Made by a program: the position numbers and the translations under genes. A stretch of DNA of 32,000 nt from Nostoc sp. PCC 7120 = FACHB-418. Lineage in GTDB: Bacteria > Cyanobacteriota > Cyanobacteriia > Cyanobacteriales > Nostocaceae. A model generated the notes under the pieces. It was not told the origin of the DNA, did no database searches, and was given only the letters and a program-made list of their open reading frames with translations. This document shows positions 1 to 32,000 of the stretch, in pieces. The DNA lies in contig NC_003272.1 in NCBI RefSeq assembly GCF_000009705.1, forward strand, positions 4,830,001 through 4,862,000, given 5' to 3'. Positions within the stretch are counted from its first letter, which is position 1. Each line of letters begins with the position of its first letter.

Positions 1-1
1 C

Positions 2-322
2 TTTGATTATCTGCCCCATCGTCCTTTTGTGGAACGCGATCGCTGGAAAAATGCCCGCGTCTACCCTGGAAAGTTACTCAACATCTTAATTATGGGGCAG
101 AATTACCACCTAATTCATCATTTATGGCCTTCTATCCCCTGGTATAACTATCAGCCAGCCTATTATGTAATGAAGCCACTGTTAGATGAGAAAGGCTGTT
201 ATCAAACTTCAGGATTGTTGCAGAAAAAAGATTTCTTTGAATTTGTGTATGACATCTTTTTAGGGATCAGATTTCACCATCACAAAGAAGAAAAAGTATC
301 AAGTAATAATCTAGAGGCATAG
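2..322 (+). CDS. Membrane fatty-acid-desaturase-family di-iron enzyme, C-terminal part (5' end lies outside the window); possibly a CrtR-type beta-carotene hydroxylase
   Basis: The frame is open from the window edge (FDYLPHRPF precedes the GTG listed in the ORF track). It carries a third histidine box typical of the family (NYHLIHHLWPSIPWYNY). The CrtR suggestion rests only on remembered synteny. Confidence 0.6.
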   Translation, partial: FDYLPHRPFVERDRWKNARVYPGKLLNILIMGQNYHLIHHLWPSIPWYNYQPAYYVMKPLLDEKGCYQTSGLLQKKDFFEFVYDIFLGIRFHHHKEEKVSSNNLEA

Positions 323-339
323 CGTGATCGCCACTTTGT

Positions 340-930
340 ATGTCCACCCCCCCTTATATTCAACTCAATACTGTTCTGCAAAACTTCGCAGATATTCCAG
401 CAGATGAAATTCAAAAGTTAAACCAAACTTTTTACCCACTACCTTTAACTGCTGGAGAGTTTTTCATTCAGGCGGGTGACATACCCCGGCAAATTGGATT
501 CGTTATTTCCGGAATCTTACGTCTCTACTACGTAAATGCATCGGGTACAGAATTCACAAAATCATTTTGCCCAGAAGACCATTTTGTTGCTGCCTACAGT
601 GCGTTGATTTTAAAACAGCCAGCTCAATTTTATATTGAAGCTTTAGAAGACTCATTATTATTAGTTGCCGACTATGACAAGTTCACCCAATTATGTGCAG
701 AGCATTCATGCTGGCAGATAATTAAGCATAAATTTTTAGAAGCATTGTATCTTAAAAAAGAAAAACGCGAGGCAGAGTTACTTCTAGATGATGCCACGAC
801 CAGATACCAAAAATTTCTGGCGGAATATCCTCATCTAGATCATAGAGTCAAGCAGTATCACATTGCCTCTTATCTGGGCATTTCACCTGTGTCTCTTAGC
901 CGAATTAGGAAAAATTTCCACCCTGATTAA
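340..930 (+). CDS. Crp/Fnr-family transcriptional regulator (cNMP-binding-like domain plus C-terminal HTH)
   Basis: 196 aa with an effector-domain-like N-terminus (FFIQAGDIPRQIGFVISGILRLYY) and a C-terminal helix-turn-helix (YHIASYLGISPVSLSRIRK). Confidence 0.8.
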   Translation: MSTPPYIQLNTVLQNFADIPADEIQKLNQTFYPLPLTAGEFFIQAGDIPRQIGFVISGILRLYYVNASGTEFTKSFCPEDHFVAAYSALILKQPAQFYIEALEDSLLLVADYDKFTQLCAEHSCWQIIKHKFLEALYLKKEKREAELLLDDATTRYQKFLAEYPHLDHRVKQYHIASYLGISPVSLSRIRKNFHPD

Positions 931-1006
931 CATAAGTTAATGACTTCACCATTGCTCCAGATTACATCTAAAGAAGATGTTCTGAAATGCGCTTACTAAA
1001 CTGGCA

Positions 1007-1777
1007 ATGGTGAAAAAAGTATTACATCCGGCTTACAACAAGAAATCTCCAATTTCAACCCAAGGCAACACAGTTTTAATCACTGGAGGTGCATCAGGAA
1101 TTGGTTTGGCACTAGCACACAAATTTCTGCAAGCGCAAAATACAGTGATAATCACTGGACGGAATGCTGAAAAATTAGCTGGCGTAAAGGCATTATGGCC
1201 GGAAATTCTCACTGAAGTTGCTGATTTACAGGATTTAAATATCTTGCAAAAGCTAGTCAATCGTTACCCAAATGTGAATATCCTGATCAACAATGCTGGC
1301 ATTCAATATAACTACGAATTTACCAATCCAGAAATTACCCCAGAGTTAATCGAAGCAGAGTTACGAACTAACTTAATTGCGCCATTGCAATTGATTAAAC
1401 TGATGTTACCCCATCTGTTGAACAAGCCCGAAGCCGCGATTATAAATGTTTCCTCTGGCTTAGGATTAGTTCCCAAAGAAAGCGCACCTGTCTACTGTGG
1501 TAGTAAAGCAGGGATACATATTGCTACTAAAGCCTTGCGCTGGCAACTCGAAACCACATCTATTAAAGTATTTGAAATTATCGCGCCTTTAGTTGATACA
1601 CCCATGACTCAAGGACGGGGTAAAGGGAAGATTTCCCCTGATGCACTGGTAAATGAATTTTGGCATGATTTTACACGCGATCGCTATGAAATGCGAATCG
1701 GTAAAACCAAACTACTGTTTTTCCTCCAGCGATGGTTTCCCCAACTAGCAGACAAAATTCTGCGCCCTGGAATTTAA
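1007..1777 (+). CDS. Short-chain dehydrogenase/reductase (SDR) family oxidoreductase
   Basis: Rossmann motif TGGASGIGLALA, an NNAG motif, and the catalytic S...YxxxK (SSGLG...YCGSKAG). Confidence 0.85.
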   Translation: MVKKVLHPAYNKKSPISTQGNTVLITGGASGIGLALAHKFLQAQNTVIITGRNAEKLAGVKALWPEILTEVADLQDLNILQKLVNRYPNVNILINNAGIQYNYEFTNPEITPELIEAELRTNLIAPLQLIKLMLPHLLNKPEAAIINVSSGLGLVPKESAPVYCGSKAGIHIATKALRWQLETTSIKVFEIIAPLVDTPMTQGRGKGKISPDALVNEFWHDFTRDRYEMRIGKTKLLFFLQRWFPQLADKILRPGI

Positions 1778-1815
1778 CTTAATTGGGCGCAAGCCAGGTT
1801 TTCTCATCACTTCAA

Positions 1816-2229
1816 TTAAACTCTTGACTCTACTATTTGCTGCGGTGCTTGTAGCGCCTGGGGTAAACTCCAATCAGGGCGCAGTTTCCGAGCTTCGCGC
1901 AAATAAATGTGATGAACCGGGACAGAGGTTGGCTGGTAGGCGTGGATTAAGAAACGGATACAGCGCTGTAAACTACCTTCAACGTGCATCTGCTGTACAT
2001 CTAACATAGCTACATTATCCCAGCCCGGACGGGGTCTAGCGATCGCTGCTGGAAAAATTGCATCTAAGTCCCGTGTAACAGAGAATGTCACACTAATCAT
2101 ATCTTGTGGCTGGAGTTGATTTCGCCTTTCCAGTTCGTCTAGCAGTTCACTCACCGCCTCTCGAATTGCTTCCACACTATTTCCCGAAACGGTTGTTGCT
2201 CCACGAATTGCACGCAATCGCCACTCCAC
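1816..2229 (-). CDS. aroH: Monofunctional chorismate mutase, AroH class
   Basis: The N-terminal RAIRGATTV motif and ~130 aa size are typical of AroH-type chorismate mutase. The GTG start is preceded by AAGGAGG about 8 nt upstream. Confidence 0.8.
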   Translation of the reverse strand: MEWRLRAIRGATTVSGNSVEAIREAVSELLDELERRNQLQPQDMISVTFSVTRDLDAIFPAAIARPRPGWDNVAMLDVQQMHVEGSLQRCIRFLIHAYQPTSVPVHHIYLREARKLRPDWSLPQALQAPQQIVESRV

Positions 2230-2253
2230 GCCACAGTCCTCCTTGATTAGTTC

Positions 2254-2348
2254 AGTTGTTAGTTGTTAGTTGTTAGTTGTCAGTTGTCAGTTGTCAGTTG
2301 TCACTTCTTACTTTTGCCACTGACCAATGACTACTGACTATTGACAAT
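2254..2348. repeat. STRR-type tandem heptamer arrays: 7 x AGTTGT(T/C) at 2254-2302, then 4 x TGACNAN at 2321-2348
   Basis: Tandem 7-nt periodicity read directly from the sequence between the aroH start and the sppA stop. Confidence 0.9.
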
Positions 2349-3175
2349 TAAGGTCTATATAACCAGAGTGGTAAACCACTAGTAGACATTTCAAATTCTA
2401 GCCAATCTATACTTGCACCTAGCCTTGAGTAACCCTTACGGCTCCCTGGTAAAACTCTACTTAATAGGGGTTTGCGTTCTTCTAGGGTATAACAAGGTGT
2501 TTTCTCAGGATCAAGACCGACTAATTCTGCTGTCCAGCGACGGGCTTCTTCTTCGGTTCCCAAGCGGTCTACAACTCCTAATTCTAAAGCTTGCTGCCCA
2601 GTAAAAATCCGTCCATCAGCAAAACTTTTAACTTTATCTACGGCTAAAGACCTACCCTCAGCTACTGTTTGGACAAACTGCTGGTAACTTGTGTCAATCA
2701 ACTCCTGCAATATATCTTGTTCTGGTTCGGTTAGTTCGCGGTCAAATGACAAGATATCTTTGTAAGGCCCAGATTTAATTACCTTGAAAGATACACCAAT
2801 TTTGTCTAATAAGCGTTCTAGGTTGTTTCCACGCAGAATTACACCAATGCTACCCGTGATAGTTCCAGGGTTAGCCATGATATGTTCTGCTCCCATACCG
2901 ATGTAAACACCACCAGAAGCAGAAATATTACCAAAACTAGCAACAATTTTAATTTTTTCCCGTAACCGCTTTAAGGCGCTGTAGATTTCTTGGGAGTCTC
3001 CGACTGTACCGCCGGGGCTGTCAATACGTAACAGTAATGCGGGAAACTTTCTTTCTTCAACAGTTTTTAAAGCTTCTAGCACCCGTTTGCGTGTTCCACT
3101 GGCGATCGCACCTGTAATTTCAATGCGAGCGATTTGTTTACGAAACTTTGACTTAAAAGGCCAAACCATGAGCAA
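2348..3175 (-). CDS. sppA: Signal peptide peptidase SppA, 36K type (S49 family)
   Basis: LLRIDSPGGTV and SASGGVYIG motifs, a length of 275 aa and an N-terminal hydrophobic anchor. Confidence 0.85.
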   Translation of the reverse strand: MLMVWPFKSKFRKQIARIEITGAIASGTRKRVLEALKTVEERKFPALLLRIDSPGGTVGDSQEIYSALKRLREKIKIVASFGNISASGGVYIGMGAEHIMANPGTITGSIGVILRGNNLERLLDKIGVSFKVIKSGPYKDILSFDRELTEPEQDILQELIDTSYQQFVQTVAEGRSLAVDKVKSFADGRIFTGQQALELGVVDRLGTEEEARRWTAELVGLDPEKTPCYTLEERKPLLSRVLPGSRKGYSRLGASIDWLEFEMSTSGLPLWLYRP

Positions 3176-3859
3176 ATAGAAACCTCGTAATGATCTAAAT
3201 ATAAATTGTCTAGTGGTCAGATGTCCTAACTCTGCTCTTTGAAAAAAACAAGCAGCTATGAGACCCTTACGAATTTTAATGAATTTTTTATGTTTTGTGT
3301 GGTTGTTTCTTTGCTATTGTTAATTTCACAGGTTTCATATTTCAGTCAAATTTATTCTGATAATTCCAGTTAAAAAGCCTATAAATTATACTAAGATTAT
3401 TGATACTTAATTAGTCTCATCTAAAATCTGTATGTTTATGCAGTTCAACCTAGAGTAAGCAAGATGGAACTATCTATAAAGATCATTTGTCAGTATTTAA
3501 TTATTAATTGATATAGATTCTCTCTTATTACAAAGAGTATTTCACACAAGCGAGAAGCGCTGTAAATCATCAGATGTTGCGGTAGATATGAGTTACAGTT
3601 TCTTTGTGATCAGGAGAAGCTTGCTTGATTTTGCTCGTATAGCTGTAGCTAGATAGATTAGGACATCAAGCTAAGACAAAACCCTTACAATAAAAGGCTT
3701 TCAACACCGTCAACCGCTATACATTGTTTAATTGAAAAGTTATAATTGATTATTAATATTTGTTAAATCTAAAAGTTACAATATTTCTAATTAGGTGTGG
3801 AAGTAACAGTTAAATTCACCTTCATAACCTTGAAACTATCAGTATTGAGTTTTGATGAC

Positions 3860-4165
3860 TTAGGAATCTAACCTTAAAATTTGATATCGGTAGTAAACGT
3901 AAGTATCGAACAGTGCGCCAACAAAACTACAAGTCAGACCAATAACTAAAATCCCGTGTAGAGCAGAGCCACTACCGAAAATAATCAGGAAATTAAAGAT
4001 TCCGTTAGCGATCGCCGCAGTTAAGCCTCCCACAAGGGGAACATAGCCACCTAAAGACAGGAAAAGCAGCACACCGCCGATTAAACATAAGGGAGCGACA
4101 AAGCTAAAAATAATCGTCAACACCAGAGAACGGAGAAAATTGGTAAAAATAGTCATTTCAGACAA
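3860..4165 (-). CDS. Small hydrophobic membrane protein, function unknown
   Basis: 101 aa with about 3 predicted TM stretches (LVLTIIFSFVAPLCLIGGVLLFL, ...). No recognisable family. Confidence 0.5.
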   Translation of the reverse strand: MSEMTIFTNFLRSLVLTIIFSFVAPLCLIGGVLLFLSLGGYVPLVGGLTAAIANGIFNFLIIFGSGSALHGILVIGLTCSFVGALFDTYVYYRYQILRLDS

Positions 4166-4476
4166 ACTCCGAGACTACAGTGAACAATAGCCAACAACTA
4201 TGTGTCCTCTTTCTACAATACGTGCGATCGCTTCCCAACAGACAAGTTGTCAAAAATCTTAAGTTTTCATTAAATTAAGTGGTTACTTGTTACACAAGTG
4301 CGTAAGTTTGCAAAACAAAATAAAAAGCTGGAAAAGCCTAATTAAACAGAGTTTTTACTGCAAAATATCAATTTATAGCAATGTGTAACGTGTTCATGCA
4401 AAGCTATATTTCCTGAGAAAATCATTAAGCAAAGTTAATATTTCCCACAAGATGAATGAGCAAGGGAAAATAATTG

Positions 4477-4511
4477 TTGACTGTTGATTGTTGACTGTTG
4501 ACTATGGACTA
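4477..4511. repeat. STRR-type heptamer array (TTGACTG-like x5)
   Basis: ttgactg ttgattg ttgactg ttgacta tggacta read directly from the sequence. Confidence 0.85.
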
Positions 4512-4512
4512 T

Positions 4513-4539
4513 GTACAGATGTTGCAGTGTAACGTCTCC
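4513..4539 (+). repeat. Short palindromic hairpin repeat (GTACAGAYGTTG...AACRTCTC family), copy 1
   Basis: gtacagatgttgcagtgtaacgtctcc is an imperfect palindrome. A related copy sits at 5387-5414. Confidence 0.7.
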
Positions 4540-4563
4540 AATGATGGAAATGAATAATAACTA

Positions 4564-5355
4564 ATGACCACATCCAAATCCAGCATAGGAACATGGAGTC
4601 AGCGATTGCTGGCAGCAATATTTCTGGGTGGACAAGCTATAGTTCACCTCTTGAGGGGTAAAATCCACTGGCGCAACACCAAAGAACAAATGGCAGCAGT
4701 GGGGCCAGATTCGTTATTTATTGCCCTATTAACAGCAGTTTTTGTTGGTGCAGTTTTTACCATTCAGGTAGCACGGGAGTTTATTAATTTTGGCGCAGGT
4801 AATCTTGTCGGCGGAGTGTTAGCAGTAGCATTGACGAGGGAATTATCGCCAGTACTAACAGCCGTGATATTAGCCGGACGTGTTGGTTCTGCTTTTGCCG
4901 CAGAAATCGGCACAATGCGGGTAACAGAACAAATCGATGCCATGTTGATGTTAAAAACTGACCCAATTGACTATTTAGTTATACCCCGTCTGCTGGCTTG
5001 CTTCCTCATGCTGCCAATTTTAACCCTCCTATCCTTAGTCACAGGAATGTTAGGGGGATTAATCATTGCCACAAATATGTATGGAATCTCCGACACAGTA
5101 TTTTTAGATTCCGCCCGTAACTTACTAGAAATCTGGGATATTTGTAGCGCCATGATTAAGGCGTGCTGCTTTGGGGTATTAATTGCCATTATTGGTTGTA
5201 GTTGGGGTTTGACCACCACAGGTGGAGCTAAAGGAGTAGGACAATCGACTACAACGGCTGTTGTTACGGCCTTATTAATTATCTTCGTTAGTAACTTTTT
5301 CTTATCCTGGGTAATGTTTCAAGGAACTGGTGGTGCATTCCAGCCAGGGATATAA
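4564..5355 (+). CDS. mlaE: MlaE-family ABC transporter permease (lipid-trafficking type, TGD1/Ycf63-like)
   Basis: 263 aa polytopic protein with the characteristic segment RVTEQIDAMLMLKTDPIDYLVIPRLLA. Confidence 0.8.
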   Translation: MTTSKSSIGTWSQRLLAAIFLGGQAIVHLLRGKIHWRNTKEQMAAVGPDSLFIALLTAVFVGAVFTIQVAREFINFGAGNLVGGVLAVALTRELSPVLTAVILAGRVGSAFAAEIGTMRVTEQIDAMLMLKTDPIDYLVIPRLLACFLMLPILTLLSLVTGMLGGLIIATNMYGISDTVFLDSARNLLEIWDICSAMIKACCFGVLIAIIGCSWGLTTTGGAKGVGQSTTTAVVTALLIIFVSNFFLSWVMFQGTGGAFQPGI

Positions 5356-5386
5356 GGATAGGGAGTGGATAGTCGGAAAAATTAAT

Positions 5387-5414
5387 GTACAGACGTTGTA
5401 TACAACATCTCTTC
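5387..5414 (+). repeat. Short palindromic hairpin repeat, copy 2 (could act as a terminator for the MlaE gene)
   Basis: gtacagacgttgtatacaacatctcttc. The arms AGACGTTGTA and TACAACATCT are complementary with one mismatch. It lies 32 nt after the stop codon. Confidence 0.7.
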
Positions 5415-5417
5415 TCA

Positions 5418-5445
5418 TGACCAATGACAACTGACTGTTGACTAA
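5418..5445. repeat. STRR-type heptamer array (TGACNAN x4)
   Basis: tgaccaa tgacaac tgactgt tgactaa. Confidence 0.8.
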
Positions 5446-5490
5446 ACTCCTAAAATAAGAAAGGTGTTTACTAAACCAGGATGAGAAAGT

Positions 5491-5877
5491 GTGACCAGTT
5501 CAACTGCGCCTAACTCCACAGCAATTGTGGAACTTAAACCTAGTTACAATATCCCTGTCGTGTTGGTAATTTCGGCCATTCCACTACTGTTTGTACAACC
5601 TTGGGTGGGAATTGTGTTTGCCTTTTTGGGTTTATTTCTTTTATTCCAAACAGTCAGCCTGCGTGTGCAGTTTACCGCCACTGACTTTGACCTCTACAGA
5701 GGTGAAAAACTAATTCGCCGCTTCCCCTTCCGAGAATGGCAAAACTGGCGAATTTTCTGGGATAAAGTTCCCATATTGTTTTACTTTAAAGAAATTAACA
5801 GCATTCACTTTTTGCCGATTTTATTTGACCCCAAAACCCTCAAAGCTTGTTTAGAAGAGCGTTGTCCTCGTATTTAG
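5491..5877 (+). CDS. Conserved cyanobacterial membrane protein (DUF3119-like, assignment from memory)
   Basis: GTG start, 128 aa, two N-terminal TM helices followed by a soluble tail (FREWQNWRIFWDKVPILFYFKE). Confidence 0.55.
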   Translation: MTSSTAPNSTAIVELKPSYNIPVVLVISAIPLLFVQPWVGIVFAFLGLFLLFQTVSLRVQFTATDFDLYRGEKLIRRFPFREWQNWRIFWDKVPILFYFKEINSIHFLPILFDPKTLKACLEERCPRI

Positions 5878-5899
5878 AGAGAAGTAAGGGAGTTTTCTT

Positions 5900-5933
5900 C
5901 CCAGTCCCCAATACCCAGTCCTCAGCCCCCAAT
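5900..5933. repeat. STRR1-like (CCCCAGT-type) degenerate heptamer array
   Basis: cccagtc cccaata cccagtc ctcagcc cccaat. Confidence 0.75.
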
Positions 5934-6029
5934 TTCAAGTTAAACTGGGAACTTAGAAATTTTCGGGCAACTCAACAGTATATTTTTGAAAGCTATATTA
6001 TTTGCATCTTAGGAATTGCACTGTAGTTT

Positions 6030-7286
6030 ATGAACCCTGACGAATCTCAAACTCCAGAACCGATTGATGAGTGGTTGGAGCAAATACAACAAGAAAACCC
6101 TAAGCTGGAAAATCCAGAAAACTCATCTGAAGAGTCAGTTCTGGTCATCGAAGGGCAAACTCCTTTGGTTGAGCCGCTATCAGTCTCTAATGAAGAATTG
6201 GCAAATTCTACAGACAATGTAACGGCGGAATCAACGGATGATTTGGTTCAGCCGTTAGAAACAGAAACTACATTATTGGGTTCAGAATTACCAAATAATC
6301 CCTTATACACAGAAGCCGAACAACGCATCGCGGAACTGCAACGTACTGAAGCAGCACTCACAAAAGAAATAGCTAATCTACAAGCTACGTACAAAATCCT
6401 GCAAGGACAACTCAGCGAAACTCAAACCGCATTGGGAAGAATTGTGCAAGAGTCGCTAGCACAACTAGAACAGCGCAAACAAGCACTGCAAATTTCTGTA
6501 GAACAGCTAGAACGCCGCCAAGAGCGCATTCGTAATGAGATGCGAACTACTTTTGCAGGTGCATCTCAAGACTTGGCAATCAGGGTACAAGGTTTTAAAG
6601 ATTATCTAGCAGGTAGTTTACAAGATTTGGCAGTTTCAGCCGAACAACTGCAATTAGTCCCAGCCGTTGTTGAAAGAGAAAAAGCACCAGTAAAAGACAC
6701 TAAACCCGCCGAACCTCAAGCAGGTACACCGCAGTTTGCTCAACAGCAGTTTCAAGACACTACCAAGCAAATTCGCCGCCTAATTGACCAGTATCGTAAC
6801 AAACCTGATTATTATGGCCCGGCTTGGCAACTGCGACGCACCTTTGAACCAGTCCACGCCGAACGAGTCGCCAATTGGTTTTTTAACCAAGGGGGACGGG
6901 GTGCTTTACGGACGATGGGTAGCCGTTTGCAGAATATTTTGATTGCTTCGGCAGCAATTTCGATATTACATAAATTATATGGCGATCGCGTTCGTACTCT
7001 AGTTTTAGCTAATACGCCAGAACGTCTAGGAGAATGGCGGCGCGGTTTACAAGACTGTCTCGGTATCGGTCGCCCAGATTTTGGCCCAGATAGAGGGGTT
7101 GTATTGTTTGAAGCCCCAGATGCTTTAGCGCAGAAAGCAGACCGTTTCGTGAAAGCGAATCAGTTACCTTTGATTCTCATTGATGATTCCGAGGAGCAAA
7201 TTAGTCTGGCACTACTACAGTTTCCTCTATGGTTAGCTTTTGCTCCCGACCCCAAAGCCATGAGAAATACTGATGATGATTTTTAA
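6030..7286 (+). CDS. Conserved cyanobacterial protein with an acidic N-terminus, a central coiled coil and a conserved C-terminal domain (possibly DUF3086)
   Basis: 418 aa with a heptad-rich Q/E/L segment (AELQRTEAALTKEIANLQATYKILQGQLSETQ...) and a C-terminal globular part. The family name is recalled, not verified. Confidence 0.6.
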   Translation: MNPDESQTPEPIDEWLEQIQQENPKLENPENSSEESVLVIEGQTPLVEPLSVSNEELANSTDNVTAESTDDLVQPLETETTLLGSELPNNPLYTEAEQRIAELQRTEAALTKEIANLQATYKILQGQLSETQTALGRIVQESLAQLEQRKQALQISVEQLERRQERIRNEMRTTFAGASQDLAIRVQGFKDYLAGSLQDLAVSAEQLQLVPAVVEREKAPVKDTKPAEPQAGTPQFAQQQFQDTTKQIRRLIDQYRNKPDYYGPAWQLRRTFEPVHAERVANWFFNQGGRGALRTMGSRLQNILIASAAISILHKLYGDRVRTLVLANTPERLGEWRRGLQDCLGIGRPDFGPDRGVVLFEAPDALAQKADRFVKANQLPLILIDDSEEQISLALLQFPLWLAFAPDPKAMRNTDDDF

Positions 7287-7313
7287 ATTGGTAATTGGTA
7301 ATTAGTAATTGGG
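7286..7313. repeat. STRR-type heptamer array (AATTGGT x4)
   Basis: aattggt aattggt aattagt aattggg, overlapping the end of the stop codon (7284-7286). Confidence 0.8.
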
Positions 7314-7437
7314 CAGTTCTCTCGGCTCCTGCCTTTGTTGTTAAACTTATACCAATTTGAAAAAAGAATGCGACAGATATACAGACCTAAACGCTTGTCC
7401 TGTCTTGATTCTTAATTTTGAATTTTGAATTGGTATT

Positions 7438-7469
7438 AAAACCCCGGTTGATTCGGAAAACCGGGGTTT
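7438..7469. terminator. Bidirectional intrinsic terminator between convergent genes
   Basis: AAACCCCGG-ttgattcggaaaa-CCGGGGTTT forms a perfect GC-rich stem. It is flanked by A-run/T-run on both strands and lies between the 6030-7286 gene (+) and opcA (-). Confidence 0.75.
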
Positions 7470-7528
7470 ACTTAATCGGTGCAATTTTTGTTGAAAGTTG
7501 GGGAAATCTCCCTTGTTTTTCGTCAGGC

Positions 7529-8908
7529 TTAATTTTTCATGCCTAACTGAAATACTTGCCCGATTAAGGCTAAACTTTCTTCAAACAGTGACTCACGTCC
7601 CCAGCGTTGTACCTGTTGACTGAGTAAAGCTTCTGCTTTTTGTTCCGATAAGGAACTCACTTGTTGAAAAAGACCTGCTGCTTGAGCGCCACCGTGGGTT
7701 TCCATCCGCATACAACCACCGGTTTCTGAGCAGATGACTGTACCACAATTCGCTTGGGGATTGGTTGAACTGAGGCGCAAGGCAATTACATCGCCCACAA
7801 TATCACCCACATCCGCAACTGGAACCCCTGCCAACTCAGCTTCTACTCGCTTTTGGTCTTGGTTAACAAAGTGAATGCGCGTAATATCATAGTCTCCGCT
7901 ATCCTTTTGATAGGAAATGGGTTGCCATTGCAGGCGACTGGCTAACCAACCCAAAAATAATAATGCTTGAGCTGGGTTGCCTTTTTCGTAATCAATTGTC
8001 ACCCGGTCAATGTCTCCCAAGGCGGCGCGACGGTCGGGAGAATCGTAAGCTTCGGCTGTCAACTCTTGCCATGCAGCCAGCCTACGCCAGTTTAAATCAG
8101 CTAGAGGTACGCCTGTTTCTACTAACTTTTGCAGGCTGAGTAAATCGCTTTCTGGCTCGTTGAAGTTGCAAGAGTCAACAATCACGTTGTTGCAAACTGC
8201 TGCCAATCGTTTAAATAAGATGTTGTTGGGGTCTGGTGTAGCCTTCCACCAGAGGAATTTTGGCAAGCCACCAATCAACAATGCGGGAATCATGCCGCCA
8301 ATTCTTTCCAAAGCGGTTGCTGTACCACTGAGAGTGATGTATTCACAGCAGATGAGTGTACTGGAAGATTGTTTTTGAATTGGGCAGTAGGCAGAAACTT
8401 GCGCCTTTACCCCTTCATCTTCGCCAACAATGGGAAACAGGGCAATAATTCGGCAAGGGTTGCGGAGGGCGATTTCATCAGCAATTCTGGGGCTGGTGCT
8501 ACTGCTGTAAGCATAGGAAGTACTGCCATTAGCATCACCATTAGCAGAATTGCCTTGGCGTTTAACAAATTCTTCCCGCAGTTTAGCTATGGTTTCCGGT
8601 GTAGCTGTGCCGGTTTCTGGGAGTGCGTACTTGATTTGTACTTGTCGCAGGGCAGTTTCTGTCTGTGGGCCTAAGATGCCATCAATTGGGCCGTTATAGA
8701 ATCCTAAAGAAGCCAATAAATATTGGGTTTCTTCTGGTTCATATACTACTAGAGTAAATGTAGTAGCACGAGTAGCCGCAGGTAGTGCGCCATCTTCGCC
8801 AGTGATGCCGTAGCTTTGCCAAATTTGATTGAGTTCCGCTTCAATTTCGTTTAGCGAAATATCCTTTGGGGCTTGGAGCGAGAAAATGGTAGGAGCTTGG
8901 GAAGTCAT
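7529..8908 (-). CDS. opcA: OpcA, glucose-6-phosphate dehydrogenase assembly/allosteric effector protein, with an embedded PG_binding_1-like segment
   Basis: It lies directly downstream of zwf, in the position opcA occupies in cyanobacterial opc operons. The start is moved to the internal ATG at 8908 (MTSQAPTIFSLQ...). The upstream 31 codons of the track ORF translate a G/C-rich repeat spacer. Confidence 0.85.
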   Translation of the reverse strand: MTSQAPTIFSLQAPKDISLNEIEAELNQIWQSYGITGEDGALPAATRATTFTLVVYEPEETQYLLASLGFYNGPIDGILGPQTETALRQVQIKYALPETGTATPETIAKLREEFVKRQGNSANGDANGSTSYAYSSSTSPRIADEIALRNPCRIIALFPIVGEDEGVKAQVSAYCPIQKQSSSTLICCEYITLSGTATALERIGGMIPALLIGGLPKFLWWKATPDPNNILFKRLAAVCNNVIVDSCNFNEPESDLLSLQKLVETGVPLADLNWRRLAAWQELTAEAYDSPDRRAALGDIDRVTIDYEKGNPAQALLFLGWLASRLQWQPISYQKDSGDYDITRIHFVNQDQKRVEAELAGVPVADVGDIVGDVIALRLSSTNPQANCGTVICSETGGCMRMETHGGAQAAGLFQQVSSLSEQKAEALLSQQVQRWGRESLFEESLALIGQVFQLGMKN

Positions 8909-8942
8909 AATAATTGTGATGTTGTCTGTGATCAGTTTTAAT

Positions 8943-9043
8943 CTGGGGTGTAAGGGTGTAGGGGTGTAAGGGTGTGAGGGAAAAAAGCTTTGATAAACCA
9001 ATAAGCAATACCTATTCCCCAGTCCCCATTCCCCATTCCCTAT
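8943..9043. repeat. G-rich (ggggtgtaagggtgtagggg...) and C-rich (ccccagtccccattccccattccc) repeat arms in the zwf-opcA spacer
   Basis: Read directly from the sequence. The arms are partly complementary and could fold in the polycistronic mRNA. Confidence 0.7.
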
Positions 9044-9045
9044 GC

Positions 9046-10575
9046 CTACAGTCTGCGCCAGCGACGACCATCTTGGTTAATCAGAAATTCTGCTTCTGCT
9101 GGTTCCCAGGTTCCGGCTTCGTACTGGGGAATGGTGGCGGGGTCGGCGGGTGAGTCCCAAACAGAAAGGGCGGGGGTGACTACCTGCCAAGCTGCTTCTA
9201 CTTCGTCGGCTCTGGTGAATAATGTTTGGTCGCCCATCATACAATCTAAGAATAGGCGATCGTAAGCGTCGGAAGTAGCTTCAATCCCAAAGGAACCATA
9301 GCTGAAATCCATATCTACGGAACGGGTACGGAATTCGGCTCCTGGCATTTTCACATCAAAACGCAAGGAAATTCCTTCATTTGGCTGAATCCGCATAGCT
9401 AAAATGTTGGCGTTTCTTTGTTGCGCGGCAGATTGGAACATCCGAGAAGGCACATCGCGGAAGTGGATAGAAATCTCACTGACTTTCTTCGGCATCCGTT
9501 TGCCAGTACGCAGGTAGAAAGGAACACCTTGCCAACGCCAGTTGTCAACTAAAAACTTCATACCTACATAAGTAGGGGTGGAGGAATTTGGGTCAACTCC
9601 TGGTTCTGTCCGATACCCAGGAACTTGTTGACCTTTCATCCAACCAGCGCTGTATTGTCCGCGTATTGCTGAACGTGATAGGTTGTGTACGTCAGCCAGG
9701 CGAGTAGCTTGTAACACTTTGACTTTTTCTGTACGGATGCTATCGGCATCCATTGAGTTTGGTGCTTCCATTGCTGTCAGGCAATAAAGCTGCATCAGGT
9801 GGTTCTGCAACATATCCCGCAGTGCGCCGGCTTTTTCGTAATAACCAGCCCGGTCTTCCACGCCTACGGTTTCTGCCACGGTAATTTGTACGTGGTCAAC
9901 AAACTGACGATTCCACAGGGGTTCAAAAATGGCATTGGCGAAGCGGAATACCAGTAAGTTTTGAACTGTTTCTTTACCCAAGTAGTGGTCGATGCGGTAG
10001 ACTTGGTGTTCTTTACAATACTTCTGCACTACTGCGTTCAGGCTTTGGGCTGATGCCAAATCTCTACCAAATGGTTTTTCAATTACTAGACGATGTTTGT
10101 ATGGGTCGTCTAACATTCCTGCTCCCCCTAGTTGCTTGATAGCTTCAGGGAAGAAGTTAGGGGCGACGGAGAGGTAAAACATCCGGTTGCCCCGTGTACC
10201 TCGTTTCTCGTCTAATTCGCTTAACAAATTCTTCAGTTTTTGATAACTTTCCGGGTTATCTATGTCTCCAGGGCAGTAGAACAGACCTTGAGAGAAATCT
10301 TGCCACAGTTCTCCAAGTTCGACACTGCTATGAGCCTCTTCCATGCCCTTTTGCATTTGTTCGCGGAAGTATTCGTGGCTCCATTCCCGACGGGCTACAC
10401 CAACAATGGTAGTTTCTGGGGGAATGCGTCGTTCCCGCCGCAATTTGTAAAGTGCTGGGACGAGTTTGCGCCAGGTAAGATCACCAGAAGCGCCAAAGAT
10501 GACTATAATTTGGGGTTCGGGCATCCCTTGTTGTTGCAGACCAACGCGCAAGGGATTTTCTAGGAGACTAACCAT
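9046..10575 (-). CDS. zwf: Glucose-6-phosphate 1-dehydrogenase
   Basis: NADP site [18 protein letters not shown], active-site motif RIDHYLGKE, 509 aa. Confidence 0.95.
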
Positions 10576-10603
10576 AACAGTTTTGGGATTTTAGATGGAG
10601 GTT

Positions 10604-10719
10604 TGGGGAGTTGGGTACTGGGGATTGGGTACTGGGGATGGGGGATTGGGATCAGGTAAATGTTTTCTCCCCTGCTCCCTACTCCCTGCCCCCCTGCCTC
10701 TTCCTAATCCCCAGTCCCT
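10604..10719. repeat. Inverted STRR1 arrays in the tal-zwf spacer: ACTGGGG-type arm at 10604-10652, CCCCAGT/CTCCCT-type arm at 10668-10719
   Basis: gggtactggggatt (10613-10626, repeated at 10627) is near-complementary to aatccccagtccc (10706-10718). Confidence 0.8.
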
Positions 10720-11863
10720 ATACTGGTGACAATAGCTTGACTTTGCCCTCTAAAGAGTTCATAAGGGACTGGAAGGGCTGGACAAATTTGTTAATGCCTT
10801 CGATTAACAATTCGTCCATCACGGCATTGATATCGATGTTGATGTCTGGGTCTTTGAGGCTTTCGATCAATTGGTAGGCTTCTGCAACTCCTGTTTCTAC
10901 ACGGTTAGCGACTTCGCAATGGTCGGCACAAGCGGTAATTGTTGCTGGTGGTAAGGTGTTGACGGTATCGGGGCCAATTAACTCATCAACATACATGACA
11001 TCGCTGTAGTTGGGGTCTTTGGTGCTGGTACTAGCCCATAATAATCTTTGCACTTTTGCCCCTTTAGCTGCTAGTGCTTGCCATTGATCGCTCTCAATAA
11101 TTTTTTTGTATTCTTGATAAGCAATCTTGGCATTGGCGATCGCTACTTTACCTTTTACAACCATCAGTTTTGCTTCTAAACTAATATCATCAACGCCACG
11201 GGCTAGTTTGGCATCAATTTTCCCGTCAATGTTGATATCAATCCGACTGAGGAAGAAACTAGCAACAGAAGCAATTTGGCTGATATCCTTACCCTCAGCT
11301 AGGCGTTTTTCTAAACCCCGAATATATGCCCAAATTGTGTTGATGTAGCTTTGAACAGAGAATAGCAGGGTAACGTTAACGTTAATGCCCTCAGCTATTA
11401 CCTGTTCTACAGCTGGCAACCCGGCTTCAGTACCGGGGATTTTAATCATCACATTTTCCCGCCCAATTTCTTGATAATAGCGGCGGGCTTCGTTAATTGT
11501 CGCTTGTGTATCATGGGCGATGGTTGGTGGGACTTCGATACTCACATAACCATCTAATTTATTCGAGGCTTCATATACAGGGCGCAAGATATCACAGGCA
11601 TTACGGATATCTGCAAAAATTAGGGATTCATAAATTTTGTATGTGGGTAATCCCGCACGCACACCAGCTTCGATATCAGCATCATAAATGACATTATTGG
11701 CGATCGCCTTTTCAAAAATCGCCGGATTGGAAGTAATCCCACAAATCCCTTGATTTTCAACTAGATTTTTGAGTTCACCCGACTGAATAATGTCACGGCT
11801 CAAATTATCCATCCAGATACTTTGACCGTATTCTTTAATCTCCAATAAATGATTGATGGCCAT
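10718..11863 (-). CDS. tal: Transaldolase (long cyanobacterial type)
   Basis: Motifs GITSNPAIF and NVTLLFS. Start placed at the ATG at 11863 (MAINHLLEIKEYGQSIWMDNLSRD). The track ORF begins 6 codons earlier, at the GTG at 11881. Confidence 0.9.
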   Translation of the reverse strand: MAINHLLEIKEYGQSIWMDNLSRDIIQSGELKNLVENQGICGITSNPAIFEKAIANNVIYDADIEAGVRAGLPTYKIYESLIFADIRNACDILRPVYEASNKLDGYVSIEVPPTIAHDTQATINEARRYYQEIGRENVMIKIPGTEAGLPAVEQVIAEGINVNVTLLFSVQSYINTIWAYIRGLEKRLAEGKDISQIASVASFFLSRIDINIDGKIDAKLARGVDDISLEAKLMVVKGKVAIANAKIAYQEYKKIIESDQWQALAAKGAKVQRLLWASTSTKDPNYSDVMYVDELIGPDTVNTLPPATITACADHCEVANRVETGVAEAYQLIESLKDPDINIDINAVMDELLIEGINKFVQPFQSLMNSLEGKVKLLSPV

Positions 11864-12082
11864 AGCTACAGTTTGTTTCACCCCGTAAAAGATGTTTTAA
11901 GTGACTTCGACAAAACACACCAAAGTATTGATGGTTACTTTTGCATTTTTGCTTTGTCTATCACTTATTACATCGGCCAGCTGAGATAATCTCTCACATT
12001 TAGCTGAGAAAGTGCTGAGTAGTAAGTGCTGAGTAGGGCGTTAGGAATTATTATTTCTTATTCTCCCCCTGCCTCCTGCCTG

Positions 12083-13132
12083 TTAATGACCATTCTGAAT
12101 AAATGATTCAACCTTGGCTACGTCCTCTTTACTACCAATAATCAGAGGTGTACGTTGGTGTAGTTTTTTCGGTACAACATCTAAGATATCTACTAATCCC
12201 GTAGTTGCCCGACCACCAGCTTGTTGAATTAAAAAGGCTAAAGGAGCAGATTCATACAACAACCGTAATTTACCTTCAGGGTTTTGAATCGTCCCTGGGT
12301 AGAGAAACACACCACCTTGTACCAAAATTCTATGGATATCGCTCACCATTGCACCACTGTAACGAGCTGTGTAACCTTCTGTACGGTGAACATAGCGGAT
12401 ATATTCCCGCATTGATTCTTCCCATTGCCAGAAGTTACCTTCATTAACGCTGTAAACTGCGCCGTGGTCGGGAATGCGGATATTTTCTTCGCTGAGGATG
12501 AATTCTCCTAAGCTGGGATCAAGGGTAAATGAGTGAACTCCCGTACCCATTGTATAAACTAGCATCGTGCTAGGCCCATATAAAATGTAACCCGCCGCAA
12601 TCTGCTTGCGTCCGTTGGTGAGGAGGTCTTTAGCTTGGCCATCACTATCATCACCTTCCTGTTGACGGATAGAGAAAATGGAACCCAAACTGAGATTTGT
12701 ATCTGTGTTTGAGGAACCGTCTATTGGGTCATACAGTAAGGTGTAACGACCTATGGGGCAATTTTCGGGAATGTAATATGGTTCATCCATTTCCTCAGAT
12801 GCAAGACGACAAACTAAGCCGCTTTGCTTAAACACTGAGATAAACACGTCATTGGCATAGACATCCATCTTTTTGACGGATTCACCTTGTACATTTACCT
12901 CCCCAGTAAATCCGAGAACCCCTTCCATTAAACCAGCGCGGCTAAGGCGACGGGCAACTAATTTACCTGCTAAAGCAATCCGATTCATTAATGCACTCAA
13001 ATCTTGTGCATCTGCGGAAAAACTTTGGAGTTGTTGGAGGACGTGACGGGATAAGGTTGTACAATCGCGGTCTAGAGCTTTATCTGTAGACTCGTTGACA
13101 GACAAATCCAAGGATTCTGAGGCTTTAGCCAT
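12083..13132 (-). CDS. fbp: Fructose-1,6-bisphosphatase, class 1
   Basis: YDPIDGSSN metal-binding motif, GKLRLLYE motif, 349 aa. First gene of the fbp-tal-zwf-opcA array. Confidence 0.9.
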
Positions 13133-13621
13133 GTTATGTACTTCCTAGCGACTGCTGTTAGTTGGATCAAGTTTGCGTGGCAACACATAGTTGCTGCCTC
13201 TATCTTAGAAAGGTAATTTGATAACCTAGATGTGATTTTAGATAAACTAAAGAAATCGAGAGTTTACGCTTGCTATGGTGAGGAGAGTTGCGGCAGATAG
13301 AAGCATAGGGTTGAGTAAGTGTACTTAGTATTTTGTGTTATCTACTCGATTGGCATATTAAGTACGACTATTAACATCTTGCACCAATATGATGACGACT
13401 TTTGTAGGGTGAGCATCAATCACTTTTAATTGAAAGGTTCATTTTCGCATTGACTGTTGACTAAACCTCCTTGGAGATAAATTTTAAAGGTATTGGTCTT
13501 CTCCTGATAATTATAGATTCCGTCCACAGAGTGCGGTACTTATACCAATTACATAAGTAACGCGATGTACGATTTATTCTTAGAACCCTTCTCCATTAGA
13601 TGCGGAGCGTTTAAGGTAAAG

Positions 13622-13674
13622 AAAATCCGGCTAGTAGAATAATTTTTTGGGAAATCTCCACTAGTCGGATTTAT
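13622..13674 (-). terminator. Candidate intrinsic terminator for the RNA-binding-protein gene
   Basis: Arms aaaatccggctagt and actagtcggattt give a 12-13 bp stem with one mismatch. On the minus-strand transcript the stem is followed by UUUUCUUU. The loop is large (~24 nt), so confidence is moderate. Confidence 0.4.
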
Positions 13675-13777
13675 TATGGAATTTTTATTGCATTGTCCGA
13701 GATATTTCTAGCAAATATCGGCCTTATGTGTCTTGATAAGTAGGATAAAATTTGCTAGTGTAGGGAGCCATTTTTGA

Positions 13778-14062
13778 TTAATAATCTTGTTTTTTACCCC
13801 AACTACCTCGTCGGTCATCTTCTCGCGGTTTAGCTTTATTGACTCTCAGCTGACGACCCATCCATTCTGCACCATCTAATTCGGTAATAGCTGCATCTTC
13901 TTGGGCATCTTCATTCATTTCAACAAAGGCAAAACCACGCATCCGACCGGTTTCACGGTCTGTAGGTAATACGACTCTTTTGACCTCACCGTAGTCTGCA
14001 AATACGGCTTTTAAGTCTGCTTCGGTGGCGCGGTATGAGAGATTTCCAACGTAGATAGTCAT
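13778..14062 (-). CDS. RRM-type RNA-binding protein (cyanobacterial Rbp, class lacking the Gly-rich tail)
   Basis: RNP2 IYVGNL and RNP1 RGFAFVEM, 94 aa, short basic/acidic C-terminus. Confidence 0.9.
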   Translation of the reverse strand: MTIYVGNLSYRATEADLKAVFADYGEVKRVVLPTDRETGRMRGFAFVEMNEDAQEDAAITELDGAEWMGRQLRVNKAKPREDDRRGSWGKKQDY

Positions 14063-14340
14063 GTGGGATCACGTAATTCTTAACAAAGAGCGGCTAGTTC
14101 AGCTTTAAAAAAGTTCTAAGCAAATATTGCATAGTCTTCTTTAGTTGCAGACGGCAAATGTTGTAGTGCAGCAATTATGGTTGCTGGCATTCACTCCAAC
14201 TAAACTTACGCTGCGACTGAACTGAGGCATACGCTCATATAATAACTGATCATGATAATTTTCAAAGTGAGAGATTTTACAATATCTCGCAAATAAAATT
14301 AGCAAGTCTTATATGTTTGATTAACAGCAAACAAGCAGCG

Positions 14341-14450
14341 GAAAACCTCGTTTGTAAGGATGCAGTGGTGTAAGGGTTTCAAACATTTATACCTCTACAT
14401 CCCTATACCCTTCTCCAAACCCTTGATCTTGCGTTTTCACGCGTAAGTCC
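14341..14450 (-). mobile_element. MITE-like dispersed repeat, copy 1 (left end possibly degenerate)
   Basis: The reverse complement matches the element at 30037-30169, including an identical 27-mer (14401-14427 vs 30060-30086). It ends in GCGTAAGTCC, which corresponds to the GGACTTACGC terminus of copy 2. Confidence 0.7.
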
Positions 14451-14454
14451 TAAC

Positions 14455-15468
14455 TTATTCCCCATAATGTGTACCTATGACTTTCCCGCGAAACACAATG
14501 TAATTGTAGATGTTGTAGAACAACATAATGGGAATCAGAAATCCAATGAAGATAATCATGAACACTAACGCACTAGGTGCTGCGGCTGCTTGATAAATGG
14601 TGATACCTGGGGGGATGATATAGGGAAAAACAACTAATCCCAAGCCCACAAAGGTAAGTAGAAAAAGCAGCACTGTCCAAACCAGGGGAGTAGTTTCTGC
14701 TTTGCGGTTCAGGCTTTGAATCAATAAGCCAATTAGCAGCACACCTAGCACGGGAATAAGTGAAAATAGATACACTTCTGGTTGGTGAAATAACTTTGCC
14801 CTGGCATTTTCATACACAACAGGGGTGGCGATGGTGATTAAGATTGCACCGATAAGAGTTGTCCAAGCAGCGATTTTTGCTGTGCGGTAGTGGGATGTTT
14901 GCAGTTCTCCCTCAGTTTTTAAGATGAGATAGGTGGAGCCAATCAACACATAACCTTGAATTAATGTCAAGGCAACTAAGAGCGATCGCCAATCGAGCCA
15001 GTCCCACATACTACCGATAAAGTGACCCGATTCATCCACCTTAATGCCTTCTAAAATGCTGCCCAAGGCAAATCCTTGAAACAGCGCCGCCATGAAACTT
15101 CCAACTCCAAAGGCGACGTTCCAAAATACTTTGTTTGTCGAATGCTCCCGAAATTCAAAGGCCACAGCCCGAAAAATCAAGCCAAATATCATGCCAAAAA
15201 TGGGAATGTAGAGCGCATTCAAAATGGTGCCATAAGCCAGAGGAAATGCCCCAAATAATGCACCTCCCATCAACACCAGCCAGGTTTCATTGGCATCCCA
15301 AATATTACCCAAACTCGTCATTAAAATGTCCCGTCGCTCCTCATTGGAACTGGTTAGGGACAGGATACCTACGCCTAGATCAAACCCGTCTAACATAACG
15401 TAGAGAAACAAAAACAGAGCCAAGATAATAAACCATACCTGGGCTAAAAAGTGTTCTAAATTCTCCAT
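14455..15468 (-). CDS. cydB: Cytochrome bd quinol oxidase subunit II
   Basis: Polytopic protein immediately downstream of cydA with the typical N-terminus (FLAQVWFIILALFLFLYVMLDGFDLG). Start placed at the ATG at 15468. The track ORF starts 9 codons upstream. Confidence 0.9.
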   Translation of the reverse strand: MENLEHFLAQVWFIILALFLFLYVMLDGFDLGVGILSLTSSNEERRDILMTSLGNIWDANETWLVLMGGALFGAFPLAYGTILNALYIPIFGMIFGLIFRAVAFEFREHSTNKVFWNVAFGVGSFMAALFQGFALGSILEGIKVDESGHFIGSMWDWLDWRSLLVALTLIQGYVLIGSTYLILKTEGELQTSHYRTAKIAAWTTLIGAILITIATPVVYENARAKLFHQPEVYLFSLIPVLGVLLIGLLIQSLNRKAETTPLVWTVLLFLLTFVGLGLVVFPYIIPPGITIYQAAAAPSALVFMIIFIGFLIPIMLFYNIYNYIVFRGKVIGTHYGE

Positions 15469-15555
15469 ACAATTACCTATTGATTTACCATACACAGCAC
15501 TCTTTATTGCAAATTGCGTTGGCGTTAGCCTTGCCGCAGGCTATTGCGAATTGAT

Positions 15556-17001
15556 TTACTGCTGTGCTTCCACAGGACGTTGATCTGGAACAAATTCAGC
15601 CGGAGTCGTTTCTACGCCTGGTTGGGTGTCAATACCTGGAACGGGAAGCTCTAGGTTGGGGCCTTGACGAATAATCCGACTACCAAAGAATAAGGCACAA
15701 ATAAACAGGGCTGTATAAATTCCTGCAAAAATTAGCAAGGATGTTAAAACCTCAGTCGCCGGTAGGTGGGAAACGCCATCTGCTGTGCGAATTTTCCCAT
15801 AAACTACCCAAGGTTGTCGCCCAACACAGCGCACAATCCAGCCTGATTCCACGGCAATGTAGCCCAATGGAGCCGCTAAAATCCAAATTCGCAGTAGCCA
15901 TTTTTGCTGGGCGATCGCTTCTGGTGAAAGTTTACCCCGCAACCATTGAATCACACTGATACCCATCAAGCCAGCCAAGAAAAAGCCGATACCACTCATG
16001 ATGCGGAAGGAATAATAAATCAAACCCACCATCCGGGGGCGATCTTCAGGTTTCCACTCTTTCAGTCCCAGAACGGGTTTAGACAGATTTTTTTTGAATT
16101 CCAAAATGTAGCCTAAGCCGTTGGGAATTGAGATTTCCCAGTCATTTTGCTCAGTCTGATTATTGGGTAATGCAACTACACTCCAGGGCGCAGGTTCTCC
16201 GGCTGGAGAGGTTTCCCACTTGGCTTCCATTGCTGCTAGTTTGGTAGGCTGATAGTCAGCTACCTGTTCAGCGCTGAGGTGTCCGACATAGATTTGTAAT
16301 GGGGTGACAGCGATCGCTGTTGCTAGGGCAATTTTGAGCGATCGCGCAAAGAAAGCTTGATGGCGGTTGTTGAGAATATACCAGGCGCTAATTCCCCCAA
16401 TCACAAACAAAGAAGTTTCCAGCGTCCCTAAAAACATATGGGAGACACTGTTGACCATGAAGGGGTTTAAAATTGCCTGAAAGTAATCATCAACAACAAA
16501 TTTCCCGTTCACTATTTCCCCGCCGGCTGGGGTCTGCAACCAAGAGTTTGCCGCTAAAATCCAGAAGGTAGATAGGTTTGCACCAAAGGCAACCATAATC
16601 GTGGCAAAATAGTGAATCACTGGGTTTACTCTTTCCCAGCCAAACAGCATAATACCCAGAAATCCGGCTTCTAGCATGAATGCCATCGAAGCCTCAAAGC
16701 CTAAAATGCTGCCAAAAAAGTCGCCTACTGCTTCGGAAAACGGGGCCCAGTTCGTACCAAATTGAAACTCCATTGGTAAGCCAGATGCTACACCAATCCC
16801 GAAATTCAACACATATAGCTTGGCCCAGAAACGAGCATGGTGGTAGTAATCAGGATTGCGTGTTTTTAGCCACATTCCTTCGACAATGACCAGATAAATT
16901 CCCATCCCCGTGGTGAGAACAGGCCATAGCATATGAAAAATCGCCGTCAGTGCAAACTGCATCCGCGATAGAGCAACGGTGTCCGATATAAAATCCATCA
17001 A
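15556..17001 (-). CDS. cydA: Cytochrome bd quinol oxidase subunit I
   Basis: LSRMQFALTAIFHMLWP N-terminus, GRQPWVVYG motif, 481 aa. Confidence 0.95.
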   Translation of the reverse strand: MMDFISDTVALSRMQFALTAIFHMLWPVLTTGMGIYLVIVEGMWLKTRNPDYYHHARFWAKLYVLNFGIGVASGLPMEFQFGTNWAPFSEAVGDFFGSILGFEASMAFMLEAGFLGIMLFGWERVNPVIHYFATIMVAFGANLSTFWILAANSWLQTPAGGEIVNGKFVVDDYFQAILNPFMVNSVSHMFLGTLETSLFVIGGISAWYILNNRHQAFFARSLKIALATAIAVTPLQIYVGHLSAEQVADYQPTKLAAMEAKWETSPAGEPAPWSVVALPNNQTEQNDWEISIPNGLGYILEFKKNLSKPVLGLKEWKPEDRPRMVGLIYYSFRIMSGIGFFLAGLMGISVIQWLRGKLSPEAIAQQKWLLRIWILAAPLGYIAVESGWIVRCVGRQPWVVYGKIRTADGVSHLPATEVLTSLLIFAGIYTALFICALFFGSRIIRQGPNLELPVPGIDTQPGVETTPAEFVPDQRPVEAQQ

Positions 17002-17177
17002 CTAACCTCTGAATTTGTTTAAATCTTGACTGGCGTAGCATCTTGGGGTCATAGTCGCATGGTAACGGAACATTTCTCAGTAAACCGAAAAGTTTTTCCC
17101 AAAGAGCGATCGCTAATTTACTGTATTAAAAGGATTAGGTGAGTATTTGAGTTATTTTTGACAATAATTAGACAATA

Positions 17178-18368
17178 TCAAGAACTAACTCCATATTCCT
17201 GCGTAATCAAAAAGACACTCAATAAACTTACTGCTGCACTCATTATAAATATAAAACTGTAACCCATTGTAGTTGCCAACATTCCACTCAAAACTGTGGC
17301 AGCAATCCCACCTAAAAACATCACAGAAACTTGCATTGTGTAATCAGTAGCGGCTGTATTTTTTTCGCATTTATCCATCATGGCACTGAGTAAAGCAGTA
17401 TATGCCATACTTTGGGTTGCATTAACTATAATACAAACTGTATAAAGTACAAGCAAACTACTCACACCAATTGCCGGAATAATATATAAAAGTGTGGTCA
17501 GGTCTGCTATGAAGCCAAATATAATTAGAGACTTTATTCTTCCTAATTTGACAATTACTAATCCCGCAATCAAGGCGCTAACAATACGGGCGCTATAGCT
17601 AACTATTCCTAAAATCCAACCAATATCTGGTAAAGACAAACCCCTATCTACCAAGAGTGGGCGAATCATCAGACTTGTTACACTATCACCCATCATATAT
17701 AGCAGTACAACAAAAAGCCAAGGTAATGCTTTTGGACGTGATAAAAAGCTGATAAATGGTTGAAAGTATGATCGAAAAAAGGTTGAATTTTCTAGTTGAT
17801 GCTGACTTTTTTCTCTATAAATTAATATGGGAACTAAATTTATCAGCATAAATATCGACAGAGTAATTAAACTATATCGCCAGCCAATTTTATCTAAGAG
17901 AATGAGCATTACACCACCACCAATAATTGCGCCGAAAATATTGCCTCCAGATTGAATTGCATTACCTAATCCCCGTTCTTGAGGTTCGAGTAAATTGACT
18001 GCCAACGCATCAGTAGCAATATCTTGACTGGATGAAAATAAAGATGCTAAAAACATACAAGTTAGGAAGGCGTTTAAGTTATCTTGAATGTCAATAAAAG
18101 CCGTTACTAACATGGTTGAAATCAACAATAACTGAAAGCAAATAATCCAACCGCGATAATGCCCTAGTTTGCCTAAACGGTAGCGGTCAATGAATGGAGA
18201 CCAAAGAAATTTTAATCCTGATGGTAGAATTAATAAACCTAGAAATCCAATCACATCCAGGGACATTTTTTGTTGTCGCATGAAAACGGGTAATGCTTGA
18301 ATAAAGAATGTCGTCGGGATAAACTGAGAAATATAAAGTGTGGCGAGTAAAATCAATTTAGGAAGCAT
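17178..18368 (-). CDS. schE: MFS transporter (AmpG-like fold); likely orthologue of the schizokinen exporter SchE described in Anabaena PCC 7120
   Basis: 396 aa, about 12 TM segments, 66 nt downstream of the TonB-dependent transporter gene. The SchE name rests on remembered synteny (iacT-schE-cydAB). Confidence 0.65.
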   Translation of the reverse strand: MLPKLILLATLYISQFIPTTFFIQALPVFMRQQKMSLDVIGFLGLLILPSGLKFLWSPFIDRYRLGKLGHYRGWIICFQLLLISTMLVTAFIDIQDNLNAFLTCMFLASLFSSSQDIATDALAVNLLEPQERGLGNAIQSGGNIFGAIIGGGVMLILLDKIGWRYSLITLSIFMLINLVPILIYREKSQHQLENSTFFRSYFQPFISFLSRPKALPWLFVVLLYMMGDSVTSLMIRPLLVDRGLSLPDIGWILGIVSYSARIVSALIAGLVIVKLGRIKSLIIFGFIADLTTLLYIIPAIGVSSLLVLYTVCIIVNATQSMAYTALLSAMMDKCEKNTAATDYTMQVSVMFLGGIAATVLSGMLATTMGYSFIFIMSAAVSLLSVFLITQEYGVSS

Positions 18369-18434
18369 AGTAGCACTTGGGAAAGGGCAAAATGGCGACA
18401 GAGATAATGTTTGCTATCGCCTCCAAAATCAAGA

Positions 18435-20972
18435 TTAAAAACTCGCACTTACTCGCACACCATAAGTTACTGGGTCGCCAAATCCCGCAGTTACATTAGG
18501 TGGTGGGAATAGGAAACCAGAGGTGATATAACGAGTATCAAACAAGTTATTTGCATATAAATAAATGCCATATTTTTCACCTTCATAACCAATCCGGGCA
18601 TTTACTAGGGCATAGGGGTCTTGCTTCACCTGGTTAGCATCATCAAAGTAAGTTATTCCATAACCGCGTAATTCTGCACGGGCAAAAATACCACCAGGAC
18701 TGCGATATTGAACGGCTAAATTGTAGGTTAATTCCGGTGCGAAAGGAACGCGGTTGTTGCTAAAGTCTCGATTTGTGAAAGAATTTCTATAGTTTTTAAA
18801 TTTGCTGTCCACGTAGCCAATACCAGCAATTAAATCTAGTCCTTGTAAAGGATTGGCTTTGAGTTCAAATTCTAAACCTGTAACTTTGACGTTTGCATTG
18901 GTAACGTTTCTAAAAAAGCCAAAATCATCGGTCAGCAGCACTTGGTAGTTATCAACATCGCTTTGAAAAATAGATAGGTTTGCACTCAGACGGTCATCTA
19001 ACCAAGAAGATTTTAAACCTGCTTCGTAAGTCCAGGTGGTTTCTTCTTGAAATCGGCGTGTATCTTCTGTATCTGCACGGTAGTTAAATCCACTTGGTCT
19101 GTAGCCTTTCGCTATTGTGGCGTAAGCCATTAAATTGGGATTGAAGCGATACTGTAAGCCAAAGCGGGGGATAAATGCGTCACTATTAAGGGTAGCATTG
19201 CGTACTTCTGCGGTGGGTGGATTGGCTGTACCATCAGGATTGACAAAAACACGGCGACGGTCGAGTTCAGCGTCAGCAGTTTCATAGCGCCAACCTGCAA
19301 ACAAAGTTAGTGGTGCAATTGGTTTGTAGTCAATCTGTCCGAATATGGCGTAGGTGTGGCGATTTTGTTCTGCGGAAACGCGATCGCTCCCTGACGCTGG
19401 TAAGCCAAAGAATACTGCACCAGCATCACTATATTTAAAGGTGTCATCTAGAACATTAAAATTCCGTGACTCGTAATATCCACCAAGTAACCACCGCAAA
19501 CGATCGGCACTTTCAGGGGACTGGAGGCGAAATTCCTGTGACCACAAGGTTGAATTGATACCGATAATTTGCTGTAGCAAATCACCGGGGAAATTGTCGC
19601 CCACCAGGGTATTTTGATTGCTAAATCGCCTGGTGGTAATGGATGTAGCCCGAAATCCATCGCCGTTGTAGCTAATTTTTAGCGCTTGGGTATTAGTGCT
19701 GAGACGATGGAAACCGTCAACTTCTTGGGAAACTTGAAAAGGGTTTTCTGCGTTTTGTCGAGAAAAGGTAGGATTGCCGTTATCGTTGTCACTAGCATAA
19801 GCGTTAAACGATATATTCCATTCTGGTGTGGGTGTCCAGAGAATTTGGGCGCGTCCTGTGAGTTGCGATCGCTCTCCTATTGGCTTATTCAGAAAGGTAT
19901 TGTCAAATACGCCATCTCGTGCATTGTATGCGCCTGCTAGTCGAAATGCCAGTTTATCAGGAATAATTGCATCGCTGAGGGATAATTGCAATTCCCGGTT
20001 GTTATAGCTACCATAAAGAGCGCTAATTCGCATCTCTGGCTGATTACTTGGCGGGCGAGAAATCACATTCACCACCCCAGCCGGACTACTTCTACCATAG
20101 AGGGTGCTTTGGGGGCCTCGCAAAACTTCTACCCGTTCTAAATCAATCAAACCAACATCTAAAAAGCCGCCATAATCGAAGGGAACATCATCAATGTAAA
20201 AGCCAACGGTGTCTTGATTGGCTAAAAAGTTAAAGTTATTTAACCCCCGCACACTGTAGTAACTAAAATCAGCACTCCCCGCAGTCGTGGGGAGAAAACT
20301 AAAGTTGGGTGTATTGTTGGCGATATCTTGGAAAGAACGAATTTGAGCGTCTTCGATTTCTTGCTGAGGAATTACCGTCAAGCTAAGAGGGACATCCTGC
20401 GCGTCTTCGGGGCGTTTTTGGGCGGTTACTATCAATTCAATGTCTGGGGAAGTAGGAGTAAGGGCGATCGTTAAACCATTAGATTGATTTACTACCTGGA
20501 TTGGTGGTAGCTTCCCTGAAGATGCGATGGTTACACGTACTGTGTTGTTAGATTCTTGCTGTGTTACCGTCACATAAGAAATACCATCAACTGGTGTGTC
20601 TTCCCGAAATTCCTTTCCTTCTGGTAAAGCTAGTACTGCATTGGGGATATCTGCAATAAATATATTGCCTTCTTGAAGAGTTTCTGGTGCAGATATTTCT
20701 CCATCTGGAGTTTCCAGAATTATCTCAAAATTATCGTCTGTACGATTGATTCGCACACCAGTAATCTTGATTTTTGGAGGGGTTGGCGCTGACTGTGATA
20801 GCCAATCTTTAACACTTGTTGGTGGACGCTCAATATCACTCAGTCGAGGAATATTTGTAATTAATCCAATGTTCTTTGTGTTTACCGGCTTCTCTTGTGC
20901 ATTTGCTTTCTGAGTTATCAACAAGCAAATCGTACTTGCTATACCTATATAGATACACTGATTTAGTTTCAA
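18435..20972 (-). CDS. iacT: TonB-dependent outer-membrane transporter with an N-terminal AMIN-like domain; likely the IacT (iron and copper transporter) orthologue
   Basis: Plug motifs (RVEVLRGPQSTLYGRSSPAGVVNVISR), a long barrel and a C-terminal aromatic residue (..VSASF). An AMIN-like segment (KITGVRINRTDDNFEIILETPDG...) precedes the plug. Start set at the TTG at 20972, giving a plausible signal peptide MKLNQCIYIGIASTICLLITQKANA/QE. The track ORF starts at the TTG at 21020. Confidence 0.85.
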   Translation of the reverse strand: MKLNQCIYIGIASTICLLITQKANAQEKPVNTKNIGLITNIPRLSDIERPPTSVKDWLSQSAPTPPKIKITGVRINRTDDNFEIILETPDGEISAPETLQEGNIFIADIPNAVLALPEGKEFREDTPVDGISYVTVTQQESNNTVRVTIASSGKLPPIQVVNQSNGLTIALTPTSPDIELIVTAQKRPEDAQDVPLSLTVIPQQEIEDAQIRSFQDIANNTPNFSFLPTTAGSADFSYYSVRGLNNFNFLANQDTVGFYIDDVPFDYGGFLDVGLIDLERVEVLRGPQSTLYGRSSPAGVVNVISRPPSNQPEMRISALYGSYNNRELQLSLSDAIIPDKLAFRLAGAYNARDGVFDNTFLNKPIGERSQLTGRAQILWTPTPEWNISFNAYASDNDNGNPTFSRQNAENPFQVSQEVDGFHRLSTNTQALKISYNGDGFRATSITTRRFSNQNTLVGDNFPGDLLQQIIGINSTLWSQEFRLQSPESADRLRWLLGGYYESRNFNVLDDTFKYSDAGAVFFGLPASGSDRVSAEQNRHTYAIFGQIDYKPIAPLTLFAGWRYETADAELDRRRVFVNPDGTANPPTAEVRNATLNSDAFIPRFGLQYRFNPNLMAYATIAKGYRPSGFNYRADTEDTRRFQEETTWTYEAGLKSSWLDDRLSANLSIFQSDVDNYQVLLTDDFGFFRNVTNANVKVTGLEFELKANPLQGLDLIAGIGYVDSKFKNYRNSFTNRDFSNNRVPFAPELTYNLAVQYRSPGGIFARAELRGYGITYFDDANQVKQDPYALVNARIGYEGEKYGIYLYANNLFDTRYITSGFLFPPPNVTAGFGDPVTYGVRVSASF

Positions 20973-21200
20973 GGCTGCCCCACACTCCACAAAAACCACA
21001 CCACGAGACTGAGAACGCAACTCTTAAGTGTTACATCCATACTTCCAGTGATATTGTTTACTTCATGGAATAGGCTTGTCAAAAGACAATCTGTCAAAGA
21101 ATATCCTCATCTCTATCTGGGACTATAAACACCTTAGTTTCTGCATATCTGGGGATGAGAGCAATTTCTGATAAAGATGAGAGTTGTTGCTGTAAATTTT

Positions 21201-21416
21201 TCAGTAATAAGAAAGCTTTGTCATAGAGTGTAGTTTCTCTCTGTTGGCTTCAGAGTAACTGCCGTGCTGCATTTTTTCAATCCCTAGCTTGAATAAGTCG
21301 CCTCCTGGGATTTCCGTGTCCGATGGAGACAATGAATATGCAGGTAAAGTAAAAAAACAGCAGACGAGTGTAACAGCAATACCCAACTTGAAGATGAATC
21401 GATAAAAGCGACTCAT
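21201..21416 (-). CDS. Small putative secreted protein, possibly a truncated or frameshifted remnant
   Basis: 71 aa with a signal-peptide-like N-terminus (FIFKLGIAVTLVCCFFTLPAYS). No family recognised. See the finding on a possible frame change. Confidence 0.3.
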   Translation of the reverse strand: MSRFYRFIFKLGIAVTLVCCFFTLPAYSLSPSDTEIPGGDLFKLGIEKMQHGSYSEANREKLHSMTKLSYY

Positions 21417-21934
21417 AATAACATCTCACTTGATTAGCAGAGCAAAGTAAGTAGATCAGGCACATACCTTACCTACTATTTCTTAACTAGAGAACAACAA
21501 TCTTATTGTCGTATTCTGACTTTATTTCCCATCCTTGTCTGCTTTTCCCAGCACATATATATGCTGCAACATCCCCAATTTGATTTGATTTTAAACGACC
21601 TGTCAAATGACAGACAGTCAAACTGTCTGGCTTGGATTTGTGCGATGGGTTATCTTCTCCTGCGCGAACGCACATACGGTAAACCCAATCTGCCAAGTAT
21701 AAACTTTTAGTATTTGGGGATTAGCTTTGATTCTTAGTACGGCTTTGCATAAAATCATGGCTGGTTGAGGGTGGACATTTAAACGTAAAGGCGCGCAAAG
21801 GTAAGCGCAGAGAAACTTAAGTTATGCGATCGCCCCAGCTTTTGCTGATTCTGGTACACTGGCAATTACTTTACGTTTTAAGTAGCGGCTGAATTTCAGC
21901 ATCATTGCTGTGGTAGTATTTTTTCAATATCAAC

Positions 21935-22055
21935 TCGGTTCTGGTGGGGATCAGCCATCAGAGGTAAGGGGGAAAGTCCGGTGTAAATCCGGCGCTGTCC
22001 CGCAACTGTAATGGGGCTTATGCCTCAAAGTCAGAATGCCCGCCGAAAGTACAAC
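21935..22055 (+). promoter_or_regulatory. Cobalamin (B12) riboswitch aptamer
   Basis: Conserved core GGGAAAGTCCGGTGTAAATCCGGCGCTGTCCCGCAACTGTAA (21969-22011) and B12 box AAGTCAGAATGCCCGCC (about 22028-22044). A possible P1 pairs GGTGG (21943-21947) with CCGCC (22040-22044). Confidence 0.9.
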
Positions 22056-22287
22056 AAATTCTTATCTGCGAGGTACAGATGAATAACGCAATCAATACTC
22101 TCCCCCTTAAAGAGGATCACTATCTCATAGCGTCATATATACGCCACACACTACAAATTTCTATGAGATTGTAGATATTTCCTTACAGATATCAATACTT
22201 ACACAGAAGGTTATAGATACAAACTGGAAAACACAGTTGTATTTTATCTTTCGCTTTGCATATTTACTTTATCCAAGCTAGAGGTAA

Positions 22288-22428
22288 CTTTACGCCTACC
22301 TGCATCAAACGCTTAACAGCGAATGCGCCTAAGCCTCCTCGTTGCCTTAGTTTCTCTTTTAGAGAGAGACGCTACCACGAACCCACAGTGTAAGGGGTAC
22401 GGGAACGCCTAGCGGTAAATGCGTAAGG
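22288..22428 (+). repeat. Dispersed ~110-140 bp repeat with imperfect terminal inverted repeats, copy A, inserted in the riboswitch leader
   Basis: Termini ctttacgcctacc and ggtaaatgcgtaagg are inverted. It shares gcgaatgcgccta, gagacgct and cgaac blocks in the same order with copy B at 26168-26274. Confidence 0.65.
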
Positions 22429-22465
22429 CTAATTCATGCTATCAATCAGCAACGCCTGAAAATCA

Positions 22466-22876
22466 ATGAGCAAAAAACAACATACTTTATTTGTCTGCAC
22501 GACCTGCGCCAGTGTGTGGCAAGATGGCAAGCGAGTTGGCGAAAGTGGTGGACAGCAGCTATTACAACAACTCCAAGCACTTGCACAAACTTGGGAATTG
22601 CAACATAAATTCTCCATTCAGGGAGTTGAATGTATGAGTGCTTGCAACCATGCTTGCGTTATTGCCTTTACGGGAGAAGAGAAGTTAACCTATCTTTTCG
22701 GCAATTTAGCAGTTGATGATAGCGCATCTGCAATACTGCAATGCGCCACTCAATACTACAATAAAGCATCTGGTTTACTACCTTGGTCAGAACGTCCAGA
22801 AGCTTTAAAAAGAGGCATCTTAGCCAAAATTCCACCCCTAAGTAAGTGGGCAAAATTCCATCATAATTGCTGTTAA
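22466..22876 (+). CDS. DUF1636-family predicted metal-binding (Cys-rich, thioredoxin-like) protein
   Basis: 136 aa with Cys motifs FVCTTCAS and ECMSACNHAC, and a C-terminal LPWSERPEALKRGILAKIPPL block that I recall as typical of DUF1636/COG5469 proteins, which occur next to cobalamin genes. Confidence 0.7.
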   Translation: MSKKQHTLFVCTTCASVWQDGKRVGESGGQQLLQQLQALAQTWELQHKFSIQGVECMSACNHACVIAFTGEEKLTYLFGNLAVDDSASAILQCATQYYNKASGLLPWSERPEALKRGILAKIPPLSKWAKFHHNCC

Positions 22877-22990
22877 TTTAACACCAGTAGTCCATCCAGT
22901 TCGTAGTCAGGACTTTAGTCCTCAAAACTCTCAGCACTCAAGTACTGACTACAAACTTAAAAACTAGCTTGTAAATTACACTATCAGTGT

Positions 22991-23009
22991 GATAATAATA
23001 ATCATTATC
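22991..23009. promoter_or_regulatory. Fur box (iron box)
   Basis: GATAATAATAATCATTATC matches the classical 19-bp consensus GATAATGATAATCATTATC at 18 of 19 positions. It lies about 100 nt upstream of the receptor ATG at 23111. Confidence 0.75.
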
Positions 23010-23110
23010 TAAACATAGCAATTTTCCTACTGGCTGAGAGTTTTTTACCGAAAAAGCTCAAATTTCTACTTGAGAAAAATTTTTAGTTATACAGGTGGCT
23101 TCAATTACCA

Positions 23111-25240
23111 ATGCGTACTCAGTTTATTGCCAGATGGGGAACTCAACTTATCGTTTCTAGTTTGACTATCACCGCAGGGATGCTGTGGGAAAATTCCAGC
23201 ATGATAGCCACAGAAGTTCTACAAATATCCGAGTTTCCGCAAGAGGAAGGTTCAGCCAAAGACTTACAACCAGTTACAGAAGTAATATCTCAAGATACGA
23301 CAGAAACCGAACCCGACATTCAACTGACAGTCATTGACAAACTCCTCAATGAACCTGTATTTTCCCCTTTTCGCCGCGAGGGAACAGTAAAAGATTCCAC
23401 CCGTCCGGTGTATGTGATTACTGGCGAAGAAATGGAAGCACAGGGTGCAATAACTGTCAGAGAAGCACTGCGATTTCTTCCTGGTATTTTGGGTGACGGT
23501 ACAGTTGGGACAGAAGTAAACGCCTTAAGTGGTCAATTTATTCGCGGTTCTAATACCGGACAAGTATTAATCTTATTGGATGGCAGACCAATTAATAATT
23601 TAGGTGGTGGTGGTTTCGATTTGTCAGAATTTACCACTAATAATATTGAAAGAGTTGAAGTCTTACCAGGAGGTGGTTCAACACTTTATGGTTCAGATGC
23701 AATAGGCGGGGTAATTAATATTGTTACCCGTCGTCCTACAGAGAAAATCACCACAGAAACCAAAGTTAATTTCGGTTCCTATGGACTTAACCAACAAAGC
23801 ATTCAAAATAGTGGAAAATCAGGTGATATTTCTTGGGTAATTGGTTACAACCGTACCCAAGCACAAAATAATTATCGCTTTACTATTCCTGAAGCTAACT
23901 TTGAGGGAACAAGAAGAAATAATGACGCACTCTTTAATAACTTTAACGTCAAACTAGAGGCAAATTTCGGTTAACGTAACACCTTAACCCTCTCCACCCT
24001 ATATTTAGGTAAAGAACAGGGAGTACCGGGAGGTGTACCTATTCCTGTACCCGAATTTGGACAGGGATTTTTTAACTCTCTGACTGAGAATTATCGCAAA
24101 TACACAGACCAAGTTCTCACTGATTTAACCTGGAACTCTAAATTAGGCAGTGGTGATGATTCTCTATTAACAGCGAGAGTTTACGCTGATTTTCTCAATA
24201 CTCGCTTTGATGACCGTAGCGGTGCAATCACATCTCAAAACCGCTTTGATACTAAACAAGATTCCTACGGGATTCAAACCACACATAGCTGGAACTTTGC
24301 CAAGAATCAGACCTTAGTTTATGGCTTTGATTATCGTCATACAAATGTACGCAACACCACGTTTAATTATGGGACAAATATTACTAGAGAAAATTATGAT
24401 GATGCTATAGGTCAAGGGGCAATTTTTGGAAAGTATGAAATTAACTTTTCTCCTAGTTTGAGTATGAATTTAGGAGTGCGGCAAGATTTTAGTAGTTTGG
24501 TAAATGGCTCATTTACATCACCATCTATAGGGGCAAAATTTGCAGTTTCAGATTCAACTACACTCCGCACTAACTATATAAGAAACTTCCGCGTGCCTAC
24601 TATAGTCAATTTATTTAATAATAATCCTACTAATATTGGTAATCCTGACCTTAAACCAGAGAAGGGGGATAGTTTTGATGTAGGAATTGACCAAAAATTA
24701 GGTAATATTGGCTTGTTGAGGTTGACATTTTTTAGTAACCGTGTCTCTGATACAGTTGCCTTTAAAAGACTCACGCCCCCTGTAAATGGAAATACAGGGA
24801 CTTGGGAAAATATCGGGTTAGTACAAACTACAGGAATTGAAGCTTCTTTAAATTTACAACTGGCGAAAAATATCTATGCTTTTGTGAATTATACGGCGAA
24901 TGATCCGCGTATTTTAGAAAGTGCTAATCCGGCGGAGGTTGATAAGGCGTTAAGGTTTGCAGGTGCGGATAAATTAAATTTGGGTGCGTCTTATGAAAAT
25001 CCTCAAGGTTGGTATTTGGGGGTGTTGATGAACTCCTTAAATGGATATCCCACTAATAATATTAATACGGAGTTTCTTTCGGGGTATACTACTTTTGATT
25101 TAAAGATGCGTGTACCTATTAGTGATAGTTTGGTTTTAACTGGGAGTTTGGATAATCTGTTTGATCAGCGTTATCAGTTGTTTCCTGGTTATCCTGATGG
25201 GGGGAGGGTTTTTCAGGTTGGGTTGAGTTCTCGGTTTTAA
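23111..25240 (+). pseudogene. BtuB-like TonB-dependent receptor interrupted by a single in-frame TAA (codon 288, 23972-23974). The ORF track shows it as two pieces, 23111-23974 and 24458-25240
   Basis: Both track ORFs are in the same frame. My hand translation of 23975-24457 in that frame has no stop and reads like TBDT barrel sequence (RNTLTLSTLYLGKEQGVPGG...). There are plug motifs (IERVEVLPGGGSTLYGSDAIGGVINIVTRRP) and a terminal ..GLSSRF. Confidence 0.8.
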
Positions 25241-25282
25241 AAAGAAGAGTTTTAGTTTTTTTCACGCAAAGGAGAATTAAGA

Positions 25283-26155
25283 ATGGCTGAGTTTAATTGT
25301 TGGGTGACACTTGTTAATGAGGTAGTTAAGGAAGATTTAGCTACGGGGGGGTTTATTGAGTATGAATATTTTGATTGTGGCAGTGATGTTTTAGCATCGT
25401 TAGTTTATACCTTGTTTGAACAGAATTGGCAACAAGTTGGCATTGCTCATATTGTTCAAGGTAGTGTTTTAGAGTTGGAATTTAATGCACCACCAAAGCT
25501 GTGTATTCTCTATGATGGCTATTTGACGGTAGCGGCTGAGGGTTGGCATTTACATTTATGTATTGATACTAATTTTGGTGGCCCTTTGTGTAAAACTCCT
25601 GTGGAAGTGAGGAAGCAACGTTTAGTTTCTCGTGCGGCTTTTTATCGGCGGTTTAATACAGAAGGAAATCCTAGAAGTTGGGGGATTCAGTTTTGGAATG
25701 GTGCGAATGAACAATTAATGACGATTTTGTTACCTAATCCTTTGGTAGATGGAGAAAATTTATTACCAGAGGGTAAACCAAATCTAGATAAGTTAGCTCT
25801 TTATCAAGATTTGCGAGATATTTATGTATTAGGTAAAAAACCCATACCCTTTAGCAAAAATCCTCTCAAACATTCCTATATTTCCGTTTGTACCTCTACA
25901 CGCTGTCTGCCTTCTCGTAAATGGCAACCTACATTTGATGCTTTAAAATCAGCAGTAGAAAACGCAGGTTTAGACATCGAAGTCAGAACATCTGGCTGTT
26001 TAGAAGTGTGTCAACTCGGCCCAGTTGTTTTTTATTCCAATGATAGAACTTGGTACACTCGCGTTAACCCCAACGTTGCCGAAAATATCGTCAACGAACA
26101 TCTAATCAAAGGTAACAAAATCACCGAAAACCTCTACCCACCCCAAACCCTCTAA
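25283..26155 (+). CDS. Two-domain protein: N-terminal ~195 aa of unknown function fused to a C-terminal thioredoxin-like [2Fe-2S] ferredoxin domain
   Basis: AAGGAG lies 8 nt upstream of the ATG. The C-terminal domain (about 25871-26152) has CX4C...CX3C (VCTSTRC ... GCLEVCQLGPVVFY ... WYTRV). There is no signal peptide. Confidence 0.8.
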   Translation: MAEFNCWVTLVNEVVKEDLATGGFIEYEYFDCGSDVLASLVYTLFEQNWQQVGIAHIVQGSVLELEFNAPPKLCILYDGYLTVAAEGWHLHLCIDTNFGGPLCKTPVEVRKQRLVSRAAFYRRFNTEGNPRSWGIQFWNGANEQLMTILLPNPLVDGENLLPEGKPNLDKLALYQDLRDIYVLGKKPIPFSKNPLKHSYISVCTSTRCLPSRKWQPTFDALKSAVENAGLDIEVRTSGCLEVCQLGPVVFYSNDRTWYTRVNPNVAENIVNEHLIKGNKITENLYPPQTL

Positions 26156-26167
26156 TCTCCTTTAAAT

Positions 26168-26274
26168 CTTTGCGTCTACCCTGCGGGAACACCTTACGGC
26201 GAATGCGCCTACTCTTCTCATTCTCCTGTCGGAGACGCTGGCGCGAACGAGAACGACTTCGTCGAATGCGTGAG
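26168..26274 (+). repeat. Dispersed repeat, copy B, between the ferredoxin-fusion gene and the SBP gene
   Basis: ctttgcgtctacc ... gcgaatgcgccta ... ggagacgctggcgcgaacg ... gtcgaatgcgtgag, collinear with copy A at 22288-22428. Confidence 0.65.
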
Positions 26275-26280
26275 ATAAAA

Positions 26281-27483
26281 ATGATAAAACTCCCACACAA
26301 AAAACCAATCATTTTCTTCTGTCAATTATTCCTCATAGCCACCCTCATCATCGCTTGTCATCAGACCACAATTCACACATCAACTAATACCTGCACCCCC
26401 AACTATAACCCCAATCAAGATTACTTTCCCAATAAAATCAAAATCACCCACGCCAGAGGTTTGGCGGTAGAATATCACAAACATTACAAAGTAGTCACTA
26501 TTAAAAACCCTTGGCAAAATGCCAAAACTCAGTTTCAATATGTTTTAGTCCAATGCGGAACTCCCACACCCCAAGGATTTAAGCAGGCGCAAGTAATTAC
26601 AGTTCCCATTCACTCTATAGTTTCTCTATCAACTACACATCTACCCCACCTAGCCAAATTAGGCGTAGTTGATAAACTAATTGGTATTAGTAATAGTAAA
26701 CAAGTCAATACTCCTGATGTAGTTGAGAGAATCAAAGCCGGAAAGATTACACAAGTAGGTAATAATTCTAATGTAGACATAGAAAGGTTATTAGAATTAA
26801 ATCCTGACTTAGTAACAACTTTTGGAACAGGAAATTCCCAAACTGATAGTTATAGCAAACTCACGGAGGCAGGTTTGAAAGTCGGGATAAATGCTGAATA
26901 TATGGAAGATACGCCATTGGGAAGAAGTGAATGGTTGAAATTTACGGCTTTGTTTTTTAATCAAGAAGAAAAAGCAGAAAAGATATTTGCAGAAATTACT
27001 GATAAATATGAACAAGTAGCTCAAAAAGTCAAATCTGTAAAAAACCGTCCAACAGTATTTGTCGGATTTAACTTTAAAGGTACTTGGTTTATGCCTGGTG
27101 GGAATAGTTACGTAGCGAAATATCTTGCTGATGCTGGAGGTGATTATCTCTGGAGTAATGAGCAATCTGCTGGTAGTCTACCGCTTTCTTTTGAAGTTGT
27201 TTTGGAACGTGCGACAAATGCTGACTATTGGTTGAATTTTAGCCAATCTTGGCAGAGTTTAAAAGATTTATTAGCTGAAGATAATCGCTATGCTGATTTT
27301 AAGTCTGTGAAAATAGGCAATCTTTATAATAATAATGCCCGTGTTAATGAAAGTGGAGGTAATGATTACTGGGAAGGTGGAATTAGTAACCCAGATATAG
27401 TTTTATCTGACTTAATTAGAATACTGCATCCAGAGATATTACCGAATCATCAATTATTTTATTACCACAAAATTCTTAAATAA
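26281..27483 (+). CDS. ABC transporter periplasmic substrate-binding lipoprotein, iron-chelate/cobalamin (BtuF/FhuD, Peripla_BP_2) class
   Basis: Start at the ATG at 26281 gives a signal peptide with a lipobox (LIATLIIAC). It has the typical SBP core (IVSLSTTHLPHLAKLGVVDKLIGIS ... LNPDLV). The upstream part of the track ORF translates the repeat element. Confidence 0.8.
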   Translation: MIKLPHKKPIIFFCQLFLIATLIIACHQTTIHTSTNTCTPNYNPNQDYFPNKIKITHARGLAVEYHKHYKVVTIKNPWQNAKTQFQYVLVQCGTPTPQGFKQAQVITVPIHSIVSLSTTHLPHLAKLGVVDKLIGISNSKQVNTPDVVERIKAGKITQVGNNSNVDIERLLELNPDLVTTFGTGNSQTDSYSKLTEAGLKVGINAEYMEDTPLGRSEWLKFTALFFNQEEKAEKIFAEITDKYEQVAQKVKSVKNRPTVFVGFNFKGTWFMPGGNSYVAKYLADAGGDYLWSNEQSAGSLPLSFEVVLERATNADYWLNFSQSWQSLKDLLAEDNRYADFKSVKIGNLYNNNARVNESGGNDYWEGGISNPDIVLSDLIRILHPEILPNHQLFYYHKILK

Positions 27484-28571
27484 TGTTAAGTGAAAAATAT
27501 AAATTTAAAAACTCTTTATTAACCCACAATTCTCAAATTATAAAAAGCCTTATTTTCTCAGTTTTATTAATAGGTTTACTATGTGCCTTTTTATTAGACT
27601 TAGCTTTAGGCTCAGTTGATATCCCTATCAACGAAGTAGTCAATATTTTACTCGGACAAGAACCAGAAAAAGCAACTCATGCTCATATTATTCTCAAATT
27701 TCGCTTACCTAAAGCTTTAACTGCAACTTTAGCAGGTGCAGCTTTAGGTGTGAGTGGCTTACAAATGCAAACCTTATTTAAAAATCCCTTAGCGGGGCCT
27801 TTTGTATTGGGAATTAGTTCTGGTGCAAGTTTAGGTGTGGCGTTAGTTGTGCTGACAGCAAGTGTAACAACACCAACATTATTAACAGATTTGGGAATCA
27901 TTAGTGATTTTGGTTTAGTTATAGCAGCAAGTCTCGGCGCAGCATCAGTTTTAGGGATGATGTTAGTTGTGTCTCGCCGAGTGCAAGACACAATGACGCT
28001 ACTGATTTTAGGTTTATTGTTTGGTTATGCTACTAGTGCAATTGTGAGTATTTTGTTGCAGTTTAGCTCAAAGGAACGCATTCAAAATTATATTATGTGG
28101 ACTTTTGGGAGTTTTGCTGGGGTGACTTGGAAACAGTTAATTGTTTTAATTCCAGTGATAGTTTTAAGTTTATTAGTGGCGGTGTTGCAATCGAAGTCTT
28201 TAAATGCGCTGTTATTGGGAGAAACTTACGCACGTAGTTTAGGCTTAACAGTACAGAAAACTAGATTTTCAATTATTACTAGTGCGTCTATATTAGCAGG
28301 GGCAATTACGGCTTTTTGTGGCCCTATAGCATTTCTAGGTGTGGCTATTCCCCATCTGTGCCGTAGTTTATTTAATACTTCCGACCATAGAATGTTAATC
28401 CCTAGTGTAATAATTATGGGTGCAATCTTAGCATTAATTGCTGATTTGTTTTCTCAACTTTGGGTAAGTCAGATGGTTTTACCTTTGAATGCAATTACTG
28501 CTTTAATTGGTACTCCTGTTGTAACTTGGGTAATTCTGCGGCGTAATTCCCAAAAATCTTTCCCGTCATGA
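27483..28571 (+). CDS. FecCD/BtuC-family ABC transporter permease
   Basis: 362 aa, about 9-10 TM segments, motifs RLPKALTATLAGAALGVSGLQMQ and GPIAFLGVAIPH. The start overlaps the SBP stop (TAATG). Confidence 0.9.
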   Translation: MLSEKYKFKNSLLTHNSQIIKSLIFSVLLIGLLCAFLLDLALGSVDIPINEVVNILLGQEPEKATHAHIILKFRLPKALTATLAGAALGVSGLQMQTLFKNPLAGPFVLGISSGASLGVALVVLTASVTTPTLLTDLGIISDFGLVIAASLGAASVLGMMLVVSRRVQDTMTLLILGLLFGYATSAIVSILLQFSSKERIQNYIMWTFGSFAGVTWKQLIVLIPVIVLSLLVAVLQSKSLNALLLGETYARSLGLTVQKTRFSIITSASILAGAITAFCGPIAFLGVAIPHLCRSLFNTSDHRMLIPSVIIMGAILALIADLFSQLWVSQMVLPLNAITALIGTPVVTWVILRRNSQKSFPS

Positions 28572-29581
28572 GTAATCCAATTTTAACAACTCACAATCTG
28601 ACTATTGGTTATAAAACATCCAGAAAAAATGTTCGGTGTGTTGCATCAGATATTTCGGTATCTCTGCAATCTGGGGAAATGGTTTGCTTACTTGGCCCCA
28701 ATGGTGCGGGTAAGTCTACATTACTGCGATCGCTCGCCGGAATGCAACCCCCAATAGCCGGAGAAGTCCGACTCTTAGGCGAAAACGTCTATCATTTACA
28801 ACCACAGAACTTAGCCAAACGTATGAGTTTGGTACTGACTGAGAAAGTTGATGTAGGAATGCTATCAGCCTACACTTTGGTGAGTTTGGGACGACATCCT
28901 TATACTGACTGGTGGGGGAGGTTAACTCCTGAAGATGAAGCAATAGTACATTGGGCGATAAAATCTGTAGGAGCAGTACACTTAGCACAACGCCAAGTCA
29001 GTGAATTAAGTGATGGTGAACGCCAAAAAATTATGATTGCGCGTGCTTTGGCGCAGTCGCCGATGGTGATGTTATTGGATGAACCGACGGCATTTTTAGA
29101 TTTACCACGGCGGGTGGAAATTATGCAATTGTTGCGTCAATTAGCACGAGAAACTAATCAAGCAATTCTCCTTTCTACCCACGATTTAGATTTAGCTTTG
29201 CGGCTTGCTGATAAAGTTTGGCTATTATCAACTGGTGGAATTTTACAGGTTGGCGCACCTGAAGATTTGGTGTTAAGTGGTGCTTTTGCTGATACTTTCC
29301 GCAGTGAAGGTGTGGAGTTTGATATGTTTTCTGGGGAGTTTCATTTACATACACCAGTCAAGGGAGAAATTAATTTGATAGGTGAAGGTATCGCATCTGT
29401 GTGGACTATTCGTGCTTTAAAACGTGCAGGCTTCCAAGTTAATCAAACTCAAAATAATTTGCCAATCTCAGTAGAAGTGATATCAAATTCTCAACAATTT
29501 TTGTGGAAAATCACAAACAGCCAGACTGTATATATTTATCAATCATTGTCTGAAATGATTAAATTTTTGGATTGTTTATAA
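28568..29581 (+). CDS. ABC transporter ATP-binding protein (FecE/BtuD-like) with an ~80-aa C-terminal extension
   Basis: Walker A GPNGAGKST, signature LSDGERQ, Walker B MVMLLDEP, H-loop STHDL. An ATGA stop/start overlap links it to the permease gene. Confidence 0.9.
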   Translation: MSNPILTTHNLTIGYKTSRKNVRCVASDISVSLQSGEMVCLLGPNGAGKSTLLRSLAGMQPPIAGEVRLLGENVYHLQPQNLAKRMSLVLTEKVDVGMLSAYTLVSLGRHPYTDWWGRLTPEDEAIVHWAIKSVGAVHLAQRQVSELSDGERQKIMIARALAQSPMVMLLDEPTAFLDLPRRVEIMQLLRQLARETNQAILLSTHDLDLALRLADKVWLLSTGGILQVGAPEDLVLSGAFADTFRSEGVEFDMFSGEFHLHTPVKGEINLIGEGIASVWTIRALKRAGFQVNQTQNNLPISVEVISNSQQFLWKITNSQTVYIYQSLSEMIKFLDCL

Positions 29582-29717
29582 AGTACTGTCTCTATATTCC
29601 ATCTAACCTGATTATGTATTAGTGGGGTAATTGGTCATAAGAATGGGGTGTGGGGAGTTGTGAGTGTGTATTTGCTGTATTTCGTCTCCCTTACACCCAG
29701 TCCCCAATCCCCAGTCC

Positions 29718-29936
29718 CTAATCAATCGATATCGACTGAGGGCCACTGGCTTTGCCATTATGTGCGTCAGTTACGGGAAAAGAATAACTGTTAACGCCTC
29801 TTTGCTTATCTAACCAGCTTTTAACGGGATCATCAGCCAAGTTGAGTCTCAACACTCCAGAGGCAAATCCACCCAAAAAAGAGGCTGGATGTTGGACTAA
29901 TTGTTTGAATATGGGTGACAGTTCATCAATGAACAT
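29718..29936 (-). CDS. Small conserved hypothetical protein
   Basis: 72-aa ORF downstream of and co-directional with nrdJ. No recognisable motif. It begins with ATG and is bordered by repeat sequence. Confidence 0.4.
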   Translation of the reverse strand: MFIDELSPIFKQLVQHPASFLGGFASGVLRLNLADDPVKSWLDKQRGVNSYSFPVTDAHNGKASGPQSISID

Positions 29937-30036
29937 TTAAATTTCTCCTGATGTTGGTGTAAAAATATCAAATCTTCATCAATCTTAACGTGTAAATTCA
30001 GGTAGGTTTTCAGAGAAGCCAATAGTCATTACTTGA

Positions 30037-30169
30037 GGACTTACGCATGAAAACGAAAAATCAAGGGTTTGGAGAAGGGTATAGGGGTGTCAATGTTTAA
30101 AATCCTTACACCCCTATATCCTTACCCTCTTATACCCAGTCTTAACAGGAAACCTGGGTGTGTAAGTCC
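30037..30169 (+). mobile_element. MITE-like dispersed repeat, copy 2, with terminal inverted repeats GGACTTAC / GTAAGTCC and an internal hairpin
   Basis: TIRs lie at 30037-30044 and 30162-30169. An internal palindrome pairs gggtataggggtgt with acacccctatatcc. It is the reverse-complement match of 14341-14450. Confidence 0.75.
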
Positions 30170-30195
30170 TATACTTTTGACTATTGACTTTGGAA

Positions 30196-32000
30196 TTAAT
30201 TAGGACTTTGTTCAGGCATCATGCACTTATCAGAGTCACAACCGGCTGGGCCGACTTCCATTAAATCGCCGAAATCGTAGCGACTTAAGACGGCGTAAAA
30301 ATCATCTGTTTTACGACGTTGTACAACTTCTTTCACCATTTGCTCATACTGTTCTTTTGAGATTGGCTCAAATGGTAAACGGGGGAAGGTTTGGTGGTCA
30401 TCGAATCTGGCGAGGAGTGCTGCACTGATGTAGCCTTCATCATTTTGAATGGCTTGCCAGATTTGTGTGCCTAAGGTTTCCACTTCGTGTTCTCGCACTT
30501 CGATGGTTGCAGATGTGTTGTGGGTGACATAGAATTTCTGCACCTGCATATAGAAATCCATTTGGGCGATCGCATTAAATTTGCTAATGTCGATGGTATC
30601 CGCCCCCGGTATATCAGCCCAAGATACAGCCACGGGGATTTCTACTAACCATTCACTCACCCGTGGATCTAACGGATCGTTCAGCAAATTACCCTGTTCA
30701 TCCTTGTCTGACTGGGAAGGTATGACATTGTAACCGTAGTCAATACAAGCCAAAGCCACCGGGTCATTTTTGCGGAATGTAATCCGACGAATAAACCTTT
30801 GAGCTTTGGGGGGATGCCAACCGGGACTAGCACCAGTTAATAAAGACTTTGTGCCACTAGGTTGGACGGTGGTACAGCGATTTGGACGCTTAATGTTATG
30901 GCGATCGCAATAATCCCACACAACACGCTGCACAATCTCGCGCCAAGAACTGAGGTATTTTTCTTCCTCGCGCTTAAATGCCAATCCTTGGGGCGTTGCT
31001 GGTCGTCCTGCTTCCCACCATTGCAGCCACTCTGCACCAAAAGCATGAACAAAGAAATCAAATAAACCAGTGAAAGAAACACCGACAATGGGGTCTAGTT
31101 CCCGACTATATTGATAACGCGGTTCTGGGAATTTGTGATTTAACAGTGTCGCTACAGACAAAGCCCCAGCAGTGAAGGCCTCCTCTTGTTCTTTGTAATT
31201 AAATGGGTCAATTTGATTTAAGTGGATTTCCGATAAGTTGCAGTGAAAATTGCTACCTATTATTTCTCCGCACGGATTTAAAGCATAACGAGCCAAACGG
31301 TGTTTTAGCTCTTTTTCATCAAAATGAGGGTGTCGTTTTTGCAACCAGTCTTTAGCCGTTCCTTGTTCATAAGCTTTGAGAAACTCTACTTTCAAAGCTT
31401 GTGTTGGTAGTAAATCAATATTGGCTCTAGCTACAGCTTCACCAGCCCATTGAATTGCCCCTTCGCCACTGTAGTATTGTTTACGTACAGCATCAACGCA
31501 CTCTTCTAATGTGGGCTTGCGGTGAAAGACTCTGGTGTGGTTCGCCATCCGCAAAGAATCACGCTCAGGATCAATACGCCATCTGCCATTTTCATCTTGC
31601 TGCCATAGGTTATCTTTGGCAGCTGCCCCTAATTGGTCATCAGAGATGAACTGACGCATTCCGGCACTGTTATGTGTGAGATAGCCGTCGCAGTAGAAGC
31701 AATGAGCTTCATCGACTTCTATATCATAGGTTTGAACATGATCGTAACTGCCTAATCCTTTCACTGTGACAGGAATATCTAAGGAAATATCTGCCTCAGC
31801 AACGTAGCGTTCGTAATTAGCATCTACAGTACGGGAGCCTTGAAATCCCATCTCGCGCATTTCGCTGTAGGTGTAAGTTTCCCGCATGACTGCACCAGGA
31901 ACGGTAAAACCATACATTTTCAGGCCTTGACGTAGTTCACCTTTAGCTGAATGCGGCGAAATCAGGGCATTGTAACGCTCCTTTAGCGCTGGAATTGTCA
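30196..32000 (-). CDS. nrdJ: Adenosylcobalamin-dependent (class II) ribonucleotide reductase, C-terminal part, containing an intein (5' end outside the window)
   Basis: TVQPSGTKSLLTGASPGWHPP and CGEIIG..FHCNLSEI motifs of monomeric-type class II RNR, plus a C-terminal CDSDKC redox pair. The frame is open upstream of the track ATG all the way to position 32000. Confidence 0.9.
   Translation of the reverse strand, partial: TIPALKERYNALISPHSAKGELRQGLKMYGFTVPGAVMRETYTYSEMREMGFQGSRTVDANYERYVAEADISLDIPVTVKGLGSYDHVQTYDIEVDEAHCFYCDGYLTHNSAGMRQFISDDQLGAAAKDNLWQQDENGRWRIDPERDSLRMANHTRVFHRKPTLEECVDAVRKQYYSGEGAIQWAGEAVARANIDLLPTQALKVEFLKAYEQGTAKDWLQKRHPHFDEKELKHRLARYALNPCGEIIGSNFHCNLSEIHLNQIDPFNYKEQEEAFTAGALSVATLLNHKFPEPRYQYSRELDPIVGVSFTGLFDFFVHAFGAEWLQWWEAGRPATPQGLAFKREEEKYLSSWREIVQRVVWDYCDRHNIKRPNRCTTVQPSGTKSLLTGASPGWHPPKAQRFIRRITFRKNDPVALACIDYGYNVIPSQSDKDEQGNLLNDPLDPRVSEWLVEIPVAVSWADIPGADTIDISKFNAIAQMDFYMQVQKFYVTHNTSATIEVREHEVETLGTQIWQAIQNDEGYISAALLARFDDHQTFPRLPFEPISKEQYEQMVKEVVQRRKTDDFYAVLSRYDFGDLMEVGPAGCDSDKCMMPEQSPN
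31669..32000 (-). other. Intein (C-terminal portion) inside nrdJ; splice junction ...THN/S at 31669/31668
   Basis: Intein block F/G signature TYDIEVDEAHCFYCDGYLTHN followed by a +1 Ser. The codons were checked by hand: AAC at 31671-31669 and AGT at 31668-31666. Confidence 0.85.

Follow-up and report, generated by a model that had tools for sequence, protein, structure and literature searches.

The vitamin B12 uptake system of Escherichia coli, encoded by btuB and btuFCD, comprises a TonB-dependent receptor under riboswitch control and a type II ABC importer with its class III binding protein; its genes are scattered, and neither ferredoxins nor a HemS-like protein are known to be attached to them. 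In heme uptake operons such as Yersinia hemRSTUV and Pseudomonas phuR with phuSTUV, the receptor gene is followed by those for a cytoplasmic tetrapyrrole-binding protein, a binding protein, a permease and an ATPase, in that order. The cytoplasmic proteins PhuS, HutX and HemS act as heme receivers or degraders (review PMC12670364). For Anabaena sp. PCC 7120, Graf et al. 2024 (Microb Cell 11:41, PMC10878165) described a vitamin B12 uptake operon with the order riboswitch, alr4027, btuB2 (alr4028-29), alr4030 and btuFCD, together with its regulation by cobalt and cobalamin and its uptake phenotypes.

The locus studied here is that already published operon. All 13 primers taken from Graf 2024 and Mirus 2009 match exactly and at the expected places in the window, i.e. 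the whole stretch of 32,000 nucleotides analysed, so that the DNA is that of Anabaena/Nostoc PCC 7120 and the assignment to alr4027-alr4033 made in the first-pass annotation is borne out; its mention of only generic transport annotations is outdated, since Graf et al. had named btuB2 and btuFCD. All the elements it had listed are present, on the plus strand and in the order given:

21919-22061, plus strand: cobalamin riboswitch aptamer (RF00174 match)
22064-22081, plus strand: expression-platform hairpin ATCTGCGAGGTACAGATG with Shine-Dalgarno sequence (GAGG) and AUG (alignment of relatives)
22079-22174, plus strand: 31-codon leader ORF MNNAINTLPLKEDHYLIASYIRHTLQISMRL, beginning at the platform AUG
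22466-22876, plus strand: alr4027, DUF1636 thioredoxin-like ferredoxin of 136 aa (PF07845, E 1.4e-45)
22969-22996, plus strand: predicted promoter-like site TTGTAA-16-(TG)GATAAT inside the operon (consensus scan)
22990-23010, no strand assigned: Fur-family operator TGATAATAATAATCATTATCT, identical with the published Zur (FurB) sites of alr4028-29 (literature and consensus scan)
23111-25240, plus strand: btuB2 (alr4028 and alr4029), TonB-dependent corrinoid receptor with plug and barrel, 709 codons
25283-25837, plus strand: N-domain of alr4030, DUF7676, with a modelled HemS/ChuX/HutX-like fold (PF24724, 210 bits, and structure model)
25838-26155, plus strand: C-domain of alr4030, predicted thioredoxin-like [2Fe-2S] ferredoxin (Foldseek, profile against PDB)
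26266-27483, plus strand: btuF (alr4031), periplasmic binding lipoprotein (Peripla_BP_2, E 2e-29)
27483-28571, plus strand: btuC (alr4032), FecCD-type permease (FecCD, E 3e-78)
28568-29581, plus strand: btuD (alr4033), ABC ATPase extended at its C-terminus by about 90 aa (ABC_tran, E 2e-31)

The Anabaena genes share the receptor, binding protein and importer types and the riboswitch control of the E. coli btu genes but form one operon, and have a second, zinc-dependent input. Their order copies that of hemRSTUV, with DUF7676, which shares the fold class of the second gene of the heme operons, at the position of hemS; control differs, being exerted by a cobalamin riboswitch instead of Fur and iron.

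The cobalamin aptamer called in the first pass was confirmed with RF00174 over the full length of the model (49.8 bits, gathering score 31.5, E 1e-9). It stands 405 nt upstream of alr4027, and the mean pairwise difference among relatives is 0.16 for the aptamer versus 0.40 for the downstream leader. Its response to cobalt and cobalamin has been demonstrated experimentally (Graf 2024, PMC10878165). According to published work the transcript starts upstream of the riboswitch, spans alr4027 to btuD and rises under scarcity of cobalt, and hence of cobalamin; cobalt starvation gave an induction of about 100-fold, also reported for alr4027 itself, and of at least 10-fold for btuC, while the btuB2 transcript was lost on addition of cobalamin, which represses the operon (Graf 2024, PMC10878165). 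The hairpin ATCTGCGAGGTACAGATG is unchanged in 11 of 11 aligned relatives and would sequester the ribosome-binding site. At other loci the platform motif provides the codon from which translation of the gene itself begins, be it that of the receptor, CbiM, BtuF or DUF1636. Here it opens the leader ORF, which is kept open in all 11 aligned relatives (31 codons in ten, 32 in one) and also in further loci; the peptide is under no visible selection, because its codon positions are unbiased (0.32/0.29/0.31), and the ORF may be either regulatory or a remnant.

None of the four transport proteins reaches an NCBIfam equivalog cut-off. The top matches are TonB-B12 for BtuB2 (164.5 bits, far below the cut-off of 599.7), BtuC for the permease (204.7 bits, cut-off 334) and the corrinoid ABC ATPase PRK09536 for BtuD (195 bits, cut-off 537), and the binding protein matches IsdE and BtuF weakly and with equal rank. 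Others have shown that BtuB2 with TonB3 transports cyanocobalamin across the outer membrane and that BtuD has a part in import through the inner membrane. The operon is required for uptake of 57Co-cyanocobalamin, which was 50-fold lower in the btuB2 mutant, 4-fold lower in the btuD mutant and normal in a btuF insertion mutant (Graf 2024, PMC10878165); not all parts of the operon are therefore essential under the conditions tested. With these uptake and regulation data and the RF00174 match, the corrinoid uptake module under a working riboswitch proposed in the first pass is well established, and the binding protein, permease and ATPase frames do overlap, by 1 nt (TAATG) and 4 nt (ATGA).

Two points had been overlooked in the first pass. 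The receptor frame reads mechanically as two ORFs because of a single in-frame TAA (23972-23974), where the relatives code for an amino acid (K 45, S 14, T 6, D 3, Q 2, N 2, R 1); resequencing found C in place of T at this site (Mirus 2009), and the stop codon has been reported as an error of the deposited genome. The start of btuF is most likely ATG 26266 or 26281, with the lipobox LIIAC downstream, rather than TTG 26170.

Between alr4027 and btuB2, GATAATAATAATCATTATC (22991-23009) agrees with the E. coli Fur consensus in 18 of 19 positions and is the sole site in the whole window with at most three mismatches (chance expectation 0.01). The near-consensus Fur box of the first-pass annotation thus holds as a sequence match; the iron sensing read from it does not. 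The 21 bases of the operator are three overlapping Zur (FurB) sites published for alr4028-4029, and both receptor fragments were increased in the exoproteome of a zur mutant (PMC10957091, sites in Table S3); Zur has been shown to control alr4028-33, and alr4028 responded to copper limitation, not to iron limitation (Mirus 2009). The signal of the operator, and with it the second input of the operon, is zinc and not iron. Against these data, a single island joining corrinoid sensing to iron sensing by Fur, and importing a corrinoid or other metal chelate as an iron-linked resource, is very unlikely, even though operators of Fur-family members are alike, alr4028-33 are also among the reported targets of FurC (PerR) and the neighbouring all4026 (iacT) encodes an iron and copper receptor; FurA binding at the alr4028 promoter was not found in the literature searched. 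Among the Nostocales loci, the receptor gene is preceded by a box with at most one mismatch to TGATAATNATTATCA in 14 of the 17 with DUF1636 ahead of the receptor, versus 2 of the 49 without. The promoter-like site (9 of 12 matches, extended -10) has its predicted -10 hexamer within the first Zur site, and because of this overlap btuB2-btuD could be expressed from an internal promoter under zinc control, bypassing the riboswitch.

Alr4030 (25283-26155, plus strand, 290 aa) comprises DUF7676 followed by a ferredoxin domain, in agreement with the unknown N-domain and CX4C..CX3C domain first described; the former is PF24724 and the latter carries C203-x4-C208...C239-x3-C243. The structure model has a pLDDT of 86.5 for the full-length protein and 89.8 for the N-domain alone, which models confidently as the heme-chaperone fold of HemS/ChuX/HutX. 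The best 24 PDB matches of the N-domain model all belong to this fold group (E 3e-4 to 2.5e-2), including HemS, ChuS, PhuS, ChuX, HutX, the structural-genomics entries 2hqv and 2ph0, 3na2 and Ava_4353, after which the scores fall to noise (E 0.23); the same set was retrieved with the full-length model. The match is moderate (TM 0.45-0.6, identity 10-18%), and the closest structure, 3na2, is itself uncharacterised. In contrast to HemS and ChuX, DUF7676 consists of one domain of about 180 aa, fused to a ferredoxin in cyanobacteria, and the Pfam HemS and ChuX models gave no significant score against 31 members; weak sequence echoes were seen to PF22684 (7/31) and HemS (1/31). The motifs DGYLT and WHxHLC are kept across the family. 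The C-domain matches 1f37/1m2a in Foldseek (E 2e-6), and by profile the Aquifex ferredoxin (E 5.5e-10) and the N-terminal domain of a hydrogenase B subunit (E 2.6e-12), with PF01257 just below its cut-off (21.9, cut-off 24.8); its four cysteines (C203, C208, C239, C243) are invariant in 31 homologues. Fused and stand-alone forms of DUF7676 lack a signal peptide and are predicted to be cytoplasmic.

Gene neighbourhoods confirm that the accessory genes have a conserved link to transport genes in other genomes. Within the Nostocales, the receptor gene lies immediately upstream of DUF7676 in 73 of 73 assessable loci, and a binding-protein gene downstream in 69 of 77; blastn alone placed a riboswitch upstream in 54 of 64. 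Four cyanobacteria outside the Nostocales have the order riboswitch, receptor, DUF7676-ferredoxin; in one cyanobacterium, Roseofilum, DUF7676-ferredoxin lies apart from any receptor gene or riboswitch. Stand-alone DUF7676 is found between receptor and binding-protein genes, with riboswitches of 85-121 bits upstream, in Zavarzinia, Methylopila and Nitrospira, in the last next to CbiA, CbiX and CbiD, while two planctomycete loci show riboswitch, DUF7676 and ABC genes in this order. Operons of DUF7676 headed by cobalamin riboswitches thus occur in four phyla (Alphaproteobacteria, Nitrospira and Planctomycetes besides cyanobacteria). At 80 metagenome loci DUF7676 adjoins a receptor gene, the binding protein, permease and ATPase genes or a PduO-type adenosyltransferase gene, lying immediately 3' of the last in eight loci (PF01923, E 7e-45). 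A riboswitch is present in each of the 11 loci that include sequence upstream of the receptor gene.

These riboswitches, the adjoining cob biosynthesis and PduO adenosyltransferase genes and the uptake defect of the btuB2 mutant (PMC10878165) make it improbable that the true cargo is heme, another metallo-tetrapyrrole or a zinc chelate, with Alr4030 a true heme chaperone and cobalamin a side substrate. That reading draws on the near-equal scores of the receptor with B12 and hemin models (164.5 versus 158.7 bits), the best match of the binding protein to IsdE, the equivalog cut-offs that no protein reaches, the heme proteins among the fold relatives of the N-domain and the zinc link suggested by Zur control.

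Alr4027, recognised in the first pass as a DUF1636-like Cys-rich protein, matches the solved 'thioredoxin-like ferredoxin' 9jn8 (ORF378) of R. capsulatus (E 3e-18), another DUF1636 protein, with all five cysteines aligned (CxxC, CxxxCxxxC); the literature search retrieved neither a paper nor a function for ORF378/9jn8. About 23 of 27 DUF1636 genes of Nostocales loci stand 30-470 nt downstream of a riboswitch, and from sequence and gene context Alr4027 is a putative ferredoxin of the B12 regulon. The place of DUF1636 relative to the transporter varies, and only 17 of 64 loci have it after the riboswitch and ahead of the receptor. A paralogue is found immediately behind the platform motif in a cob biosynthesis cluster; in Nostoc PCC 7524 a DUF1636 paralogue is flanked by hemB and cbiJ, with a CobG-like/CbiC fusion close by, and DUF1636 is the first gene behind the riboswitch of the Phaeobacter cob operon. 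The presence of a paralogue in a biosynthesis cluster is as compatible with a biosynthetic role as with one in uptake, and Alr4027, possibly with Alr4030, might serve corrin biosynthesis by supplying electrons to a CobG-type monooxygenase, cobalt insertion or cob(II) reduction, merely sharing the B12 regulon with the transporter. This is rather unlikely, given that Alr4030 is linked to receptor and ABC genes and not to cob genes (73/73), also in lineages without cob genes nearby; for Alr4027 it overlaps with the preferred explanation, because a cob(II)-reducing ferredoxin would serve salvage and synthesis alike.

The best explanation, with a probability of roughly 0.6, is a cobalamin import operon that has two regulatory inputs and encodes two redox accessory proteins, and in which Alr4030 would accept or reductively process the corrinoid. 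Alr4030 would stand at the cytoplasmic exit of BtuCD and receive the imported corrinoid there, perhaps by means of the invariant WHxHLC. Reduction of Co(III) by the [2Fe-2S] ferredoxin fused to it would strip the upper ligand or prime the corrinoid for adenosylation, and Alr4027 may act as electron donor in this reaction or in corrin biosynthesis. Such a role, in which cobalamin is accepted, its upper ligand removed or reduced and the product passed to adenosylation, resembles those of human MMACHC (CblC), PduS/PduO and BtuM, the last of which shows that ligation by cysteine can drive decyanation, and it is supported by the adjacency of DUF7676 to PduO-type adenosyltransferase genes. Alr4030 is unrelated to MMACHC and BtuM in both sequence and fold; it would be a functional counterpart of MMACHC on a HemS-type scaffold, and its electrons would come from the [2Fe-2S] centre rather than from a flavin or thiol. 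Reductive processing of the corrinoid, as suggested in the first pass, may reasonably be inferred and is better founded now that the N-domain shows a tetrapyrrole-chaperone fold; stand-alone DUF7676 proteins lack a redox domain, and reduction therefore cannot be the core function of the family. The two accessory proteins are still without an assigned function, as first stated. Graf 2024 (PMC10878165) never mentions Zur, and neither the leader ORF nor the fold of the N-domain of Alr4030 is described there; new here are this fold, the linkage of DUF7676 to B12 importers across phyla, the gene order shared with hemRSTUV, the leader ORF and the overlap of the Zur operator with the predicted -10. 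From its heme-chaperone fold and its company of B12 importers in several phyla, Alr4030 is probably the cell-side receiver of imported B12.

The elements singled out by the first-pass annotation are all present in the sequence, where six genes follow the aptamer on the same strand:

21919-22061, plus strand: cobalamin aptamer (RF00174, 49.8 bits against a gathering score of 31.5, model positions 1-189, full)
22466-22876, plus strand: alr4027, 136-aa DUF1636 protein (PF07845, 154.9 bits against a cut-off of 31.6)
23111-25240, plus strand: btuB2, TonB-dependent receptor of 709 codons (PF07715, E 2e-26; PF00593, E 1e-45)
25283-26155, plus strand: alr4030, 290 aa, DUF7676 and a Cx4C...Cx3C domain (PF24724, 209.9 bits)
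26170-27483 (ORF), plus strand: Peripla_BP_2 binding protein, start probably ATG 26266 or 26281, before the lipobox
27483-28571, plus strand: FecCD permease
28568-29581, plus strand: ABC ATPase, 337 aa

The aptamer, scoring well above its gathering threshold, is the one Rfam match in the whole window, and the frames of the binding protein, permease and ATPase overlap, first by TAATG and then by ATGA. The identity with alr4027-alr4033, proposed in the first-pass annotation, was borne out by 13 published primers that match the window exactly at the expected positions in alr4027, btuB2, alr4031-33 and iacT, the receptor gene upstream of the operon. The accompanying statement that this region carries only generic annotations has been superseded, as this very cluster was the subject of Graf et al. 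2024 (PMC10878165), who identified the riboswitch and renamed alr4028-29 as btuB2 and alr4031-33 as btuFCD; in older papers the operon is called fecB3/D3/E3. In that study, cobalt starvation raised the transcripts of alr4027 and btuB2 about 100-fold and that of btuC at least 10-fold, the btuB2 transcript disappeared with 5 uM cobalamin, so that the downstream genes do respond to the ligand, as the model of the first-pass annotation required, and evidence was given for a single alr4027-btuD transcript, with a mapped start placed inside iacT, and for a second start upstream of alr4030. Uptake of 57Co-cyanocobalamin was decreased 50-fold in a btuB2 mutant and 4-fold in btuD and tonB3 mutants, and was unchanged in a btuF mutant (Graf et al. 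2024, PMC10878165). It is clear that the flagged island is real and correctly placed; we put the probability of this locus identity and of its role in B12 import at about 0.95. Having already been published as a B12 importer, however, it is no discovery in the form in which it was flagged.

The surroundings of the operon on the minus strand (window 7529-21020) comprise opcA, zwf, tal and fbp (7529-13132), cydBA (14455-17001), an RhtX/FptX-like MFS transporter gene (17178-18368) and iacT itself, encoding an AMIN-domain receptor (18435-21020). Downstream, an ORF at 30196-31917 on the minus strand matches adenosylcobalamin-dependent ribonucleotide reductase (TIGR02505, 468 bits) from residue 83 and has no Pfam match, which places a gene for a B12-dependent enzyme on the opposite strand, some 600 bp away from the B12 importer. 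Its first 82 residues end in CDGYLTHNS, and this stretch looks like the C-terminal end of an intein.

The btuB2 product contains both the plug and the 22-strand barrel domains (Pfam), and the combination of Peripla_BP_2, FecCD and ABC ATPase in one unit is the architecture of a BtuFCD type II importer. The equivalog cut-offs are nevertheless missed throughout: the receptor scores 164.5 against 599.7 (TIGR01779) and 129.3 against 836 (NF007926) with the BtuB models and 158.7 with a hemin receptor model, while BtuF, BtuC and BtuD reach 34.8 against 234, 204.7 against 334 and 114.4 against 281, respectively. By its mutant phenotype the btuB2 product is a functioning B12 receptor, yet its scores put it below orthologue level in the E. 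coli BtuB family. A single in-frame TAA at 23972-23974, missed by the first-pass annotation, splits the receptor frame into two ORFs, alr4028 and alr4029; on resequencing, Mirus et al. 2009 read this site differently from the deposited genome (T/C) and took the two to be one gene. That correction would yield CAA (Gln), whereas the position is occupied in 73 related loci by a sense codon that is mostly AAA (Lys). The ATPase of the window has a C-terminus about 70-90 aa longer than the 261-269-aa ATPases of operons with stand-alone DUF7676, and among families it scores highest with PRK09536, the haloarchaeal-type corrinoid ATPase.

From the end of the aptamer to alr4027 the distance is 405 nt, and a scan of this leader revealed no intrinsic terminator or terminator-like site downstream of the aptamer. 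Directly 3' of the aptamer lies ATCTGCGAGGTACAGATG (22064-22081), a short hairpin with a Shine-Dalgarno sequence and an AUG, unchanged in 11 aligned relatives. The AUG of this platform motif is in other loci the start codon of a receptor, CbiM, BtuF or DUF1636 paralogue gene; in the window it starts an ORF of 31 codons (22079-22174), whose frame stays open in each of the 11 aligned relatives, with 31 codons in ten of them and 32 in the other; loci lacking DUF1636 carry a different leader ORF, about 29 codons long. The three codon positions are substituted to a similar extent (0.32/0.29/0.31) and the peptide is not conserved, giving no sign of selection on the leader peptide. The leader as a whole folds well (z -4.1). 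Translation of the leader ORF may pass the state of the switch on to the long transcript, and this would agree with the large changes in mRNA level reported by Graf et al. 2024; the ORF is either such a regulatory leader or what is left of an earlier gene start. An anti-aptamer was considered at 22101-22109, where 9 nt are complementary to the aptamer, and was dropped, since this stretch is not conserved in relatives. The leader also carries an insertion of about 115 nt at about 22325-22440, common only to the closest relative (locus L003), and a 24-nt repeat, AACGCTTAACAGCGAATGCGCCTA, that occurs at 22308-22331 and again in the alr4030-btuF spacer at 26188-26211 and is probably a small dispersed cyanobacterial repeat. 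In seven related loci (L002, L006, L012, L015, L032, L042 and L057) a second cobalamin riboswitch driving a gene for a CbiM-type cobalt transporter is found on the minus strand about 6-7 kb downstream of DUF7676, pointing towards the B12 importer; cobalt and B12 uptake are therefore neighbours in many Nostoc genomes.

Between alr4027 and btuB2 lies TGATAATAATAATCATTATCT (22990-23010). Positions 22991-23009 match the E. coli Fur 19-mer at 18 of 19 bases, the sole such site in the 32 kb, where 0.01 would be expected by chance, and it was on this resemblance that the site had been read as an iron-sensing Fur box. Control of the importer by iron and Fur is contradicted by the literature: the same 21 bases coincide with three overlapping Zur (FurB) sites listed for alr4028-4029 in Table S3 of PMC10957091 (FIMO p 3e-7, 8e-5 and 6e-6), and alr4028 is affected by copper limitation and not by iron limitation (Mirus et al. 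2009). PMC10957091 also reports higher amounts of Alr4029 and Alr4028 in the exoproteome of a zur mutant (log2FC 4.3 and 2.4, respectively), and states that, apart from these and Alr3242, Zur controls no TonB-dependent receptor of Anabaena. A review entry includes alr4031 in the Zur regulon, and FurC (PerR) has, in a published account, also been linked to alr4028-33. Of the original proposal that two inputs converge on one importer, the duality therefore stands, and the second input is very probably zinc in place of iron.

The features of a Zur (FurB) operator are found together at this site, namely the palindrome TGATAATNATTATCA, its overlap with a predicted promoter and the published derepression in the zur mutant. 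The promoter-like sequence, TTGTAA-16-TG-GATAAT at 22969-22996, was found by a consensus scan and has its -10 hexamer within the first Zur site. A -10 element inside a repressor site is the usual geometry of repression. This arrangement implies, as far as it can be judged from sequence, a Zur-guarded internal promoter before btuB2 that would be able to drive btuB2-btuD while bypassing the riboswitch. Conservation of the site follows gene order in the Nostocales, since a TGATAATNATTATCA box with at most one mismatch precedes the receptor gene in 14 of the 17 loci with DUF1636 between riboswitch and receptor but in only 2 of the 49 with the receptor immediately behind the riboswitch (Fisher p 9e-10, the loci being non-independent; background rate 1.7%). 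Graf et al. 2024 (PMC10878165) makes no mention of Zur, and the passages naming alr4028 in papers on the Zur regulon take the receptor as zinc-related and leave the riboswitch unmentioned, so that in these sources the operon has two unconnected published identities. Both descriptions can hold, since the riboswitch stands first in the operon and the predicted Zur-guarded promoter lies before btuB2.

The protein encoded first in the operon, Alr4027, is a clear member of DUF1636, in which C11, C14, C56, C60 and C64 align with the cysteines (5 of 5; E 3e-18) of 9jn8, the DUF1636 homologue of R. capsulatus deposited in the PDB as a 'thioredoxin-like ferredoxin'. A literature search found no paper for PDB 9jn8; a thioredoxin-like [2Fe-2S] ferredoxin had been predicted for DUF1636 in 2015. 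The gene stands between riboswitch and receptor in 17 of 64 Nostocales loci, but its position varies, and elsewhere in this order it forms a unit of its own 30-40 nt behind a second riboswitch. In Nostoc PCC 7524 a DUF1636 paralogue, directly behind the platform motif, lies between hemB and cbiJ near a CobG-like/CbiC fusion, and in Phaeobacter the first gene of the cob operon, preceded by a riboswitch, belongs to DUF1636. From its occurrence in operons for both uptake and biosynthesis, Alr4027, with its predicted cluster, emerges as a putative ferredoxin of the B12 regulon used by both pathways. It might serve the reduction of cob(II) before adenosylation, a step common to the two. A purely biosynthetic role of the accessory proteins is plausible for DUF1636, with its places beside cbiJ and in a cob operon, but not for DUF7676.

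Alr4030 belongs to a very conserved family with many members in cyanobacteria (255 clusters from one search, 238 species in a genome scan). Its N-terminal domain matches PF24724 over residues 18-181 (209.9 bits against a cut-off of 27). The pLDDT was 86.5 for a model of the full-length protein and 89.8 for one of this domain only, built from a wider alignment. The first 24 PDB hits of the domain model all belong to one fold group (Foldseek probability 1.00), comprising HemS, ChuS, PhuS, ChuX, HutX, the two HutX-like structural-genomics proteins 2hqv and 2ph0, 3na2 and 3fm2/Ava_4353, with TM-scores of 0.45-0.51 by query and 0.5-0.6 by single-domain targets, the next match being noise (E 0.23). 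At the sequence level the family models are missed: among 31 DUF7676 members, HemS (PF05171) was hit by one (E 0.14) and the LFE_1968-like family PF22684 by seven (best E 0.037). As judged from the models, DUF7676 shares the fold class of HemS/ChuX/HutX and is not a sequence-level member of these families. An exhaustive search with the N-domain gave 171 clusters at 50% identity, mostly of stand-alone proteins of 175-200 aa; across this wide family DGYLT, WHxHLC, SWG, NG and PNP are kept, H89, H91 and C93 are invariant, and no signal peptide was detected. The C-terminal domain of Alr4030 superposes on the thioredoxin-like [2Fe-2S] ferredoxin of Aquifex (1f37/1m2a; Foldseek E 2e-6), which is also matched by its profile (E 5.5e-10); with PF01257 it scores 21.9, just under the cut-off of 24.8, and the Cx4C...Cx3C motif is invariant. 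A literature search found no paper linking HemS, ChuX or HutX to cobalamin.

Evidence for a role of DUF7676 in B12 import also comes from its gene neighbourhood, where it lies between the receptor and binding-protein genes of a tetrapyrrole importer. The best 80 loci of the genome-collection scan were all from Nostocales, and the wider breadth comes from single look-ups and one metagenome scan. In the Nostocales loci DUF7676 immediately follows the receptor gene in all 73 assessable cases and immediately precedes the binding-protein gene in 69 of 77, and a riboswitch is found upstream in 54 of 64 (by blastn alone). Riboswitch, receptor and DUF7676-ferredoxin also occur in this order in Cyanobacterium stanieri, Phormidium willei, Hormoscilla and Floridanema, with the exception of Roseofilum, where the DUF7676-ferredoxin gene has no receptor or riboswitch nearby. 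In Zavarzinia, Methylopila and Nitrospira, stand-alone DUF7676 is flanked by the receptor and binding-protein genes in units preceded by strong riboswitches; after the Nitrospira unit comes a further riboswitch with CbiA, CbiX and CbiD behind it. In two planctomycetes a riboswitch is followed by stand-alone DUF7676 and then ABC genes. Behind the planctomycete cobalamin riboswitch (loci L091, 6080-6928, and L092, 6131-6964), a prepilin-type N_methyl/SBP_bac_10 protein stands where other phyla have the TonB-dependent receptor.

For the 80 metagenome loci, neighbours were classified by ORF clustering and Pfam searches of representatives, tblastn with the Anabaena proteins being too insensitive (0 of 59 binding proteins); spurious overlapping ORFs on high-GC contigs (clusters 4 and 8) were ignored. 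Among the few recurrent classes obtained are one with a receptor gene upstream and one with genes for binding protein, permease and ATPase, either downstream or upstream. At eight loci (L094, L097, L098, L102, L106, L107, L138 and L162) a gene for a PduO-type cob(I)alamin adenosyltransferase (PF01923, E 7e-45; TIGR00636 above cut-off) is directly upstream, ending 4-80 nt before stand-alone DUF7676. Riboswitches were found at all 11 loci whose fetched flank extends past the receptor gene on its upstream side, and at 16 of the 40 longest loci overall. The linkage of this accessory gene with transport genes, on which the first-pass annotation had staked its model, is thus conserved in Nostocales, further phyla and metagenomes. 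The ambiguous HMM scores of the importer and the Zur link suggest heme or a zinc chelate as the true cargo, but the riboswitches, the measured uptake and the presence of cob and PduO genes nearby count for more.

Directly downstream of DUF7676, 26 metagenome loci carry a gene for an unnamed membrane protein of about 190 aa. This polytopic family adjoins DUF7676 at, for example, L081 (10922-11515), L083 (9400-9984) and L164 (3716-4345), usually after the receptor gene and in place of the BtuFCD genes, and homology joins its members from cyanobacteria with those from metagenomes (E 3e-36 and 2e-21). The family has no sequence match in Pfam, NCBIfam or among PDB chains and hence none to solved BtuM; it is a candidate for an alternative inner-membrane corrinoid transporter.

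Heme operons of the hemRSTUV and phuSTUV type are ordered receptor, cytoplasmic protein, binding protein, permease and ATPase, and the ABC importers for heme are related to BtuCDF. The same order is matched here by receptor, DUF7676, binding protein, permease and ATPase. In heme operons the product of the second gene is the cytoplasmic receiver of imported heme, which passes it on or degrades it (review PMC12670364). From fold and neighbourhood we infer that DUF7676 may be the B12 counterpart of HemS, taking the corrinoid from the inner-membrane importer and delivering it onward; the adenosyltransferase, given its adjacency, would be the likely recipient. Binding of a corrinoid by DUF7676 has about an even chance of being correct, and the invariant His-x-His-x-Cys is a candidate ligand set. 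The fused cyanobacterial ferredoxin would supply electrons for the removal of the upper ligand from cyano- or hydroxocobalamin, or for reaching Co(I), in which case Alr4030 would resemble human MMACHC in function; a precedent for B12 processing is BtuM, in which a Cys ligand is able to drive decyanation. Such a reductive role for the two ferredoxin modules is put forward tentatively, as a less probable proposal than corrinoid binding.

Relatives of HemS, ChuS and PhuS degrade heme and thereby free iron. By analogy, the HemS-fold domain and the [2Fe-2S] cluster of Alr4030 might reductively destroy or de-metallate imported corrinoids, opening the corrin ring or releasing cobalt; the Zur input would fit, with cobalt replacing zinc under zinc scarcity, and a cyanobacterium that makes pseudocobalamin could then mine foreign B12 for cobalt. 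We know of no enzyme that recovers cobalt from corrinoids, and the adenosyltransferase linkage speaks against this function, which we regard as very improbable.

New here are the fold of DUF7676 and its linkage across phyla, which give a specific proposal of function to a family labelled as unknown, as well as the leader ORF behind the aptamer and the joining of the riboswitch and Zur accounts of the operon, which raises the question of why zinc scarcity would call for B12 import. Little is known of how bacteria handle cobalamin on its way from the inner-membrane importer to the adenosyltransferase, and DUF7676 is a concrete candidate for that step, with a heme-chaperone fold, occurrence in several phyla, the position of hemS and, Roseofilum excepted, neighbourhoods of B12 riboswitches and B12 enzymes. 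If so, this role would make heme and B12 import sister systems down to the cytoplasmic receiver.

Follow-up and report, generated by a model that had tools for sequence, protein, structure and literature searches.

alr4030, a DUF7676–[2Fe-2S] ferredoxin fusion in the cobalamin uptake operon of Anabaena PCC 7120, as a candidate cytoplasmic receiver of imported corrinoid

Haem uptake operons show the gene order hemR-hemS-hemT-hemU-hemV, and the HemS protein uses a His axial ligand together with an Arg; haem degradation has been reported for both ChuS and HemS. ChuX and HutX, whose genes lie in uptake loci, carry haem in the cytoplasm, and HutX passes it to HutZ; haem-handling proteins of these kinds act as carriers or enzymes and not as regulators. 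For vitamin B12, the fate of the molecule in bacteria right after its release into the cytoplasm by BtuCD is poorly defined. The FldA-CobA, PduS and CobR systems supply electrons to protein-bound corrinoid cobalt ahead of adenosylation, BtuM resides in the membrane, and CblC depends on flavin/GSH. To our knowledge, CblC is missing from most bacteria, and early B12 processing has been tied only to BtuM and to the adenosyltransferase/flavodoxin pair.

The window studied here is the whole 32,000-nucleotide stretch of the Nostoc sp. PCC 7120 (Anabaena PCC 7120) chromosome that was analysed, and the features of the alr4030 region are collected in Table 1. The alr4030 gene lies inside a published B12 operon yet is unnamed and unstudied there, being mentioned in passing (PMC10878165). 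Its frame is complete from ATG to stop and encodes a product of two domains, the opposite strand is dense in stop codons, and a GGAG sequence is found 8 nt 5' of the start codon. The gap from the receptor stop codon to the alr4030 ATG is 42 nt, and that from the alr4030 stop codon to the start of the next gene is 14 nt. The product is an exact match to BAB75729.1, which carries the database label '(2Fe-2S) ferredoxin domain-containing protein'. No signal peptide was seen when the N-terminal sequence was read by eye, and this, together with the fused Fe-S domain, suggests that the protein is cytoplasmic.

Table 1. Features of the alr4030 region (positions are those of the window).
Feature	Position	Strand	Evidence
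Cobalamin riboswitch aptamer RF00174, operon head	21919..22061	+	cmscan 49.8 bits vs 31.5-bit gathering score, E 9.9e-10
alr4027, DUF1636 ('metal-binding protein'), first gene 3' of riboswitch	22466..22876	+	PF07845 E 1.4e-45; weak PF01257 match
btuB2 (alr4028-alr4029), TonB-dependent receptor	23111..25240	+	plug and beta-barrel domains; best NCBIfam similarity TonB-B12 model
alr4030, fusion of DUF7676 and thioredoxin-like [2Fe-2S] ferredoxin, 290 aa	25283..26155	+	Pfam, translation
DUF7676 (PF24724) domain, residues 18-181, predicted ChuX/HemS-like fold	25334..25825	+	Pfam, model, Foldseek
Glu64, candidate ligand or active-site residue	25472..25474	+	99% conserved, ~190 family members
His89-x-His91-x-Cys93 motif, candidate cobalt/axial ligands	25547..25561	+	conservation, predicted strand
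Thioredoxin-like [2Fe-2S] ferredoxin domain, residues 196-285	25868..26137	+	phmmer, cysteines, Foldseek
Predicted cluster cysteines C203, C208, C239, C243	25889-25891, 25904-25906, 25997-25999, 26009-26011	+	
btuF (alr4031), periplasmic binding protein	26170..27483	+	PF01497 residues 150-386, E 2.4e-29; btuF name from PMC10878165
btuC (alr4032), FecCD-type permease	27483..28571	+	PF01032 E 2.6e-78; best NCBIfam match BtuC
btuD (alr4033), ABC ATPase	28568..29581	+	PF00005 E 1.9e-31; best NCBIfam match corrinoid ABC transporter ATPase

As the original prediction had it, the gene stands between a TonB-dependent receptor gene and ABC-transporter genes (26170-29581), and the import operon proposed at that time was found to be one for cobalamin. 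The RF00174 aptamer lies upstream on the same strand and the genes that follow are co-directional and tightly spaced, making alr4030 a component of the cobalamin-riboswitch-regulated btu operon of Anabaena PCC 7120. This operon, alr4027-btuB2-alr4030-btuFCD, has been described as under cobalamin-riboswitch control, with the riboswitch likewise placed between iacT and alr4027, and its co-transcription and Co/B12 regulation in PCC 7120 have been published (PMC10878165); the PCC 7120 primers of that study match the locus exactly in 18 of 18 cases. Cobalt starvation induces the operon ~ 100-fold, in an organism for which a cobalamin synthesis pathway is predicted by bioinformatics, and cyanocobalamin uptake requires the operon, with phenotypes displayed by btuB2, btuF and btuD mutants (PMC10878165). 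The riboswitch, the induction by cobalt starvation and the requirement for cyanocobalamin uptake together indicate that the operon cargo is B12, and since that cargo is a corrinoid, the release of iron from a chelate, which had been offered as one possible function, is unsupported. An AdoCbl-dependent class II ribonucleotide reductase is encoded nearby (30196-31917).

Several details of the neighbouring genes were also recorded. The btuB2 frame is continuous but for one in-frame TAA (23972-23974), and alr4028 and alr4029 have been counted as one gene (PMC10878165). BtuF bears a 149-residue N-terminal extension ahead of its Pfam domain, and the receptor and the binding protein also gave sub-threshold matches to haem receptor and IsdE models. 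Kinship of DUF1636 with thioredoxin-like [2Fe-2S] ferredoxins has been argued (PMC4520260), and the idea that alr4027 is a duplicate of the alr4030 C-terminal domain was ruled out, BLASTP similarity between the two being absent. A start site 5' of alr4030 has been cited, which would co-express alr4030 and btuFCD independently of the riboswitch (PMC10878165). Scanning of positions 21000-30200 for promoters and terminators returned counts near shuffled expectation (32 vs 24.2 ± 4.8 and 8 vs 7.4, respectively).

The C-terminal domain of the alr4030 product contains the arrangement C203-x4-C208 and C239-x3-C243, with the sequence LGPVVFYS..TWYTRV, and none of the four cysteines varies among 42 cyanobacterial homologues; all align with cysteines of HydB. 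In a phmmer search of PDB chains with the whole protein, this domain matched HydB (7q4v_B, E 1.9e-9), in its [2Fe-2S] N-terminal domain, and Fdx4 of Aquifex (1f37, E 2e-6), and the Pfam 2Fe-2S_thioredx model (PF01257) scored 21.9 bits, just under its gathering cut-off of 24.8 bits. When the predicted model was compared with 1m2a, 1m2d and 5abr by Foldseek, TM(target) values of 0.76-0.77 were obtained at an rmsd of 2.1-2.6 Å over ~ 98 columns, the value for 1m2a being 0.76. The thioredoxin-like [2Fe-2S] ferredoxin that had been proposed for this end of the protein was thus confirmed at the level of sequence and predicted fold, and the cluster is predicted accordingly from the four cysteines. 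A potential near -300 mV would be expected for a ferredoxin of this class.

The N-terminal domain, which the original prediction had been unable to place in any family, matched Pfam DUF7676 (PF24724), a family with no assigned function, at E 2.2e-62 and 209.9 bits against a gathering cut-off of 27 bits, over model positions 4-166 of 166. A search of the accessible literature found no description of the DUF7676 family, with or without a link to cobalamin, ChuX, HutX or HemS. An AlphaFold model of the domain was obtained with a pLDDT of 92.5 and a pTM of 0.87, and when it was searched against the PDB by Foldseek the best 24 matches were all ChuX, HutX, HemS, ChuS or PhuS proteins or entries from structural genomics, two of them labelled haem-binding and three unannotated. 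These 24 matches had E values from 6.5e-5 to 1.7e-2, a probability of 1.0, TM scores of ~ 0.5-0.6 and 11-21% identity; past rank 24 the probability collapsed. The full-length alr4030 model likewise found ChuX/HemS-type entries. At the level of sequence, the Pfam ChuX_HutX and HemS models gave no match to alr4030 at E <= 0.01, a 29-sequence DUF7676 profile gave no relevant match among all PDB sequences at E <= 10, and phmmer of the whole protein against the PDB matched the ferredoxin domain alone. The predicted likeness of DUF7676 to the ChuX/HutX/HemS superfamily is therefore one of shared fold and is confined to the fold level, common ancestry not being established because sequence and profile matches are absent. 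An earlier, unverified impression of a ChuX/HutX-like domain was borne out to this extent in the predicted models, and in place of a well-characterised family unrelated to cofactor handling, the domain was found to belong to DUF7676 and to have a predicted fold of the haem-handling type.

Across ~ 190 members of the DUF7676 family, His89 is conserved in 96%, His91 in 97% and Cys93 in 93%, alongside the nearly invariant Glu64 (Table 1). Residues 89-93 form one beta-strand in both predicted models, full-length and N-domain, and the three motif residues may serve as cobalt or axial ligands, as far as conservation can indicate. Many stand-alone members of the family also possess a short C-terminal tail with His or Cys; stand-alone homologues occur, for instance, in Terasakiella and Methylocapsa.

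The distribution and gene context of the family were then considered. DUF7676 relatives are encoded at at least 578 places, from at least 600 pattern matches in a collection of species-representative genomes. Loci were retrieved with a 10-sequence DUF7676 subset as the query, the family-wide alignment being too diverse, and neighbours were counted in 80 loci by searching their DNA with neighbour clusters (tblastn). The usual slot of a stand-alone DUF7676 gene is just 3' of a TonB-dependent receptor gene and 5' of btuFCD or of a gene for a small membrane protein. A TonB-dependent receptor was immediately upstream in 35 of the 80 loci, and genes for an ABC ATPase (32 loci), a binding protein (31), a FecCD permease (26), CbiZ (12) and a PduO-type adenosyltransferase (6) were present near DUF7676 in this set. 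Neighbours of the TonB, ABC or B12-salvage type were present anywhere in the locus in 61 cases, and the remaining 19 were without a transporter or B12 neighbour by the tblastn cluster test. Loci without btu genes had mixed surroundings (MMPL, aminotransferase, MiaB-like, glutamine synthetase, Rieske oxygenases, histidine kinase). The original proposal presupposed a genomic association with transporters, and a strong one was observed across phyla. Moreover, a cobalamin riboswitch on the same strand was detected upstream of DUF7676 in 23 of 36 loci scanned, and likewise in Cyanobacterium stanieri. A heavy-metal P-type ATPase gene was directly upstream of DUF7676 in one locus (L038), and neither cobW nor cbiM was seen beside DUF7676 in the loci examined. 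The small membrane proteins, designated 'cl9', gave no PDB-sequence, Pfam or NCBIfam matches, and a word-indexed homologue search returned only four 'hypothetical proteins'; they constitute a partner family and may represent a new B12 transporter of the inner membrane.

Corrinoid adenosyltransferases, CbiZ, a separate thioredoxin-like ferredoxin and a ferredoxin-CobA fusion were recurrent neighbours of DUF7676. In a locus of the Chloroflexales (L027) the order was riboswitch, binding protein, permease, ATPase, thioredoxin-like ferredoxin and DUF7676, and in another from the Chloroflexota (L058) DUF7676 was located between a PduO-type adenosyltransferase and a fusion of thioredoxin-like ferredoxin with CobA/BtuR (PF02572, E 7e-57). 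A CobA or PduO gene was directly upstream of DUF7676 in three further loci (L070, L033 and L066). It may be that the adjacency of adenosyltransferases and CbiZ reflects only a shared membership of B12 salvage operons.

A different setting was found for two diverged fusions of NHase_beta_N to DUF7676, which are encoded convergently with the genes for the nitrile hydratase alpha and beta subunits. The adjoining alpha subunit contains the sequence VCTLCSCY, which we take to be the signature of Co-type nitrile hydratase, and a His-rich extension, and the E/H/H/C site of DUF7676 is kept in the fusion. A strictly corrinoid ligand is hard to reconcile with such a site in an accessory fusion beside a Co-type nitrile hydratase, and with this subfamily in view the central matter may be cobalt and not corrinoids alone. 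The fusion is rare, being found in 1 of 150 representatives among the matches listed and in four metagenome loci.

A possible reading of these data, put forward tentatively and at somewhat under an even chance, is that alr4030 receives and processes the imported cobalamin in the cytoplasm, as a B12 counterpart, by analogy, of HemS, PhuS and ChuX. The DUF7676 domain would bind the corrinoid that BtuCD releases into the cytoplasm, with the face bearing Glu64 and His89-x-His91-x-Cys93 probably ligating or positioning the cobalt, and the fused [2Fe-2S] domain would pass single electrons to take Co(III) to Co(II) and possibly to Co(I). Reduction of the cobalt would let the upper ligand (CN or OH) leave, and the corrinoid could then be handed to an adenosyltransferase for use by AdoCbl-dependent enzymes, for example the class II ribonucleotide reductase encoded close by. 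Where DUF7676 stands alone, in other phyla, the electron donor would be a separate ferredoxin of like type or a ferredoxin fused to the adenosyltransferase. The original prediction had envisaged a reductase or chaperone for the imported cofactor, and a function of this kind is what we infer for alr4030. It could be, however, that cobalt itself is the object, an explanation considered somewhat unlikely, in which DUF7676 is either a cytoplasmic Co(II) metallochaperone using the Glu64/His89/His91/Cys93 site or a HemS/ChuS-like enzyme that opens or demetallates imported corrinoids with electrons from the ferredoxin, the cobalt going to de novo pseudocobalamin synthesis or to non-corrin cobalt enzymes. 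The E/H/H/C set is nearly invariant (93-99%), as is typical of a metal site, and the short tails with His or Cys on many stand-alone members resemble those carried by several metallochaperones. The retention of the site in the fusions beside Co-type nitrile hydratase points the same way, as do the heavy-metal P-type ATPase gene of L038, the haem degradation reported for the structural relatives ChuS and HemS (PDB titles) and the strong response to cobalt starvation in a predicted cobalamin synthesizer (PMC10878165). Against this, the main context of the family is corrinoid uptake and salvage, and the presence there of adenosyltransferases and CbiZ implies that corrinoids are used rather than destroyed. 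Furthermore, a corrinoid-demetallating enzyme would be without precedent, as we know of none, cobW and cbiM were not seen beside DUF7676 in the loci examined, and the nitrile hydratase fusion is rare (see above). A more specific form makes DUF7676 an enzyme of cobalt salvage, a 'HemS/ChuS for B12', whose demetallation or ring-opening of imported corrinoids, driven by the fused or neighbouring ferredoxin, feeds de novo pseudocobalamin synthesis in cobalt-starved cyanobacteria and, in the accessory fusions, Co-type nitrile hydratase. It is quite improbable; if it is true, recovery of cobalt from corrinoids would for the first time have a known enzyme.

The frequent position of DUF7676 beside genes for inner-membrane transporters, BtuFCD or 'cl9', could also suggest a regulatory or gating partner, the domain detecting corrinoid in the cytoplasm, or using its Fe-S cluster to read the redox state, and modulating BtuCD or the small membrane protein instead of processing the cargo; the start site cited 5' of alr4030, with the riboswitch-independent co-expression of btuFCD that it would give (PMC10878165), would be consistent with this. 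Such a role is judged distinctly doubtful, as the Pfam search of the alr4030 product turned up neither a DNA-binding nor a signalling domain, cofactor chemistry is indicated by the fusions to and adjacency of adenosyltransferases and a ferredoxin, and the relatives in haem handling serve as carriers or enzymes and do not regulate. Likewise, the predicted fold matches haem-binding proteins and the receptor and binding protein have sub-threshold resemblance to haem receptor and IsdE models, from which it could be supposed that alr4030 is a genuine haem-binding ChuX-type protein and that the operon wholly or partly imports haem. This is very improbable, and haem import was rejected on account of the cobalamin riboswitches, upstream of this operon and in 23 of the 36 other loci, the CbiZ and corrinoid adenosyltransferase neighbours and the published cyanocobalamin uptake phenotype of the btuB2, btuF and btuD mutants (PMC10878165); the Pfam ChuX_HutX and HemS models, moreover, found no match. 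The database label, which names the ferredoxin domain only, would be in keeping with a general-purpose ferredoxin that has a purely structural N-terminal domain and is only a passenger among the operon genes. That is hardly to be expected either, given that the N-terminal domain is the conserved and widespread part, that it holds the B12 uptake slot even without a ferredoxin, and that the degree to which its residues are conserved suggests a specific site.

As a putative receiver and reducer of imported corrinoid, alr4030 is a testable candidate for the missing B12 receiver/reductase step. DUF7676 is a widespread, riboswitch-controlled and predicted cytoplasmic family with a predicted tetrapyrrole-carrier fold in a HemS-like operon slot, and its cyanobacterial members bring their own electron-transfer domain. 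Anabaena PCC 7120 is a model organism in which mutants of genes neighbouring alr4030 already exist, and the question has a bearing on the exchange of B12 and pseudocobalamin among cyanobacteria, heterotrophs and algae. The tie between DUF7676 and the maturation of cobalt-type nitrile hydratase was unexpected.

Among described systems, the HemS/PhuS/ShuS/ChuS proteins are close in several respects. One of their repeats matches the predicted fold of the alr4030 N-terminal domain (probability 1.0, query-normalised TM ~ 0.45-0.5), and they occupy the same gene slot, between a TonB-dependent receptor and a binding protein, permease and ATPase, the order btuB2-alr4030-btuF-btuC-btuD matching that of hemR-hemS-hemT-hemU-hemV. 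Both are cytoplasmic, by prediction in the case of alr4030, and both belong to metallo-tetrapyrrole uptake operons. However, DUF7676 is a single domain of ~ 180 aa, whereas the HemS type is a tandem duplication of ~ 340 aa; the two are separate Pfam families with no detected sequence similarity, and the cargo is haem in one case and corrinoid in the other. DUF7676 also differs from HemS in its conserved Glu/His-x-His-x-Cys site and, in cyanobacteria, in the fused [2Fe-2S] domain. In size and single-domain build, DUF7676 is like ChuX/HutX (PDB 2ovi, 6u9j and 5exv), which are among the best Foldseek matches of its model (E 7e-5 to 1e-3, TM 0.5-0.6), but alr4030 is set apart from them by another ligand, other conserved residues, the fused ferredoxin and the lack of a Pfam ChuX_HutX match at E <= 0.01.

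The C-terminal domain shares its predicted fold and Cys ligands with Aquifex Fdx4 (1m2a/1f37) and the N-terminal domains of the HydB/NuoE type, which were also its phmmer matches; unlike the latter, it is fused to DUF7676 and stands outside hydrogenase- or complex-I-type modules. CblC (MMACHC) and BtuM take newly imported cobalamin and remove its upper ligand by decyanation or dealkylation, and offer a functional analogy only; for BtuM and MMADHC, Cys-Co ligation has been described (PMC6072759, PMC12501144). Neither CblC/MMACHC nor BtuM appeared among the Pfam, PDB-sequence or Foldseek matches of alr4030, and membership of the CblC, PduS or CobR families was rejected since these were absent from its Pfam, NCBIfam, PDB-sequence and Foldseek matches. 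FldA-CobA of Salmonella, PduS and CobR perform the same job as that proposed for alr4030, the delivery of electrons to corrinoid cobalt before adenosylation, and show no sequence or fold relationship to it. In alr4030 the electron carrier would be a thioredoxin-like [2Fe-2S] domain and the holder a ChuX-like domain, whereas in FldA-CobA the holder is the adenosyltransferase itself, and it is the FldA-CobA pairing that is mirrored by the Chloroflexota ferredoxin-CobA fusion encoded beside DUF7676.

The alr4030 open reading frame runs from ATG to stop (290 amino acids), with GGAG 8 nt 5' of the ATG, and the opposite strand is closed. Its product is identical to BAB75729.1, and 18 of 18 tested PCR primers from the methods of a study of the Anabaena sp. 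PCC 7120 btu genes (PMC10878165) match the window exactly in the expected orientation; the frame was therefore identified as alr4030. The gene starts 42 nt past the stop of the receptor gene btuB2 (alr4028-29), a TonB-dependent receptor gene located between alr4027 and alr4030, and btuF, btuC and btuD (alr4031-33) lie downstream, the next gene starting 14 nt past its end. The stretch from alr4027 to btuD, including alr4030, has been argued to form one polycistronic, riboswitch-controlled transcript, and the btu system supports cyanocobalamin uptake (PMC10878165).

Coordinates of features in the window and in loci encoding DUF7676 relatives
Feature	Locus	Position	Strand	Remark
all4026 (iacT)	window	18435-21020	-	neighbour gene
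cobalamin riboswitch	window	21919-22061		RF00174, 49.8 bits
aptamer to alr4027 start codon	window	22062-22465
alr4027	window	22466-22876		DUF1636 protein, first gene after riboswitch
in-frame TAA of btuB2	window	23972-23974
alr4030	window	25283-26155	+	DUF7676::ferredoxin
btuF	window	26170-27483		'long' binding protein
class II ribonucleotide reductase	window	30196-31917	-
cl9 (Cyanobacterium stanieri PCC 7202)	L081	8922-9515
cl9 (Roseofilum)	L083	7400-7984
cl9 (proteobacterial)	L023	8583-9200		and 23 other proteobacterial loci
long binding protein (Chloroflexota)	L073	1870-3183
long binding protein (Chloroflexota)	L027	3836-5209
thioredoxin-like ferredoxin	L027	7386-7721
DUF7676	L027	8001-8576
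ferredoxin-adenosyltransferase fusion	L058	4124-5167
cobalamin riboswitch	L072	8940-9099
squalene-hopene-cyclase-like protein	L072	9154-11694
propionyl-CoA carboxylase alpha subunit	L007	3651-5639
NHase_beta_N::DUF7676 fusion	L086	1119-1976
nitrile hydratase genes beside it	L086	1967-3492	-

Several other features of the operon were recorded. The ~400 nt between riboswitch aptamer and alr4027 are long for an expression platform. A single TAA splits btuB2 into alr4028 and alr4029, which share one frame, and this internal stop has been called a genome annotation error (PMC10878165). DUF1636 has been argued to be related to thioredoxin-like [2Fe-2S] ferredoxins (PMC4520260), and the operon encodes two ferredoxin-related domains of this kind, alr4027 and the alr4030 C-terminal domain, which show no BLASTP similarity to one another; in other genomes DUF1636 heads riboswitch-controlled B12 biosynthesis operons. 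BtuF has 437 amino acids, with the Peripla_BP_2 domain only from residue 150, an architecture shared with Chloroflexota loci; the proteobacterial loci encode a form of ~300 amino acids. An AdoCbl-dependent class II ribonucleotide reductase gene (TIGR02505, E 3.9e-140) is convergent with the btu operon, and its 573-amino-acid frame matches only model positions 280-723. The N-terminal part was not found among the listed frames, which omit any that run past the window's end at 32000.

The N-terminal domain of alr4030, which the original prediction could place in no family, matches Pfam DUF7676 along its full length (PF24724, E 2.2e-62), a family for which a literature search found no function or publication. 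AlphaFold modeling gave pLDDT 85.7 and pTM 0.81 for the full-length protein (42-sequence alignment), and pLDDT 92.5 and pTM 0.87 for the N-domain alone (29-sequence family-wide alignment), the latter predicted to comprise 11 strands and 3 helices. When the N-domain model was compared with the PDB using Foldseek, ranks 1-24 were all ChuX (2ovi, 6u9j), HutX (5exv), HemS (2j0p, 2j0r, 7qxv), ChuS (1u9t, 4cdp), PhuS (4mf9, 4mgf, 4imh) or structural-genomics proteins, with probability 1.0, E 6.5e-5 to 1.7e-2 and TM 0.5-0.6; from rank 25 on, the probability was < 0.15. Within this set 2ovi and 3fm2 are labeled as haem-binding, and 3na2, 2ph0 and 2hqv carry no functional annotation. The earlier impression of a ChuX/HutX-type protein was thus borne out for the predicted fold but not for the sequence, as neither the Pfam models nor a DUF7676 profile run against PDB sequences linked DUF7676 to the ChuX/HutX/HemS-type families. 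The most conserved positions (90-99% each in ~190 members) are W49, G60, E64, P71, D78-G79-Y80-x-T82, H89-x-H91-x-C93, R113, W133, N139-G140 and P151. In both models H89, H91 and C93 alternate along one strand, and together with E64 they plausibly constitute a candidate ligand-binding face.

The C-terminal part contains C203-x4-C208 and C239-x3-C243 together with LGPVVFYS and TWYTRV, and all four cysteines are retained without exception across 42 homologues. Sequence matches are to HydB, in its N-terminal [2Fe-2S] domain (7q4v_B, E 1.9e-9), and to Aquifex Fdx4 (1f37, E 2e-6), and the model of this part resembles thioredoxin-like ferredoxins in the PDB (Foldseek; 1m2a, TM 0.76). By its ligands and predicted fold the domain is a thioredoxin-like [2Fe-2S] ferredoxin, as had been proposed from the CX4C...CX3C arrangement and GPVV/WY context; note that the Pfam 2Fe-2S_thioredx score is marginal (21.9 bits, slightly below the 24.8-bit cut-off). 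Because no signal peptide is visible on reading the sequence and an Fe-S domain is present, alr4030 is expected to be cytoplasmic.

The DUF7676::ferredoxin fusion is essentially a cyanobacterial one: the best 120 of 255 matches span 226-300 amino acids, mostly about 290, and nearly all those with a named source are cyanobacterial. An exhaustive N-domain search returned 172 cluster representatives, most full-length ones being stand-alone proteins of 175-200 amino acids, and in a genome collection with a single entry for each species DUF7676 is encoded in at least 578 places, which fall in Alpha- and Gammaproteobacteria, Chloroflexota, Methylomirabilota, Nitrospinota and other groups. Neighbors were clustered in 80 fetched loci, mapped back by tblastn and counted within 6 kb. 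A TonB-dependent receptor was present in 35 of the 80, in most ending no more than about 100 nt upstream of DUF7676, alongside an ABC ATPase (32 loci), a periplasmic binding protein (31; 27 short and four long type), a FecCD permease (26), a ~200-amino-acid membrane protein immediately downstream ('cl9'; 24), CbiZ (12), TonB (10), a PduO-type adenosyltransferase (six) and a stand-alone thioredoxin-like ferredoxin (four, all Chloroflexota). Nineteen loci had none of these within 6 kb; several have very short flanks, and one (L078) has a diverged receptor upstream. A same-strand cobalamin riboswitch (Rfam) lay 2-4.5 kb upstream in 23 of 36 full-flank loci, and elsewhere in two more. Genomes carry about ten cobalamin-class riboswitches, so by chance a 16.5-kb locus would contain one in a few per cent of cases.

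The C. stanieri PCC 7202 locus lacks btuFCD and consists of riboswitch, receptor, DUF7676::ferredoxin, cl9 and TonB, in that order. The uncharacterized cl9 family (~195-205 amino acids, multi-pass) adjoins DUF7676 in such riboswitch-receptor-DUF7676-cl9 loci lacking btuFCD, and may represent a new type of corrinoid transporter of the inner membrane. It has the conserved motif C..P...F...R.A...W..NQ..GF....YP....WG...YE...F.IN, hmmsearch shows homology between the members from proteobacteria and those from cyanobacteria (E 1.7e-35 and 2.3e-20), and the family matched nothing in Pfam, NCBIfam or PDB sequences. Four loci (L001, L002, L003, L067) contain two or three cobalamin riboswitches per 16 kb, apparently heading adjacent B12-related operons. 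In a Chloroflexaceae locus (L072) a cobalamin riboswitch lies just 3' of DUF7676 and precedes a gene for an 846-amino-acid protein with squalene-hopene-cyclase-like repeats. In proteobacterial L007 DUF7676 is directly followed by propionyl-CoA carboxylase, an enzyme of the B12-dependent methylmalonyl-CoA pathway.

In Chloroflexales L027 the two alr4030 domains occur as adjacent genes, in the order riboswitch, binding protein, permease, ATPase, ferredoxin, DUF7676. The B12 uptake locus L058 encodes permease, ATPase, PduO-type adenosyltransferase, DUF7676 and then a 347-amino-acid protein that begins with ~110 residues of this ferredoxin type (54-57% identity with the ferredoxins of L027, L049 and L073) and whose C terminus is a CobA/BtuR adenosyltransferase (PF02572, E 6.8e-57). 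These adjacencies and the fusion link this ferredoxin type to both DUF7676 and a cob(I)alamin-requiring enzyme. Directly upstream of DUF7676 lies a CobA gene in L070 and a PduO gene in L033 and L066. In Salmonella, flavodoxin reduces CobA-bound cob(II)alamin.

The best reading of these data, offered tentatively, is that alr4030 is a HemS-like cytoplasmic corrinoid acceptor with a built-in reductant for adenosylation. Corrinoid delivered by BtuCD would be accepted in the cytoplasm and held by the ChuX-like DUF7676 domain; the [2Fe-2S] domain would reduce Co(III), and perhaps also four-coordinate Co(II), releasing the upper ligand and opening the cofactor to adenosylation. Domain identities, the predicted fold, riboswitch control, the conserved neighborhood and the fusions are direct results here, whereas the ligand and the residues that hold it, the path of the electrons and the hand-over are inferred. 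The main alternative is that the protein is centered on cobalt, either chaperoning Co(II) or recovering cobalt from corrinoids, comparable to haem breakdown by ChuS/HemS. Two proteins, the cluster representative P0169 and its diverged relative in L086 (58% identity), have an NHase_beta_N domain, as nitrile-hydratase accessory proteins do, fused N-terminally to a DUF7676 domain that retains E, H-x-H-x-C, W and N-G. Both fusion genes converge on genes for the alpha and beta subunits of nitrile hydratase, of which alpha has a His-rich N-terminal extension and VCTLCSCY, the cobalt-type signature. These fusions tie DUF7676 to cobalt outside corrins, for which a role confined to corrinoids gives no account. 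The cobalt-centered alternative fits them better, as it does the metal-site-like E/H/H/C set and induction by cobalt starvation, but it fits the adenosyltransferase and CbiZ neighborhood more poorly, and on balance we consider it rather unlikely. A role in transporter gating appears improbable, and true haem binding, or a ferredoxin that is a mere passenger, would each be very surprising.

The alr4030 gene and its operon are already published and the Pfam DUF entry exists; searches of the accessible literature turned up no account of the fold assignment, the cross-phylum association with B12 uptake, the ferredoxin and adenosyltransferase fusions or the functional proposal. Kinship with CblC, BtuM, PduS and CobR was rejected, as Pfam, PDB-sequence and Foldseek searches gave no similarity to them; they are functional analogues only. 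In predicted fold, operon slot and logic, alr4030 is most like HemS, PhuS, ChuX and HutX; however, its sequence falls outside those families, and it is therefore not filed as a member. We regard alr4030 as a putative protein of the tetrapyrrole-carrier type in a B12 system.
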